Origin: Kiritimatiellia bacterium | GTDB taxonomy: Bacteria > Verrucomicrobiota > Kiritimatiellia > RFP12 > UBA1067 | DNA length: 64,000 nucleotides | Assembly (NCBI GenBank): GCA_050949565.1 | Contig: JBMNFY010000020.1 | Coordinates: 32,001-96,000, forward strand | Direction of reading: 5' to 3' | The notes under the pieces: generated by a model | The model's input: only the letters and a program-made list of their open reading frames with translations | The model's database searches: none | What the model was told of the DNA's origin: nothing | Program-made: the position numbers and the translations under genes | Shown here: positions 1-64,000 of the stretch, piece after piece | How the letters are laid out: each line of letters opens with the position of its first letter | Numbering within the stretch: the first letter of the stretch is position 1

Positions 1-2
1 TA

Positions 3-539
3 CGGGCGGCGTTGGGTCGCCCGGTTTTTTTTGTGCAGGAGCGGGCGGGACGTGACGGACGCCCGTTCCGGCTGGTGAAGCTGCGCACCATGCGCGAAGG
101 CGACGAACCGGATGCCGAACGGCTGACACGCGTGGGACGGTGGTTGCGTGCTACAAGCCTTGATGAGTTGCCGGAATTGTGGCATGTCTTGCGTGGCGAG
201 ATGTCGCTGGTCGGGCCGCGTCCACTGCCGGTGCGGTATCTGCCGCGCTATTCGCCGCAGCAGGCGCGGCGGCATGAGGTGCGGCCGGGGATCACGGGCT
301 GGGCACAGGTGAACGGCAGGAATTCGCTGACATGGGAGCAGAAATTCGCGTATGATGTCTGGTATGTGGATCACATGGGTTTCTGGCTGGATGTGAAGAT
401 CCTGTGGCGGACGGTGTGGCAGGTGTTGGCACGGCGCGGGATCTCGGCCGAGGGTGAAGCGACGATGGGGGAGTTTTTATTGCGACCACCCAGTGGTCGC
501 AATGACGAGTGTAAAAACGGGCGGGCAGGCGGGCGCTGA
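3..539 (+). CDS. Bacterial sugar transferase (PglC/WcaJ-like undecaprenyl-phosphate glycosyl-1-phosphate transferase), 5' truncated by window edge
   Basis: Motifs KLRTM, SLDELPELW..LRGEMSLVGPRP, RPGITGWAQVNGRN and DVWY. The frame is open to the window start. The C-terminal ~20 aa are read from a REP-like repeat. Confidence 0.93.
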   Translation, partial: RAALGRPVFFVQERAGRDGRPFRLVKLRTMREGDEPDAERLTRVGRWLRATSLDELPELWHVLRGEMSLVGPRPLPVRYLPRYSPQQARRHEVRPGITGWAQVNGRNSLTWEQKFAYDVWYVDHMGFWLDVKILWRTVWQVLARRGISAEGEATMGEFLLRPPSGRNDECKNGRAGGR

Positions 540-634
540 ATGCGCACGGGACATGCAATGGCGTCTCGCGCGAAATGTGCCCGGTGGCGTAAGTTTTTAA
601 CCTCACCTTTGTGGCCACTGGGTGGTCACGAAAA
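477..634 (+). mobile_element. REP-doublet/MITE-like element (hairpin GCGACCAC-N3-GTGGTCGC plus inverted partner)
   Basis: Left unit TTATTGCGACCACCCAGTGGTCGCAATGACGAGTGTAAAAAC (477-518) and a diverged inverted copy (593-634). The same layout occurs at 36652-36859. Confidence 0.75.
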
Positions 635-671
635 ATAAAAACGGGCGGGCGGAGAGAGGAGCGTTAGGGCA

Positions 672-1298
672 GTGAAACAGATCGTGATTGTGGGAGCGGG
701 GGGCTTCGGGCGCGAGGCGGCGTGGGTGGTCGAGCGGATCAATGCTGCTGCGCCGCAGTTTAAGCTACTGGGCTTTTGTGATGACGCGGCGGATAAGCGT
801 ACAGGGCAGTACGGCGGCTATCCGCTGTTGGGACCGCTCTCCGGCGTGAAAGCGCGTCGCGACGCGGTGGGCTTTTTTTGCGCGATCGGTAACAACCGCG
901 TGCGGCGGGATGTATTCGCCGAGGGCAGGGCGCTGGGACTTGAGCCGGTGTCGCTGATTGACCCGAGCGCGGTTATCGCGCCGGATGTGGAGATCGGTCG
1001 AGGGAGCTTTGTTGGCGTTAACAGCGTGGTGTCCGTGGGGGCGTCGCTGGGTGAGGGGGTGCTGGTGAACCATCAGGTGTGCGTGGGACATGATGCGCAG
1101 ATCGGGGACTTCGCGCAGCTTTGTCCGGGTGTGTGCGTCTCGGGCGGGTGTGAGGTTGGCGAGGGGGCGCTGCTGGGCACGCTCGCAGGCACCATTCCGC
1201 TGAAGCATGTGGGCGCGTGGGCGACGCTGGGCGCGGGCAGCGTGGCGCTCAGGGATGTGGCGGAGGGGGCGGCGGTTGTGCGGCTTGCTGCGCGGTGA
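672..1298 (+). CDS. Sugar acetyltransferase, NeuD/PglB/PglD family
   Basis: N-terminal IVGAGGFGRE, AIGNN..R, then hexapeptide left-handed beta-helix repeats. Confidence 0.9.
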   Translation: MKQIVIVGAGGFGREAAWVVERINAAAPQFKLLGFCDDAADKRTGQYGGYPLLGPLSGVKARRDAVGFFCAIGNNRVRRDVFAEGRALGLEPVSLIDPSAVIAPDVEIGRGSFVGVNSVVSVGASLGEGVLVNHQVCVGHDAQIGDFAQLCPGVCVSGGCEVGEGALLGTLAGTIPLKHVGAWATLGAGSVALRDVAEGAAVVRLAAR

Positions 1299-1378
1299 TT
1301 ATTGCGACCACGCAGTGGTCGCAATGACGAGTGTAAAAACGAGCGAGAAGGGTGGGCACTGAATGCGCGCAGAACATG
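1299..1378 (+). repeat. Truncated copy of the GCGACCAC REP/MITE element
   Basis: Starts immediately after the stop at 1298; hairpin at 1304-1322 followed by AATGACGAGTGTAAAAAC and the shared internal GGGCACTGAATGCGC. Confidence 0.8.
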
Positions 1379-1435
1379 AGAGGGTGGTATGCGCAGGAAT
1401 CGCCCGAGAAAGAGACTGGCACGAGATTGGTTAAG

Positions 1436-3142
1436 ATGAGGGTTTGGGCGAGTGAAAGAGGACGGGTGCTGGGTGTCAGCGCGTTGGTCGGGCTGGCGGC
1501 GCTGGTGGTGTATGCAACGACCGCGCAACGTGGGATCAGTTGGCAGGACAGCGGCGAGTATCAGTATAAGTTTTTAGCCGAGGCATACGACTGGGAGGTC
1601 GGGGCGGGCATTGCGCGTCTGCATCCGACATACATCCTGTTGACGCGGCTGTTGGTGTCGTGTCTGCCGGGGGGGGGTGTGCCGTATGTCTATACGCTGT
1701 CGAGCGGGGTGGGCATGGCGCTGGCGCTGGCGGTCTTGGTGCTGACGGTGTACGGCATGACGCGGTCATTGCGCGCGGGGTGTCTAGCGGCTGTATTGCT
1801 GGGCGGTGCGCACATGGCCTGGTGGCTGAGTACGATGGCGGAGGTCTACACATGGTCGCTGGCCTTGCTGATGCTGGAACTAGCGTGCCTGATGAAGACG
1901 CTGCGGGAACGATCATTCGCATGGTTTGCGGGCGCGATCTTTTTCAACGGTTTTCATTTCGGAGTGCATCACTTTGCATTGCTGAACCTGCCGGTGTATG
2001 CGGTGCTGTTCTGGTTGCTGTTCCGGCGCAAGGCGTGGCACTGGGGCGCATGCGCGGGGCTCTGGCTATTCGGCGCGTTGCCGATTGTGATCCCGATCGT
2101 GCGTTATTGGGTGGCGAGTGGCAGTCTGGAAGCGGTGATCCGGAGTGCGTTGTTCGGCGAGGTGTTCCAGCAGAAGATCTTGGCGTTGGATGTACGCAAT
2201 GGGCCGCTCTGGAGGGCGAACATGGCGCTGGCGAGTGTTAGTTTCATGAATCCGTGCTGGCTGTATGCGGTGGTGGTGCCGCTGGTGGCGTGGCGAGCGT
2301 GGCGGATGAGGGGGAGAACGTCGGACGTCGAACGCCGAACGCCGAACGCAGAACGTCGAACGTCGAACGTCGAACGCAGAACGCAGAACGCAGAAGTGGA
2401 GAATGGGGAAAACGTTCAACTTTCAACATTCAACGCTCAACGCTCAAGTACGGGAACGGGAGGGGCAAGCGTCCGCTTGCCCGAGAACGCCGAACGTCGA
2501 ACGCAGAACGCAGAACGCAGAAGTGGAGCGACATTGTTGGCGTTGACGGCGCTACATGCGTTTTTCTGGGTGCGGTATCTGGTGCCGGATCAGGCGACCT
2601 TCCTGCTGCCGACGCTGGGGCTGCTGGCGGTGTGGGCGGGCGTGGGCGCGGCGCGTGTGTTACTGCGTGAACGGCGCGGGTGGTTTGCGCCGAGTTTGGC
2701 GGTGTCGCTGGCGTGCAGCGTGTTGGTACCGCATGCGGTTTGCAGGACGGCTGAGCGGTTGTTGCCGCCACGGTCGCGTGTGTTACCGTTCCGCGACGAG
2801 TTTGCGTATTGGGCATATCCGTGGAAGCACAACGAGGATTCGGCGGAGCGATTTGTCGAGGCGGTGGCGCGTGAGCGTTATCCCGAGGACATGGTGGTGT
2901 GGGCGGATACGACGGCGGTCGCACCGCTGATGGCGGCTCAGGCGATGGGACGGTTACCGGCGTCGTGGCGCTGGCTCTCCTATTGGCAAAATGAAGAGGA
3001 CGAGGTGATCATACAGCGGTTGCAGGCGTCGCCGGATGGCGGTTATGTGGTGTCGCCACTCCGATGCTATGTGCCGGAGGCGATTCTTGAGCAGGCGCAA
3101 TCGTTCGAGCGTCGCGGTGTACTGCATCGTATCGTGTGGTAA
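1436..3142 (+). CDS. DUF2723/TMEM260-like polytopic membrane glycosyltransferase (GT-C) with ~70-aa repeat-derived in-frame insertion
   Basis: VY.T....SWQDSGEY and WWLSTMAEVYT match DUF2723-type motifs; many TM segments. Start is uncertain (1352, 1376 or 1436). Confidence 0.75.
   Translation: MRVWASERGRVLGVSALVGLAALVVYATTAQRGISWQDSGEYQYKFLAEAYDWEVGAGIARLHPTYILLTRLLVSCLPGGGVPYVYTLSSGVGMALALAVLVLTVYGMTRSLRAGCLAAVLLGGAHMAWWLSTMAEVYTWSLALLMLELACLMKTLRERSFAWFAGAIFFNGFHFGVHHFALLNLPVYAVLFWLLFRRKAWHWGACAGLWLFGALPIVIPIVRYWVASGSLEAVIRSALFGEVFQQKILALDVRNGPLWRANMALASVSFMNPCWLYAVVVPLVAWRAWRMRGRTSDVERRTPNAERRTSNVERRTQNAEVENGENVQLSTFNAQRSSTGTGGASVRLPENAERRTQNAERRSGATLLALTALHAFFWVRYLVPDQATFLLPTLGLLAVWAGVGAARVLLRERRGWFAPSLAVSLACSVLVPHAVCRTAERLLPPRSRVLPFRDEFAYWAYPWKHNEDSAERFVEAVARERYPEDMVVWADTTAVAPLMAAQAMGRLPASWRWLSYWQNEEDEVIIQRLQASPDGGYVVSPLRCYVPEAILEQAQSFERRGVLHRIVW
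2316..2528 (+). repeat. Intragenic composite element: (GAACGYN)x11 - (CAACGCT-type)x4 - hairpin GGGCAAGC/GCTTGCCC - (GAACGYN)x5
   Basis: Read directly; translates in frame as RTSDVERRTPNAERR...STFNAQRS...NAERRTQNAERRSG. Confidence 0.9.
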
Positions 3143-3657
3143 GGGAATGTCATGAGCAAGCGGATTTTTTTGTCGCCGCCGTGGCTGGGCGGCAGCGAGC
3201 GGGCCAGGGTGGAAGAGGCTTTCGCGTCCGGCTACATCGCGCCGTGCGGGCCGATGGTGGATCGGTTTGAGCGCGCGTTCGCCGAGCGGACGGGCATTGC
3301 GCATGCCTGTGCGTTGTCGAGCGGGAGCGCCGCGCTCGACCTGCTGTTTCACGAGTTGGGGATCGGTCCTGGGGATCGTGTATTCTGTTCTGACCTAACC
3401 TTTATCTCTTCCATCGCGTCGGCGGTGCAACGCGGTGCCGAGCCGGTGTTCATCGATTGCGACGAGACAAGCTGGACGATGGATCCGGATTTGCTGGAAG
3501 AGGCGTTGGCGCAGGCCGCAGCCGAAGGGCGGTTGCCCAAAGCGGTGGTGGCGGTGGATCTCTATGGTCAGTGCTGCGACTACGGGCGTATCGAATCGCT
3601 GTGCGAGCAGTACGGGGTGCCGCTGATTATTGATGCGGCGGAGGCGCTGGGCGCTTG

Positions 3658-3860
3658 TTATTGCGACCACGGAGTGGTCGCGGGAACGTCAGAACTCAGA
3701 ACGCAGAACTCAGAATGCAGAAGCGGGAACGTTCAACGCTCAACGCTCAACGCTCAACGCTCAAGTTAGGGAACGGGAGGGGCAAGCGTCTGCTTGCCCG
3801 AGAACTCAGAACGCAGAACGTAGAACGCGGAACGCAGAAGTGGAAACGTTCAACGCTCAA
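3658..3860 (+). repeat. Intragenic composite element: REP hairpin + heptamer arrays + GGGCAAGC hairpin (sister of 2316-2528)
   Basis: GCGACCAC hairpin 3663-3681; GAACNCA units 3684-3719; (CAACGCT)x4 3734-3761; hairpin 3780-3799; GAACGNN x5 3802-3836. Confidence 0.9.
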
Positions 3861-4229
3861 GGAAGGAGCGCCGGAGATGCTGGATGGGCGGCGGTGTTTT
3901 CTTTTAACGGCAACAAGATCATCACGACATCGGGTGGCGGGATGTTGGCGTCGCGTGATGCGGGGGTAGTGGAGCGGGCGCGGAAGCGGGCGCAGCAGGC
4001 GCGTGAGCCGGTGGTGTGGTATGAACACCGGGAACTGGGATACAACTTCCGCATGAGTAATATCGTGGCGGCGATTGGCGTGGGACAGCTTGAGGCACTG
4101 GAGATCATTCTCGCGAAAAAGCGGCAGATTTTCGAATGGTATTGCGAGCGGCTGGAAGACGTGCCGGGGGTGAGGCTGATGCCGGAGGCGGGGTATGGAC
4201 GGTGCTCGCGGTGGCTTACGGTGGTGGAG

Positions 4230-4385
4230 TTATTGCGACCACGAAGTGGTCGCAATGACGAGTGTAAAAACGGGCGAGGAACAGGCACTAGATGCGCACG
4301 GGGCATGCAATGGGGAGATGCGCGGGGAGAGCCTAATGATGAGCCCGGCAGACCACGAAGTGGTCGCAATGACGAGTGTAAAAAC
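4230..4385 (+). repeat. Two direct copies of the GCGACCAC REP inserted in frame in the aminotransferase
   Basis: Copies at 4230-4271 and 4351-4385, each translating RPRSGRNDECKN. Confidence 0.88.
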
Positions 4386-4636
4386 GAGCCGAGCGCGCAA
4401 GTGATGCGGGTGATTGAGGCGCTTGAGCGGGAGAATATCGAGTCGCGTCCGGTGTGGAAGCCGATGCACCTGCAACCGGTCTTTCAAGGGGCGCGGGTGG
4501 TCGGCGGGGCGGTTTGCGAGCGTCTGTTCGCCAACGGGTTGTGTCTGCCGTCCGGTGCCGGGCTCGAACGGGATGATGTGGAACGGATTTGCGACGTGGT
4601 AGTTGCGGCGCTTGCAAAAGATGTGTCAATTAAATC

Positions 4637-5056
4637 TCACACAAAGGCACAAAGGACACGAAGGGTATCCACAGATTAACACAGATTACGCATTTTTTGG
4701 GGGGGTAGGGCTCGGGTTTGTTTAACCACGGAATACACTGAACACACGGAAAGGCACTGCTCGGTTTTTTTATCACACAAAGGCACAAAGGACACGAAGG
4801 GTATCCACAGATTAACACAGATTACGCATTTTTTGGGGGGTAGGGCTCGGGTTTGTTTAACCACGGAATACACTGAACACACGGAAAGGCACTGCTCGGT
4901 TTTTTTATCACACAAAGGCACAAAGGACACGAAGGGTTTTTGGGGGCACTGCTCGGTTTTTTTGAAAGATGAGCATGGTTTTTCATGAAGTTTCATGTGT
5001 TTCATGGTTCGGTTTTTTATCCACAGATTGCTCCTAAATCACAAATCACAAATTCA
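4637..5056 (+). repeat. Repeat island: 135/136-bp unit x2.2 followed by further short-period modules
   Basis: Units start at 4637, 4773 and 4908 and differ in a G7/G6 tract; followed by TTTCATG-type and AAATCAC-type repeats. Confidence 0.9.
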
Positions 5057-5072
5057 AAAAAGGATGATCATT

Positions 5073-8000
5073 ATGCGGTACTCGTGTTTAATTGCCCTGT
5101 TTGTTTTATGTGTCTCGCGCGTTTCTGCCGATTGGCATGACGCGCTCTGGCTGGGCCGGGGTGATGTCTGGCGTGCCCGCTTTCCGGTCACGGTGACGAA
5201 TCCCGGTGACGGTGAACTCGACGGTCAGGCGGTCGCGTTGACGGTGGGCGGAGAGCCCGGCCAGGCACCGCTCGTTGGTGCGCGGGCCGAGGCGTTGCGC
5301 GTGGCCGACAGCCAAGGTCGCCAACTGCTCTACGCGCTCTGGACGCCGGATATGGATCGTCAGATCACCACCGGTGCGGTTCCGGCTGGCGCGGTCTTGA
5401 GCCTGCCTGCTGTCTGCGGTCCCGCCACCTCTACCACCTATCACGTCTATTTCGACAATGCGTGTGCGTGGGGCTTGGCCGATTTCTTCGACAAGCGGCC
5501 CCTCACCGACACTAACGGAGATTTTGAACGCGGCAGCGGCGATACGCCGGCAGGATGGCGGCGGCAGATGAGTGGTGCCACACACCGTCTTACTTGGTCG
5601 ACCGAAACGCCGTTTTCAGGCACGCGCTGTCTTAAGGCCGAGGCTTCGTCGGGTGCTGCCTCCGTGTGGTTCGGGTTTTCGCGCTCTGACTTTACCGTCG
5701 TTCCCGGAGCGCGCTGTACCATCCGGGTTCGTGTGCGTGGCGAAAACGTCACCGGCACTGCTGGCTGGTATGTGCATGTCGGCGACGAAAAGAATTTACA
5801 GCGGATCAATCGTGTCGAGAAGGCTGGCGACGGCACGTTCGGTTGGAAAGAGATGCAGATCACCTTCACCGTTCCGGAGGGCGCGACGCGCATGGCCACC
5901 GGCTCCGTGCTCTACGGCACCGGCACAGCTTGGTATGACGCCTTCAGCTTTGAGAGTGACCGTCCGGTACCGATGCCCAGTGCGCGTGCCGGTGCGGTTG
6001 AGCGCCTTGAACTGATCGAACAGGGCGCGGATGCGCCATGGCCCGCCGAGCTACGCGGACGCCGATCGAATTGGCTGAGGCGCGCTGTCGCGTCGATCCT
6101 GCCTCGTTATCGCGTCGCCGAATGTCCTTGGCGTTACCGCCTGCCGATTCGCGTCGTGAATCTGCGCGACACGCCAGCCACCAATCTGCTCGCCGTGGCC
6201 GATCTCGCAAGCGCCGCGCGCGGGATCGTCGCGCCCGAGTTCCGCATGACCTTTAATGGCGAGACCGTTGAGACTTGCCGATTGGGCGACCGTTTGCTCT
6301 TCTCATGCTCGCCTAGTGCGCGTAGTCTGTCAACCTACTACCTGTATGTGGCTGATACCGGCAAGCGCCCTGAACCGAGCGCCGCGGCTGCTTCCACGCT
6401 AGGTAGCGATATTCCTTCGGATCAGATTCTGACGACCGGTTCCGACGCTACCGATGCGGTTGCCTTTGCCAAGTTGCTCGTCAGTCCGGTGAATCAGGTC
6501 AAAAACCCTAGCTTTGAAGAGGGGACGGAGCAATCCGATGGTTGGTCGCACAGTAGCGAAGGCAAGGGCGTCCGGTTTGCGATCGAGAGCCCCGGTGGTT
6601 TTGGTCAACGCCATGCCCGTATGGCCGTTGATAAATCCGTTACCCTCGCTTGGCGCGGCTGGTATCAGTCGGTACCGATCAAGGCCGGGCACACCTACCT
6701 GTATGGTGCATGGCTTGCCTGCGAGGACCTAGAGGGTTCCGCCATGTTGCACGCGCACCTGCGTAATGCACAGGGGCAGGTGACTGCGGGCGGTTTTCTC
6801 GGCGCGGGCGCTGGTATCAGCGGCACCGCGATGTGGACCCCGATGTTCGGCACTGTCACCGTGCCAGCGGATGCGAGCGTGTTCCAACTCCATCTTACCA
6901 TGAATGCGCACGGCACGCTCAAACATGACGGTGCCTTTCTGGCCGAGTGTCTGAACGCCACAGCCGGAGACCCGGAAACCCCGCCCATGGATCCGGATGA
7001 GCTGACGGTGTGGCCGGTCGATCCGGTCATCAAGGTTTTCCATGAGACCCTCCCCCCGGCGCAACCGGAAGCGAGCGCGATTGCTCTGGCACGCAACGAA
7101 GAGGAGGCGCTGCAACTCGCTTTGCGCGCCGGTCGGGACATTGCCGATCTCGAGATTGCGGTCGACCCGCCGAAGCGGCGCGATGGTCAGACGCTTGATA
7201 CCTTCACGATCGGTTGGGTCGGTTATGTGCCGATCGACCATCCGACCTCTTACTACAGTCTGACCACGCCGACGTGGCAATTGAAGCATCCTACGCGGGC
7301 TGGCTCGTCGGACGGCTGGTCTGGTTGGTGGCCTGACCCGATCCGCCCGGCCGCGCGCGGTGCGCTACGTGCCAACCAGACGCAGGCGGTGTGGGTTTCG
7401 TTTAAGGCCACGGCGACCACGAAACCGGGCACCTACGCCGGGAACGTGCGCATTCTTGATGCGGATAAGCGTCTTGTGCAGCGCGTACCCTTCACCGTCA
7501 CGGTCTGGGATTTTGAGCTGCCCACAGAAAGCACTTGCGCCGCGATCTATGACATCCGTCTCAGTCCGCAATGGACAGCCGACGGCTCGACGGCAGCGCA
7601 ACAGCGCGAACGGTTGATGCGTGTCATGGCCGACAAACGTGTGTCGCCCGACGATGTCGGCGCAAGCCCGGTCTTCACGCGTGACGAGCAAGGGCGCATC
7701 ACCGCTGATTTCACAGCGTACGACCGCGCCGCACAGCTCTATTTCGACGAGTTGAAATTCCGCTTCTCATACACGCCGGGCTTCTTCTATCTGTTCGGTT
7801 GGGAGCACCCGCCCAAGAAGGTGATGGGCGAGGCACCTTACGAGGGTGAGCATCCGTATGCCGATGCAGACCGCACACGTCTGCGCGCCGCCTACAAGGA
7901 GACCTACCAGACCTGTCTGCGCCTCTATTGGGATCATGTCAAAGCCAAGGGTTGGGCCGACCGGCTGGTGCTCTATATTTCTGACGAACCCTTCCTCACC

Positions 8001-8696
8001 AAGAAGCCGATCATTGATCAGATGAAGGCACTCTGCGACATGATCCATGAGGTCGATCCCAAAATTCCGATCTACTGCAGCACATGGCGTCACTGCCCGG
8101 ATTGGAACGGGTATCTCGACGTTTGGGGCGTCGGGCATTACGGATGTTTCCCGCTCGACGAGATGCGTGCGCGCCGCGCCGCCGGCGACCGCATCTGGTT
8201 CACCACCGACGGCCAGATGTGTACCGACACGCCCTTCTGTGCGGTCGAACGTCTGCTGCCCCATTACTGCTTCCATTTCGACGCTGAGGCGTACGAGTTC
8301 TGGGGCGTGAGTTGGTTGACCTATGATCCTTGGCAGTTCGGCTGGCACCGTTACATTCATCAAAGCAGCACGCCCGGCGAATTTTACTACGTGCGCTATC
8401 CGAATGGTGACGGCTATCTGCTTTATCCCGGTGCACCGGTCGGCTCTCCCGATCCCGTGACCACCGTGCGCCTGGAAGCCGCGCGTGACGGCGTCGAGGA
8501 TTACGAGTATCTCAAGCTCCTGCAGCGGCATGCGGGCAATCCACAGGCCGACGCCCTGCTCAAGGAGTTCGCCGCGCTGGTCGAGATCCCCAACGCCGGG
8601 GGACGCTTCTCGACCCGCATCCTGCCAGATCCGTCGCGCCTCGCTGCATTGCGTCTGCGCGCCGGAGCGCTCCTAGAGCAACTCACCGCACGGTGA
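5073..8696 (+). CDS. Secreted multidomain protein: CBM4/9-like domains + DUF4091 (GH123-like) C-terminal domain
   Basis: Signal peptide MRYSCLIALFVLC..; NGDFE and NPSFEEG carbohydrate-binding module starts; C-terminal NGDGYLLYPG..VRLEAARDGVEDYEYL. Confidence 0.75.
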   Translation: MRYSCLIALFVLCVSRVSADWHDALWLGRGDVWRARFPVTVTNPGDGELDGQAVALTVGGEPGQAPLVGARAEALRVADSQGRQLLYALWTPDMDRQITTGAVPAGAVLSLPAVCGPATSTTYHVYFDNACAWGLADFFDKRPLTDTNGDFERGSGDTPAGWRRQMSGATHRLTWSTETPFSGTRCLKAEASSGAASVWFGFSRSDFTVVPGARCTIRVRVRGENVTGTAGWYVHVGDEKNLQRINRVEKAGDGTFGWKEMQITFTVPEGATRMATGSVLYGTGTAWYDAFSFESDRPVPMPSARAGAVERLELIEQGADAPWPAELRGRRSNWLRRAVASILPRYRVAECPWRYRLPIRVVNLRDTPATNLLAVADLASAARGIVAPEFRMTFNGETVETCRLGDRLLFSCSPSARSLSTYYLYVADTGKRPEPSAAAASTLGSDIPSDQILTTGSDATDAVAFAKLLVSPVNQVKNPSFEEGTEQSDGWSHSSEGKGVRFAIESPGGFGQRHARMAVDKSVTLAWRGWYQSVPIKAGHTYLYGAWLACEDLEGSAMLHAHLRNAQGQVTAGGFLGAGAGISGTAMWTPMFGTVTVPADASVFQLHLTMNAHGTLKHDGAFLAECLNATAGDPETPPMDPDELTVWPVDPVIKVFHETLPPAQPEASAIALARNEEEALQLALRAGRDIADLEIAVDPPKRRDGQTLDTFTIGWVGYVPIDHPTSYYSLTTPTWQLKHPTRAGSSDGWSGWWPDPIRPAARGALRANQTQAVWVSFKATATTKPGTYAGNVRILDADKRLVQRVPFTVTVWDFELPTESTCAAIYDIRLSPQWTADGSTAAQQRERLMRVMADKRVSPDDVGASPVFTRDEQGRITADFTAYDRAAQLYFDELKFRFSYTPGFFYLFGWEHPPKKVMGEAPYEGEHPYADADRTRLRAAYKETYQTCLRLYWDHVKAKGWADRLVLYISDEPFLTKKPIIDQMKALCDMIHEVDPKIPIYCSTWRHCPDWNGYLDVWGVGHYGCFPLDEMRARRAAGDRIWFTTDGQMCTDTPFCAVERLLPHYCFHFDAEAYEFWGVSWLTYDPWQFGWHRYIHQSSTPGEFYYVRYPNGDGYLLYPGAPVGSPDPVTTVRLEAARDGVEDYEYLKLLQRHAGNPQADALLKEFAALVEIPNAGGRFSTRILPDPSRLAALRLRAGALLEQLTAR

Positions 8697-11091
8697 TGAG
8701 AATCCCGGGGATGGGCTTCACCGGCGTCACGCTCACGTCGTCGATCGCCAGAGCTTGCGCATCCGCTACAGCGTCACCCTCCGCGACGGCAATCTGCCAC
8801 GCGAGGTAGAACGTCCCGCCCGGCACGACTGGCGTGCTGCACACGACCCGGCGCGCCGCGCTGCTGGTCGCACCCGGTTCGGTGTCCGTTCCGAAGACGA
8901 CCGGAGCGCCGACCTGCGCTCCATGTGACGCCATCCGTGCTGTACAGCAGTCGCACCGCGCTGGCAGCGGTGCCTTGCCTGTACTTCTCAACGTCAAAAG
9001 TCACGTCCCACTTGCGCACGTCCAGGCTCGTGCCGTTGGTGAAGCGAGCCATGATCGAGACGCTCTGCGCCTGCGTGTTATCCGTGAGCCCGCCGACCGC
9101 TTGGTCGCGGCGGCCGTCTGACGCGAAGTTGTAGCTGCCGGCGGCCGTGAAGCCGGGTGCCGCGTTGTCGTGCGTGACGGTCGTTTCAGCGTCCGCGTAT
9201 GCGCCGGTCGTGCGTACGCTGTCGCTTGTCTTCGTGCGCCAACTCCACGGCAGGACGTCCGCCGCATGCTCACCCATCTCGTCGAAGGTCTCGGTGATGC
9301 CGTTCGTCGGCACGAGGATACCTGCGGGCATGTCTCCCGCCGTCCAGGCGACATTCACATGATCGATGCCGAACGCATGGTCGTTTCCGGTGTCATCCAC
9401 ATCAACCCAGCGCAGCAGCAGTGTTCCGCCCGGCGGAATCGGTCGCAACAGGCGCACACAGCCGTCGGCTGGCACTGAGATGTCGGCGGTCACTGGGCCG
9501 CCTTTCTGGAAAAGCTCGTTCGTCACGAGCGGAGAGTCAAAGCAGAGCGCGGTCAAGCGGTGCCAAACCCCTTCTTCGTGCAAGGGGAACACGCAGTTCG
9601 TGATGCAGTACTCGGCCAAGAGCGTGTTCGTCTGCGAGTTGGCGCCGACGCGCCACTGCCGCGAGCGGCTCTGGATCACGCATTCGGTGACGGCGTTGTC
9701 GCTGGCGTTGGTCAGTGCCATGCCGTATACGTAGTCGCGTTTGCCCCCGGCCAAGGAACCCAGCGAATAGGTATTGCTGCCTTCGAAGCTGAAGGCGTAC
9801 AGTGCCCCCGCCGTCCCCGAGCCTGTGCCGTAGATGAACGACGTGACGGGCGCGTTCTTGACGTAGGCGTACCAGGCGTGAAGCGGTTCGGCTGCGTTGT
9901 CCCACACGGTGGATCCACCATAGCTTCCCAGCGCCTCGAATGTCTGGGAGTAGGTGCCGGATACGCCCGTCATGACCACCGCCGGCACACAGGCGGGCAG
10001 CACCGTGATCACCAGATCACGCGGCTCGCTCCAGCCGTCCTTGTCCTGCGCGGTGAAGGTAAAGGTCTGTACGCCTTTGTCTGCGGCGGTCGGCGTGTAG
10101 GTGAAGACCCCCGCATGCAGCGACCATGCACCGGAGATGCCTGCGGAAGCGGTCACGTTGGTCGCCGTCACCGGATCGTCGTTCGTCTCCTGAATCACGA
10201 CATCGCATGCGAAGGTTTCGCCCACGCGCACGGTTTGCGACGTGAAGGGGACGATCCGCGGCGGCTCGGCGGCTGTGTTCACCTTGATCACGTTGGAATC
10301 GGCGGTGACCTCCGAGCCATCCGTCGCCCGCACCACGTACCAGTAGACGCCTTCGACGAGGTTGGTGACCTGATACGAGGTGACGGCTCCCACCGCCTCG
10401 TTTGTCAGCGCGTACACGCGCGTGCCGTCGCCGTACTGCACGGTCACGTCGTCAATGGCTGCGAATTTCCATCTGTGTCTTTGGTATAGACCAGCCTCGA
10501 AGCGCGTGTAGGCGCTCAGCAGCCGAAAGGGGATAGCTTTGCGTCACGCGGCCGTGTTCGTTGGTCATCGGAACGTTATCGAGTTCCGTCCACCCGGTCT
10601 CATTGCTCGCCGACACTCTGGATCGACGAAGAGCCTGTCACGATTACCCCTGTACCAGAAAGAGAGATTCGTCACTGCGGCGGGATACTCTGCCGTCGTT
10701 ATCGAGTGGTCGGTCGCCTGAGAGTTTGATGGACCGGTATCGCCGACACCCGAGTGTCTGAACCCTTGTACGTCGAGTCGCTTGCCATGACCTTGATTCC
10801 CATCCTTCAGGTGTGTAATCGTCGGATAGTCGTTAAAGCCCTCGCTCACCGTTGATGGGCGGCACGCCGTCGCACCGGTAGACGTCCAGCATGTATCCGG
10901 TTGCGCCGGTCCACCGCCGACCAGTTGGCGGTGAAGCCGGTTGATGTGATCGAGGTTGCCGCCTGTGCGGTTGGCGGCGTCAGTTGCGCGTGCGCCCGCT
11001 GTGTGCCCGCCGTCAAAATGCCTAATCCGCAAACGCACATTGCGGTCAATCTTTGAAGCTCACGCCGCGACATTGTGTGATTGTTTGCCAT
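8683..11091 (-). pseudogene. Fragmented gene for a secreted FN3-containing extracellular protein
   Basis: Pieces in different frames: 11091-10846 (signal peptide, then ATSITSTGFTANWSAV FN3 start), 10447-8774 (FN3 end and beta-rich modules), and C-terminus ..IDDVSVTPVKPIPGILITVR at 8683. Several frame breaks. Confidence 0.65.
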
Positions 11092-11539
11092 GTGTTCTGA
11101 TCCTTTTCGTGTTTATCAGCATCCCATAGGCGAATTCGGAAACGCACCGCGCCGATTTTCATGATCGGCACCACGCATTATCGCACGGAGGAGTGAAAAC
11201 AGGCAAGCCTGAATCCCCTGTAACTCTCTCTGCTGGTGGCAAAGTTAGCCTATCCTTGTTAGACCAATGCGTTACTTCCGTCAGGAAACGGTTAATTTTC
11301 ACCCGACGCCTTTTCCGGTAGCGGGTCAATCCAAGTGGGCACGACAATTGCGTCGTTCTTGGGGTTGGGTGTCGAGCGTATCGTCGTGCTCGGTTTTGTT
11401 GCGTCTGGGGCATGGTGAAATCGGCGGATAGAAGTGGAGAAGTGCAGGACGATGATCATTACTCTGTGAACCTCTGACTGTGCCTTTAGGGGAAAGAATA
11501 TATCCGGGCGCTTGTGGAAGTCAAGGTTGCATGTCCAGC

Positions 11540-11568
11540 TTGTTTCTCGTAGGGGGCTTGGGTATAGT
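11540..11568 (+). promoter_or_regulatory. Possible sigma70 promoter for queA operon (also in copy 2)
   Basis: TTGTTT-N17-TATAGT about 30 nt upstream of the queA ATG. Confidence 0.35.
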
Positions 11569-11599
11569 TTGCACACATTGCACGGGGTGATGGAGTGTT

Positions 11600-12670
11600 A
11601 TGCTGACAAGTGATTTTGATTATGAATTGCCGCAGGAGTTGATCGCGCAGGAGCCGCCTGCTGAACGTGGAGCTTCACGCATGATGGTGCTGCACCGCGC
11701 GGAGGGGCGCCTGGAGCATCGCCACGTGGCCGACCTGCCGGAGTATCTCTCGGTGAATGACTTGCTGGTCCTGAACGACACGCGCGTGTTTCCGGCGCGC
11801 ATCCGGGGGCAGTGGGTGGATACCGGCGGGGCGTTCGAGTTGCTGCTGGTCGAGCCGGTCTCGGGTGATGCCGAAGCGGCGTCCGGCGAAAACGTGTGGC
11901 GGTGCATCACCGGCTCGGGACGGCCGGTTCGATCCGGACAGCGCGCAATCTTTGCCGAGGGGAACTTGACCGCCGAGCCGCTTGCTAAAAATGACAACGG
12001 CACATGGGATGTGCGCCTGTGCTCGGCGGAACCGCTGATGGTGGTGCTGGAGCAGTACGGGCTTACACCGGTGCCACCCTATATCCACCGCAGTGGCGAT
12101 GAACGCCAGGCGCGACTGGACCGTGAGCGGTACCAGACCGTCTATGCGCGCGAGACCGGCGCGGTGGCGGCACCGACGGCCGGGTTGCATTTTACGGAGT
12201 CCCTGTTCGACGCGCTTGCGGCTAAGGGCGTGCGGCGCGCGACGGTTACGCTGCATGTGGGGCCGGGCACCTTCAAGCCGGTCAAGACCGATACCGTGGA
12301 GGCGCACCGCATGGATGCCGAGCGCTATGCGGTGCCGCAGGCCACGGTTGACGCGATTCGCGACTGTCGGGCGCGCGGCGGACGCGTCGTGGCGGTCGGT
12401 AGCACTAGTGTGCGCACGTTGGAGAGCGTGGCGGCGGCGCACGGCGGTGAGGTGGTCGCAACTGCCGGTTCCAGCACCATCTTTATTTATCCGCCCTACC
12501 GCTTTCAGGCGACCGACATGATGCTCACGAATTTCCATTTGCCGCGTTCGACGCTGATCATGATGGTTGCGGCGCTGGCCGGACGCGAACTCATTCTGGC
12601 GGCCTACCGCGAGGCAGTCCGTCAACGTTACCGTTTCTTCAGCTACGGGGATTGTATGCTGATCGTGTAA
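11600..12670 (+). CDS. queA: SAM:tRNA ribosyltransferase-isomerase (copy 1)
   Basis: SDFDYELP.ELIAQ, PPYI.R, YQTVYA, GAVAAPTAGLHFT, LHVG.GTF, TNFHLPRSTL, YRFFSYGD. Confidence 0.98.
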   Translation: MLTSDFDYELPQELIAQEPPAERGASRMMVLHRAEGRLEHRHVADLPEYLSVNDLLVLNDTRVFPARIRGQWVDTGGAFELLLVEPVSGDAEAASGENVWRCITGSGRPVRSGQRAIFAEGNLTAEPLAKNDNGTWDVRLCSAEPLMVVLEQYGLTPVPPYIHRSGDERQARLDRERYQTVYARETGAVAAPTAGLHFTESLFDALAAKGVRRATVTLHVGPGTFKPVKTDTVEAHRMDAERYAVPQATVDAIRDCRARGGRVVAVGSTSVRTLESVAAAHGGEVVATAGSSTIFIYPPYRFQATDMMLTNFHLPRSTLIMMVAALAGRELILAAYREAVRQRYRFFSYGDCMLIV

Positions 12671-12781
12671 GACTTCAATGTTGTTTCTGACAGGGTAATT
12701 CGGTAGACTGATGCGCGATTTTTGGGTGACGTGCGTCCGGACGCATTGTCCTGATCTGATTGTGTGAAGAGAGGCTTTTTT

Positions 12782-13120
12782 ATGACGATGAGTAAGGTCG
12801 CGGAGGTGCTGCAGGCAGAGGTTCTTGTCAAAGGGGACGGTATGTCGCGCCGCGTCGGACACGTGATGGCGTCGGATTTGATGAGCGACGTATTACTGGT
12901 CGATGAGGAGGATATGCTGCTGTTGACTTCTCTGGCCAGTGATCAGGTCTTGCGTACCGCCCAGATTGTTGGCGCGGTGGGGGTGGTTGTCGTGAATGGC
13001 AAGCCGCTGCCCTCTTCGATGGTGAATGTGGCGAATGATCTCGGCATGACCTTGGCCACCAGCCGTCTGTCCAAGTATGATGCTTGTGTGGCGGTGCATA
13101 CCGCCCGCCATCCGTTATGA
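12782..13120 (+). CDS. DRTGG-domain-like protein (copy 1)
   Basis: ASDLMSDVL, LLLT.L...QVLRTA, and V.V.GK motifs. Confidence 0.8.
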   Translation: MTMSKVAEVLQAEVLVKGDGMSRRVGHVMASDLMSDVLLVDEEDMLLLTSLASDQVLRTAQIVGAVGVVVVNGKPLPSSMVNVANDLGMTLATSRLSKYDACVAVHTARHPL

Positions 13121-14085
13121 GCACGTCCGACAGCCAGCCTCCCATTGCGCCGGAGGAGCGCACTACGTTGGGAGAGACGGACAACGATCCGATCGTGCTG
13201 CTTGAACTCATCCAGCGCCTGAAGGTGCGTGATGTGATGACCTCGAATCTGGTGACGGTGCCGCGCGACGCAACGATGCAGCAGGCGCAGGAGTTGATGC
13301 GCCAAAAAAAGATCAGCAGCGTGCCGGTCGAGGAGAAGGGGCGTCTCTTCGGTTTGGTCAGTATCGATGACATCATTCGGGCGCTGGTCGCGGGCACGAT
13401 CCATGAGTCGTGCGGACGTCACATGACAACCAAGCTGGTGGTGCTAGAGGACGACATGCCGCTCTCCTTCGCGCTGCGTTATTTCGACCGTTACCACTAT
13501 GGGCGCTTCCCGGTTATCAATCGCGACCGCCAACTCGTGGGCATCATCTGCCATCGTGACATCAACCGCGCGTTGCTGGTTGAACTAACGCAGGAGTTGC
13601 ACCGTCTTGAGGGAGCCTCGCTCCAGAAAGATGGTGACGATGGGTCGGGGAGCCTTTATCTCTTGCGCGAATTCCCGATTTGTAAGTATGATTTTGAGAA
13701 CGCTGGGAAGGCCGCGAATCAAATCAAGCAGGTGTTGCAGGAAAAGAAACTCCCACCGAAGATCATCCGGCGGATCGCAGTGGCGGCGTATGAACTGGAG
13801 ATCAACCTGTGTGTACACTCCGATGGCGGGGTGCTCTCGTGGCAGATCTCGAACGGACGCTCAGAGATAGTCGCACGCGATGCAGGCCCCGGCATTGAGG
13901 ATGTCGAGTGGGCTTGCCGTGACGGTGCCTCTACCGCCAACGAGTGGATCCGGTCGTTGGGGTTTGGCGCGGGCATGGGCTTGGTGAATGTGCGGCGGGT
14001 TTCGGATGAGTTTGACATCAAGTCGAAAAAGGGTTCGGGAACAACAGTGAAGTCGATCATCTACATCGAGGACAAGGCATCATGA
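13117..14085 (+). CDS. CBS-domain / RsbT-like ATPase (anti-sigma Ser/Thr kinase) fusion (copy 1)
   Basis: Tandem CBS repeats (VRDVMT, FPVIN), then DFENAG.A, YELEIN, D.GPGI.D and GFGAGMGL.N. Confidence 0.85.
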   Translation: MSTSDSQPPIAPEERTTLGETDNDPIVLLELIQRLKVRDVMTSNLVTVPRDATMQQAQELMRQKKISSVPVEEKGRLFGLVSIDDIIRALVAGTIHESCGRHMTTKLVVLEDDMPLSFALRYFDRYHYGRFPVINRDRQLVGIICHRDINRALLVELTQELHRLEGASLQKDGDDGSGSLYLLREFPICKYDFENAGKAANQIKQVLQEKKLPPKIIRRIAVAAYELEINLCVHSDGGVLSWQISNGRSEIVARDAGPGIEDVEWACRDGASTANEWIRSLGFGAGMGLVNVRRVSDEFDIKSKKGSGTTVKSIIYIEDKAS

Positions 14086-14426
14086 CACTGAACGCGTTGA
14101 TTGTTGCTTGTGGTTGGGAACCGGCGCTGGTGCCGGACCCCGAGGTTGAGGTGTCGGGCGCGTATGTGTCGGACCTGCTGAGCGATGTGATGGCTCACTG
14201 CCCGGACGGTGCCGTGTTGATCACGGTGCAGAACCACACCAACTCGGTGGCGGTCTGTACGCTGGTGGGCGCGCCAGCCATTGTGCTCGTACACAACCGG
14301 GAGATTCCGGAAGAGATGCAAGCCGCGGCCTCGCGTGAAGGTGTCGCGTTGTTGCGGACGACGGACGACCAGTTCCATGCAGCCTTGAGGGTTGGGAAGG
14401 CACTTGGAATCGGAGTGGGTGAATAA
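14082..14426 (+). CDS. DRTGG-domain-like protein (copy 1)
   Basis: GAYVSDLLSDVMA and ITVQ.H.N.VAV. Confidence 0.8.
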   Translation: MTLNALIVACGWEPALVPDPEVEVSGAYVSDLLSDVMAHCPDGAVLITVQNHTNSVAVCTLVGAPAIVLVHNREIPEEMQAAASREGVALLRTTDDQFHAALRVGKALGIGVGE

Positions 14427-14438
14427 GGATTGTAAAGG

Positions 14439-14531
14439 CTCTTGCAAAACCCTTCGTGACATGGGCGTCCCGCCCATGAAACACGGGCAAGATGCCCGTG
14501 CCATGCCTATGAACAAGGGTTTTTGGAAGAG
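14439..14531. repeat. REP-like branched stem-loop (also 19058-19150; related unit 57353-57388)
   Basis: Outer arms CTCTTGCAAAACCCTT / AAGGGTTTTTGGAAGAG enclose hairpins CATGGGCG..CGCCCATG and CACGGGCA..TGCCCGTG. Confidence 0.7.
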
Positions 14532-14555
14532 ACGCGATAGACAGTTGGAGGAAGT

Positions 14556-15845
14556 ATGAACGTGAAGCTGATGGCGTTGGGGTTGTTGGTGCCGGTATTC
14601 GCTTGGGCGCAAACGGTCGAGGTGCGCGCGGATCGCGATTCGCATGTGTATCGGTGCGGGGAACCGACCACGTTCACGGTGCGTGTGGTGGACAAAGATA
14701 ACCAGCCACTGACGGCGGGACAGCTTAGCGTCGTACTGTCGAACTTTGGGACGCAGCAGGTCGCGTATGCTGCCTTTGATCTTGCGAAAGCGAATCCCGT
14801 GACATGCACCGGCACGTTGCACGAGCCGGGTTTTCTTAAGTGCACTGCCGTTGTCAAACTCGACAAGGCGCAGGTCAGGGGAGTTTCCGGCGCGGCCTAC
14901 GAGCCGGAAAAGATTGTGGCCGGTTCGCCCCGACCGGCCGATTTTGACGCCTATTGGGATGCGGCGATTGCGCGGCTTGAGGCCGAAGTGCCGCTTGATC
15001 CGCGTGTCGAACGCTTCGATCGTTACTGCTCAGACAAGCACGAGGCGTTTAAGGTGAGTTTCGCGACGTTTGACGGCCTGCGCGTGTATGGGTTCCTCAG
15101 CGTCCCTAAGGGGCCGGGGCCTTTCCCGGTGGAAGTCAATGTGCCGGGCGCGGGGCCGGGCACGACGGGCCCCAACGTTGGCATGGCGGATCGCGGATTT
15201 ATCCATTTGGTGATGAACGTTCATCCTTTCGAGCCGGCGGCGGATGCCGAAGGCCAGAAAAAGCTATATGCCGAACAGGATCGCCAAGTGCAGGAGCGTT
15301 ACGGCGTGAAGCGCTATTGCCTCGCGGGTGCGGCACAGCGCGAGACCTATTTCTACTACCGGATCATGTTGGGCATTAACCGTGCGGTCAACTGGGTGGC
15401 GGCCCGCCCGGATGTCGACAAGACGCACTTTGCTTACACGGGTAGCAGCCAGGGCGGGGGATTCGGTTTCTATCTCTTGGGGCTCAACCGTCACTTTACA
15501 AAGGGCGTGATTCATGTGCCTGCGATCACGGACTTGCTGGGCTTTCAAAAGGGACGCGACTCCGGGTGGCCGAAGCTGATTGAAAATATGCGGGAGTCCG
15601 ACAAGGCCGCCGCCATAAAGGCTGCGCCTTATTTCGACGGTGCGCATTTTGCGCCCCGGATTACTTGCCCCGTGCGTGTGTCGGTCGGTTTCATTGATGA
15701 AACCTGCCCGCCTGCCGCTGTGTATGCGGGCTATAATGCCCTGCGCGTTGCCGACAAAGAGATCGGACACGGCATCGGCATGCCGCACAGGGTCTTCCCC
15801 GAGTTCTACAATCGGTTCGATCAGCAATGGCTGAGACAGAGATGA
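14556..15845 (+). CDS. Secreted acetylxylan esterase/cephalosporin-C deacetylase-like (CE7-type) (copy 1)
   Basis: Signal peptide, P.DFDAYW, nucleophile GSSQGG, GFIDETCPP, C-terminal His. Confidence 0.85.
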   Translation: MNVKLMALGLLVPVFAWAQTVEVRADRDSHVYRCGEPTTFTVRVVDKDNQPLTAGQLSVVLSNFGTQQVAYAAFDLAKANPVTCTGTLHEPGFLKCTAVVKLDKAQVRGVSGAAYEPEKIVAGSPRPADFDAYWDAAIARLEAEVPLDPRVERFDRYCSDKHEAFKVSFATFDGLRVYGFLSVPKGPGPFPVEVNVPGAGPGTTGPNVGMADRGFIHLVMNVHPFEPAADAEGQKKLYAEQDRQVQERYGVKRYCLAGAAQRETYFYYRIMLGINRAVNWVAARPDVDKTHFAYTGSSQGGGFGFYLLGLNRHFTKGVIHVPAITDLLGFQKGRDSGWPKLIENMRESDKAAAIKAAPYFDGAHFAPRITCPVRVSVGFIDETCPPAAVYAGYNALRVADKEIGHGIGMPHRVFPEFYNRFDQQWLRQR

Positions 15846-16218
15846 GTCCGCGCCTTCCGCGCTGCGCGCGGATTTAGGATTTGAGATTTAGGATTTAGGA
15901 ATTGTCAGGAAACGGTTAATTTTCACCCGACGCCTTTTCCGGTAGCGGGTCAATCCAAGTGGGCACGACAATTGCGTCGTTCTTGGGGTTGGGTGTCGAG
16001 CGTATCGTCGTGCTCGGTTTTGTTGCGTCTGGGGCATGGTGAAATCGGCGGATAGAAGTGGAGAAGTGCAGGACGATGATCATTGCTCTGTGAATCTCTG
16101 ACTGTACCTTCAAAGAATATATCCGGGCGCTTGTGGAAGTCAAGGTTGCATGTCCAGCTTGTTTCTCGTAGGGGGCTTGGGTATAGTTTGCACACATTGC
16201 ACGGGGTGATGGAGTGTT

Positions 16219-17289
16219 ATGCTGACAAGTGATTTTGATTATGAATTGCCGCAGGAGTTGATCGCGCAGGAGCCGCCTGCTGAACGTGGAGCTTCACGCA
16301 TGATGGTGCTGCACCGCGCGGAGGGGCGCCTGGAGCATCGCCACGTGGCCGACCTGCCGGAGTATCTCTCGGTGAATGACTTGCTGGTCCTGAACGACAC
16401 GCGTGTGTTTCCGGCGCGCATCCGGGGGCAGTGGGTGGATACCGGCGGGGCGTTCGAGTTGCTGCTGGTCGAGCCGGTCTCGGGTGATGCCGAAGCGGCG
16501 TCCGGCGAAAACGTGTGGCGGTGCATCACCGGCTCGGGACGACCGGTTCGAGCCGGACAGCGCGCAATCTTTGCCGAGGGGAACTTGACCGCCGAGCCGC
16601 TTGCTAAAAATGACAACGGCACATGGGATGTGCGCCTGTGCTCGGCGGAACCGCTGATGGCGGTGCTGGAGCAGTACGGGCTTACACCGGTGCCACCCTA
16701 TATCCACCGCAGTGGCGATGAACGCCAGGCGCGACTGGACCGTGAGCGGTACCAGACCGTCTATGCGCGCGAGACCGGCGCGGTGGCGGCACCGACGGCC
16801 GGGTTGCATTTTACGGAGTCCCTGTTCGACGCGCTTGCGGCTAAGGGCGTGCGGCGCGCGACGGTCACGTTGCATGTGGGGCCGGGCACCTTCAAGCCGG
16901 TCAAGACCGATACCGTGGAGGCGCACCGCATGGATGCCGAGCGCTATGCGGTGCCGCAGGCCACGGTTGACGCGATTCGCGACTGTCGGGCGCGCGGCGG
17001 ACGCGTCGTGGCGGTCGGCAGTACCAGTGTGCGCACGTTGGAGAGCGTGGCGGCGGCGCACGGCGGCGAAGTGGTCGCGACCGCCGGTTCCAGCACCATC
17101 TTTATCTATCCGCCTTACCGCTTCCAGGCGACCGATATGATGCTCACGAATTTCCATTTGCCGCGTTCGACGCTGATCATGATGGTCGCGGCGCTGGCCG
17201 GGCGCGAGCGCATTCTGGCGGCCTACCGCGAGGCAGTCCGTCAACGTTACCGTTTCTTCAGCTACGGGGATTGTATGCTGATCGTGTAA
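16219..17289 (+). CDS. queA: SAM:tRNA ribosyltransferase-isomerase (copy 2)
   Basis: As copy 1, with 3 amino-acid differences. Confidence 0.98.
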   Translation: MLTSDFDYELPQELIAQEPPAERGASRMMVLHRAEGRLEHRHVADLPEYLSVNDLLVLNDTRVFPARIRGQWVDTGGAFELLLVEPVSGDAEAASGENVWRCITGSGRPVRAGQRAIFAEGNLTAEPLAKNDNGTWDVRLCSAEPLMAVLEQYGLTPVPPYIHRSGDERQARLDRERYQTVYARETGAVAAPTAGLHFTESLFDALAAKGVRRATVTLHVGPGTFKPVKTDTVEAHRMDAERYAVPQATVDAIRDCRARGGRVVAVGSTSVRTLESVAAAHGGEVVATAGSSTIFIYPPYRFQATDMMLTNFHLPRSTLIMMVAALAGRERILAAYREAVRQRYRFFSYGDCMLIV

Positions 17290-17400
17290 GACTTCAATGT
17301 TGTTTCTGACAGGGTAATTCGGTAGACTGATGCGCGATTTTTGGGTGACGTGCGTCCGGACGCATTGTCCTGATCTGATTGTGTGAAGAGAGGCTTTTTT

Positions 17401-17739
17401 ATGACGATGAGTAAGGTCGCGGAGGTGCTGCAGGCAGAGGTTCTTGTCAAAGGGGACGGTATGTCGCGCCGCGTCGGACACGTGATGGCGTCGGATTTGA
17501 TGAGCGACGTATTACTGGTCGATGAGGAGGATATGCTGCTGTTGACTTCTCTGGCCAGTGATCAGGTCTTGCGTACCGCCCAGATTGTTGGCGCGGTGGG
17601 GGTGGTTGTCGTGAATGGCAAGCCGCTGCCCTCTTCGATGGTGAATGTGGCGAATGATCTCGGCATGACCTTGGCCACCAGCCGTCTGTCCAAGTATGAT
17701 GCTTGTGTGGCGGTGCATACCGCCCGCCATCCGTTATGA
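17401..17739 (+). CDS. DRTGG-domain-like protein (copy 2)
   Basis: Identical protein to 12782-13120. Confidence 0.8.
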   Translation: MTMSKVAEVLQAEVLVKGDGMSRRVGHVMASDLMSDVLLVDEEDMLLLTSLASDQVLRTAQIVGAVGVVVVNGKPLPSSMVNVANDLGMTLATSRLSKYDACVAVHTARHPL

Positions 17740-18704
17740 GCACGTCCGACAGCCAGCCTCCCATTGCGCCGGAGGAGCGCACTACGTTGGGAGAGACGGA
17801 CAACGATCCGATCGTGCTGCTTGAACTCATCCAGCGCCTGAAGGTGCGTGATGTGATGACCTCGAATCTGGTGACGGTGCCGCGCGACGCAACGATGCAG
17901 CAGGCGCAGGAGTTGATGCGCCAAAAAAAGATCAGCAGCGTGCCGGTCGAGGAGAAGGGGCGTCTCTTCGGTTTGGTCAGTATCGATGACATCATTCGGG
18001 CGCTGGTCGCGGGCACGATCCATGAGTCGTGCGGACGTCACATGACAACCAAGCTGGTGGTGCTAGAGGACGACATGCCGCTCTCCTTCGCGCTGCGTTA
18101 TTTCGACCGTTACCACTATGGGCGCTTCCCGGTTATCAATCGCGACCGCCAACTCGTGGGCATCATCTGCCATCGTGACATCAACCGCGCGTTGCTGGTT
18201 GAACTAACGCAGGAGTTGCACCGTCTTGAGGGAGCCTCGCTCCAGAAAGATGGTGACGATGGGTCGGGGAGCCTTTATCTCTTGCGCGAATTCCCGATTT
18301 GTAAGTATGATTTTGAGAACGCTGGGAAGGCCGCGAATCAAATCAAGCAGGTGTTGCAGGAAAAGAAACTCCCACCGAAGATCATCCGGCGGATCGCAGT
18401 GGCGGCGTATGAACTGGAGATCAACCTGTGTGTACACTCCGATGGCGGGGTGCTCTCGTGGCAGATCTCGAACGGACGCTCAGAGATAGTCGCACGCGAT
18501 GCAGGCCCCGGCATTGAGGATGTCGAGTGGGCTTGCCGTGACGGTGCCTCTACCGCCAACGAGTGGATCCGGTCGTTGGGGTTTGGCGCGGGCATGGGCT
18601 TGGTGAATGTGCGGCGGGTTTCGGATGAGTTTGACATCAAGTCGAAAAAGGGTTCGGGAACAACAGTGAAGTCGATCATCTACATCGAGGACAAGGCATC
18701 ATGA
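17736..18704 (+). CDS. CBS-domain / RsbT-like ATPase fusion (copy 2)
   Basis: Identical protein to 13117-14085. Confidence 0.85.
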   Translation: MSTSDSQPPIAPEERTTLGETDNDPIVLLELIQRLKVRDVMTSNLVTVPRDATMQQAQELMRQKKISSVPVEEKGRLFGLVSIDDIIRALVAGTIHESCGRHMTTKLVVLEDDMPLSFALRYFDRYHYGRFPVINRDRQLVGIICHRDINRALLVELTQELHRLEGASLQKDGDDGSGSLYLLREFPICKYDFENAGKAANQIKQVLQEKKLPPKIIRRIAVAAYELEINLCVHSDGGVLSWQISNGRSEIVARDAGPGIEDVEWACRDGASTANEWIRSLGFGAGMGLVNVRRVSDEFDIKSKKGSGTTVKSIIYIEDKAS

Positions 18705-19045
18705 CACTGAACGCGTTGATTGTTGCTTGTGGTTGGGAACCGGCGCTGGTGCCGGACCCCGAGGTTGAGGTGTCGGGCGCGTATGTGTCGGACCTGCTGA
18801 GCGATGTGATGGCTCACTGCCCGGACGGTGCCGTGTTGATCACGGTGCAGAACCACACCAACTCGGTGGCGGTCTGTACGCTGGTGGGCGCGCCAGCCAT
18901 TGTGCTCGTACACAACCGGGAGATTCCGGAAGAGATGCAAGCCGCGGCCTCGCGTGAAGGTGTCGCGTTGTTGCGGACGACGGACGACCAGTTCCATGCA
19001 GCCTTGAGGGTTGGGAAGGCACTTGGAATCGGAGTGGGTGAATAA
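18701..19045 (+). CDS. DRTGG-domain-like protein (copy 2)
   Basis: Identical protein to 14082-14426. Confidence 0.8.
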   Translation: MTLNALIVACGWEPALVPDPEVEVSGAYVSDLLSDVMAHCPDGAVLITVQNHTNSVAVCTLVGAPAIVLVHNREIPEEMQAAASREGVALLRTTDDQFHAALRVGKALGIGVGE

Positions 19046-19174
19046 GGATTGTAAAGGCTCTTGCAAAACCCTTCGTGACATGGGCGTCCCGCCCATGAAA
19101 CACGGGCAAGATGCCCGTGCCATGCCTATGAACAAGGGTTTTTGGAAGAGACGCGATAGACAGTTGGAGGAAGT

Positions 19175-20464
19175 ATGAACGTGAAGCTGATGGCGTTGGG
19201 GTTGTTGGTGCCGGTATTCGCTTGGGCGCAAACGGTCGAGGTGCGCGCGGATCGCGATTCGCATGTGTATCGGTGCGGGGAACCGACCACGTTCACGGTG
19301 CGTGTGGTGGACAAAGATAACCAGCCACTGACGGCGGGACAGCTTAGCGTCGTACTGTCGAACTTTGGGACGCAGCAGGTCGCGTATGCTGCCTTTGATC
19401 TTGCGAAAGCGAATCCCGTGACATGCACCGGCACGTTGCACGAGCCGGGTTTTCTTAAGTGCACTGCCGTTGTCAAACTCGACAAGGCGCAGGTCAGGGG
19501 AGTTTCCGGCGCGGCCTACGAGCCGGAAAAGATTGTGGCCGGTTCGCCCCGACCGGCCGATTTTGACGCCTATTGGGATGCGGCGATTGCGCGGCTTGAG
19601 GCCGAAGTGCCGCTTGATCCGCGTGTCGAACGCTTCGATCGTTACTGCTCAGACAAGCACGAGGCGTTTAAGGTGAGTTTCGCGACGTTTGACGGCCTGC
19701 GCGTGTATGGGTTCCTCAGCGTCCCTAAGGGGCCGGGGCCTTTCCCGGTGGAAGTCAATGTGCCGGGCGCGGGGCCGGGCACGACGGGCCCCAACGTTGG
19801 CATGGCGGATCGCGGATTTATCCATTTGGTGATGAACGTTCATCCTTTCGAGCCGGCGGCGGATGCCGAAGGCCAGAAAAAGCTATATGCCGAACAGGAT
19901 CGCCAAGTGCAGGAGCGTTACGGCGTGAAGCGCTATTGCCTCGCGGGTGCGGCACAGCGCGAGACCTATTTCTACTACCGGATCATGTTGGGCATTAACC
20001 GTGCGGTCAACTGGGTGGCGGCCCGCCCGGATGTCGACAAGACGCACTTTGCTTACACGGGTAGCAGCCAGGGCGGGGGATTCGGTTTCTATCTCTTGGG
20101 GCTCAACCGTCACTTTACAAAGGGCGTGATTCATGTGCCTGCGATCACGGACTTGCTGGGCTTTCAAAAGGGACGCGACTCCGGGTGGCCGAAGCTGATT
20201 GAAAATATGCGGGAGTCCGACAAGGCCGCCGCCATAAAGGCTGCGCCTTATTTCGACGGTGCGCATTTTGCGCCCCGGATTACTTGCCCCGTGCGTGTGT
20301 CGGTCGGTTTCATTGATGAAACCTGCCCGCCTGCCGCTGTGTATGCGGGCTATAATGCCCTGCGCGTTGCCGACAAAGAGATCGGACACGGCATCGGCAT
20401 GCCGCACAGGGTCTTCCCCGAGTTCTACAATCGGTTCGATCAGCAATGGCTGAGACAGAGATGA
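19175..20464 (+). CDS. Secreted acetylxylan esterase-like (copy 2)
   Basis: Identical protein to 14556-15845. Confidence 0.85.
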   Translation: MNVKLMALGLLVPVFAWAQTVEVRADRDSHVYRCGEPTTFTVRVVDKDNQPLTAGQLSVVLSNFGTQQVAYAAFDLAKANPVTCTGTLHEPGFLKCTAVVKLDKAQVRGVSGAAYEPEKIVAGSPRPADFDAYWDAAIARLEAEVPLDPRVERFDRYCSDKHEAFKVSFATFDGLRVYGFLSVPKGPGPFPVEVNVPGAGPGTTGPNVGMADRGFIHLVMNVHPFEPAADAEGQKKLYAEQDRQVQERYGVKRYCLAGAAQRETYFYYRIMLGINRAVNWVAARPDVDKTHFAYTGSSQGGGFGFYLLGLNRHFTKGVIHVPAITDLLGFQKGRDSGWPKLIENMRESDKAAAIKAAPYFDGAHFAPRITCPVRVSVGFIDETCPPAAVYAGYNALRVADKEIGHGIGMPHRVFPEFYNRFDQQWLRQR

Positions 20465-20489
20465 GTCCGCGCCTTCCGCGCTGCGCGCG

Positions 20490-20724
20490 GATTTAGGATT
20501 TGAGATTTAGGATTTAGGAATTGGCGCTGCTCGGCTTTTTTATCCACAGATTTTTTTGGTGCGGGGTTGGCCGCAAGTCGCAAGCCGTAAGTCGCGGGTC
20601 AACCTCTCTTGTTGCGACCACGTGGTGGTTCGCAACCGTGAGAGTAAAAGCCGGACCATGTCTTTCCGTGTTCTGCGTTCCGTGGTTAAACAATCGATCC
20701 CGATAGCGATCCCGATCCCGATTT
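20490..20724 (+). repeat. Repeat island (GATTTAG, CACAGA, CGCAAGT, REP hairpin, TTCCGTG, CGATCC modules)
   Basis: Several modules recur in the islands at 4637, 27585 and 36545. Confidence 0.8.
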
Positions 20725-20728
20725 GGAT

Positions 20729-21156
20729 GAAACCCCGAAACCCTGAAACCCCGAAACCCGAAACCCCGAAACCCCGAAACCCGAAACCCTGAAACCCCGA
20801 AACCCCGAAACCCCGAAACCCGAAACCCTGAAACCCTGAAACCCCGAAACCCCGAAACCCGAAACCCTGAAACCCCGAAACCCGAAACCCTGAAACCCCG
20901 AAACCCCGAAACCCGAAACCCCGAAACCCGAAACCCCGAAACCCCGAAACCCGAAACCCTGAAACCCCGAAACCCGAAACCCTGAAACCCCGAAACCCCG
21001 AAACCCCGAAACCCTGAAACCCGAAACCCCGAAACCCCGAAACCCGAAACCCTGAAACCCCGAACCCCGAAACCCCGAAACCCCGAAACCCGAACCCCCG
21101 AAACCCCGAAACCCTGAAACCCGAAACCCTGAAACCCTGAAACCCCGAAACCTGAA
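20729..21156. repeat. Irregular tandem array of GAAACCC(C/T) units (7-9 nt, roughly 55 units)
   Basis: Read directly; the minus strand is (G3-5 TTTC[A])n. Confidence 0.97.
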
Positions 21157-21235
21157 TTCCGGCTTGCCTCAAAGCATCGATCTGGTTACGCTCTACCTCG
21201 GTCGCGTATGTGTCATGTGGCAGGAGGGTGCGTCT

Positions 21236-24200
21236 ATGAAACGGATACGAGTCGCAGTTTGGGTATCAGCCGTCCTCGGGACGGCGGCTATCGCGCAAGA
21301 GATCGGGTATGTGGAGCGCTTCAGTCTGGCGCAGGACCGCGAGGCCGCGCTGCAGGAACTGGTGCCCGGCACGGACGATGATTATTTCTATCGTGCGCTG
21401 CACGCCCAGAATAGCGGGGAACGCGACCGCTTCAAGGAGATCATGGCGCGCTGGCAGCGCGACCGCGATGGGGAACTGGTCAGGCCGGCGCGCGAACTTC
21501 GCGACCGTCAGGCGTTGCTCGATTACGAGCGGGAGCCGCAGGCCACGCTCGACTACTTAAGGAGGGAACTCGGTCTGAACTTCGCGCACGCGCGCCGTAC
21601 CGAGAAGCGGGTGAGCCGCGCGCCGTCGCACTTCGACAACGCCGCGCTCGCGCCGGATGCGCTGCGCGAACACGCTTTGCGCGACCCCCGTTCGCTGGAG
21701 GATCTCAGCGATGAAGGCCTCGCGTTTGTCGCCGCCGCGAAGCTCACCGACGACCAACGGCGCAGCCTGCTCGCGCGTCTGCGGCGTCCCGACCTGCCGA
21801 ATCTGGTCGATCTGGTCGCGGCTGATCTCGCCGCACGTGGCAGCCGGGGCTTCGGTCACCACCCCGTGCATGCGCAAATGACGCTGTCACAGTTGGACGA
21901 CCTGTTGCGCCGCATGCCGAGGCTGCGCAACGAGCAGGCTTTTGCGCTGGCTTATCTGGCTGCGCTCGTGCCGGCGGACGAGGTGGATCTCGACACCGAT
22001 GCGGCTGCGCGTCAAGCCTACTTCGAACGGCTCTGGGCCTATGCGAGTACGCTGGAGCCTGCGCACAACTCGCTCAAGGTGAATGTGCTCTACAACCGTC
22101 TGCGCCATGACCTGACGCAAGGTGTTTTTGACCGTGCTCGCTTTCTGGAATACCTCAAGTTGCCGCGCCAGGTGTCAACCTTGCGCCCCGAGTTTCTTGA
22201 GCGCGTTCCGCACGCCAACCAGATCGCCCGGCTCGATCAAGATTTCAAGCTGATCGCTCTGCCGCCGGTGCCGCAGGAGGAGCCGCTGGTACGCCGCTTC
22301 CTGCTGGAGTTTTTTAAGCAGGACAAGGACTACCGCGCCTTTGAAACTTACCTGCGCGATGATGTCCTGAAGCCGCTCTTCGCGGAGGCGAAGATTGTCA
22401 ACGGCATCGGCGAGCCGCAGCAGTGGGTGCCGTTGCTGACGCCTGCCGCCTACGCGCGCCTCAAGGAGCGGGTGGACATCGATTTCGCCGAGACCAATCC
22501 GCTCGAGTTCAGCACCGATGCCCCCGTGCGCTTGACCGCCGCGCTCAAAAACGTGCCGACCCTGCTGGTGAAGATTTACGAGATCAACACGTTCAACTAC
22601 TACCGTGAGACCGGACGACCGCTCAATCTGGCCATCAACCTTGACGGACTTGTGGCCTCGGTGTCACGCCGCATCGAGTATGCCGAACCCGCCGAGCGGC
22701 GTCACACGCAGACCTTCGAGTTCCCCGAGATCCAAAAGCGCGGCGTCTATGTGGTGGAACTGATCGGCAACGGCAAGAGCAGCCGTGCGCTGGTGCAGAA
22801 GGGACGGCTCGACGTGCTGCAGGAGGTGACCGCGGCCGGACACGCCTTTACGGTGTTCGACGAGATCGGGAAGCGCGTGACTGATGCTTCGGGCTGGTTG
22901 GGCGGACGCGCCTTCGCGGCCGCCAAAGACGGCCGCATCATCGTGCCGTTCTCGACGGCACCGGGCACGGAACACCTGATCGTCCGGCACGGCGATTTTG
23001 CCACGCGCGTCGCGTTCGACCATCTGGCCGAGCGGTACGAGCTTTCGGCGGGCATCTACGTGGAGCGCGAAGCGCTGATCCGCCGCGAACGGGCGCAGAT
23101 CGCCGTTCGTCCGAACCTGCGTCTCAACGGCCAGCCGGTCAGCGTGAAACTTTTGAAAGAGGTGCGACTGACGGTACAGGCGATCGATCTGCAGGGGCTC
23201 GTGACCACCAAAGAGTTTCCCGCCCTGACTCTGCGCGAGGATGCTGAAACCGTGCAGGAGATTCTGGTGCCGGAGCAAACGGTCGCGCTCGACGTGACCC
23301 TGCACGCCGAGATTCAAAATATCAGCGTGAACCAGAAACAGAAGCTGAGCCATACGGCGCATTTTGCTCTTAACGAGATGGAACGGACACCGCTGACACG
23401 CGCGCTCTATTTCGGGCGCGACGTCGATGGCCACTACGCCGACTTGCGCGGCAAGAATGGCGAACCGCTGGCTGGCGAGCCGATCCATCTGCAGCTCCGG
23501 CACCGCTACTTCCAGTCCGACACCATCAGTGCCCATCTGAAGACCGATAAGAACGGTCGCGTGCGGCTGGGCGCACTTGATGGCGTACGTTCGCTTTCCA
23601 TCACTTCCAGCGATGGGGTGTCCGGCTCTTGGCAACCGTTGCACGATGTTTGCACCCTGCCGGAGGCGCTACACGGCAGGGCGGGCGACACGCTGCGCGT
23701 GGCATTGCCGCCGGGTGCCGATCCGGCGGCCACGTTGCTGGAAACCCGGCGCGGTCGATTCGTGAAGGAGTGGAACGCCGCATTGGCGGTGAAGGATGGC
23801 TTTTTGGAACTGCGCGGGTTGCCGGCCGGTGACTATTCGCTCTGGCTCGCCGAACCCGCGCGGGAGATCGCGGTGCGTATGACGCAGGGCGAGTCGCGTG
23901 ACGGCTTTGTGGTGGGATCGCGCCGTGCGTTGGAACTGCCGCGCCTCAAACCGCTTGCGGTGACTGCCGTCACGCCCGGCAAGCAGACGATTGAAATCCG
24001 GCTGGCGAATGTCACGCCGTTCGTCCGCGTGCATGTGGTGGCGACGCGCTATCAACCAGCCTACGACCTGTTTGCCCGGCTTGGTGCGACTGCAGCCGCG
24101 CGCCCGCTGTGCCAGCCTTGGCAGTCGGCGCGCGCGTTTTACGAATCAGGGCGCGACATCGGCGACGAGTACCGCTATATCCTCGACCGCCAGCAGGCGC

Positions 24201-27200
24201 GCACGTTCCCCGGCAACATGCTGGAACGCCCCGGCCTGTTGCTAAATCCCTGGGCGTTGCGCACGACCGACTCCGACAAAGAACGGCTCAAGGCAGGCGG
24301 CGCGTATGCGGGCCGCGCAGCGCGGGAGGCCAAAGCCGACGGGCGTGGCGCGGCGGTGCCTGCGGAACGGGGGGGGGCAGGGACGACCGAGGGCTTTGCC
24401 TCGCTTGACTTCCTGCGCCAGCCCGCCGTGACGCTGTTGAATCTGGTGCCGGACAAGTCGGGGACGCTCTCGATTCCGCGTGAGGCGCTCAAGGGGCTGC
24501 CCTGCTTGCGTGTGCTGGCGGTGGACCCGACAGCCACCGTGCTCGCGTGCGCCTATCTTGAAGACACGCCGGTCGAGACGCGCGATCTGCGGTTGGCCGA
24601 CGGACTGGAGCCGGCCAAGCCGTTTGCCGAGCAGAAGCTGATCACGCCGCTGCAAGCCGGCGAGACGGTGGCGGTGGCCGACTTGGCGGCCGCGCGGTTC
24701 AAAGTGTTCGGCACAGTCGCAGACCTCTATCGGCTCCTTGCTACGCTCAATCCCGATCCGACCTTCGCCGAGTTCGACTTCGTGGCGAAGTGGGACAAAC
24801 TGGATGAAGCGGAACAGCGTCGCCTCTACTCCAAGTATGCCTGTCATGAGTTGCACCTCTTCCTTTATCACAAAGACCCGCGCTTCTACGAGGCGGTGGT
24901 CGCGCCCGCGCTCGCCAATAAAAAAGACAAAACCTTTATCGACCACTGGTTGCTGGGCGACGATCTGAGCGGCTTTCTGGAGCCGTGGCGTTTCGGGCGT
25001 CTGAACGCGGCCGAGCGCGCGCTGCTGGGCAAGCGCTTGCGCGCCAAGGCACTTTCGCTGGCGCGGGACGCGCGCGAACGTGCCGACCTGACGCCGCCGG
25101 ACATGGAGGCGTTCAACCGGCGTTTCGACACTGCCATCCAGGCCGGTGCGTTGGAAGACGAGGCAACTGCCACTGAAATCTTGGCTCGGGAGAACGCACA
25201 GGATCCGTTCGATACCGCACCGTCGAAACCGAAATCGGCTGGGGCACCTCAAGCTCTCCGCGCGGCGAGACAGGAAGCCGCCCCCGCTCCGAGTGCCGCA
25301 TTTGATCAGGTCATGACCGTCAAAAGCCCAGTGATTTTGAAGAACATGTATGCATCGGCGAGAGACACGGGGACGCGTCAGGCCAAAAAGCGTGACGAGT
25401 CGGTCAGCGGGTTAGAGGACAAGGATGACATCCCGGTTTTCCTTGAAGAGTTGTCCGCTGAACGCGACCAAGGACGGCGCTTCTTCCAGAAGCTGGACAA
25501 GACGCAGGAGTGGGCGGAGAACAATTACTGGCACCAGCCGATTGAGCGGCAGATTGCTACGCTGGTCGCGGATAACGGCTTCTGGGCCGACTACGCGATG
25601 CACGACGGCCGGACGCCCTTCCTCTCGAAAGCGCTGCTGGAAACGACCTCGTCGTTTACTGAAATGATGTTGGCACTGGCGGTGCTGCAGGTGCCGTTCG
25701 AGGCTGGCGCGCACACGGAGCAGGTCGAGGGTGCGTCCTACACGTTGAAAGCGGCCTCGCCCTTGCTGCTTTTCCACCGCGAGATTCGCGAGAGTGCACG
25801 CGCCAAAGAGGCCGACTCGGTGCTGGTTGCGCAGCGCTTCTTCCGCGCGGACGACCGTGCCCGCTTTGAAAACGAGAAGAAGTTTGACAAGTGGGTGACC
25901 GATGAGTTTTTACCGCAGGTGGTCTACGGCACGCATGTGGTGCTGACGAATCCCACCGGCGAGCCCCAGGCGCTGAACGCCTTGCTGCAGATCCCGGTCG
26001 GTTCGATTCCCGTGAATGCCGGGTTCACGTCGAAAGGCGTTTATCTGGTGCTGGAGCCTTATGCCACCCAGACCTTGGAGTATTTCTTTACCTTCCCGGC
26101 GACCGGGCGTTTCGCGCACTATCCGGTGACCCTTGCGAAAGAAGGGCGCGTGATCGGCGCGGCCGAGCCATTCACATTCAACGTCGTGGAGCGGCTGAGC
26201 CGCGCCGACACCGAGTCGTGGGCGTGGCTCTCGCAGAACGGCACGGCGGAGCAGGTATACGCGTTTCTCGACAAGGCCAATATCCATCGGCTCGATCTGA
26301 ATGAGATCGCGTGGCGCATGAAAGACAAAGCCTTTTTCAAAACGGTGATCAGCCTGCTGGAGGCGCGCCACATCTATCACGACACGCTCTGGTCGTACGG
26401 TATTCTGCACAACGAGCCTACGGTGATCCGTCCGTTCCTGCAGCATTCGTCCTTTGCGACACGGTGCGGCCTGTGGCTGGAGTCGCCGCTGCTGTCGCTG
26501 AATCCGGTCGAGCGTTTCGTTTATCAGCACCTTGAATACGCGCCGCTCGTCAATCCACGCGCGCATCAGGTCGGCGCACAGCGTACCATCCTGAATCCGG
26601 CCTTCCTGCGCCAGTACCAGCATTTCATGACGGTGCTCCGCTACAAGCCCCGTCTGTCGGCCGCCGACACGTTGGCGGTGGCCTACTACATGGCGTTGCA
26701 AGACCGCGTGGCCGAAGCGTTGGAGACCTTCGGACGGGTGAAGCGCGACGAGATTACAGAGAAGCTACAGTACGACTATCTGGCGGCGTATCTGGCCTTT
26801 TACACCGGCGACCTTGAGCGGGCGCGCGCGTTGGCCAAGGCGCATGCGAACGAAGGCGTGGCGCGTTGGCGCGACCGCTTTGCGCAAGTGTTGGCGCAGC
26901 TCGATGAGATCGCCGGGAGCGGAAGCGGTGCCACGCCGGTCAATGCGGAGAGTCGCGACCAAGCGCAAGGCGCGCTGGCCGCGACCGAGCCGACACTGGA
27001 GTTACTGGTGGAGGCGGGACGCATCCAGCTCGACACACGCAATGTGGCGGAAGTCACGCTCAACTTCTATCCGATGGACATCGAGTTACTCTTCTCACGC
27101 AACCCCTTTCTGCAGGAGGGGGCCGCGCAATTCGCCTTCATCCGGCCGGTGGCGAGCCGGACGGTTGCGGTCGCCGCCGGGCAGAAACGTACCACGGCGG

Positions 27201-27562
27201 AGTTGCCGCCCGAGTTCGCCACCAAGAACGTGATGGTGGAAGCGCTGGCGGGCGGCGTGCGCAAGACGCAGGCCTATTACGCCAACACGCTCAGGGTGCA
27301 GATGATCGAGAGCTACGGACAACTGGTGGTCACGCAGGCCGAGACCGGCAAGCCGGTGCCGGGCGCGTATGTCAAAGTGTACGCCCGCGTAAGCGGCGGT
27401 GCGGTTAATTTCATTAAGGACGGCTACACCGATCTGCGCGGCCGCTTTGACTACGTATCGCTCAACACCGATGAGGCCAACCAAGCCGAGCGTCTGGCGG
27501 TGCTGGTCATGAGCGATGCCTTTGGTGCGGTCGTTCGCGAAACCCAACCGCCGAAACGGTGA
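21236..27562 (+). CDS. Very large (2108 aa) secreted uncharacterised protein
   Basis: AGGAGG RBS, signal peptide MKRIRVAVWVSAVLGTAAIA, uninterrupted ORF; C-terminal YVKVY...KDGYTDLRGRFDY. Confidence 0.9.
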   Translation: MKRIRVAVWVSAVLGTAAIAQEIGYVERFSLAQDREAALQELVPGTDDDYFYRALHAQNSGERDRFKEIMARWQRDRDGELVRPARELRDRQALLDYEREPQATLDYLRRELGLNFAHARRTEKRVSRAPSHFDNAALAPDALREHALRDPRSLEDLSDEGLAFVAAAKLTDDQRRSLLARLRRPDLPNLVDLVAADLAARGSRGFGHHPVHAQMTLSQLDDLLRRMPRLRNEQAFALAYLAALVPADEVDLDTDAAARQAYFERLWAYASTLEPAHNSLKVNVLYNRLRHDLTQGVFDRARFLEYLKLPRQVSTLRPEFLERVPHANQIARLDQDFKLIALPPVPQEEPLVRRFLLEFFKQDKDYRAFETYLRDDVLKPLFAEAKIVNGIGEPQQWVPLLTPAAYARLKERVDIDFAETNPLEFSTDAPVRLTAALKNVPTLLVKIYEINTFNYYRETGRPLNLAINLDGLVASVSRRIEYAEPAERRHTQTFEFPEIQKRGVYVVELIGNGKSSRALVQKGRLDVLQEVTAAGHAFTVFDEIGKRVTDASGWLGGRAFAAAKDGRIIVPFSTAPGTEHLIVRHGDFATRVAFDHLAERYELSAGIYVEREALIRRERAQIAVRPNLRLNGQPVSVKLLKEVRLTVQAIDLQGLVTTKEFPALTLREDAETVQEILVPEQTVALDVTLHAEIQNISVNQKQKLSHTAHFALNEMERTPLTRALYFGRDVDGHYADLRGKNGEPLAGEPIHLQLRHRYFQSDTISAHLKTDKNGRVRLGALDGVRSLSITSSDGVSGSWQPLHDVCTLPEALHGRAGDTLRVALPPGADPAATLLETRRGRFVKEWNAALAVKDGFLELRGLPAGDYSLWLAEPAREIAVRMTQGESRDGFVVGSRRALELPRLKPLAVTAVTPGKQTIEIRLANVTPFVRVHVVATRYQPAYDLFARLGATAAARPLCQPWQSARAFYESGRDIGDEYRYILDRQQARTFPGNMLERPGLLLNPWALRTTDSDKERLKAGGAYAGRAAREAKADGRGAAVPAERGGAGTTEGFASLDFLRQPAVTLLNLVPDKSGTLSIPREALKGLPCLRVLAVDPTATVLACAYLEDTPVETRDLRLADGLEPAKPFAEQKLITPLQAGETVAVADLAAARFKVFGTVADLYRLLATLNPDPTFAEFDFVAKWDKLDEAEQRRLYSKYACHELHLFLYHKDPRFYEAVVAPALANKKDKTFIDHWLLGDDLSGFLEPWRFGRLNAAERALLGKRLRAKALSLARDARERADLTPPDMEAFNRRFDTAIQAGALEDEATATEILARENAQDPFDTAPSKPKSAGAPQALRAARQEAAPAPSAAFDQVMTVKSPVILKNMYASARDTGTRQAKKRDESVSGLEDKDDIPVFLEELSAERDQGRRFFQKLDKTQEWAENNYWHQPIERQIATLVADNGFWADYAMHDGRTPFLSKALLETTSSFTEMMLALAVLQVPFEAGAHTEQVEGASYTLKAASPLLLFHREIRESARAKEADSVLVAQRFFRADDRARFENEKKFDKWVTDEFLPQVVYGTHVVLTNPTGEPQALNALLQIPVGSIPVNAGFTSKGVYLVLEPYATQTLEYFFTFPATGRFAHYPVTLAKEGRVIGAAEPFTFNVVERLSRADTESWAWLSQNGTAEQVYAFLDKANIHRLDLNEIAWRMKDKAFFKTVISLLEARHIYHDTLWSYGILHNEPTVIRPFLQHSSFATRCGLWLESPLLSLNPVERFVYQHLEYAPLVNPRAHQVGAQRTILNPAFLRQYQHFMTVLRYKPRLSAADTLAVAYYMALQDRVAEALETFGRVKRDEITEKLQYDYLAAYLAFYTGDLERARALAKAHANEGVARWRDRFAQVLAQLDEIAGSGSGATPVNAESRDQAQGALAATEPTLELLVEAGRIQLDTRNVAEVTLNFYPMDIELLFSRNPFLQEGAAQFAFIRPVASRTVAVAAGQKRTTAELPPEFATKNVMVEALAGGVRKTQAYYANTLRVQMIESYGQLVVTQAETGKPVPGAYVKVYARVSGGAVNFIKDGYTDLRGRFDYVSLNTDEANQAERLAVLVMSDAFGAVVRETQPPKR

Positions 27563-27584
27563 GCGAAAAGTGCATCGATTTGTC

Positions 27585-27708
27585 TCTCACAGAGGCACAG
27601 AGAGCACAGAGTTTTTTGGAGCAGTGCTGGCCGCAAGTCGCAAGTCGCTGGCCGCAAGTCAACCTCTCTTATTGCGACCACCCAGTGGTCGCAATGATGA
27701 GTGTAAAA
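27585..27708 (+). repeat. Repeat island with GCGACCAC REP
   Basis: CACAGAG x3, CGCAAGT units, then AACCTCTC-TTATTGCGACCACCCAGTGGTCGC (27669-27708). Confidence 0.82.
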
Positions 27709-27831
27709 GCGCTGCTCTGTTGTTTCACGCGAATATGCTAAGTTGTCCTCAGGACATCTGAATTGTTCGTTCTAGGTGAGATGGTGAATTGTTCTGAATG
27801 GAGGCCAACAGTGAAATCAAATAACTGGAAC

Positions 27832-28836
27832 ATGCAGAAAGCTGTTGTGCTGTGGAGTCTGTTGGTTTTGTTCTCACTCGGGTTGCAGGGCGAGGAACCC
27901 GAGCAAGCAAACGTGCGTTTTGTTCCGGGGAACAGGAAAGCATATATTGCTCAGTCGTATTTTAGATGCAGAGGTGAAATTCATAGCGGACGTCCTTTGT
28001 TCGCGGCGCAAAAAATTGAAGAACTAAAACGGGAGGGATTTAGCGAAAAAATCATCGGTCAACTGGAAGCTGAATATCTTAAAGAATATGATCCGGTTGC
28101 TTGGTTCCAGAAAAAACCTGAAGATGAGGCTGCTTTTTATAGGGCGTTCACGTATTCGCTTTTTGAGGATAGAGATTATCACACGGCAAGAGCGGTGATT
28201 TCCAAAATGCCGAAAAGTTATAAGGAACAATATCCGTTGGTCACAACAAACGTGCTGTTGGAAGGTGTGGATGCTAATGAAAGAAATACGCCGGGATTTG
28301 TGGTGATTTCCAATAGCTCGGTCAGGATTTTTCGACACTTCCCGAACATCGTTAACACACTGACGAACTGTACGGCAAGTCATTACGTCAAATGGGAAGA
28401 GTATGTAACGGCCACCTATGAGAACAGGCTCCATTTGTTTAATATGACATCCCGAAACCCCTTGGCTTCAATCGATCAACTTTTTGATGCCGACGTTCTT
28501 TGGTCGCCAACAGGGCGCTATCTTGCCGTGCGGGGGTACCGTCTAATCAATGATCCGCCATCTGATACGGTGTCTCCAGCAATGACAGAAAACAGCAGAC
28601 TCAAAAGTTACTTATGGGTCGTCGATACGCAGCAGCCTGAGAAGCTTTATGCCATAGATCAATTTTATGATTTTGCCGTGTCAATGGAAAATCAAGGCAT
28701 GAAAATGCGGTATGACCTACGCAAGTGGATTGATTGCGATAGTTTGAAGTGCGGTGTCGGGTGGAATGATGAGGGCAAAACGATAATAATTCGTTTTGAT
28801 GCAATGACTGGGAAGCCAACGGTTGTGCCCGAATAG
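27832..28836 (+). CDS. Hypothetical secreted protein, AT-richer than flanks
   Basis: Long ORF with hydrophobic N-terminus MQKAVVLWSLLVLFSLGLQG; no family recognised; start uncertain. Confidence 0.7.
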   Translation: MQKAVVLWSLLVLFSLGLQGEEPEQANVRFVPGNRKAYIAQSYFRCRGEIHSGRPLFAAQKIEELKREGFSEKIIGQLEAEYLKEYDPVAWFQKKPEDEAAFYRAFTYSLFEDRDYHTARAVISKMPKSYKEQYPLVTTNVLLEGVDANERNTPGFVVISNSSVRIFRHFPNIVNTLTNCTASHYVKWEEYVTATYENRLHLFNMTSRNPLASIDQLFDADVLWSPTGRYLAVRGYRLINDPPSDTVSPAMTENSRLKSYLWVVDTQQPEKLYAIDQFYDFAVSMENQGMKMRYDLRKWIDCDSLKCGVGWNDEGKTIIIRFDAMTGKPTVVPE

Positions 28837-28921
28837 GGCTAACCGATTACGCGGTGCGTTCCTAAAACCAGTTGCTGGACCGTTTCCGCAGTAGTATTAT
28901 TTTTTCAGAGGTAGGAGGAGT

Positions 28922-30841
28922 ATGATGAAAACGAGAGACTTGGTCATTGGATTGTGCGTGTTTTGCGTTGTTGCGGGTGCGTTTGCCGAGCGGACGGGGC
29001 CGTGGCCAAAGGAGAAGGCGTGGGCGTGGTACAACGCCCAGCCATGGATGCGCGGTTGCAACTACATGCCCGCGAGTGCGGCGAACCGCGTGGACCAGTG
29101 GCAGGAGTTGGGCAGCGAAGAACGGTTCAAGGAGGTGGATCGCGAACTGGCGCTGGCGGCGTCGATCGGCTTCAACACGTTGCGCATCTTGGTCGAAGAG
29201 CAAGGCTTTGGCGTGTGGTATCACGATCATGACGGTTTCATGGCGCGGTTCGAGCGCATGCTCTCGATCATGGAGCGACATGGAATCCGCGCCATCGTCG
29301 TGCTCGGCAATGATTGCTCGCGTCCGAAGGAGTTGTGGAAACTGCCGGCTCCGGGGCCGCAGCCCTGCGACTGGGGTTACCACGGGGGACGGAAGCTCTC
29401 GCAGCACGGATCGTTTCCGGGGGCGATCGGTTACACGTCGCTTGATGATCCTGAGCTTAACCCGAAGTTCTTCCAGATGTGCGAGGAGTTGTTGACGAAG
29501 TATCGCGATGACGACCGCATCGCCTTTTGGAACCTCTGGAACGAGCCGGGCAACAACGGACGCGGAAAGATCACCGCGCCGCACCTGCGGAAGCTCTTTG
29601 AACTGGGGTGGCGGATTGATCCGAAGCAGCCGCTCGCGGCGGATCTTTGGGGTGGTGCCTACGGCGCTGCCGATGACAAGAACGAGGCGCAGAAAGTTGC
29701 GGGCGCGTGTTCGGACATCGTCAGCTACCACTCGTATCGTCCGTTCGCAAGCCAGATCGAACTCGTGAAACGGCTCAAGACGCTTTACGGGCGTCCGATG
29801 GTCAACACGGAGTGGCTGGCGCGCATCCTCGGTTGCGAGGTGTTTGACTGTTATCCGTTCTTTGCTCAGAACCGCATTGGCTGCATGTGCTGGGGGTTTG
29901 TGGCGGGGAAGTATCAGACCTATGAGCCGTGGGAGGGGATGTGGCGAGAGGTCGAGCGGGGCGGCGGTCAACACTATGACCTGTCGAAGTGGTTCCATGA
30001 TCTGTTCCGGCCTTCGTTGCGTCCGTATGATCCGAAGGAAATCGACGTGATCAAAAACGTCAATGCGCAGATGGATGCGGAGCGCGCGGGAGGATCCATC
30101 CGTGCCAAGATCGCGAAGACGCGCAAGATCGTTGCGGAGGATATGTGGCAGGGTTTCCGCCGGACAAAGTTTGACTTCAACGGCCGTACGGCCTGGGTGG
30201 TGGAACCTTCGCGCGCACCGCGGGCGGGGGTGCCTTGGACATGGACGATGCAGTGGGCCGAGGCGTTTGTGGACCGTACGGGCGTGCCTGATCTTCTGCG
30301 TCAGGGCTTCCATCATGTGACGCTCGAAGCCTTTGACCTACGTGCGAATGACGAGGGGGTCGCGCAGTTTGCCGAGTTTCAAAAATTCCTTGTGAATGAG
30401 CTTGGCTTCGCGCCGAAGGCAGATTTGGTAGGCATGAGCTGGGGCGGCTTTTTCTCCGTGCGTTACGCGGCGGCGCATCCGGCCAACGTGGCGAAAATCT
30501 ATCTGGATGCGCCGTTGCTGAACTTCGACGGATTTGGCAGCGATCCGAATCGCATCGGGCCTTGGGGCGCGGTCGCGCCTGCGGACGGCAACTGGGGTGC
30601 GGTGCCGGGCATGCCGGTGAATCAGGCGGAGGCGATCGCGAAGGCCGGTATCCCGGTGCTGCTCTTGTACGGCGGTCAGGATCAGACCGTTCTGCCGGCG
30701 AAAAACTGCGAGTTGTTCGCCGCCCGCTTCAAGGAGGCCGGCGGCAAGATCGAGGTGAATCAGCGCGGTCTGTTCGGGCACCACCCGCACGGCGTGGACC
30801 CGGACAAGACGGGGCTGATCACGAAATTTTTCATGCGGTGA
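28922..30841 (+). CDS. Secreted GH-A clan (GH5-like) glycoside hydrolase fused to alpha/beta-hydrolase esterase
   Basis: AGGAGG RBS, signal peptide; WNLWNEP acid/base and NTEWLAR nucleophile motifs; C-terminal GMSWGG and HHPHG. Confidence 0.8.
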   Translation: MMKTRDLVIGLCVFCVVAGAFAERTGPWPKEKAWAWYNAQPWMRGCNYMPASAANRVDQWQELGSEERFKEVDRELALAASIGFNTLRILVEEQGFGVWYHDHDGFMARFERMLSIMERHGIRAIVVLGNDCSRPKELWKLPAPGPQPCDWGYHGGRKLSQHGSFPGAIGYTSLDDPELNPKFFQMCEELLTKYRDDDRIAFWNLWNEPGNNGRGKITAPHLRKLFELGWRIDPKQPLAADLWGGAYGAADDKNEAQKVAGACSDIVSYHSYRPFASQIELVKRLKTLYGRPMVNTEWLARILGCEVFDCYPFFAQNRIGCMCWGFVAGKYQTYEPWEGMWREVERGGGQHYDLSKWFHDLFRPSLRPYDPKEIDVIKNVNAQMDAERAGGSIRAKIAKTRKIVAEDMWQGFRRTKFDFNGRTAWVVEPSRAPRAGVPWTWTMQWAEAFVDRTGVPDLLRQGFHHVTLEAFDLRANDEGVAQFAEFQKFLVNELGFAPKADLVGMSWGGFFSVRYAAAHPANVAKIYLDAPLLNFDGFGSDPNRIGPWGAVAPADGNWGAVPGMPVNQAEAIAKAGIPVLLLYGGQDQTVLPAKNCELFAARFKEAGGKIEVNQRGLFGHHPHGVDPDKTGLITKFFMR

Positions 30842-30981
30842 TGCCGCAACGGTTTATGATGAAGGCAAAGCGATAACAATTCGTTTTGACGCAATGACTG
30901 GGAAGCCAATGGTTGTGTCCGAGTAGGGCGAAACTTCATTCGTTATTCACTCTCTCTTTCGGATCGTGTATGCTTTGTTCC

Positions 30982-31650
30982 ATGTTACGCGGTGGGGAGA
31001 GGCGAGATGCTACGACAAGCGGTTGCGGGCCGTTGTTCAGGCATGTAGGCTGGATAGGGCGGTTGGCCGTCGGCGCGTTGCTGCTGGTCGGGGTCGTTGG
31101 GTGCGGCGACGGACCGCGATTGCGTCCGGTGACACCGGAGTCGGTGGTGCTGGCCTTTGGCGACAGCTTGACCTCAGGAGAAGGCGCCGATGAGGAGCAG
31201 AGCTATCCAGCGGTGTTGGCGCATCTTTTGGGTTGCGAGGTCGTGAACGGCGGTGTGGCCGGCGAGATCACACAGCAGGGCGTCGCCCGTTTGCCGGAGA
31301 TGTTGCTGGACCATCGACCACAGATGGTTATCATCTGTTTCGGCGGTAACGATATGTTGCGTAAACTGGACGATGAGGTGATCACGCGGAACCTGCGCGA
31401 AATGATCCGTGCAGCGCATCAGGCGAAAGCCGACGTGATCCTGATCGGCGTTCCGCGCCCCGGATTGTTGCTGCGCGCGCCCTCCTTTTATCAGGAGGTT
31501 GCGGAGGAGTTCGGCTTGGTTTACGAGGACAAGATCGTGGCCAAGATCCTCTCGAGGCCGACGCTGAAAAGTGATTTGATCCATCCGAACGCCAAGGGTT
31601 ACCGGAGACTTGCTGAGCGTCTGGCCGATGTGATCCGAAAAAATTCTTGA
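30982..31650 (+). CDS. SGNH/GDSL arylesterase lipoprotein (TesA-like)
   Basis: AFGDSLT, N.GV.G, GGND, DLIHPN; lipobox VVGC; start uncertain. Confidence 0.88.
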   Translation: MLRGGERRDATTSGCGPLFRHVGWIGRLAVGALLLVGVVGCGDGPRLRPVTPESVVLAFGDSLTSGEGADEEQSYPAVLAHLLGCEVVNGGVAGEITQQGVARLPEMLLDHRPQMVIICFGGNDMLRKLDDEVITRNLREMIRAAHQAKADVILIGVPRPGLLLRAPSFYQEVAEEFGLVYEDKIVAKILSRPTLKSDLIHPNAKGYRRLAERLADVIRKNS

Positions 31651-31678
31651 AGTAGAAAAAAACAGAGTGGAGGAGATT

Positions 31679-34021
31679 ATGATGAAAAAAACTGTGTTTC
31701 TTTGGGGCGTGTTGGGCCTGGTGTCGGCATCGGTTTGGGGGCAGACGTCATGGACTTTTGAGAAGCCGCATGTGTGGGCGCGCGATAAGGATGCGATCAC
31801 ACTGGAGAAACAGGGGGATCACTTTATCGTGCGCCATACTGGACAGCGCGATTGGTGCATGGGGGGCTTTCAGCGCATTGCTGTTGAACCCGGCGAGATC
31901 TTCGAATTGCGCTGTCGGGTCAAGGCGGTTTCCGAGGTGGGAGCGGTTGCGGTGTCGACCGGCGTGGTTCTGCGTGACGGCGCGGGCCAGGAAATCAAGT
32001 GGATCTATGGCGGCGCACAGGTGATGACGCCCTGCGATTGGACTGAACTGGTTTCGCGGTTCGTCCTGCCCAAGAATGTCGCCACCATTGAGCCGCGTCT
32101 TACCGGCAGCCAGCCGGTCACAGTCGAGGTGCAGCGCTATGTGGCCATGCGCGCGGGATCGGTGAAAGATCGCGTCAAGTCGGGTGCACAGGGACAGACG
32201 CAGATTGAGAACGGACGGTTGCGTTTCAACGTCGACGGCGCGGCTGCGCGTTTGTCGGTGACGGACCTGCGTACCGGCCGCGTTTGGTCGCAAGAGGGCG
32301 GCGATGCGGGCTGGATGGTTACCAGCGCAGAGGTGTCGGGCGACAAGCGTTCGCTGACGCTGGCCTTGCTGGAGCCTGAGACCGTGCGGGAGTTCAAGGC
32401 TGTGTTCGCGTTGGACGAGCAGGCGGCGGAGTTGTCGGTCGCGATCTCGATGGACGGGGCGATGCAGCGCCCGCTCAATTTCCCGTTGCCCTTCGCAACG
32501 CGCAAGGGCGACCGGCTGATCGTGCCGATGAATGAAGGGGTCGGGTATCCGGTTCACGAAGAGCATCAGGGCCTGCACCGGTTGATCGCCTACGGCGGGC
32601 ATGGGATCTGCATGGGATTCTTCGGCGTGACGGAAGACGCGACCGGCGCCGGTTGGATGTGCATTTTGGAGACGTCGGATGATGCGGCCATGGATGCCCG
32701 CAAGGGGGCGGACGGAATGTGGGTGGCCGGTCCATCGTGGGATGCGCAGCGCGGTCAGTTTGGCTACACGCGCAAGGCGCGTTACGTGTTTTTTGAGGCG
32801 GGCGGGCATGTGGCGATGTGTAAGCGTTACCGTGCGCACGCCCGGCAGGTCGGTTTGCTCGTGCCGTTTTCCGAAAAGGTCAAGCGTATTCCGGCCATCG
32901 ATCGTCTGATCGGTGCCGCGAACATCTGGCGCATAGGCAAGGGGGCGGGGGATGCCGTGGCGCTGGTCAAGGAGATGCAGGCGCTCGGTATGCGCCGACT
33001 GCTGTGGAGCGGGGGCGGATCGCCCGAACAGATCCGGGCGCTGCGGGAACTGCCGGATGTGCTGGTGGGCCGCTACGACATCTACCAGGACATCATGGAT
33101 CCCGCCAATCACGAGAGGATCGGCTACAAGCACGGCGATTGGGTGACTGAGGCCTTCCCGCACGATATTAACTGGGCCGGTCCGGACGCGACGCAGTGGC
33201 GGCGCGGCTGGCGCGTCAAGGCAAAGGACGGCGAGATGATCCCCTGCGCGGTGATCTGCGACTCGAAAGCCCTGCCCTACGCCCGCAAGCGAATCGCCAA
33301 GGACTTGGAGACCAAGCCGTATACCGCGCGCTTCATCGATACCACCGTCGCGGCGCCCTGGTTCGAGTGCTATCATCCCGACCATCCGATGACGCGCACG
33401 CAGAGCCGCCAGTACAAGATGGAGTTGCTCAAGCTAATTGGTGATTTTGGTCTGGTATGCGGCAGTGAGACCGGCCATGAGGCGTCGGTGCCGTTCTGTG
33501 ACTATTTCGAGGGTATGCTCAGCCTCGGTCCCTACCGCGTGCCGGATTCGGGCCGCAACCTGCTGCCGGAGTGGGACGAGGTGCCGGAGCGGCTGGCCAA
33601 GTATCAGGTGGGCGAGGCGTACCGCCTGCCGCTGTGGGAGCTGGTGTATCACGACTGCGTGGTGGCGCACTGGTATTGGGGCGACTACAACAACAAGCTG
33701 CCGAAAGTCTGGCGCAAGCGCGATCTGTTCAACGCGCTCTACGGAACGCCGCCGATGTATCTGTTCGACGGCGCGCGGTGGGAGGCGAAAAAGGCGCAGT
33801 TCGCCGCCAGCTATCAGGTGGCCGCGCCGGTGGCGCGCGCGACCGGGTATCACGAGATGACCGACCACCAGATTCTGTCGCCGGACCGCACCGTGCAGCG
33901 CACGGTCTTTGCCAACGGGGTGACGGTCACGGTAAACTTTGGCGAGCGCCCGTACCGTATGCCCGACGGGAGTGAGATCCCGGCGATGGATGTGAAGGTC
34001 GCATACCCGAAGGAACAGTGA
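31679..34021 (+). CDS. Secreted putative glycoside hydrolase (DUF5696/GH129-like) with N-terminal CBM-like domain
   Basis: GGAGGAG RBS, signal peptide; RYDIYQD, FIDTT, GSETG, and LPLWELVYHDC motifs. Confidence 0.65.
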   Translation: MMKKTVFLWGVLGLVSASVWGQTSWTFEKPHVWARDKDAITLEKQGDHFIVRHTGQRDWCMGGFQRIAVEPGEIFELRCRVKAVSEVGAVAVSTGVVLRDGAGQEIKWIYGGAQVMTPCDWTELVSRFVLPKNVATIEPRLTGSQPVTVEVQRYVAMRAGSVKDRVKSGAQGQTQIENGRLRFNVDGAAARLSVTDLRTGRVWSQEGGDAGWMVTSAEVSGDKRSLTLALLEPETVREFKAVFALDEQAAELSVAISMDGAMQRPLNFPLPFATRKGDRLIVPMNEGVGYPVHEEHQGLHRLIAYGGHGICMGFFGVTEDATGAGWMCILETSDDAAMDARKGADGMWVAGPSWDAQRGQFGYTRKARYVFFEAGGHVAMCKRYRAHARQVGLLVPFSEKVKRIPAIDRLIGAANIWRIGKGAGDAVALVKEMQALGMRRLLWSGGGSPEQIRALRELPDVLVGRYDIYQDIMDPANHERIGYKHGDWVTEAFPHDINWAGPDATQWRRGWRVKAKDGEMIPCAVICDSKALPYARKRIAKDLETKPYTARFIDTTVAAPWFECYHPDHPMTRTQSRQYKMELLKLIGDFGLVCGSETGHEASVPFCDYFEGMLSLGPYRVPDSGRNLLPEWDEVPERLAKYQVGEAYRLPLWELVYHDCVVAHWYWGDYNNKLPKVWRKRDLFNALYGTPPMYLFDGARWEAKKAQFAASYQVAAPVARATGYHEMTDHQILSPDRTVQRTVFANGVTVTVNFGERPYRMPDGSEIPAMDVKVAYPKEQ

Positions 34022-34030
34022 GCGTGGGCG

Positions 34031-34058
34031 TTGACAACCGGGTATGGTTTAGTATGCT
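34031..34058 (+). promoter_or_regulatory. Sigma70-type promoter
   Basis: TTGACA-N16-TATGCT, with GGAGG RBS and ATG at 34080. Confidence 0.6.
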
Positions 34059-34079
34059 GAAACCGTGGAGGGTTTAACT

Positions 34080-36533
34080 ATGCGCATGATGATGTGGGTT
34101 GTGTGTTGTCTGATCGCGGTGAGTGTGTCTGCCGGGACTGGAGACGGTGTGCTGGTCAAACGGGTGGCGGAGGGTGGTCACGCTGAAAAGCTGACGCCGC
34201 TGGTACCCGAACGCGCGGGGGCGTACGGGGCGGGGTTCACACGTGACGGTGTGGAGTATATCTGTGACAACGGGGATCAGGCGGCGCAGCAGCGTGGTGT
34301 CGCGTGGAGCATAGAGTTGAACCAGAGCCGGGCTGAGCCGGTGGTGGCATCGGCTTGGGCGCGTGCCGAGCAGACAGAGGGTTCGCCCAACAGTGACTTC
34401 TCGCTCTATCTTGATCTTGTGTATACCGACGGCACACCGCTCTGGGGGCAGTCCGTGCCGTTCGATCCTGATCCGGCGGTGGGGTGGCAGCGGCGTGAGG
34501 TGGTGGTTACGCCGGACCGCCCGATCCGTCGCATAAGCTACTACCTGCTTTATCGTAACCGCGCCGGGCGGGTGCGTTTCAAAGATGCGCGTTTCGGAAC
34601 GCTCGCTATCGACGATGTCCTGCGGTTTGACGGTGCAGTGACCGAGCAGGTCGGTACGCCGCAGCGGGGTTTCCTGATACGCGATGTGGCGCGGGAGTCG
34701 GGCTTTGTATCGATCACGCGCGAAGCGCTCGGCGTCCGGCTGACGACCCGCGAGCGGCGTGCCGCCGGCGTGACCTTTTATGATGTGTCGCTGGAAGAAC
34801 TCACCGGTCAGGATCGCGCGATGACGCTCGTCTATTCCCTGCCGCAGCCGTCTGGGGCACTGGTATGGTTTCATGATCTGCGGCGGGCGATGGACTTGGA
34901 CGGGCGCATGGCAGAGGTCATGAACACCACGCGGCGGCAGGTCGGCGCGAACGGCCAGCTTTCGCGCTATCCGTTCGGGGCGGTGGCGGCTGGCGGGAAG
35001 GGGTGCGCGCTTGGTATCGACACGGCGACGCCACTTTATTACCGGGTTGGCTGTCAGCCTCGGACGCGCGAGTTGTTCCTGGCGTGCGATATCGGTTTCG
35101 CGCCGGAAAAGCGGACGGCCGATTTCCGTTTCTGCGTGTTCGATTTCAAGGCGGACGATGGTTTCCGCGGTGCGCTGGCGCGCTATTATGAACTTTATCC
35201 TGACGCCTTCGTAACGCGCATCAGCAAGCAGGGGGTTTGGATGCCGTTCGCGCCCATCAGCAAGGTGGAGGGCTGGCAGGATTTCGGTTTCCGGATCAAG
35301 GAGGGCACTGACGAAACGGCGTGGGACGACGCGCACGATATACTGACCTTCCGTTATACCGAGCCGATGACCTGGTGGATGGCGCTCAAGGGGGAGGGTC
35401 CGCGCACGTTGGAGCGCGGCGTGGAGGAGGCGAAGCGGTTGGCGGCAGCCGGTAATCGCGCCGGACTGGCTTGGGAGAGCAGTGCGTTCGAGGATGAGAA
35501 GGGGCGGATTCCTGGGCGCGTGCTTGACACGCCTTGGTGCAACGGCGTGGTCTGGAGCATGAACTGCGCGCCTGGGGTGCCGGGCGCGGTGACCGATTTT
35601 TCAAACAAGTGGAACGCCGCGTACATCGAGCACCAATACGGCGCCTCGCGTAAGGCCGCCTGTGACGGCGAGTACATCGACTCGGCCGAAGCGTATGTGA
35701 CCGACGAACTGAACTTCAGGCGCAGCCACTTTGCGAGCGCGGAGCGTCCACTCTGCTACGCGCTTGGTTCGCGCCGCGTGGGCATCTACAAAGGCATGAT
35801 CGGTTTCGAGTATGTGCGGGAGTTAGCGCGTGAGATGCATGCGCGCGGACACTACATGATGGCCAACAGCACGCCGATCAGTTGGTGCTGGTTGGCACCG
35901 TTGCTGGATGTGATGGGTACCGAGACCAATTGGAAGCACGGCGGGAAATGGCGGCCGATGGCTGACGAGGAGTTGCTCTACCGCCGTGCGATGTGCAAAG
36001 GCAAGCCGTTCTGCTTTTTGATGAACACGGAGTTTACGGCCTTTTCGTATGAAGACTCGGAAAAGTTCATGAAGCGGTCGCTGGCATACGGCATGTTTCC
36101 GGGATATTTCAGCGCCGATGCCTCGACCGGCCACTACTTTAAGCGGCCCGAACTGTACAATCGCGACCGTCCGCTCTTCAAAAAGTATATTCCGCTCTGT
36201 CGTCTGGTCGCCGAGGCTGGATGGGAGCCGGTGACCGGCGCGCGCTCGGACAACGCGGCGGTGACGCTGGAGCGGTTCGGCTGGCAGCCCGGCATCTGCT
36301 ATCTGACGGTCTTTAACCAGTCGGAAACGCGCCAGAAAGCGACGGTGACACTGACCGCGCTTGCGCAGCCGTCGACCTGCCGCGATCTCGTGCGGGGTAC
36401 GGAGGTTACATGGCGGGATAAGCGCACAGACATTGAGTTGGATGCCGACGATGTCTGCGTGCTGGCGTTCGAAGGGCCGTACGTAGGCGACGTGTTGGCC
36501 AAAGATGCGGCGGTTGTTGCACCTGTGGAGTAG
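34080..36533 (+). CDS. Secreted uncharacterised protein, probable glycoside hydrolase-like TIM barrel
   Basis: Signal peptide; DGEYIDS and LDVMGTE motifs; family not firmly assigned. Confidence 0.65.
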   Translation: MRMMMWVVCCLIAVSVSAGTGDGVLVKRVAEGGHAEKLTPLVPERAGAYGAGFTRDGVEYICDNGDQAAQQRGVAWSIELNQSRAEPVVASAWARAEQTEGSPNSDFSLYLDLVYTDGTPLWGQSVPFDPDPAVGWQRREVVVTPDRPIRRISYYLLYRNRAGRVRFKDARFGTLAIDDVLRFDGAVTEQVGTPQRGFLIRDVARESGFVSITREALGVRLTTRERRAAGVTFYDVSLEELTGQDRAMTLVYSLPQPSGALVWFHDLRRAMDLDGRMAEVMNTTRRQVGANGQLSRYPFGAVAAGGKGCALGIDTATPLYYRVGCQPRTRELFLACDIGFAPEKRTADFRFCVFDFKADDGFRGALARYYELYPDAFVTRISKQGVWMPFAPISKVEGWQDFGFRIKEGTDETAWDDAHDILTFRYTEPMTWWMALKGEGPRTLERGVEEAKRLAAAGNRAGLAWESSAFEDEKGRIPGRVLDTPWCNGVVWSMNCAPGVPGAVTDFSNKWNAAYIEHQYGASRKAACDGEYIDSAEAYVTDELNFRRSHFASAERPLCYALGSRRVGIYKGMIGFEYVRELAREMHARGHYMMANSTPISWCWLAPLLDVMGTETNWKHGGKWRPMADEELLYRRAMCKGKPFCFLMNTEFTAFSYEDSEKFMKRSLAYGMFPGYFSADASTGHYFKRPELYNRDRPLFKKYIPLCRLVAEAGWEPVTGARSDNAAVTLERFGWQPGICYLTVFNQSETRQKATVTLTALAQPSTCRDLVRGTEVTWRDKRTDIELDADDVCVLAFEGPYVGDVLAKDAAVVAPVE

Positions 36534-36651
36534 GGGGCGCGGTAGCGGTTTTTCTCACACGAAGGCGCGAAGGATTTGAGATTTGGGATTTGTGCTGCTC
36601 GGGTTTGTTTAACGCAGAGACGCAGAGGTTTTTGGAGGGGTAGACCGCCTG

Positions 36652-36859
36652 TTATTGCGACCACCCAGTGGTCGCAATGATGAGTGTAAAAACGGGCGGG
36701 AGGATGGGCACCGAGCGCGCAAAGGGCATGCAATGGTTGGGCAAGCGCGGGAACGGCCCCAAAAGTGCCCAAAATGCTGTGAATGGCCACGGGCGGGGCG
36801 CGGCTGCGTCGTGCGAGGTTTTAACCTCATCTTTGTGACCACTGAGTGGTCACAAAAAG
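36652..36859 (+). mobile_element. Full-length REP-doublet/MITE-like element, preceded by repeat modules from 36545
   Basis: Left unit 36652-36693; inverted partner GTTTTAACCTCATCTTTGTGACCACTGAGTGGTCACAAAA at 36818-36859; internal sequence related to 519-592. Confidence 0.78.
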
Positions 36860-36862
36860 TGG

Positions 36863-38188
36863 CTACCTTTGCCATCCCTCAATCTTAAAGATACGTTCGG
36901 CAAGTTTGCGGTCCGGCTTGCCTGAGTCTGGCGTGAACCACACCTCAAAACGAGCCGCGTAAGGCTTGCCCCAATCACCTTCGTAGATCGTGAACCCGGC
37001 CTTCGCGCCGAACCGTTCCGACGGGTCGGCCGACCATGTCATACGCGTCCTTGATTTCGCTTCCAGTCTATCAACGGACAAAGGTGTGCCCTTGGTGACC
37101 TCAAACGCTTTTAGATACACCGAACCAGGTTCGCCGGGATTGATCGAATAGGCGACACCGTAGATGCCGGGCTGCATTCCTGTAAGCAATTTGAACGGAT
37201 GCCCCACGTCGCCTGCGAGACGGCCGGCCAACTCGCGGGATCTGGCGCGGGCCGAAGCCACGGCGGCTTCGGGATCCGTCAGGAATTCCGAAAACTCTGC
37301 TTCTAAATGGGCTATTGTGGCTTTGGTTACACGGCGTTCACGATCATCTGATTCTTCAAAGATTTCGACCCAGACTCCGCCACACTCAATCATGACTCGA
37401 CTCTCCTGCAGGTCATTATCCACGTTCAATTTCGGCGTAACCAGATTGCTTCCCTCGTGAACATGCTGCACCGGATACCGGCCCCACTGTTTGAGATCAA
37501 GGCACAGGAGACATCGCGTTTGAAACCGGGGATTACCGCCGAACCCTGAAATGTAGCCATGCAATGTATCTCGGGGTTCTCCGCCGTAACTCCAGCGTCT
37601 CGACGCAAAGCGGTCCCCCTGGTCCATAAACACATGCCAGTCCGGAGAAGCTTCAATGTAGTCACGGAAAGCTTTGGGGTGATCGATTGATGCTTTGCGC
37701 AACGAGGGCATCGCAGGCATGAAATCCGGTACGCCGGTTCCCGGAATGGTCAGCGCTTGGCGAACAGCGCTCTGAAGCTCATCACTCCCGGCAGGCGTAC
37801 TTGAGCCCCAACGGTCGGTTGCATCTTGAACGGGCTCAGCAATCTCAATGCCTTCGGGAATCGTTAAATTGTCCGCAAACCCGTCTTCACTTGGCCCAAA
37901 CATCAGCGTAAACATCACGAAACCCAAGGCGAAGCTAGTCACAACTCCACACGCGACAAGGAGACAAAGGTTGGTGACGCCGATGCGCCATCTCTTCCGA
38001 ATAAAGTTCCATAAGGTTGCGGCGATGATGCCCAAGAATGCGATTCCCGTACCCAAGAGTAGGACGTCGGTCAGAACGACAAGAGGTTGCCATCGGACGG
38101 CTGCCGTGATCACAAAGCAGCCGAGGAGGCAGAGGTAGACCAGCGCAGGCAACCATCGGCTGCTGAAATATCGCGTCAGTATTCTCAT
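36863..38188 (-). CDS. Hypothetical membrane protein (3 N-terminal TM helices + soluble domain)
   Basis: Long ORF; hydrophobic N-terminus; C-terminal FTIYEGDWGKPYAARFEVWF...IEGWQR. Function unknown. Confidence 0.75.
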   Translation of the reverse strand: MRILTRYFSSRWLPALVYLCLLGCFVITAAVRWQPLVVLTDVLLLGTGIAFLGIIAATLWNFIRKRWRIGVTNLCLLVACGVVTSFALGFVMFTLMFGPSEDGFADNLTIPEGIEIAEPVQDATDRWGSSTPAGSDELQSAVRQALTIPGTGVPDFMPAMPSLRKASIDHPKAFRDYIEASPDWHVFMDQGDRFASRRWSYGGEPRDTLHGYISGFGGNPRFQTRCLLCLDLKQWGRYPVQHVHEGSNLVTPKLNVDNDLQESRVMIECGGVWVEIFEESDDRERRVTKATIAHLEAEFSEFLTDPEAAVASARARSRELAGRLAGDVGHPFKLLTGMQPGIYGVAYSINPGEPGSVYLKAFEVTKGTPLSVDRLEAKSRTRMTWSADPSERFGAKAGFTIYEGDWGKPYAARFEVWFTPDSGKPDRKLAERIFKIEGWQR

Positions 38189-38340
38189 TTCCCGCTCCGC
38201 TAAGAGACGGGAACAACCCCCGTCCCGGATTGCTTTGAATGGTAGCACTGAGGGTGCAGATTGTCGAGCCGGTGCGTAATCGGTGGATGGGTCGATTGGA
38301 ACTTGTTGCGACCACATAGTGGCTCGCAACGACGAGTGTT

Positions 38341-38425
38341 AAAACGACCGCGCCGCCTGTCTCCGGCTCCACGCCCCCATCAGGGTCACATATTCGAATA
38401 TGTGACCCTCGAACGTCCGAACGCA
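38341..38425 (+). repeat. ~84-bp direct repeat containing perfect 28-bp palindrome (copy 1)
   Basis: AGGGTCACATATTCGAATATGTGACCCT at 38382-38409; near-identical to 41188-41271; preceded by a GCGACCAC REP at 38303. Confidence 0.9.
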
Positions 38426-38721
38426 GAACGTCGAATGATGGGTGGCACGTATTCAGTGTGGTGACAAGAGCCGCGCGATGCGCGGGTCGCGGCACCGCTT
38501 TTGCGCACAGCCCTGTCACTGCACCCATGCTCAAAAAGCGGCGTCGCGCGGAATACCGCTTGCCGCCGCACTGATCCTTTCACCAAAGTTGCGAAACACT
38601 GATATCGAAATCGGTCTTGTCCGACGCGGCGGGAAAGGGGTATGATACAAAACACAGTGGGCGCTCGAGTCGTACGCTGGGGGTCAGCGGTGGCGGGGCG
38701 CACGAGGATGGGGGAAGACGA

Positions 38722-40083
38722 ATGAAGCAGCTTTCACGGCGCGGTTTTTTGCGTACCAGCGTTGCAGCCGGTGCGTTTTCTTTGGCTGGGTATTCCAGCA
38801 TGTCGATCGCCAAACCGGCGGTGTTTCGCAAGCCGGGGGACCGGCTGAATATGGCGTTCATCGGTTCGGGCGGGCGCGGCGGGGCGAACCTTAAGGAGTT
38901 TTACGATCTGGGCGAGCAGATTGTCGCCGTGTGCGATGTCGACCGCGGACGCCTCAACCACTCTGCCAATGTGGTGAAAGAGCGTTGCCCCGATGTGCGC
39001 AAGTATCAGGATTTCCGCGAACTGCTGGCGACCGAGAAGGATCTGGACGCGGTGGTGGTGTCGACGCCCGATCACATGCACGCGGCGGCGGCGATCGCGG
39101 CCATGAAGCAGGGCTGCCACGTCTACGTTGAAAAACCGCTGGTGCGCACGGTGTGGGAGGCGCGCCGCTTTGCGGAAGTCGCCAAGGCGTGCGGCGTGAT
39201 GACCCAGATGGGCAATAACGGTAACGGTTCGGATCACCAGCGCCGCAATATCGAGATCGTGCAGTCCGGCGTGCTGGGCGATATCCGCGAGATCCATGTT
39301 TCGACCGACCGTCCGATCTGGCCGCAGGCGATCAATCGGCCGGAGGGCAGCGACCCGGTGCCGGAGACGTTGGCGTGGGACTGCTGGCTGGGCATTGCGC
39401 CGGAGCGCCCCTACAAGAAGGATGTGTATCACTCTTTCAAATGGCGTGGCTGGTTTGACTTCGGCACCGGTGCGATGGGCGACATCGCCTGCCATAGTAT
39501 GAGCTTCTTCTGGCGCGCCCTGCAACTGGGCGAGGCGATTTCGGCCGAGACCGTGAAGACGACGGAGCGTTTCTCGGAGACCTATCCGGCGGCGACGACG
39601 GTGAAGCTTGTCGTGCGCTCCGCCAAGCAGCAGAAGCCGGTCACGATCTACTGGTACGACGGTAAGACCAAGCCGGCCGACGAAGTGTGCCCGGAGGCGA
39701 TTGCCACGTGGCAGAGCATCGGCGTGGGGTCCACGCTGATCATCGGCGAGAAGGGCAAGTTCATGAACGGCGCGGTCTGCATGGCGGGCGAGCCCAAGTT
39801 CCGCGGCTACGGTCAACATGAGGCGACCAAGGGCATTCCGGTCACGTTGCCGCGCGTCAAGAACCACCACTGGGAGTTTGCCGAGGCGATCCGTGGCGGC
39901 GCGACGCCCTTCTCTCATTACGATCATGCAGTGCCATTGACCGAGGCTGTGTTGCTGGGATGCATCTCGCAGCAGGTGCCGGGTGAACTGCTGTGGGATG
40001 CGTCGGCCTGTCGCTTTAAGAACAGCGAGGCGGCCAACGCGCTGTTGAAGCCCCATGTGCGCAAAGGCTGGGAGATCGGTTGA
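38722..40083 (+). CDS. Tat-exported Gfo/Idh/MocA oxidoreductase
   Basis: SRRGFL Tat motif; IGSGGRG, STPDHMH, HVYVEKP, GAMGDIACH. Confidence 0.93.
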   Translation: MKQLSRRGFLRTSVAAGAFSLAGYSSMSIAKPAVFRKPGDRLNMAFIGSGGRGGANLKEFYDLGEQIVAVCDVDRGRLNHSANVVKERCPDVRKYQDFRELLATEKDLDAVVVSTPDHMHAAAAIAAMKQGCHVYVEKPLVRTVWEARRFAEVAKACGVMTQMGNNGNGSDHQRRNIEIVQSGVLGDIREIHVSTDRPIWPQAINRPEGSDPVPETLAWDCWLGIAPERPYKKDVYHSFKWRGWFDFGTGAMGDIACHSMSFFWRALQLGEAISAETVKTTERFSETYPAATTVKLVVRSAKQQKPVTIYWYDGKTKPADEVCPEAIATWQSIGVGSTLIIGEKGKFMNGAVCMAGEPKFRGYGQHEATKGIPVTLPRVKNHHWEFAEAIRGGATPFSHYDHAVPLTEAVLLGCISQQVPGELLWDASACRFKNSEAANALLKPHVRKGWEIG

Positions 40084-40145
40084 ACAGGATATGTCCGGGC
40101 GGCATCCGCCCGGGAAGACGTGATAGCAAAGAAGGAGACGGCGAT

Positions 40146-40988
40146 ATGAAGACACGGCGTGAGTTTATGAAGGGTGCGGGGCTTGCGTGCGCGGGCCTTG
40201 CGGCGTTGCGCGGCAGCGCGAGGACGGTGGCGGGCGCCAAGAAGATTCCGGTCGGTATTCAACTCTACTCGTTCCGCAAGCAGGGCGAAAAGGACTTTGC
40301 GGGAATCATCAAGAAGTCGGCCGAATTGGGTTTCGCCGGTGTGGAGTTCGCGGGGTACGGGCCGTATGGCGGCAAACCGGCTGAACTCAAGAAGATGCTT
40401 GATGACGCGGGGTTGAAGGCGTTCGGCACGCACACGGGGCACAACCTGATCCAGCCGGACCAGATTCAGAAGACGATCGATTTCCATAAGGCGCTGGGGT
40501 GTCCTTACATCATCGTGCCGTGGATCGATCCGAAACAGATGGCGACGAAGGACGCCTGCCTCAAACTCGCCGAAGCGCTCACGCGTGCGAGCGACACCGC
40601 GCAGGCGGCCGGCCTGTATGTGGGCTATCACGCGCACGGCGGCGACTTCAAAAAGATCGACGGCGACCGCACCTCGTGGGATGTGCTCTTCGATCACACG
40701 CCGAAGGCCTTTATCCATCAGATCGACTTGGGCAACTGCTTGGGCGGCGGTGGCGATCCTTACGCCATGATCGCTCGTTATCCCGGACGGTCACTGAGTG
40801 TGCATCTCAAAGAGCACGGCGGTCCGAAAGGAGCGGTGTTCGGGCAGGGTACCGTCGACTTCAAGCGCGCGTTGACGCTGTGTGAGCAGGTCGGCGGCAC
40901 GACCTGCTACGTGATCGAGCACGAGAGCGATCCCGAACATGCGTTCGAGGCCGCCAAGAAGTGCTTGGATTACGTGGCATCGCTGTAG
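40146..40988 (+). CDS. Tat-exported sugar phosphate isomerase/epimerase (IolE/AP-endonuclease-2 TIM barrel)
   Basis: TRREFM Tat motif; GIQLYS.R, YHAH, D.GN, VHLKE, IEHE. Confidence 0.9.
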   Translation: MKTRREFMKGAGLACAGLAALRGSARTVAGAKKIPVGIQLYSFRKQGEKDFAGIIKKSAELGFAGVEFAGYGPYGGKPAELKKMLDDAGLKAFGTHTGHNLIQPDQIQKTIDFHKALGCPYIIVPWIDPKQMATKDACLKLAEALTRASDTAQAAGLYVGYHAHGGDFKKIDGDRTSWDVLFDHTPKAFIHQIDLGNCLGGGGDPYAMIARYPGRSLSVHLKEHGGPKGAVFGQGTVDFKRALTLCEQVGGTTCYVIEHESDPEHAFEAAKKCLDYVASL

Positions 40989-40992
40989 GCGC

Positions 40993-41383
40993 CTCCGCGC
41001 ACAGCGCGGAGAGTGGTTTCAGGTTTTCTGGTTTCAGGGCTCGCGGAGCGCCGGGAGGGACGAGCGTCTGCTCGTCCGGCGGCGTAAACGCCGCCCACAG
41101 AACCGCCGCCCACAGAACCGCCGCCCACAGAACCGCCGCCCCGGGATTCGACGCCACATATTCCGTGGCCTGAAGGGCCTCCTCAAAAAAACGGCCGCGC
41201 CGCCTGTCTCCGGCTCCATGCCCCCATCAGGGTCACATATTCGAATATGTGACCCTCGAACGCCGAACGCATGATTTGGAAGGCGAGTGTCCCCACGAGC
41301 CGTATAGCTTGAGCGTTAAAAGTTGAGCGTTGCACGGATTTGGAGTGCGTGCGGCAAGCGGTATTCCGCGCGACGCCGCTTTT
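40993..41383. repeat. Repeat island between convergent genes
   Basis: Hairpins 40993-41011 and 41058-41077; 15-mer x3 at 41088-41141; palindrome copy 2 at 41229-41256; REP at 41278-41302; 33-bp inverted copy (41351-41383) of 38534-38566. Confidence 0.85.
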
Positions 41384-41421
41384 GGGGTTACCAAGGGACA
41401 GGTAATTAGACGGCTGTGGGT

Positions 41422-42222
41422 TTAGCGGGTGCACAAGATACGCCACGGGAAGAAGTAGACGGCGTAGACCACGGCATAGACGATGAACGATTCGAGCTTG
41501 AGGAAGTGGCAGGCTGCGAAGAAAAAAATCAGCAGGTGCATGCGTACCACGTTCCGGTAGGGGCGGACCATGGCGGTGCCAAAGATTTCGGGGTTCAGGC
41601 GTTTTGACGGGGGCGCCGGAGTGTCCGGGCAAGCATGCGAATTGTCGTCGCGGCGCCGGGAGCGGATGGCGGTGCGCAGCGGCTTGAAGATCTGTTCCCG
41701 CTCGGCGATCAGCACCGGTATGAGAAAGAGCCCGTACGGCTTCATGAGGTGTTTGGAAGCCAGCGCCAACAGGAGCGGCGGATTTGTAAAGGCCGCGCCG
41801 AAACCTTCGCGCGGCACGCCGTCGAGCGGGAAAAAGCCTTGAAGGAAAACAGAATGTCCGGCGTGAAAGCCGCAGAAGTGGAGCGAGAAGAAGCCTAGGA
41901 AAAAGAGCCCCCCGAGAATCCCGGCAAAGACAATTGAGGGTTTCGATGCCGACTTGGCATCGACAACGTTGAGTACGCGCAGACTAATGCAGGCTGCAGC
42001 CCCCAGAGCGGCGAGGAGCGTGGCGTATCCGGAGATCAAGCTGCTCAGCCAGAGACTCCAGACGAGGTCGCGCGTCTCCCACTCGAGCAGGTAGGCCATG
42101 CTCAGTCCGATGACGAACGCAAACAGGTCGGGCAGCGTGCGGCGCCACGTCGGCGCATCGGTGCCGCCGGTTGCAGAGACTGTTGCCGGCGTGCCGTCAT
42201 TCCTCGCGCGCTTTGTCTTCAT
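41422..42222 (-). CDS. Membrane protein (DUF6498-like)
   Basis: Several TM helices; FF..HF.GFH.GH and PYRNVVRMHL motifs; overlaps the gltA stop. Confidence 0.7.
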   Translation of the reverse strand: MKTKRARNDGTPATVSATGGTDAPTWRRTLPDLFAFVIGLSMAYLLEWETRDLVWSLWLSSLISGYATLLAALGAAACISLRVLNVVDAKSASKPSIVFAGILGGLFFLGFFSLHFCGFHAGHSVFLQGFFPLDGVPREGFGAAFTNPPLLLALASKHLMKPYGLFLIPVLIAEREQIFKPLRTAIRSRRRDDNSHACPDTPAPPSKRLNPEIFGTAMVRPYRNVVRMHLLIFFFAACHFLKLESFIVYAVVYAVYFFPWRILCTR

Positions 42223-43510
42223 CGCGGAGCAGTCGCATATTCGGGCCGATATAAATCTGGCGCGGGCGTTGGAGCTTGAAGCGCGGATCTTCGCGGGCCT
42301 CTTTCCAGTGCGCGATCCAGCCGGGCAGACGTCCGAGCGCGAACATCACGGTGAACATCTCCTTGGGGATGCCGATGGCGCGGTAGATGATGCCGCTGTA
42401 GAAATCCACGTTGGGGTAGAGGTTGCGCGACAGGAAATACTCGTCGTTCAGGCCGTAATCCTCAAGCTCATGCGCGATGTCGAGCAGCGGGTCATTGACC
42501 TCGAGCTTTTTGAGCAGGTCGTGGCAACATGCCTTGATGATTTTCGCGCGCGGGTCGTAAGTCTTGTAAACGCGGTGCCCAAAACCGTAGAGCAGTTTGT
42601 GGCCTTTTGAGGCTTTGATTTGCTCAACGTAGTCGCGCACGCTCTGACCGCTGTCGCGGATTTCTTCGAGCATGTCGATCACCATCTGATTCGCACCGCC
42701 GTGCAGCGGCCCCCAGAGGGCGCAGATGCCGGCCGATACCGAGGCGTAGAGGTTGACGCGCGCGCTGCCGACAAGCCGCACGGCTGCGGTCGAACAGTTC
42801 TGCTCGTGGTCGGCATGGAGGATCAGGAGGATGTTTAGCGCCCGCACGATCTCCGGTCGGATTTCATACGGGCAGACCGGCGAACTGAACATCATGTTGA
42901 GGAAGTTCGCGCAGTACTTGAGGTCGTGGCGCGGATAGACAAAAGGCTCGCCGATCGATTTCTTGTATGAAAACGCGGCGATTGTGCGCAGCTTGCTCAT
43001 CAGGCGCGTGGCGGCGATGCGGATCTCCTCCTCGGGCTCGTCGGGGCGGTGCTGCGTCAGTTCGGGGTAGAAGGTTGACAGCGACACCACCATCGCGGAA
43101 AGAATCGCCATCGGGTGGGCGCGATCCGGGAAGCGGTAGAAAAAATGCCGCATGTCTTCGTGGATCATCGAGTGCTCGTTCAAGAGGCTCGACCACCTCG
43201 TACGTTCGTCCGGGGTGGGCATGTGCCCGTTGATCAACAGATAGGCGACTTCCACAAAGCGCGAGTGGGCGGCGAGATCCTCGACCGGATACCCTCGATA
43301 GCGCAAAATCCCTTTTTCGCCATCCAGATAGGTGATGGCGCTTTCGCAGGAACTGGTGTTGAGGTAGCCGTAGTCTAAAGTAACGGCACCGGTTTTTTTG
43401 CGCAATGCGGTGATATCGATTCCGAGTTCGTGCTCGCTACCGGTGATTACCGGGAACTCGTGGTCCTGACCACGGAAGTGGAGAGAGGCAATGTCGTCAG
43501 ATGTAGGCAT
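42197..43510 (-). CDS. gltA: Citrate synthase
   Basis: ITYLDGEKGILRYRGYP, LHADHEQNCST, GPLHGGAN, GFGHRVYK, YPNVDFYSG. Confidence 0.98.
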   Translation of the reverse strand: MPTSDDIASLHFRGQDHEFPVITGSEHELGIDITALRKKTGAVTLDYGYLNTSSCESAITYLDGEKGILRYRGYPVEDLAAHSRFVEVAYLLINGHMPTPDERTRWSSLLNEHSMIHEDMRHFFYRFPDRAHPMAILSAMVVSLSTFYPELTQHRPDEPEEEIRIAATRLMSKLRTIAAFSYKKSIGEPFVYPRHDLKYCANFLNMMFSSPVCPYEIRPEIVRALNILLILHADHEQNCSTAAVRLVGSARVNLYASVSAGICALWGPLHGGANQMVIDMLEEIRDSGQSVRDYVEQIKASKGHKLLYGFGHRVYKTYDPRAKIIKACCHDLLKKLEVNDPLLDIAHELEDYGLNDEYFLSRNLYPNVDFYSGIIYRAIGIPKEMFTVMFALGRLPGWIAHWKEAREDPRFKLQRPRQIYIGPNMRLLRDEDKAREE

Positions 43511-43566
43511 AGAGACCTTTGTGTGCGGTTATCGGGGGTGGTGGAAAAGGCGAGCGGACAGATGGG

Positions 43567-44361
43567 TCACTTGCCCGCACCGTTGAGGCGCTGCGCAAAG
43601 AACCAGCTAAGGACCGCGTTGTCGTCATAGGTGCGGGTCCAGACGTTGTGGCCGGCGCCGGGATACTCGCGGTATTGGATGTTGCCGCCGCACGCCTTGA
43701 GGGCGTTGACCATGTCGCGCGAACGGTTTACGGGCACGGCACCGTCTTTATCGCCGTGGAAGGTCCAGATCGGGACGCGTTTGATGGCCGGTGCCTGCGC
43801 GGTGTCGCCGCCACCGCAGATCGGCAGGGCCGCCGCGAACAGTTTCGGTTCACGCTGGATGGCATCCCATGTGCCGTAGCCGCCCATCGAGATGCCGGTT
43901 ACGTACACGCGCGCTGGATCGACCGGCAGGGATGCCATGGTTGTGCGGACCAGTTCCAGTGCCAGACGCATGGAGTATGACGGTTCGGCGGGCATGGTGT
44001 GCGACGGCGCATCCCAGGGAACTTCGACCCAGCGCTTTCCTGCCGGGCATTGCGGGATCAGCAGGATGGCGGGATCGTTGGCCTGCTGGCCATAACGGAT
44101 CAGCGATGCGATGCCGTGTACGAGCTGGCTGACGTTGTTGGTGCCGCGCTCGCCGGCGCCGTGCAGGAACAGGACAAGCGGGAGCTTGCGGTCGGCGGCT
44201 ACGCCGGTCGGCCGGTAGAGGCGGTAGAGTAGTTTCTCACCTGCGGAATTACTGAAGCACTCGGCAGTGGTCAGCTCGGCGGGGGATTGTGCGTACAACG
44301 GAGCACGCATCACGCACAGGAGCGCAACGGCAAAACAGGCAAACAGGTTGTGGGGGTTCAT
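43567..44361 (-). CDS. Secreted alpha/beta hydrolase (phospholipase/carboxylesterase, S9-like)
   Basis: LFLHGAGERG, TGISMGGYGTW, FHGDKD, GH. Confidence 0.9.
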   Translation of the reverse strand: MNPHNLFACFAVALLCVMRAPLYAQSPAELTTAECFSNSAGEKLLYRLYRPTGVAADRKLPLVLFLHGAGERGTNNVSQLVHGIASLIRYGQQANDPAILLIPQCPAGKRWVEVPWDAPSHTMPAEPSYSMRLALELVRTTMASLPVDPARVYVTGISMGGYGTWDAIQREPKLFAAALPICGGGDTAQAPAIKRVPIWTFHGDKDGAVPVNRSRDMVNALKACGGNIQYREYPGAGHNVWTRTYDDNAVLSWFFAQRLNGAGK

Positions 44362-44461
44362 GTTGGACGATCCTTTCAAAACGCAGTGGCACAAAACTCA
44401 AAAAACGTCCCAAAGGATAACAATGCGTGGCACGGGCTGTCAAACAGGAAGGATTTTCGCA

Positions 44462-44490
44462 TTGCCGATCGGGGTCTTAAAACGTATGAT
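44462..44490 (+). promoter_or_regulatory. Sigma70-type promoter for ftsH operon
   Basis: TTGCCG-N17-TATGAT. Confidence 0.5.
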
Positions 44491-44498
44491 ATGCGGCT

Positions 44499-46559
44499 AT
44501 GTCTAATGAGCCTCAAAATAAACGTGAGATGCCCCCCAAGCAACCTCCGGTTTTGCCTCCGTCGACTGAAAAGAAAGAGAGGGACGCCGCTGGTGCCATA
44601 CCGCCCAAGCGGGTGTTCGGGGCGTGGCTGGTGGTGGGGATGCTGCTGCTCCTCATGCTGGGCATGATTTACCACAAGCCGGAAGGCGAGTTCAAACCGA
44701 TTGATCAGCTCGCATTCCGTCGCATGGTCAAGGAGGGGCAGATCGAAGAGGTCTCGCTGGTGCGCGAGGCCAACGGCATCACCTATCTGCGTGGAACGAA
44801 AAAGGGCGTGTCCAAGGAGCGGTTCCGCGTCAATGTGATACCCTCCGAGAATCTCGAGCAGTTCCTGTTGGAGAACAATATTCCGTGTCCGGTGGTGAAC
44901 AGCAACAACTTTTTCGGTCCGTTGTTGCGCGAACTGCTGATGATCGCGCTCTTTCTGGGGGTGCTCTACTTTGTGTTCTTCCGCCAAGTCAGGTCGGCCA
45001 ACATGGGGGCCATGAGCTTCGGCAAGAGCCGGGCCAAAATGCTCAGCCAGGATAAGAAAAAGGTTACCTTCGCAAATGTGGCCGGTATTCAAGAGGCGAA
45101 AGAGGAGGTGCAGGAGATCGTCGAGTTCCTGAAAGATCCGCAGAAGTTTCAGAAGTTGGGCGGACGCATCCCCAAGGGCGTGCTGTTGATGGGGCCGCCC
45201 GGCACGGGCAAGACGCTACTGGCGAAGGCAATCGCCGGGGAGGCAGGCGTGCCCTTCTTCAGTATCAGCGGGTCTGACTTCGTCGAGATGTTCGTGGGTG
45301 TGGGGGCGTCGCGCGTGCGCGATATGTTTGAGCAGGGCAAGAAGCATGCGCCCTGCCTGATCTTCATCGACGAGATCGATGCTGTCGGGCGCAGCCGTTT
45401 CTCCGGTATCGGCGGCGGCCACGACGAGCGCGAGCAGACGCTCAATGCGTTGCTGGTGGAGATGGACGGCTTTGAGACTTCGGAGGGCGTGATCATCATT
45501 GCGGCGACCAACCGTGCCGACGTGTTGGATCCGGCGTTGTTGCGCCCGGGGCGTTTTGACCGTCAGATCATCATCGACCTGCCGACGCTTTCCGGCCGCA
45601 AGGAGATTCTCGACATGCATGCGCAGAAGATCAAGCTCTCGCCCGGCGCGGATCTGTCACGTATTGCGCGCGGTACGCCGGGTTTCTCCGGTGCCGATCT
45701 TGCCAATTTGCTCAACGAGGCCGCGTTGCTGGCCGCGCGCTGCGGCAAGCGGTCGGTGGAGCACATCGACCTTGAAGAGGCACGCGACAAGGTGTTGTGG
45801 GGCCGTGAGCGTCGCAGCCGCGCCATGGAGGACCGCGAGCGCCTCATCACGGCGTGGCATGAGTCCGGCCACGCGCTGTTGCAAGTGTTGTGCGAACATG
45901 CCGAGCCGTTGCACAAGGTCACGATTATTCCGCGCGGGCAGGCGCTGGGAGCGACGATGTCGCTGCCGGAGCGTGACGTGCTCAACCGTACTAAGAAGGA
46001 GTTGCTCGATCAGTTGGTCGTGCTGATGGGGGGACGTATCGCGGAGCAGATGTTCACCGGTGACCTGTCGACCGGCGCGCGTATGGATATCAAGATGGCC
46101 AGTGAGATCGCGCGCAAAATGGTTTGCGCCTACGGCATGAGCGATGCTTTCGGGTTCCAGTCGTTCGGCGATAATCAGGAGACGCTCTTCCTTGGCCGCG
46201 AGGTGGCGCGCCATCAGGCTTACAGCGAGGCCACGGCGCGTAAGATTGATGAGGAGGTCGATCGGCTGGTATCGGAAGCCTACGCGCGGGCTTCGCAGAT
46301 GTTGGCGGAGAACCGTAAGCGACTCGAGTTGTTGGTGGAGCACTTGCTTGAGGCTGAGACCATGGACGGCCGCGATGTTGAGGAGTTGATCAAAGAGGGG
46401 CGGATTCGGAACGATGACGAACGCGCTGCTCAAGAGTCGGCGCATGAGGATTCGGAAGACGCGCCGCCCGCTATTGACGAGCCTCTGGCGCAGCCTGCCG
46501 ATGATACGCCCGTATCCGAGGAGGATGGCGCGGTACCGCCGCCGCTGCCGGGGGAGTGA
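44499..46559 (+). CDS. ftsH: ATP-dependent zinc metalloprotease FtsH
   Basis: Two TM helices, [17 protein letters not shown] motif, HESGH. Confidence 0.98.
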
Positions 46560-46596
46560 CGAACGAGGCTGTGCGCCGAGTGCAAGAGTGAACGTT

Positions 46597-47448
46597 ATGG
46601 ATGAACGATCTGTCCAGTTTCAAGAGTGGCAATGCCGGGAACGGCGTCTGCCGTTGACACGGCCTCTGGTGATGGGCATTGTCAATGTGACGCCTGACTC
46701 GTTTTCCGATGGCGGCAAGTGGTTCGACGAGGAACGCGCCGTGGCCCATGCGCTGGAGTTGGTGGAGGAGGGGGCGGACATTCTTGACATCGGCGGTGAG
46801 TCGACGCAGCCGGGCATCGCACCGGTCAGCGAGGACGAGGAGTGCCGGCGCGTGCTGCCGGTGATCCGTCGTGTGACGGCAGTCAGCGATGTACCGATAT
46901 CGGTCGATACGCGTAACGCCGCTGTTGCGCGCGAGGCGGTCGCGGTCGGCGCGTGTATTGTGAACGACGTGATGCCGTTCGCCGGTGATGTCGCGATGGC
47001 GGCGGTGGTGCGTGAGACCGGCGCGGGGATGGTTGCCATGCACATGCGCGGTACTCCGCAGGATATGGCGGGACTTACGGGCTACGATGACGTGGTGGGC
47101 GAGGTTGAGGAGGAGCTGCGCAAGGCGTTGGTTTTTGCCGCCGAACAAGGCATCGCGGCGGGACAGATGGTCATTGATCCTGGTATCGGCTTCGCCAAGG
47201 ACACGGCGCAGAATGTGGCACTGTTGGCGGCCACGGAACGATTCACGCGGCTTGCGCCGGTGCTGATCGGTGTGTCTCGCAAGCGGTTCATCGGTGAACT
47301 GTGCAACGAACCCGTGCCGACCGAACGGGTGGGGGGCAGTGTCGGGATTGCGGTTTGGTGTGCGATGCACGGCGCTGCCGTGGTGCGCGTCCACGATGTT
47401 AAAGCGACCCGTCAGGCGTTGACCGTTGTGCAGGCGTTGATGGCTTAA
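46597..47448 (+). CDS. folP: Dihydropteroate synthase
   Basis: MGIVNVTPDSFSDGG, DIGGEST, DPGIGF, SRK, VRVHDV; follows ftsH. Confidence 0.97.
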   Translation: MDERSVQFQEWQCRERRLPLTRPLVMGIVNVTPDSFSDGGKWFDEERAVAHALELVEEGADILDIGGESTQPGIAPVSEDEECRRVLPVIRRVTAVSDVPISVDTRNAAVAREAVAVGACIVNDVMPFAGDVAMAAVVRETGAGMVAMHMRGTPQDMAGLTGYDDVVGEVEEELRKALVFAAEQGIAAGQMVIDPGIGFAKDTAQNVALLAATERFTRLAPVLIGVSRKRFIGELCNEPVPTERVGGSVGIAVWCAMHGAAVVRVHDVKATRQALTVVQALMA

Positions 47449-47457
47449 GGCGCAATC

Positions 47458-48687
47458 ATGATGCGGGGAGTCAGAATAGAATGGCTGGTGGTGCTGGCGT
47501 TGGCCTTAGCGCCTTTGGCGGGACCAGCGCAGACGATGGAGGGGCCGCGGCTACCGCGCGGGGCTGCGCCTGCGGCACCGGTCTATTCGAGTGACGGCAC
47601 GGTGACGGTTTTTGCGCCCGGGCATAAGGCGGGGTACCGTATGCCGGTGTTGACCTTTGTGACGCAGTTCAGTGCCGAGTTGCAGCGGGTGCTGCGGCTC
47701 AAATTGGGTACGCAACTCGCGCCACTGGAGGTGGCGATCGGCGGCAAGAGCGATGGCGATACGCGTGTGTTGACGGCGCGTCTGCGCGATGCCGGCGGTG
47801 TGGTGCGTGAGCGGATCGAGTTGCCCGATCCCGAAACAGCGGATCTGGATCTGTTCCGGCGTGCGATCTGCGTGGCGTTGCTGCGGGGTTGGATGGTGGA
47901 GGCCGGCGGGACGGAAGCCACCATGCAGGATGTGCCGGCGTGGTTGATCGATGGACTGTTGCGCTATATCGATCGCGGGCGGCGTCAAGCGGACATTGAT
48001 CGCACGCTGTTGCTCTGGTCGCGGGCCTGCCTGCCGCCCGCCGCCGCATTGGTTGAGGCGGACAGCCAGGCGGCGACGCGTGAGCCTGCGGTCGCTGCGG
48101 TGCTTGCGGGCTGGTTGATGGAGCGGCGCGATGGAGTTTCGCATTTCGAACATCTGCTGCGCGCGGCTGCGACCGGTGTGCCGTGGTCGGTCGAGCAGGT
48201 TGCGCGGCTGTTGGCCGGGAGTGACGACATGTTCGCCTTCGATGAGCATGTGGACCGGCGGATGTTGACCGAGGGCCGTGTTGTGGCGCGGCCGGGACTG
48301 ACGACAGCCGGAATTGTCCGTCGTTTTCGCGCGTACCTGTTGCTGTACCCCGCGTTTTATGATAAAAACTTTAGCGACACCCACCCGTGGTGTACGTTTC
48401 AACAGGCGGTGGTGCGTGCGGAAGCACCCGAGGTGCGCGCCGCCGCTGCTGTGCAAAGCGTACGCATGCGGGTCGCTGCGGTTGGGCGTGATGGCATGCT
48501 TCTTGCGGTTGCTGACGCCTACGGAGCCTTTCTCAGCGCGTTGGCGCGCGGTGCGGAACAGGGGGAACTGGCGCGCCTGCTGTTGGAAGCGGAGGGGATG
48601 CGCGGAACGCTCGAACGGCGCGTGGCGAGTGGTGAGGTTTTTCAGCGGAGCGCGGGTGCGCAGGGAGCTGACGCGCAAAGGAATTGA
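47458..48687 (+). CDS. Hypothetical exported protein
   Basis: Signal-like N-terminus; tight spacing between folP and argH. Confidence 0.75.
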   Translation: MMRGVRIEWLVVLALALAPLAGPAQTMEGPRLPRGAAPAAPVYSSDGTVTVFAPGHKAGYRMPVLTFVTQFSAELQRVLRLKLGTQLAPLEVAIGGKSDGDTRVLTARLRDAGGVVRERIELPDPETADLDLFRRAICVALLRGWMVEAGGTEATMQDVPAWLIDGLLRYIDRGRRQADIDRTLLLWSRACLPPAAALVEADSQAATREPAVAAVLAGWLMERRDGVSHFEHLLRAAATGVPWSVEQVARLLAGSDDMFAFDEHVDRRMLTEGRVVARPGLTTAGIVRRFRAYLLLYPAFYDKNFSDTHPWCTFQQAVVRAEAPEVRAAAAVQSVRMRVAAVGRDGMLLAVADAYGAFLSALARGAEQGELARLLLEAEGMRGTLERRVASGEVFQRSAGAQGADAQRN

Positions 48688-48688
48688 C

Positions 48689-50077
48689 ATGGCGAAAGCA
48701 GACGGAAATCAGAAAACGATCGTCGGCCAGATCCATCCGGATGTGTTGTCGTTCACGGTCGGCAAGGATCCGGTGCTTGATCTGGAACTGGCGGTGTGGG
48801 ACTGTCTGGGCACGGCGGCGCATGTGACGATGCTTTCAAAGATGCGCGTCACGCCGCCTATCATGGGGACAGAAGAACGCAACCGGGTGGTTGCGGCGCT
48901 GGTTGAGATCATCCGCGAGGTGCGCGACGGGACGTTTTCGATCACAGAGACCGATCAAGATGTGCATCTGGCAGTGGAGCGGCGGCTGACCGAGCGGCTG
49001 GGCGATCTCGGGCGCCGGGTACACACCGGACGCAGCCGCAACGATCAGGTGGCGGTGGACATCCGCCTGCACGCCAAGGATCAATTGCTGGGGCTGACCG
49101 AGGAGGTCGCCGTGCTGGTCGAGCGGTTGACGGCGTTCGGTCGGCGTCATGTGCGGTTGCCGATGGTGGGGCGTACCCACTTGCAGCCGGCGATGCCGAG
49201 TACGGTGGGCCTGTGGGCCACCGGGTATGCCGAGTTGCTTTTGGACGATCTGCCGCTGGTGGAGGCTGCCTATATCACAAACGATCGTTGTCCGCTCGGC
49301 TCGGCCGCCGGATATGGTGTGCCGTTGCCGCTGGATCGTGCGTTGACGGCGCGGTTGCTGGGTTTCGATCGTCCGCATCACAACGTTTTCCACGCGAGCA
49401 ATGCGCGCGGCAAGAATGAGGCTGTGATGCTTGCCGCCTGCGGGCAGATCATGCTGAGTTTGTCGCGTCTGGCCGAGGACCTGATTCTGTTTTCGATGCC
49501 GGAGTTTGGCTATTTCGTGCTGCCTCCCGAGTTGTGTACCGGCAGTAGCATCATGCCGCAGAAGTACAATCCGGATGTGCTGGAACTGATTCGCGCCAAG
49601 GCTGCGATGGTGCTGGGTTACGGTACGGCGGCGAATACCATTTTGAAGGCACTGCCGGGCGGTTACAACCGCGACCTGCAGGAGACCAAGGAACTGTACA
49701 TGGAGGGACTGCGCGTGACACGTGCGTCGCTGCGTATCATGGCGTTGATGGTCGCCGCGCTCAAGGTGCGGCCCGAGCGGCTGCGCGCGGGATTCGCGCC
49801 GGGCGTGTTTGCGACTGACCGTGCGCTGGAACTGGTGGCCGGTGGCATGCCGTTCCGAGACGCCTACCAACATGTACGGTCGCATCTCGATGAGTTGGAA
49901 GCGGCCGATCCTGATCAGGCGGTGGCCGCCAAGACGCACGAAGGCGGCACGGCGGGTCTCGATTTCGATTTTTACCGCACACGTGCCGGCGAGGTACGCC
50001 GGTGGGTGCGCGAACGGCGCAGGCACGCGCATGCGGCCTTCGCCAAGCTACTGGGCGTGGCGTTTCCGGTAGCGTGA
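48689..50077 (+). CDS. argH: Argininosuccinate lyase
   Basis: HTGRSRNDQV, THLQ.AMP, GSSIMPQK.NPD, GYNRDLQ. Confidence 0.96.
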   Translation: MAKADGNQKTIVGQIHPDVLSFTVGKDPVLDLELAVWDCLGTAAHVTMLSKMRVTPPIMGTEERNRVVAALVEIIREVRDGTFSITETDQDVHLAVERRLTERLGDLGRRVHTGRSRNDQVAVDIRLHAKDQLLGLTEEVAVLVERLTAFGRRHVRLPMVGRTHLQPAMPSTVGLWATGYAELLLDDLPLVEAAYITNDRCPLGSAAGYGVPLPLDRALTARLLGFDRPHHNVFHASNARGKNEAVMLAACGQIMLSLSRLAEDLILFSMPEFGYFVLPPELCTGSSIMPQKYNPDVLELIRAKAAMVLGYGTAANTILKALPGGYNRDLQETKELYMEGLRVTRASLRIMALMVAALKVRPERLRAGFAPGVFATDRALELVAGGMPFRDAYQHVRSHLDELEAADPDQAVAAKTHEGGTAGLDFDFYRTRAGEVRRWVRERRRHAHAAFAKLLGVAFPVA

Positions 50078-50114
50078 GAGTGACGGGGTTTGTGAAGAGG
50101 AAGACGGAGAAAGG

Positions 50115-50897
50115 ATGACGAGCATGAGGATGCAACAGGTGGTGGCAGGCGTTGGAATGTTCCTGGGCACGGCGGCGTGCGCGGTGGCTCAGGAGGCGGC
50201 TGCGGCCGCGGCGTCGCCTGCGGTTAATGAATATGGCATGTCGCTCAAGCAGGCCTGGGGATACGGCGGCTGGATCATGTGGGTGCTCGCCGCGATCTCG
50301 GTGTTCGCTCTGGCGATGGTCTTCTATTTCATGGCCGTCCTACGCACCAACGTGGTGACGCCGCGTGAACTGATGGTGGACCTGCTTGCGCGCATCCGCT
50401 CCAACGACATAAATGAGGTGCGCCGACTCTGCGAGCGCCATCCCTGTCCGTTGGCGTCGGTTGTGCTGTCCATGCTTGATTGCCTGCGTAACGTGCCGCA
50501 GTGCGACGTGTCGTTGCTGCGGGGGGCGGCCGAATCGGAGGGTGCGCGCCAGGCTGACGCGATTCAGGGGCAGACCGAGTTCCTGCTGGACGTGGCGACA
50601 ATCGCGCCGCTGCTGGGACTGCTGGGCACGGTGCTGGGCATGCTCACTGCCTTTGGATCGGTAGCGAGCGACATTGCCAGCGCCAAGCCGGTGGTGCTCG
50701 CGGCGGGCGTGTCGCAGGCGATTGTCACGACGATTTTCGGTCTGATTGTCGCGATTCCCTGCATGGCTTTCTACGCTTGGTTCCGTCGTCGTGCAAGCCG
50801 CCAGATCGCCAACCTTGAGAGCGCTTCGGCCGAGATCATGAACGCGATCATCGGTGTGGCCGCAGGAGCAAAGGGCTCCGCTTACACTGACCGGTAA
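50115..50897 (+). CDS. MotA/TolQ/ExbB proton channel family protein
   Basis: APLLGLLGTVLGM..AF and A.VTT..GL.VAIP. Confidence 0.95.
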   Translation: MTSMRMQQVVAGVGMFLGTAACAVAQEAAAAAASPAVNEYGMSLKQAWGYGGWIMWVLAAISVFALAMVFYFMAVLRTNVVTPRELMVDLLARIRSNDINEVRRLCERHPCPLASVVLSMLDCLRNVPQCDVSLLRGAAESEGARQADAIQGQTEFLLDVATIAPLLGLLGTVLGMLTAFGSVASDIASAKPVVLAAGVSQAIVTTIFGLIVAIPCMAFYAWFRRRASRQIANLESASAEIMNAIIGVAAGAKGSAYTDR

Positions 50898-50918
50898 CCG
50901 AGAGGAGGTGCACCAACC

Positions 50919-51353
50919 ATGACTTTTCGCAAAACTCGACGGGGTGTGCTCCCGGCGGTCCAGTTGACGTCCATGATGGACATCATCTTCCTGTTGCTCT
51001 TTTTCTTCATTACGACCTCGGTCTTTTCGCAATGGGAGTACGAGATCAATATCAGCCTGCCCTCGGCCCAGAGCGGTAAGGTGCCGGACCGTTTGCCCGG
51101 TGAGATCATCATCAACATCACCAAAGACGGACGCGTTTCCGTCAACCAGCAGGACCTGACTCTCGATGCGCTTAGGACGCGCCTCGACCGTCTGGCACGT
51201 TACTTCCCGGGGCAGCCGGTCGTGATACGCGCCGACAAGGCGACGCTCTATGAGGATGTGATCAAAGTGATCGACACCTGCCGCAAGGCCGACATCTGGA
51301 ACTTTTCAATGGCGACGACCGAGGAGAAGAGCGACGCGACGGAGAAACAATGA
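50919..51353 (+). CDS. exbD: Biopolymer transporter ExbD/TolR
   Basis: LTSMMDIIFLLLFFF, I.LP.A, and IRADK motifs. Confidence 0.92.
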   Translation: MTFRKTRRGVLPAVQLTSMMDIIFLLLFFFITTSVFSQWEYEINISLPSAQSGKVPDRLPGEIIINITKDGRVSVNQQDLTLDALRTRLDRLARYFPGQPVVIRADKATLYEDVIKVIDTCRKADIWNFSMATTEEKSDATEKQ

Positions 51354-53719
51354 TGAGGAGTGTCATATACTTATGCGCGGGAATATTGTTGGCCGGTCTG
51401 AATGCTGTGGCGGCCTCCGATTCCGTGGACGTGACCGACCGCATGCAGTTGGCGGACGGGCTCTTCCGTCGCAGCCTCTTTGATCTGGCGGCGCGCGAGT
51501 ATGCAACACTGGCCGAGACGCCGGACGTGCCGGCGCTTGATGATGTGCTCTTCCGCTTGGGTGAGTGTTGCCGCCGCCTGAAGAAACTCCCCGAGGCCGA
51601 GGCCGCTTACAAACGCCTGATCGAGTCCTTCCCGGAAAGCCGCAACACGTTGCGCGCCCGGTTGCAACGCGCTTTGATCCTGATGGAGTCCGGCGGCGCT
51701 TCGCTTGATGAGGCCGTTGCCGAGTTCACCAAGTTGTCGGAAGCCTCCATGCCTGCCGAGGTGCGCGCGGCCGCGCTCTACCACGGTGGCGAGACGCTTG
51801 AGAAACTGAAGCGCCCGGATGAGGCGCTGGCGCGTTATGAGGTGCTGGTCAAAGAGTATGTGGATACCGATTACGGGATGTATGCTGGACTGCGCAAGGC
51901 TTGGTTGCTGACGCGGCGCAACACGGCGGAGGATCGCCGCCGTGCTTTGGGTATCTATTTGGATCTGGCACACAAGGCCAAGGATGTCAAGGTGGTCGAG
52001 GAGGCTTCGTATTTCGCGGCGCAGGTCTCGTTGCTGGACGGCCGTCACGAGGAGAGTGCCAACCTCTTCTTGGCACTGCGCACCAAGTTCCCGAATTCGC
52101 CGCGCGTGACTGAGAGCGCCCTGCCCGCCGCATGGGCCAACTACCATGCGGGCCGCTACAAAGAGGGCTCCGAGTTGCTGGACCGCTTGATCGGTCACGC
52201 GCAGCATCCGGACCGCGAAGAGATTCTCTATGTCAAGGCGAACTGTCTGCGCCAGCTTGAACAACGCGCTGATGCGGTGGCGATGTATACCCGGCAGTTG
52301 ACCGAATTCCCGAAAGGCAAGCTGGCACCGCCGGCCCAGTATGAACGGCTCTCAACGCTTTACAGTGACGGCAAATACCAAGAGGTTTTGGACGCTGCTG
52401 CGCAGATTGTCTCGCCGCTTCCGGAGTATGCCGACAATATCTACTGGATGAGCGCGGAGTCAGCGGTTGCCGTGCAGAAGGTCGAAGCTGCCGTGCAGAA
52501 CTATCGCATGTTGGTGGATAAGTGCCCTGAGAGCCCGCTCGTCAAGGATGCGCTCTACCGTCTGGGCTGGCTGTTGCAGAAACAGGAGACGTGGGAGTCG
52601 GCGGCTGCTTGGTTCCAGCAGGTAGCCGAGCGTTTTCCCAAAGACCCGCTGGCATCGAAGGCGCTCTACGCCGCCGGGGTTTGCCGTTCGCGTCTTGGCC
52701 AGAGCGATGCCGCTTTGCGCGATTGGACTGCGCTGCTGACGCAGTATCCGGAGAGCGAAGAGGTGGCTGAGACGCTTTACCAGAAGGCGATGGAAGAGTT
52801 GCGCGCCAAGAATCCGCGCGCGGCCGGTGCGACGCTGGATGAGCGCACGCGCCGTTTCCCGAATGATGCGCGCAAGGCTGAGGTGCTCTATTGGCGCGCT
52901 GCGGTGGCCCGTCAGACCGGTGAGCGGGCGGAGGCGGAAAAGTTGTTCCGCGCCTGTCTGGCCGCTTCGCCGCCGAAGGAGTTCGAACGCGAGGCGATGC
53001 TGGATTTGGGTCTCTTGCTACAGGAAGACGGACGTAACGAAGAGGCCGCTGAGATCTTCCAGACGTTGCTGGACGCGCCGATTACCGAAAGGCTCGGTCC
53101 TGACCGTCTGGCATGGCTCGCGGAGTTTCAGTTGGGGCAAAAACGGTTGGATGCTGCAGCTAAGGCGGCGAACACCCTGCTGTCGCTCAAGCCTGATAAG
53201 GGATGGGTGCAGACTGCTTGGACCCTGCTCGGTAGGATTCATCGGGCCAAGGAAGAACGCGATCCCGCGATCCACGCGTTCAAGGAGGCGCTGGCCTCTG
53301 GTGCATCAACCGCTTACGGTGCCGAGGCGGCACTGCGGCTGGGCGAAATGCTGATGCAGGGCGGCCATTTTGATGAGGCCGCGAATTATTTCAATGACGC
53401 TGCCGCGCGTGCGTCCACACCGGAGTTGCTGGGGTTGCGGGTGCATGCCTACATGGGGCTTGCGCGCAACGCTGAAGCGAAGGGCGATGAAGATGCCGCG
53501 CTACGCTACTACATGAGCGTCGGCATCCTGTTCAACGATGCCACGCTTGTGCCGGAGGCGCTGCACAAGGCTGCGACCCTGCTCGATAAGCTGGGACGCG
53601 GGCAAGAGGCGCAGGCGATGCGTGAAGAATTGAAGGCGCGTTATCCGGATTCGCCGCTGTCGCGCCAGGGATCGACGCAGACGGAGACGCAGTCTCGTGA
53701 GGGGAAGGGTGGAGCATGA
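51350..53719 (+). CDS. Exported tetratricopeptide-repeat protein
   Basis: Signal peptide; many TPR-like units ending in F/YP.S. Confidence 0.9.
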   Translation: MMRSVIYLCAGILLAGLNAVAASDSVDVTDRMQLADGLFRRSLFDLAAREYATLAETPDVPALDDVLFRLGECCRRLKKLPEAEAAYKRLIESFPESRNTLRARLQRALILMESGGASLDEAVAEFTKLSEASMPAEVRAAALYHGGETLEKLKRPDEALARYEVLVKEYVDTDYGMYAGLRKAWLLTRRNTAEDRRRALGIYLDLAHKAKDVKVVEEASYFAAQVSLLDGRHEESANLFLALRTKFPNSPRVTESALPAAWANYHAGRYKEGSELLDRLIGHAQHPDREEILYVKANCLRQLEQRADAVAMYTRQLTEFPKGKLAPPAQYERLSTLYSDGKYQEVLDAAAQIVSPLPEYADNIYWMSAESAVAVQKVEAAVQNYRMLVDKCPESPLVKDALYRLGWLLQKQETWESAAAWFQQVAERFPKDPLASKALYAAGVCRSRLGQSDAALRDWTALLTQYPESEEVAETLYQKAMEELRAKNPRAAGATLDERTRRFPNDARKAEVLYWRAAVARQTGERAEAEKLFRACLAASPPKEFEREAMLDLGLLLQEDGRNEEAAEIFQTLLDAPITERLGPDRLAWLAEFQLGQKRLDAAAKAANTLLSLKPDKGWVQTAWTLLGRIHRAKEERDPAIHAFKEALASGASTAYGAEAALRLGEMLMQGGHFDEAANYFNDAAARASTPELLGLRVHAYMGLARNAEAKGDEDAALRYYMSVGILFNDATLVPEALHKAATLLDKLGRGQEAQAMREELKARYPDSPLSRQGSTQTETQSREGKGGA

Positions 53720-55857
53720 TACCGCACGGCTTTGGACAGCAACAGAGACAGAGCGAGCATCGCGTGATGTTGGCCTGCGTGGCCGTTTTGTTGTCCGCGG
53801 TCATCCATGTGGTCTGCATGTATCTGTTCGCGGACTGGGCGTTGGGCAGCGTTGCGAGCGGTCTGCGCCAGAAATCACGTGAATGGTTCGATGGCGACCG
53901 CGTGCCGCCGATGCGCGTGGAGATGATGCATGCCGATCCAATGCGTATCGCTGAGAGAATAATGGGTGAGCGCGAAGCGCCGAGCCGCGGGCCGATTGAA
54001 GCCGGCGAGCGGGTGGACGAACTCAGCCAGAGCGCGACTCCCGTGCTCACTGTGCCGCCACCGATTCCGCGTGAAGCGTTGATGCCGGGCGTGCCCGTGT
54101 TGAAACAGGTGGTCCCCGAGCAGATCGACACCACACCGTGGATGCCGCGCCAAGAGATCGCGCAGATTTTCGACCGCACCGTACAGGATGATGTGGCTGC
54201 TTTGCCACGACGCGAAATTCCGATGATCGAGCGGGTGCCCAAAGCACCGGACATCGTACCGTCAATCGATCTGGCCGGTCGCCGTTTCGGCAGAGACCCC
54301 GAACCGCCTAAACTTGCAGAGGCGGCTGAAATATTCGATACGGATATCACTAAGGGAACCTTCAAACCACCGATTGCGGAAGTGCCCGAGACCGCGCCTA
54401 AAGTCAGCACTGACACAACCGAGGCACGTTTCGGAGTGCGGCCCGGTGAGAAGACGGGCGTGACCGCCGACGGCACCGTAGTCAAGGGCACAACCGCTGG
54501 AAAGAAGGGCACCGACAGTGCGATCGCCGATGGAACGACAGCTACTGGGGCGGCGGCGGCCGATGGTGCGGCCACTGGCAAGAGAGCTACCGACGGCACG
54601 ACCACTGACGGTGCGACCGCTGGCAAGAAGGCTGGCGATGATACGATCACTGGAAGCCCCGACGGTGAAAAGCTTACGCAGGCGCAGCAAGAGCGCGTCA
54701 GACAGCAGCTTGAAGAGGCGGCCCGGCAGACACCGGCCGGGCAAGAGGTCAGTGCGGAAGAGCTGAGAGCGCGCGAGGCCCAAGCGCAGATCGCGGCGTT
54801 GCGGGAGACGATCGACTACGTGCCGATAGATGACCTGCTGGCTGTCGGTCTGGAGACCTTCCGCGATCCTGCCGAGCCGGGTCAGGTTTATTTCCGCATC
54901 GGAATTCAACCGCGTACCGATAAACAGGTGCCGGTCATTGCCAAAGACATTGTCTTCGTGCAGGATGTTTCGGCCTCAATGACCGAGGAGCGCATGGTCT
55001 TCTGTCGGCGCGGTATGGCGGCGGCGCTCCGGACCCTTAATCCAGGTGATCGCTTCAATGTGGTCGCATTCCGCGACACATTCGATGCCTGCTTTAAAGA
55101 GTGGGCTGTCGCTTCAACCGAAAACCTTGTCAAGGCGTCGGCGTTTGTGGATGGTATGCGCGCCTTCGGTCAGACAGACCTCTTCGGTTCGCTGCGCTCG
55201 CTGATACGGCTACCGCGCGATCCTCGGCGTCCGATGATCGCGGTGGTTGTCACGGACGGCAGGCCGACCGCTGGTCTCACGGAGAGCGCCAAAATCATCG
55301 GTGAATTTTCCAAAATCAACAGCGGTATGATCTCGGTCTATATGTTCGGTGTCCAGAGCAAGGCCAACGTCTATTTGCTTGATATGCTCACTTATTGCAA
55401 TCGCGGTACGTCAACCATCATGTACCAAGGTAACCGCTGGGATCTGCCGGCAGCGTTCCAGCCGGTCTATGATGGGCTGCGCTATCCCGTCATGGGGGAT
55501 ATCACGGTGGTTTTTGACTCAGCGTCGAAATGCGAGGTGTACCCCAAAAACACGCCCAACCTCTACAAGGGCCGCCAATTGGAACTGTGCGGCGTCTGTC
55601 CGGACACTACGGAGGAATTAATCTTTCAGGTGCGCGGTCTGGCATCGGACAAAGGTTATGATTCGATCTTCCGGCTTAGCATGTCGCGCCATGCTAAACT
55701 CGGATCAGCCGCCTTGAAGCAGCGCTGGGCGAACCAGAAGATGTATCACCTCGTGGCGGAATATTCGCGTGAGGCGCGCCAGCAAGTGATGGCCGAAATG
55801 TTGAAAGTCCACACGCGTTACGGCGTGCCGATCCCCTATGAATCTGAATTGAAGTGA
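53716..55857 (+). CDS. Membrane-anchored vWA-domain protein with Pro-rich and low-complexity linker
   Basis: N-terminal TM helix with S...H; MIDAS DVSASM, T, and VTDG; ADGT/TAGKK repeats around 54460-54650. Confidence 0.85.
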   Translation: MIPHGFGQQQRQSEHRVMLACVAVLLSAVIHVVCMYLFADWALGSVASGLRQKSREWFDGDRVPPMRVEMMHADPMRIAERIMGEREAPSRGPIEAGERVDELSQSATPVLTVPPPIPREALMPGVPVLKQVVPEQIDTTPWMPRQEIAQIFDRTVQDDVAALPRREIPMIERVPKAPDIVPSIDLAGRRFGRDPEPPKLAEAAEIFDTDITKGTFKPPIAEVPETAPKVSTDTTEARFGVRPGEKTGVTADGTVVKGTTAGKKGTDSAIADGTTATGAAAADGAATGKRATDGTTTDGATAGKKAGDDTITGSPDGEKLTQAQQERVRQQLEEAARQTPAGQEVSAEELRAREAQAQIAALRETIDYVPIDDLLAVGLETFRDPAEPGQVYFRIGIQPRTDKQVPVIAKDIVFVQDVSASMTEERMVFCRRGMAAALRTLNPGDRFNVVAFRDTFDACFKEWAVASTENLVKASAFVDGMRAFGQTDLFGSLRSLIRLPRDPRRPMIAVVVTDGRPTAGLTESAKIIGEFSKINSGMISVYMFGVQSKANVYLLDMLTYCNRGTSTIMYQGNRWDLPAAFQPVYDGLRYPVMGDITVVFDSASKCEVYPKNTPNLYKGRQLELCGVCPDTTEELIFQVRGLASDKGYDSIFRLSMSRHAKLGSAALKQRWANQKMYHLVAEYSREARQQVMAEMLKVHTRYGVPIPYESELK

Positions 55858-56294
55858 CCGCCATGATCTCTTACAAGCTCGTGATGCCTGAACACATGAA
55901 CCAATACGGTGCGTTGTTCGGCGGCAATCTGCTGAAGTGGGTGGACGAGATAGCGTGGATGGCGGTCAGCCTTGATTACCCTGGGGCGCGTTTTGTCACG
56001 ATCGGCATGGACCGTGTCGAGTTCAAGAAAAGTGTCTCCGGCGGGTCGATCCTGCGCTTTGAGATCGTTCGCCAGCGGGTTGGCCGTACTTCGGTCACAT
56101 ACGAAGTCCATGTTTCGCGACGCGAATTGCATCAGAGCGTGGAGGACGTGATCTTCAGTACCGACATCACGTTCGTGCGGGTCGACGAAAACGGCGAGAA
56201 GATACCGGTTTTTGCTGTGTGTGATGCGCACTGTCAGACCGAGACAACTCCCCCCAACAGAGGTACAGGATGTCAGGCCGAAACAGAGAGGTGA
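55854..56294 (+). CDS. Acyl-CoA thioesterase (hotdog fold, YciA-like)
   Basis: VMPEHMNQYGALFGG.LLKWVDE, GRTS, FV.VD. Confidence 0.92.
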   Translation: MTAMISYKLVMPEHMNQYGALFGGNLLKWVDEIAWMAVSLDYPGARFVTIGMDRVEFKKSVSGGSILRFEIVRQRVGRTSVTYEVHVSRRELHQSVEDVIFSTDITFVRVDENGEKIPVFAVCDAHCQTETTPPNRGTGCQAETER

Positions 56295-57262
56295 TCCGCT
56301 GCGGCATCTGCCCGAAGGCATGCCGCATCCCGCCGGGATTCAGCGGCGAATGCCGGGTCCGGATGAATCTGGACGGGCGGCTGGTGGCGGTGACGTACGC
56401 GCGTCCATGCGCGGTGCATGTGGATCCAATGGAGAAAAAGCCGCTGTTTCATTTTTTTCCGGGTGAGATGATTTTGTCGCTCGGTTCGGCTGGGTGTAAC
56501 CTGCACTGTAAGCACTGCCAGAACGCGGATCTTTCGCAAGGCAATCCGGAGGATATCACGGCCTTTGATCTGCCGCCGGCGGCACTCCCCACGCTGGCGA
56601 AAAAACATGGCTGCGCCCATGTGGCATATACCTACAATGAACCGCTGATCAATTATGAGTATGTGCGCGACTGCTGCATCGCCGCGCGCGAGGCCGGGCT
56701 GCGCAATGTGCTGGTGACAGCCGGATACATCAATGCGAAACCGCTGGCCGCGTTGCTGCCTTATGTGGATGCGGCGAATGTCGATATCAAGGGGTTCAGC
56801 GAGGACTTTTACCGAGAGGTGTGCGGGGCCAGTTTGGCGCCGGTGCTGGCAACCGTCCAGCGGATGCTTGAGGCGCGTGTGCATGTGGAGATCACGAGTC
56901 TGGTGATCCCGACGCTTAACGATTCGGATGAGATGCTGGACCAGCTTTTTGGATGGGTGGCCGAGTACGCCGGCGCGGATATCCCATTGCATCTCTCGCG
57001 ATTTTTTCCGGCGTTCCGCATGACGCATCTGCCGCCCACGCCGCTGGCGACGCTACTGCGGGCGCGGGAGCGCGCCAAAGCTGCGGGCCTCAAGCATGTG
57101 TATGTGGGCAATGCCGAGGTGCCGGACGGCGACGACACCTTCTGCGCGGGCTGTGGCGCACGCGTGGTGACGCGCCAGCGGTATGTAGTGACCGCCAACC
57201 GCATCAAGCCGGACGGCGGCTGTATGGCGTGCGGTAGGCCGGTCTATGGAGTCTGGTCGTGA
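56270..57262 (+). CDS. amrS: AmmeMemoRadiSam system radical SAM enzyme
   Basis: C..CP..C, DPMEKKPLFHFFPG, CNLHCKHCQN (CxxxCxxC), YTYNEP, VYVGN. Confidence 0.95.
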   Translation: MSGRNREVIRCGICPKACRIPPGFSGECRVRMNLDGRLVAVTYARPCAVHVDPMEKKPLFHFFPGEMILSLGSAGCNLHCKHCQNADLSQGNPEDITAFDLPPAALPTLAKKHGCAHVAYTYNEPLINYEYVRDCCIAAREAGLRNVLVTAGYINAKPLAALLPYVDAANVDIKGFSEDFYREVCGASLAPVLATVQRMLEARVHVEITSLVIPTLNDSDEMLDQLFGWVAEYAGADIPLHLSRFFPAFRMTHLPPTPLATLLRARERAKAAGLKHVYVGNAEVPDGDDTFCAGCGARVVTRQRYVVTANRIKPDGGCMACGRPVYGVWS

Positions 57263-57435
57263 TGCGCACGGCGCGTAATCGGTTAATGACAGGGATGTGC
57301 GAAGATCATGCGTTTCTGGTGAAAAGGAGAACAGAGAGTCGGGAGCAACGTGTCTTGCAAAAGGCTGTGGCACGGGCATCTTGCCCGTGTTCCATGATTT
57401 TATTTTTGACATGATTGACACGATTGACATGCTTT

Positions 57436-57659
57436 GGAGGGCGAGTGTCCCCACGAGCCGCCGAGGCGCGGCAATGGAGGGCGAGTGTCCCCACGAGCCG
57501 CCGAGGCGCGGCAATGGAGGGCGAGTGTCCCCACGAGCCGCCGGGACGGGCAATGGAGGGCGAGTGTCCCCACGAGCCGCCGGGACGGGCAATGGAGGGC
57601 GAGTGTCCCCACGAGCCGCCGGGACGGGCAATGGAGGGCGAGTGTCCCCACGAGCCGCC
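57436..57659 (+). repeat. Tandem array of six REP-like units (39-40 bp period)
   Basis: Core GGAGGGCGAGTGTCCCCACGAGCCGCC at 57436, 57476, 57516, 57555, 57594 and 57633; a single related copy at 41278. Confidence 0.95.
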
Positions 57660-57694
57660 TTCCGCTGTGCGGAAGGATGGTTTCATAGGCGATT

Positions 57695-57863
57695 GCGGAG
57701 CGCCGGGAGGGGCAAGCGTCTGCTTGCCCGCGGACGAGCAGACGCTCGTCCCTCCCGCCCAGCGGCGGTAACGCCGCTGAACCGTGGAAAATCTCTGCGT
57801 CTTCGAGTCTCTGCGTTAAAAAAACGCTCAACTCTCAACGTTCAACTCTCAACTCTCAACGTT
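57695..57863. repeat. Inverted hairpin doublet plus CTCTGCG and CAACTCT short repeats
   Basis: GGGCAAGC-GTCT-GCTTGCCC (57710-57729) faces GGACGAGC-AGAC-GCTCGTCC (57732-57751). Confidence 0.82.
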
Positions 57864-57923
57864 CTGCGGGCGTGGACGCCCGCGCTCCCGACTGCGCACG
57901 CACGGAACACGCACTCGACTCGC

Positions 57924-58079
57924 ATGGCTCCTGTCGCCAACCGATTACGCACGGCGCGTTTTACGCGCCGCGGCTTCTTGGTGTCGCTGGCGGCGGCGAT
58001 GCTGTGCCGCCAGCGGCGGATGCGCGTGTGCCGTCTGGATGACGCGCGTGTGCGGCAAATGGCCAAGTGGGCGGGTTGA
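57924..58079 (+). CDS. Candidate 51-aa peptide with twin-arginine motif
   Basis: MAPVANRLRTARFTRRGFLVSLAAAMLC...LDDARVRQMAKWAG; stop lies 17 nt before the amrB ATG; no clear RBS. Confidence 0.45.
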   Translation: MAPVANRLRTARFTRRGFLVSLAAAMLCRQRRMRVCRLDDARVRQMAKWAG

Positions 58080-58096
58080 GCGCGGGAGGGAATGAT

Positions 58097-59674
58097 ATGC
58101 GCAGGATACTGCCGGGAGTGGTGTCGATTGTATGTGCGGTCGCGATGGTGGGCTGTTCGGGCGAGCGGCCACGGTCGCCAAATCAGGAGGATGTGCCAAT
58201 GAAAAAAGTAATGGTGTCGCCGTTGGCGGGCCGCTGGTTTCAGGATAGCGAACGCGCATTGCGTGATGAGATCGCGGAGTTGTGCAAAGGCATCACAGTC
58301 GTGCGCAAAAAAAATGTGTGCGCGGCGGTGGTGCCGCATGCGGGTTACCGCTTTTCAGGACGTGTGGCGGCAGGAGTTTTTCTGCGCATTGACCCCAAAC
58401 CGATCAACCGCATTGTGGTGATGGGGCCCAGCCACTACGTGGGGATGCACAACCGGGTCAGTATTCCGGATGCGACGCATTTCCGCACACCGCTCGGTGA
58501 GTTGCCGGTAGACACGGCGTTCGTGAAGCGCGCGCGGGCATTGCCCTTCGTCACACAGGAGCCGCAGGCACATACACAAGAGCACAGCGATCAGATCCAG
58601 TTGCCGCTTATTCAGGCGTGCTTGGCCACCAACATCCCGGTCGTGTGCGTGGTGTGCGGGAGGTTCAATCCAGAGAATCTCCTGAAGGCGGCCGCCGCGT
58701 TCAGAGAATTACTGGATGACCGTACGCTTGTGGTCGCGAGTTCGGATTTCACGCATTACGGCGCGAACTACAGGTATGTGCCGTTCACCAACGATGTGCA
58801 GCGCAAGATTGAGACGCTGGACATGGGAATCTTCGACCTGTTCGCGCGCAAGGATCTTGATGGTTTTCTGAAACGGCTGGATGAGACGGGTGCCACGGTT
58901 TGCGGGCGCGATCCGCTGGCGTTCCTGTTGGCGATGATGCCGGAAAACGCCAAGGTCGAACGCACGGCTTATGAAACATCGGGACGGCTTACGCATGATA
59001 CGCGGAATTCGGTGAGTTATCTCGGGGCGCTGGTGACCGGGACGTGGGACACGCCTGCAAAAAAGGTTCAGCCAACCGTAGCGAGCACGGAAAAAATCCC
59101 CGACGAAGATTGCGATTGGCTGTTGGCTTGGGCGCGTGAGACGCTTGAAGAGGCCTTCAAGAGCGGTGAGCGACGCACGGCCTTGCGCGAGCCTGCGGCC
59201 TTGACGGATGGGCTGCGCGCGATGCGGGGCGGGTTCGTGACGCTGAACAAGCGGGGCGAGTTGCGCGGTTGTATCGGCGAGATCGTGCCGCGTCGCGAGA
59301 TCTGGAAGGTCGTGCGCGAGCAGGCGCTCAATGCGGCGTTTCATGATCCGCGTTTTCCGTCGCTTACCGAAAAGGAACTCAATGAGATTGATATTGAGAT
59401 CTCGATGCTGACTCCGCCGCGTCCGGTGGCATCGTGGCGTGACATTGTGATCGGCAAGCATGGGATGGTGTTGACCAAGGGCGGGCGTAGCGCGGTGTTC
59501 CTGCCGCAGGTTGCGCCGGAGCAGGGGTGGGGCCTCGAAGAGACGCTTACGCATCTCGCCATGAAGGCCGGACTTTCCCCGGAAGCATGGCGCGAAGGTG
59601 CGGAGTTCTTGGTGTTCGAAGCGCAGGTGATTCAAGAGAAGGCCGGGAAGGGGAACAAGGAGGATGGACGGTGA
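58097..59674 (+). CDS. amrB: AmmeMemoRadiSam protein B (MEMO1) - protein A (AMMECR1) fusion
   Basis: PHAGY.FSG, GPSH, EHS, SSDFTHYG, T.CG; then FVTL...LRGCIG, AF.DPRFP, FLPQVA.EQGW. Confidence 0.95.
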   Translation: MRRILPGVVSIVCAVAMVGCSGERPRSPNQEDVPMKKVMVSPLAGRWFQDSERALRDEIAELCKGITVVRKKNVCAAVVPHAGYRFSGRVAAGVFLRIDPKPINRIVVMGPSHYVGMHNRVSIPDATHFRTPLGELPVDTAFVKRARALPFVTQEPQAHTQEHSDQIQLPLIQACLATNIPVVCVVCGRFNPENLLKAAAAFRELLDDRTLVVASSDFTHYGANYRYVPFTNDVQRKIETLDMGIFDLFARKDLDGFLKRLDETGATVCGRDPLAFLLAMMPENAKVERTAYETSGRLTHDTRNSVSYLGALVTGTWDTPAKKVQPTVASTEKIPDEDCDWLLAWARETLEEAFKSGERRTALREPAALTDGLRAMRGGFVTLNKRGELRGCIGEIVPRREIWKVVREQALNAAFHDPRFPSLTEKELNEIDIEISMLTPPRPVASWRDIVIGKHGMVLTKGGRSAVFLPQVAPEQGWGLEETLTHLAMKAGLSPEAWREGAEFLVFEAQVIQEKAGKGNKEDGR

Positions 59675-62008
59675 AACGAGGATTGACGGGAATCATCTGT
59701 TGCCTAGCGATATGTGCAGGCTGTGAATCGACGAGACCGGAGCATCGGGCAGAGGCGGTTAGCGCGCCTTGCGATTGGCAAGGCGCGCGCTGGATCGGTG
59801 ATGGTCTGCCGCAGCCGGAACGCGACGAGGATTTTTATAAAGACGATCCCGCGCCGATCTTCCGCCGTCGCTTCCCCGTTACGAAAAAGGTGGATGCGGC
59901 GCACCTGCATGTGGTTGGTCTGGGCCTGTATGCAGCGACATTAAACGGCGTGCCGCTGCATGACGGACTGGCACCGCTGTGGACACCGTTCGGCGCACGT
60001 GTTTTGTACGACACCTATGATGTGTCGAAGGCGGTTCAACGCGGTGACAACGAGATACGGATAGCATTGGGCAACGGATGGTACAACCCCTTGCCGCTAC
60101 GCATGTGGGGACGATTCAATCTGCGTTCGGTGTTAGCGGTCGGGCGGCCTTGTCTGATCGCCAAACTGGACGTGCGTTACGCGGACGGATCGCGTGAAGA
60201 GGTGGTGAGCGACACAACGTGGCAAGTCGCAACGGGTGCGGTGGTGCGCAACAGTTTGTATCTGGGGGAAACGTACGATGCGCGGCGCGAGGGTGAGTTG
60301 ACATGGCGACCGGCGGTGGCCGTTGCCGGTCCTGCCGGTGCGTTGCAGCCGCGTCTGGCACCGCCGGTCTGCGTATATGAAACTTGGCGGGCGAAGCAGG
60401 TGACCGAACCGACGCCCGGTGTGTACGTGGTGGATATGGGACGGAATTTCGCCGGGGTAGCGCAGATTGATCTGGGTGTCGGTGCGCGTGGCGAACGGAT
60501 TGTTTTCCGTTACGGCGAGTTACTGAATAAAGACGGCACGGTCAATGGGTTGACGGGCGTGTGCGGTCAGATCAAGCGCGCGGGGATGGGCGGCGCGGGA
60601 GCCCCGGCTGTGGCGGAGCAGCGGGATGAGTACATCAGGCGTGGCGGCGAACCTGAGCGCTATCGGCCGCGGTTCACGTGGCACGGCTTCCGATATGTCC
60701 AGATCGAAGGCTTGGCGTCACGCCCGCGACCGGAGGATGTGACGGCATACGCGTTGGCCTCGGCTGTCAAAGACGCTTCGCGTTTCGAGTGTTCGGATCC
60801 CATGCTGAACAGGTTGCATCGTGTGTGTCGCGATACGTTTTTGGGCAATCTAATGGGTGTGCAGTCGGATTGTCCGGCGCGCGAACGTTTCGGTTACGGT
60901 GCGGATATCGCTGCTACGACAGAGGCGTTCATCTTTCAATTCGACATGCAGACTTTCTATGCGAAGACGATTCAGGATTTTGCGGATGAAGCGGCGCAAG
61001 ACGGTTGGTTCACAGAGACCGCGCCGTATGTCGGCATTGCGGATCGCGGGTTCGGCGGACGGTCGGGACCGATCGGCTGGACGGTCGGCGTGCCGGTGAT
61101 GATGCGCGACCTTTACCGATATTACGGTGACCGTGAGGTCGTCGCGCGTCACTATGAGGCCTGTGCGCGTTACCTTGAATTGGTGAAAGGCAAGTGCCCG
61201 GATCTGATTGTGCCGCGTTGCATCGGCGATCATGAGGCGCTGGAAAAAGCACCCGAGCCGCTGACGGCCACAGCGCATTTTTACCAATGGGCGCGGCTGG
61301 TCGCGGACTTTGCCACGATTCTCGGTAAACCGGAAGAGGCGAAAAAGTTTGATGTGCTGGCGGACGATATCCGTACGGCGTTTCAAAAGAAATTCGTGGC
61401 GGGCGGCAAGGTGGGGCAGGGGACGTCAAGGCGAACAGGCGTTCGGGCTGTATCACCGGTTGATCCCGGAAGCGGATCGTCCGGCGGCGCTCGAGATGTT
61501 ACGTAAAGACATCGAAGCGCATGGCGGCGCGTTGACGACCGGTATTTTCGGTACCAAATACCTGCTGGATGTTTTAAGCACGGAGGGGTTGGAAGAGTGG
61601 GCGGGCAAACTCGCGGTACGGCGTGAATTCCCGAGCTGGGGTTACATGCTGGACAACGGGGCGACAACCCTGTGGGAAACGTGGAAGCCGTCCGACAACA
61701 CTTACAGCCAAAATCATCCGATGTTCGGATCGGTGGATGAGTGGATGATGAAGCATGTGCTGGGGATCGAGGTGCCTGATGATGCCGTAGGCTGTAACAA
61801 GGTTATGATCCAGCCAAAACCTGTGGCGGGGCTGACGTGGGCGCGCGGTAGCTACGACACACCGCACGGGCCGCTGCGGGTGGATTGGAAACTCGATGCC
61901 GATCAAATGAAGCTGACGGTCGAGGTGCCGGACGGCGTGTGCGCCCGTGTTTGGCTGGCGGCTGAAAAGAAGTGGGTTGAAGCCCGTATCGGAAAAAATC
62001 AGTGGTGA
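59671..62008 (+). pseudogene. GH78 alpha-L-rhamnosidase-family lipoprotein with single frameshift at ~61420
   Basis: DMGRNFAG, FTWHGFRYV, DCPARERFGY in one frame; TGIFG, GATTLWETW, SQNHPMFG in the next. One extra G in GGGG 61419-61422 explains the break. Confidence 0.88.
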
Positions 62009-62793
62009 CGTCGATCCCCAAAATAAAACTATACGACACGCACGCGCATTTTGACGGTTCGCCGTTGGAGACGCTGACGGTCATGGAGCGGGCGCTTGCC
62101 GCTGGTGTAGAGCGCGTGGTGGCGGTGGGCGGCAGCACGTCGTTGAATGTGGGGGCGATCGCGGTGGCGGGTGCTTTCCCGGAGTGTGTGCGACTGGCGC
62201 TCGGCTTCGACCGCGATCAGGCAACGGACGCATCGCCGGAAGTATATGTCGAGACGTTGCGCAGTCTGGCGGCGGTGAATACGCTATCTGCGGTAGGCGA
62301 GACCGGATTGGACTTCCACTATCACCCCGAGACGGCTGATGCGCAACGCGCACTTTTCCGCGCCCAGTTGCTGTTGGCCGATGAATGGCAATTGCCGGTG
62401 ATCATTCACACGCGCGAGGCTGAAGAAGCCACGTTGCAGGTGCTAGACGAAACGCCGTGGCGCGGCGAGGGGTTGCGCGGCGTCGTGCATTGTTTCACGG
62501 GTGACAAGACCTTCGCAGAGCAACTGATTGAGCGTTCGCTGGCCATCAGCTTCAGCGGCATCGTGACTTTCCGCAACGCCGATATGCTGCGTGAAAGCGC
62601 GGCGTCTGTGCCGGACGAACGGCTGCTGATCGAGACGGATTCGCCGTTTCTGGCACCGGTGCCCAAACGCTCGCTGCGCAATGAACCGGCTTTCGTGGTA
62701 TACGTCGCCGAATGTCTGGCGAAGGTGCGTGGCACGACCGTCGAGCACATCGCGGCAGTTACGTATGAAAATGCGGTACGGCTATTCGGGTGA
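62005..62793 (+). CDS. tatD: TatD family hydrolase
   Basis: DTHAH, GETGLD, IHTR, HCF, IETDSPFLAP, RNEP. Confidence 0.95.
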   Translation: MTSIPKIKLYDTHAHFDGSPLETLTVMERALAAGVERVVAVGGSTSLNVGAIAVAGAFPECVRLALGFDRDQATDASPEVYVETLRSLAAVNTLSAVGETGLDFHYHPETADAQRALFRAQLLLADEWQLPVIIHTREAEEATLQVLDETPWRGEGLRGVVHCFTGDKTFAEQLIERSLAISFSGIVTFRNADMLRESAASVPDERLLIETDSPFLAPVPKRSLRNEPAFVVYVAECLAKVRGTTVEHIAAVTYENAVRLFG

Positions 62794-62808
62794 GGCACTG
62801 TTTGGTGA

Positions 62809-62838
62809 ACCATGAAACACATGAAACTTCATGAAAAT
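62809..62838. repeat. CATGAAA-type repeat, reverse complement of 4979-5008
   Basis: AACCATGAAACACATGAAACTTCATGAAAA. Confidence 0.85.
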
Positions 62839-62859
62839 TGGTAAAATTGCGATGCGCGG

Positions 62860-64000
62860 TTATATCAGAGTGATTGGCGTTTCTTCGCGGGTGGTGAGAT
62901 TTTTGCGTTTGGCGCTACCGGCGGCGACATCGTCCGGGCCGATGAAAATCGCGTCGGCCGCGTCGCTGGCACCGGCACGCGCGAAAAACTGTTTGGGTTT
63001 GAGACGCGCCAGCATGAGGTCGACGCGCTCACCCTGTTCGCGCAGACTGCGGGCGAGGCGTGTGGCAGCTTCGCGCTGCTCGGGGAACATGTATCCGATG
63101 ACGACGCCGTGTTTCTCAGCGGCGGCGGTTTCGCCCAGTAGCTCTTTCAGCACCTCTACCACGACAACATCGCCGAAGCCGAGTCCGACGGCGGGCGTGG
63201 GCGCGCCGCCGATGGTGGTGAGCAGGCTGTCGTAGCGGCCGCCGCCGAAGATCGCGCGGAATTTGCGCTGCGTGTCGAAGGCCTCAAAGACGATGCCCGT
63301 ATAATAGGCCAGACCGCGGATCACCGAGATATCGAAAACCAAGCGGTCGGCGATGCCGTAGACTTCGGCGAGGGCAAAGAGTTCATGTAGTGCGGCGAGC
63401 GCCGGCGAGTCGGGCCCGGCGAGCGCAGCTGCCTGATCGAGCGTCTCGATGCTCAGCAGCTCGAAGGTCTTGTTGATCGCGTCGTCGCCGAGTCCTTCGG
63501 CGCGCAGCAGGACGGCGATATCGTCGTCGCTGATTTTGCCGCGTTTGTCGAGCGCCAGGAAAACGGCGGCGTGGTTGTCCTGGGCGATGCCGGAGGCGGC
63601 CAGCAGTTCGGCCAGCAATTCCCGGTTGTTGACGCGGATGCGGTAGGCGTCGTCGGGCATGCCCATCGCGCGCAGCGCGGCGGCGGCGGCGGCGAGGATT
63701 TCGATCTCGGCCGAGACGCTCTCCTCGCCGATGATATCCATGTTCCACTGGTAGTGTTCGCGTTTGCGGCCGCGGGTCATGCGTTCATAGCGGAAGCACT
63801 GGGCGACCGTGAACCATTTGACCGGGAAGCTGAGCTGGCCTTGGCGCGCCGCGATCATGCGGGCGAGCGTGGGCGTCATTTCGGGACGCAGGGCGAGCTT
63901 GCGGCCGCTCTTGTCTTCGAAGTGGTAGATCTGCTCAGAAACCTCCTCGCCGCTTTTACGCTGCAGCAGTTCGAGGCTTTCGACGACACAGGCGTCGTAG
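62860..64000 (-). CDS. hisS: Histidyl-tRNA synthetase (5' end beyond window)
   Basis: LALRPEMTPT, FRYER..RGR.REHYQ, RGLAYYTG..FE, GGGRYD. Confidence 0.97.
   Translation of the reverse strand, partial: YDACVVESLELLQRKSGEEVSEQIYHFEDKSGRKLALRPEMTPTLARMIAARQGQLSFPVKWFTVAQCFRYERMTRGRKREHYQWNMDIIGEESVSAEIEILAAAAAALRAMGMPDDAYRIRVNNRELLAELLAASGIAQDNHAAVFLALDKRGKISDDDIAVLLRAEGLGDDAINKTFELLSIETLDQAAALAGPDSPALAALHELFALAEVYGIADRLVFDISVIRGLAYYTGIVFEAFDTQRKFRAIFGGGRYDSLLTTIGGAPTPAVGLGFGDVVVVEVLKELLGETAAAEKHGVVIGYMFPEQREAATRLARSLREQGERVDLMLARLKPKQFFARAGASDAADAIFIGPDDVAAGSAKRKNLTTREETPITLI

Follow-up and report, generated by a model that had tools for sequence, protein, structure and literature searches.

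Heptamer arrays and a REP-like hairpin inside two glycan-pathway genes of a Kiritimatiellia bacterium are probably translated and tolerated repeats

Two adjacent glycosylation genes of a Kiritimatiellia bacterium each contain a composite of heptanucleotide arrays and a short hairpin. This composite consists of independent modules and can be amplified in tandem; it is a patchwork, not one element of about 200 bp. Judging from sequence comparisons, the two copies (A and B) are probably selfish repeats that are translated with their host proteins, tolerated there, and similar in behaviour to the Rickettsia palindromic elements (RPEs). The window analysed here, to which all coordinates refer, is a stretch of 64,000 nucleotides of contig JBMNFY010000020.1.

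Results

Two copies with a common module order

The modules, all on the forward strand, are the following.

2316 to 2395: first GAACGNN heptamer array of copy A, 11.4 units (TRF, pattern search)
2411 to 2447: (T/C)CAACNN / CAACGCT heptamer array of copy A (TRF)
2463 to 2482: REP-like hairpin of copy A, GGGCAAGC-GTCC-GCTTGCCC (count against shuffles, centroid fold)
2485 to 2522: second GAACGNN array of copy A, 5.4 units, followed by GAAGTGGA (TRF)
3684 to 3860: copy B (sequence, TRF, pairwise alignment, hairpin count against shuffles), with a GAACNNN array at 3684-3722, a CAACGCT array at 3728-3764, the hairpin at 3780-3799 and a GAACGNN array at 3801-3839 (arrays by TRF)

Both copies (2316-2528 and 3684-3860) run through a GAACGNN array, GAAG(T/C)GG, AACGTT(CAACGCT)n CAAGT, GGGAACGGGAG, the hairpin, GA, five GAACGNN units and GAAGTGGA, and the hairpin is GGGCAAGC-GTCY-GCTTGCCC in each. 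Sequence, alignment and TRF bear out this order, which an earlier note on this DNA had proposed. At the 3' end of copy B, GAAGTGGA follows the last array and is itself followed by the start of the next unit. The pairwise alignment of the copies has a mean column identity of 78% over 295 columns, with a near-identical core. The hairpin occurs three times in the window (0 expected, 100 shuffles) and the three-unit GAACGNN pattern 16 times (0.03 expected), 15 of them within the two copies. The arrays are direct, not inverted, repeats, and are imperfect mixtures of unit variants.

Folded as RNA, copy A has no more structure than its shuffles (z = +0.94), for which reason we dropped a structured RNA element as a candidate; its centroid fold keeps a single helix, the 8-bp stem of the hairpin at 2463-2482. 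An Rfam scan of positions 1-5200 with E up to 1 returned nothing at the copies and a single chance-level match, to PhrS (17.8 bits against 37). The arrays had also been described as nearly stop-free, which is true of the sense strand (three of three frames open in copy A, two of three in copy B) but not of the antisense strand, where every frame of both copies has stops.

Inserts at three sites of the host genes

Homologues confirm that the repeats lie inside two glycosylation genes and fix the boundaries of insertion. Host genes, inserts and the associated hairpin MITE are listed below, all on the forward strand.

1352 to 3142: host gene A, membrane GT-C type glycosyltransferase, TMEM260-like, 596-aa ORF (ORF, orthologue Pfam match, synteny)
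2306 to 2527: site A insert, 222 nt between conserved anchors, in frame (anchor tblastn, protein alignment, split matches)
3152 to 4679: host gene B, PglE-like sugar aminotransferase of the DegT family (Pfam PF01041, structure match of an orthologue model)
3662 to 3857: site B insert, 196 nt, frame +1 (anchor tblastn)
3688 to 3689: one extra base in the first heptamer of copy B, GAACGTCA against GAACTCA in the sister species (comparison with G004/L041)
4232 to 4402: site C insert, 171 nt, in frame, read as LLRPRSGRNDECKN (sequence, translation, anchor tblastn)
3658 to 3681: MITE left-end remnant, 24 nt, TTATTGCGACCAC..GTGGTCGC, with copy B nested in it (100% match to MITE ends elsewhere)
476 to 640: complete MITE copy at the 3' end of a PglC-like gene (sequence, Pfam)

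The ORF of gene A reads through copy A, which is in frame. The window's own gene A protein has no Pfam match; an orthologue without the insert matches PF11028 (TMEM260-like) at 29.2 bits (cut-off 24.2), and the gene order PglC-PglD-gene A-PglE is retained in other genera. There, site A holds 3 to 12 nt by anchor tblastn, and the matches of the orthologues, to residues of about 50-308 and 394-594, are separated by some 16 aa. At this site neither the hairpin nor the second array is present in the sister species (G004), and G005 carries heptamers other than those of the window.

In the window gene B is in two pieces, one at 3152-3769 and the other in a second frame that is open over 3630-4679, with PF01041 matched at profile positions 6-159 on the first piece and from 155-278 onward on the second. 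The site B insert starts directly 3' of a conserved Tyr codon, and the site adjoins, on the N-side, the strand bearing the catalytic lysine of the PLP aminotransferase. Copy B reads as described over 3684-3860, but the DNA inserted between the anchors is 3662-3857 and opens with the MITE end. Elsewhere, site B has 0 nt in 5 genomes and 30 to 381 nt, always divisible by 3, in 15 others, which makes 10 to 127 extra residues in 15 lineages; the sister species has one 117-bp unit more than the window. The insert at site C consists of two direct copies of the MITE end, over a baseline of 48-54 nt.

Insert lengths are divisible by 3 in 15 of 16 distinct genomes at site B (the exception being the window), in 7 of 7 at site A (anchor tblastn, one further genome having been set aside for an N gap) and in 10 of 10 at site C, counts that overstate the significance because the genomes are related and the inserts not independent. 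Each of the 20 PglE orthologues checked is one complete ORF (397-554 aa), with strongly conserved flanks and two hypervariable insert sites. Insert types are scattered over a tree of the PglE flanks (midpoint-rooted, 5 of 14 inner branches unresolved, and not used to count events). Relatives in other genera have short loops, no insert, or other repeat-derived inserts at these sites. Equally long loops in close homologues, which the earlier note had thought would tell against an inserted element, do occur, but they are themselves derived from repeats.

The MITE at 476-640 has inverted ends visible by eye, and the PglC-like ORF runs into it (its Pfam Bac_transf match stops at residue 142 of 178). 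Full MITEs occupy site B in G005, G006, L039, L052 and L089. Two of the three frames of this TTATTGCGACCAC element are open, and genes of the cluster, PglE and GT4 among them, contain it in frame.

Coding properties, predicted structure and sequencing support

A heptamer array encodes the same peptide in all three sense frames (ERRTQNA for GAACGCA, QRSTLNA for CAACGCT), whereas the antisense of CAACGCT and of GAACTCA has stops in every frame. The sense peptides are hydrophilic (KD -1 to -2.6). The reading frame of the hairpin differs between copies A and B. Inspection of the translated inserts by eye gave no N-glycosylation sequon, and this idea was dropped.

In the AlphaFold model of the PglE orthologue of the sister species, the core blocks have a pLDDT of 86-97, and values under 50 mark residues 173-237 and 239-273 of site B and residues 404-448 of site C; the model is moderate overall (mean pLDDT 66, pTM 0.66) and low confidence is no proof of disorder. 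Its best solved match is PglE 4ZTC (TM 0.85 on target).

The stretch is at least partly present in 20 of the 24 listed sequencing runs, which come from 17 studies; 14 of the 20 contain at least half of its sampled words. In the four runs compared with the window in detail, all in the form of Logan contigs, contigs join unique flank to copy B on both sides, including contigs of two RNA libraries, from which level and strand are not readable and which may contain DNA. None of these contigs spans a whole copy, so that array lengths rest on the assembly. Contig joints such as 12362-13774 and 6409-12489 were considered as traces of excision and rejected: their sides are shorter than 30 and they are cross-joins between like arrays.

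One-base frameshifts in the cluster

Copy B shifts the frame of PglE by +1, with a stop at 3767-3769, because of the one extra base at 3688-3689; with this base removed, gene B is a single 508-aa ORF. The base is absent from the sole contig there of one metagenome, X1 (depth 123.3 of 123.3), and present in the X5 and X15 contigs; the sister species also lacks it. The aminotransferase gene of the window appears to be a recent one-base knockout of an insert-bearing allele. Upstream, a single unit of 104 bp in a series of 105-bp units splits a second GT4 gene, so that these two host genes may be dead in this strain. The first GT4 gene (597 aa) has four inserts and is still open; a search with it of 6 genomes from the same genus, 56-89% complete, gave no orthologue.

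Distribution of the modules in the genome

A genome search for the hairpin and the heptamers, as the earlier note had advised, showed that the family is present elsewhere. The hairpin has 185 copies, 15 of them inside called CDS (92% outside), in a genome of which 84% is called coding by a crude custom ORF caller whose ORFs stop-free arrays can extend artificially, e.g., at gene starts. Its stems carry compensatory variants, it frequently forms a pair with a second, related hairpin whose loop has the opposite orientation, and 125 of the 185 copies have no such heptamer array nearby, most hairpins having other partners.

TRF reports 871 period-7 arrays (902 period-7 rows in 180 unit classes). 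Among the 520 period-7/8 arrays of at least 28 bp, 56 lie deep in CDS by the same gene calls (28 genes, including a class I tRNA synthetase, a helicase and glycosidases) and 464 do not. For GAACNNN arrays the proportion is 26 of 62; of these 26, all except one are in sense orientation (25/26) and 17 come from local amplification in one cluster.

Nearly all in-gene copies are concentrated in one 22-kb glycan cluster, where the composite is present in four genes; a further occurrence, on another contig, is at the 3' end of a PglF-like gene. A plain scheme of insertion anywhere followed by selective filtering leaves this concentration unexplained. The higher-order tandem units within genes measure 75, 105, 117 and 126 bp, all divisible by 3, and one glycosyltransferase gene has 13 tandem 35-codon units. 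Among the intergenic hairpin-array periods (289, 236, 181, 623, 66, 76 and 382), one of seven is divisible by 3. Copies A and B are segments of such a cyclic tandem unit, not bounded elements. No terminal inverted repeats were seen in the composite, and the search for target duplications at the boundaries fixed by homologues gave none that could be defined (window sequence, site comparisons).

Discussion

We propose that the copies are fragments of the genome's ordinary repeat repertoire, which comprises tandem arrays of 7-base units and a short hairpin of REP type, and that they have settled in permissive loops on the surface of two enzymes of the glycan pathway. They would be transcribed and translated as part of the host gene, giving loops that are long, hydrophilic and probably disordered. 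Within genes the composite grows and shrinks as tandem higher-order units in lengths that are multiples of three. Insertion and slippage would occur everywhere, with selection removing the events that break the frame, carry stops or hit the core; owing to this filter, the same few loops would collect repeat DNA repeatedly. The inserts themselves are presumably functionless. The suggestion that the repeats are tolerated as a peptide loop fits the frame kept at 15/16, 7/7 and 10/10 inserts and the low-confidence loops on a good PglE fold model.

The earlier note had favoured one non-autonomous element of about 200 bp. A discrete mobile element, transposed whole and either favouring coding sequence or adapted to it, could account for the module order common to both copies, the concentration of the composite type in genes (26/62 GAACNNN arrays against 56/520 of all period-7/8 arrays) and its presence in four cluster genes and a PglF-like gene on another contig. 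It is nevertheless an unlikely explanation: the modules separate at the orthologous site A in G004 and G005, the hairpin is mostly with other partners, the copies are segments of a cyclic unit without bounds, inverted ends and target duplications were not found, shuffled sequences fold as well as a whole copy does (z = +0.94), and 17 of the 26 in-CDS arrays stem from local amplification in one cluster. A frame switch had also been suggested, and a contingency locus, in which array slippage turns glycan genes on and off and thus varies the cell surface, has some appeal, since each heptamer unit shifts the frame by one and surface-glycan genes are a classic place for phase variation. Copy B is indeed polymorphic between off (the window, X5, X15) and on (X1, G004), and a second cluster gene is split by a unit 1 bp shorter. 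Switching by heptamer number is not what we observe, however: both frameshifts are single-base changes within a unit, not gain or loss of units, imperfect mixed-unit arrays are poor substrates for slippage, length differences between genomes are multiples of three, and 20 of 20 PglE orthologues are on. We regard such a locus as improbable.

Pseudogenisation of the cluster, with repeats merely filling dead genes, would explain the frameshifted PglE, the split second GT4 gene and the extreme density of in-gene repeats in this one cluster. We judge it very unlikely, because gene A is open over 596 aa and the first GT4 gene, with its four inserts, over 597 aa, PglE orthologues have conserved flanks and intact ORFs in 20 of 20 cases with inserts of up to 381 nt, and the frame is preserved at all three sites, site B of the window excepted. 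Removal or bypass after transcription (intron-like excision, translational bypass or protein splicing), another of the earlier suggestions, might be read into the stable hairpin in the middle of each copy and would provide the rescue that the window allele needs for a full-length PglE. Yet it would free length and stops from selection, and frame and stop-freeness are kept; no Rfam family matches beyond the chance-level one; contigs of two RNA libraries run contiguously from the exon-like coding flank into the insert; and the only joints listed are the short cross-joins between arrays. It is, in our assessment, extremely improbable. Introns and inteins are excised and free of frame constraint, whereas the frame constraint is strong here, and phase-variable loci toggle frame by unit number, which these inserts do not do between genomes.

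Translated, tolerated repeats invite comparison with known families. RPEs are, as partly described in PMC10969869, bounded palindromic elements of about 150 bp that encode a family-specific peptide in one frame. The resemblance drawn earlier stands as far as behaviour goes: like RPEs in that account (PMC10969869), the inserts are small repeats in frame within unrelated enzyme genes, kept open and probably translated with the host, conserved between related species and placed at sites that, on the predicted model, the fold would tolerate. It does not extend to structure, for here there is neither a bounded, wholly palindromic element of about 100-150 bp (only the hairpin with its 8-bp stem is stable, and the ends are undefined) nor a family-specific peptide in one fixed frame (the array peptide is frame-independent and the hairpin frame varies). 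The composite is instead a patchwork of 7-base arrays and a hairpin that expands as tandem units, up to 13 copies, and the host phylum differs (Kiritimatiellota).

The TAACTGA repeats of Beggiatoaceae (PMC4679880) are reportedly a case of heptanucleotide simple sequence repeats (SSRs). Others are the cyanobacterial STRRs and the GGGAATC-type repeats of Xanthomonas and Nostoc; in the part of the literature that PMC4692102 summarises, heptanucleotide repeats are described as under-represented in coding sequence and are considered in regulatory or G-quadruplex roles. The present genome likewise has many dispersed unit families, strongly over-represented outside genes, but particular families lie in frame in enzymes, where they are joined with a hairpin into higher-order units. 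REPs are by definition extragenic. Our hairpin resembles REP/REPINs as a short high-copy palindrome (20 nt, 185 copies), mostly extragenic by crude gene calls, and REP/BIME-type repeats in its pairing of related hairpins and its compensatory stem variants. The genome has Y1-transposase-like genes (PF01797, 9 matches, best 48 bits), one of them in the glycan cluster; no RAYT reaches the curated threshold, a 313-aa protein of the cluster scoring 32 bits on NF047646 (cut-off 80). Intragenic MITEs giving in-frame fusions include, in the portion of PMC10969869 that concerns them, ERIC, BOX and Anabaena MITEs, and the TTATTGCGACCAC element harbouring copy B gives similar in-frame readthrough; the heptamer-hairpin composite differs from MITEs in having neither terminal inverted repeats nor target-site duplications. 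A literature search on intragenic repeats of Kiritimatiellae found nothing relevant.

Heptamer arrays adjoin 7 of 9 23S_rRNA_IVP genes, against 4.2% of random 400-bp windows, TRF having missed the GGTTCAA-type arms of one such gene that are visible by eye. One cassette (contig C8) has GAACGCA arms with a GGAGAATGGGGAAC spacer identical to that of copy A, and two IVP cassettes lie inside this glycan cluster. It is conceivable, if doubtful, that the heptamer-hairpin composites are detached arms of an undescribed mobile cassette around these four-helix-bundle genes. An IVP-linked mechanism might then seed and spread the arrays, stop-free and frame-independent coding might let them colonise genes, and the glycan cluster might be their preferred landing ground. 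A literature search on a link between IVP and heptamers found nothing relevant; if true, this link could bear on the old question of where the heptamer repeats of bacteria come from.

As translated, tolerated repeats, the inserts show how large a load of selfish repeats an enzyme carries while under purifying selection. They also suggest a rule for 7-base arrays in genes: one peptide is encoded in all frames, which leaves total length and strand as the only constraints. Annotation can easily mistake such genes for split genes or pseudogenes, and from an evolutionary point of view the loops that collect repeats would be natural permissive sites.

Two copies of one composite in adjacent glycosylation genes

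The source genome (4.66 Mb, 60% G+C, 21 contigs; window at G000:C20:32001-96000) encodes, according to profile matches, a bacillosamine-type glycan locus at the start of the window.

Genes of the glycan locus (window coordinates)
3-539: PglC-like sugar transferase, bacillosamine-type locus
672-1298: NeuD/PglD-type acetyltransferase, bacillosamine-type locus
1352-3142: 596-aa membrane protein (gene A), host of copy A
3152-4679: DegT-family aminotransferase (gene B), host of copy B

The earlier note had read one shared architecture in 2316-2528 (copy A) and 3684-3860 (copy B), and the sequence at both stretches confirms this reading. The pairwise alignment of the copies has a mean column identity of 78% across 295 columns, and their near-identical core runs from a CAACGCT array through GGGAACGGGAG, a hairpin and a second GAACGNN array to GAAGTGGA. 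All six heptamer arrays of the two copies are detected by TRF. The hairpin occurs three times in the window (never in 100 shuffles) and a three-unit GAACGNN pattern 16 times, against 0.03 expected, with 15 of the 16 lying within the two copies. The observation of a shared composite in both genes is real.

The 596-aa protein of the window gave no match in a Pfam search. One of its orthologues, which carries no insert, passes PF11028 (TMEM260-like O-mannosyltransferase family; 29.2 bits, cut-off 24.2), and another reaches only 14.9 bits against the same cut-off. The AlphaFold model of an aminotransferase orthologue has as best match PglE of Campylobacter (4ZTC, TM 0.85 on target). Because of the PF11028 match and this structural match, the hosts are, as the earlier note had proposed, two adjacent glycosylation genes. 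Within gene A, at 2656-2667, three bases of the window are missing in all four sequencing runs compared, an in-frame codon difference. Directly 3' of the aminotransferase gene, a 135-bp unit composed of smaller 8- and 10-base repeats is present 2.2 times (4637-4937, 99% identity).

The composite is modular

The idea of a single element is not borne out: the hairpin lies mostly apart from the arrays, and the modules differ between species at the insert site of gene A. The genome holds 185 copies of the hairpin (at most two mismatches); for 125 of them, no array of the GAACGNN or CAACGCT type lies within 110 bp. Most copies are linked to another hairpin, related to the first but with the opposite loop, as well as to further small modules, a pairing also seen in REP doublets and mosaic clusters. 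Compensated stem variants occur (GGTC..GACC 20 times, GGAC..GTCC five times) alongside uncompensated forms. Heptamer arrays are a genome-wide feature, with 902 period-7 rows in 180 unit classes found by TRF in the whole genome (690 rows for period 8 and 1075 for period 9).

In the sister species G004 (DNA 96-97% identical), the insert of gene A consists of GAACGNN units, spacer and CAACGCT units, without hairpin or second array before the host sequence returns (followed there by an N gap). The related genome G005 combines a CAACGCT-type array with purine-rich and GGATTTA heptamers, and a more distant genus has a short CAACGCT array only. A cyclic unit passed through 1.5 to 2 times describes both copies best; its order is GAACGNN array, GAAGTGG spacer, CAACGCT array, GGGAACGGGAG and hairpin. 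The unit is also found in two tandem arrays just upstream of the window, both in GT4 genes, and in gene B the sister species is one 117-bp unit longer than the window.

Inserts vary in length and nearly always keep the reading frame

Homologues of gene A in other genera, among 41 related genomes searched, match residues ~50-308 and 394-594 with ~16 aa between. The insertion boundaries were fixed by tblastn with conserved 60-67-aa anchors on either side, in 78 loci and the window; several loci are one genome retrieved twice, and each genome was counted once.

Insert sites delimited by anchor tblastn (window coordinates)
2306-2527: site A, gene A; 222 nt here, 3-12 nt in most genera
3662-3857: site B, gene B; 196 nt here, 0 nt in 5 genomes
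4232-4402: site C, a third site, in gene B; 171 nt here, baseline 48-54 nt

Inserts at site B all start directly 3' of one conserved Tyr codon. Their length is divisible by three in 15 of 16 distinct genomes (30, 45, 60, 60, 108, 117, 126, 147, 156, 171, 180, 204, 225, 312 and 381 nt), the exception being the window. The same holds for 7/7 inserts at site A (G004 set aside for its N gap) and 10/10 at site C, again in distinct genomes; these counts cover related lineages and are not independent trials. Insert length differs in almost every genome, and the frame is kept through each change. The aminotransferase orthologues examined are all single complete ORFs (20/20, 397 to 554 aa), and their alignment has two hypervariable sites between strongly conserved flanks. 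Higher-order units inside genes measure 75, 105, 117 and 126 bp; intergenic hairpin-array periods are 289, 236, 181, 623, 66, 76 and 382 bp, one of the seven being divisible by three.

For the G004 aminotransferase, whose 547 aa include both inserts in frame, a structure predicted from a 17-sequence alignment has mean pLDDT 66 and pTM 0.66. Core blocks reach 86-97, and values fall below 50 at site B (residues 173-237 and 239-273) and site C (404-448). In the model, site B would lie between two strands: the first ends in the conserved DAAEALG, and the second, that of AVFSFNGNK, bears the lysine of the aminotransferase family.

The coding properties of the heptamers suit them to genes. A tandem 7-mer gives the identical heptapeptide from every frame, merely phase-shifted: GAACGCA encodes ERRTQNA and CAACGCT QRSTLNA, both hydrophilic and free of stops. 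In antisense, CAACGCT and GAACTCA have a stop recurring in all frames, and GAACGCA gives a hydrophobic peptide. Hence the description of the arrays as nearly stop-free stands for the three sense frames of copy A, which are all open, but not for its antisense frames, which are all closed. Of the 26 GAACNNN arrays situated well inside called genes (10 gene calls), 25 run in the sense direction. As the stop-free sense peptide is independent of frame, only strand and total length matter, and this explains how the repeats survive within genes with no targeting involved.

A strain-level frameshift in copy B

Reading through copy B puts the frame out by +1 and leads to a stop at 3767-3769. The extra base lies where the window has GAACGTCA and G004 has GAACTCA; dropping it restores a single 508-aa aminotransferase ORF. 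We compared Logan contigs of four runs with the region. Run X1 is one base shorter here, in a single contig (depth 123.3 of 123.3), and the extra base is kept in contigs of run X5 and RNA library X15. Given these differences and the restored ORF, the frameshift is a real one-base change at strain level, and the allele is in frame apart from it. The number of units is not what changed.

The stretch is at least partly present in 20/24 listed runs, from 17 digester, landfill and wastewater studies; 14 runs hold half or more of the sampled words. Contigs run from unique flanking sequence into copy B, from the left in X5 (12697-13764) and X15 (13406-13763) and from the right in RNA library X16 (13788-14045); these are locus coordinates, from which 10000 is subtracted to give window positions. 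RNA libraries may contain DNA. An X5 contig enters copy A by 30 bp. Among the contigs of the four runs, none bridges either whole copy and none has a trustworthy joint skipping an insert.

In-gene repeats concentrate in the glycan locus

Copies inside and outside coding sequence were tallied genome-wide, as the earlier note had proposed.

Repeats counted with our rough gene calls (2976 genes covering 84% of bases)
Hairpin: 185 in total, 15 in called CDS, 12 of these in the C20 glycan cluster
Period 7/8 arrays of at least 28 bp: 520 in total, 56 deep in called CDS, in 28 genes
GAACNNN arrays: 62 in total, 26 deep in called CDS, 17 of these in the C20 glycan cluster
MITE ends: 70 in total, 12 in called CDS, 9 of these in the C20 glycan cluster

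The 28 genes include a class I tRNA synthetase, a DEAD helicase, glycosidases, BREX genes, an exosortase and a PglF-like dehydratase; therefore, in-gene repeats are not unique to the glycan locus. This locus is ~0.5% of the genome, yet contains most of them. One GT4 gene (L013:9040-10833, in the upstream locus; C20:23040-24833) keeps a 597-aa ORF open through four separate inserts: one complete MITE, four 75-bp heptamer-hairpin units, heptamers of other kinds and part of a MITE. A second (L013:13728-16498; C20:27728-30498) carries thirteen 105-bp heptamer-hairpin units (~1.37 kb) between its N and C domains, and one unit of 104 bp splits it into two overlapping ORFs.

Other repeats were observed elsewhere. 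A PglF-like dehydratase ORF at G000:C15:55208-57412 extends ~150 aa past its domain via 126-bp heptamer-hairpin units and reaches the start of an exosortase gene, itself array-bearing. BREX-type genes (PglZ, DUF6079) at G000:C17:1739754-1755906 have many 28-30-bp arrays of different heptamers, with two IVP genes among them. The window also holds a 424-bp array of ~55 copies of the 8-mer GAAACCCC (20729-21152) and a 39-bp unit repeated 5.7 times (57435-57729, 98% identity), which adjoins a further hairpin copy (57710-57729) and CAACGCT-type heptamers (57823-57864). Small arrays (CGGACGA and GGATTTA rows, TRF) recur 4619 bp apart at 14355-15900 and 18974-20519, suggesting that several kb have been duplicated.

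Association with 23S_rRNA_IVP genes and known repeats

Period-7 arrays, mostly as inverted arms, lie within 400-500 bp of 7/9 strong PF05635 genes, against 4.2% of random 400-bp windows; flanking arrays are visible by eye at an eighth.

23S_rRNA_IVP four-helix-bundle genes bracketed by mostly inverted heptamer arrays
L013:6200-7000
L013:10840-11500
G000:C8:62004-62800

The C8 cassette has GAACGCA arms with a GGAGAATGGGGAAC spacer, shared with copy A. The glycan cluster contains two such cassettes, together with a gene distantly similar to RAYT (32 bits against a cut-off of 80). This gene encodes a 313-aa protein (L013:7950-8891; C20:21950-22891), with weak matches to Y1-transposase and REP-associated tyrosine transposase below their cut-offs, and has a MITE end at its 3' end. 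The composites may be detached arms of IVP cassettes.

In the collection of papers searched, none deals with composites of this kind in Kiritimatiellia or with a link between IVP genes and heptamers. Heptamer repeats are reported to be abundant and to lie mainly between genes, and to have received little study (PMC4692102); in-frame small repeats within genes are established for Rickettsia palindromic elements and some MITEs (review PMC10969869). The likeness to Rickettsia palindromic elements drawn in the earlier note holds for behaviour, yet the composite is without their defining features. Its best reading is that it is probably translated, tolerated repeat DNA.
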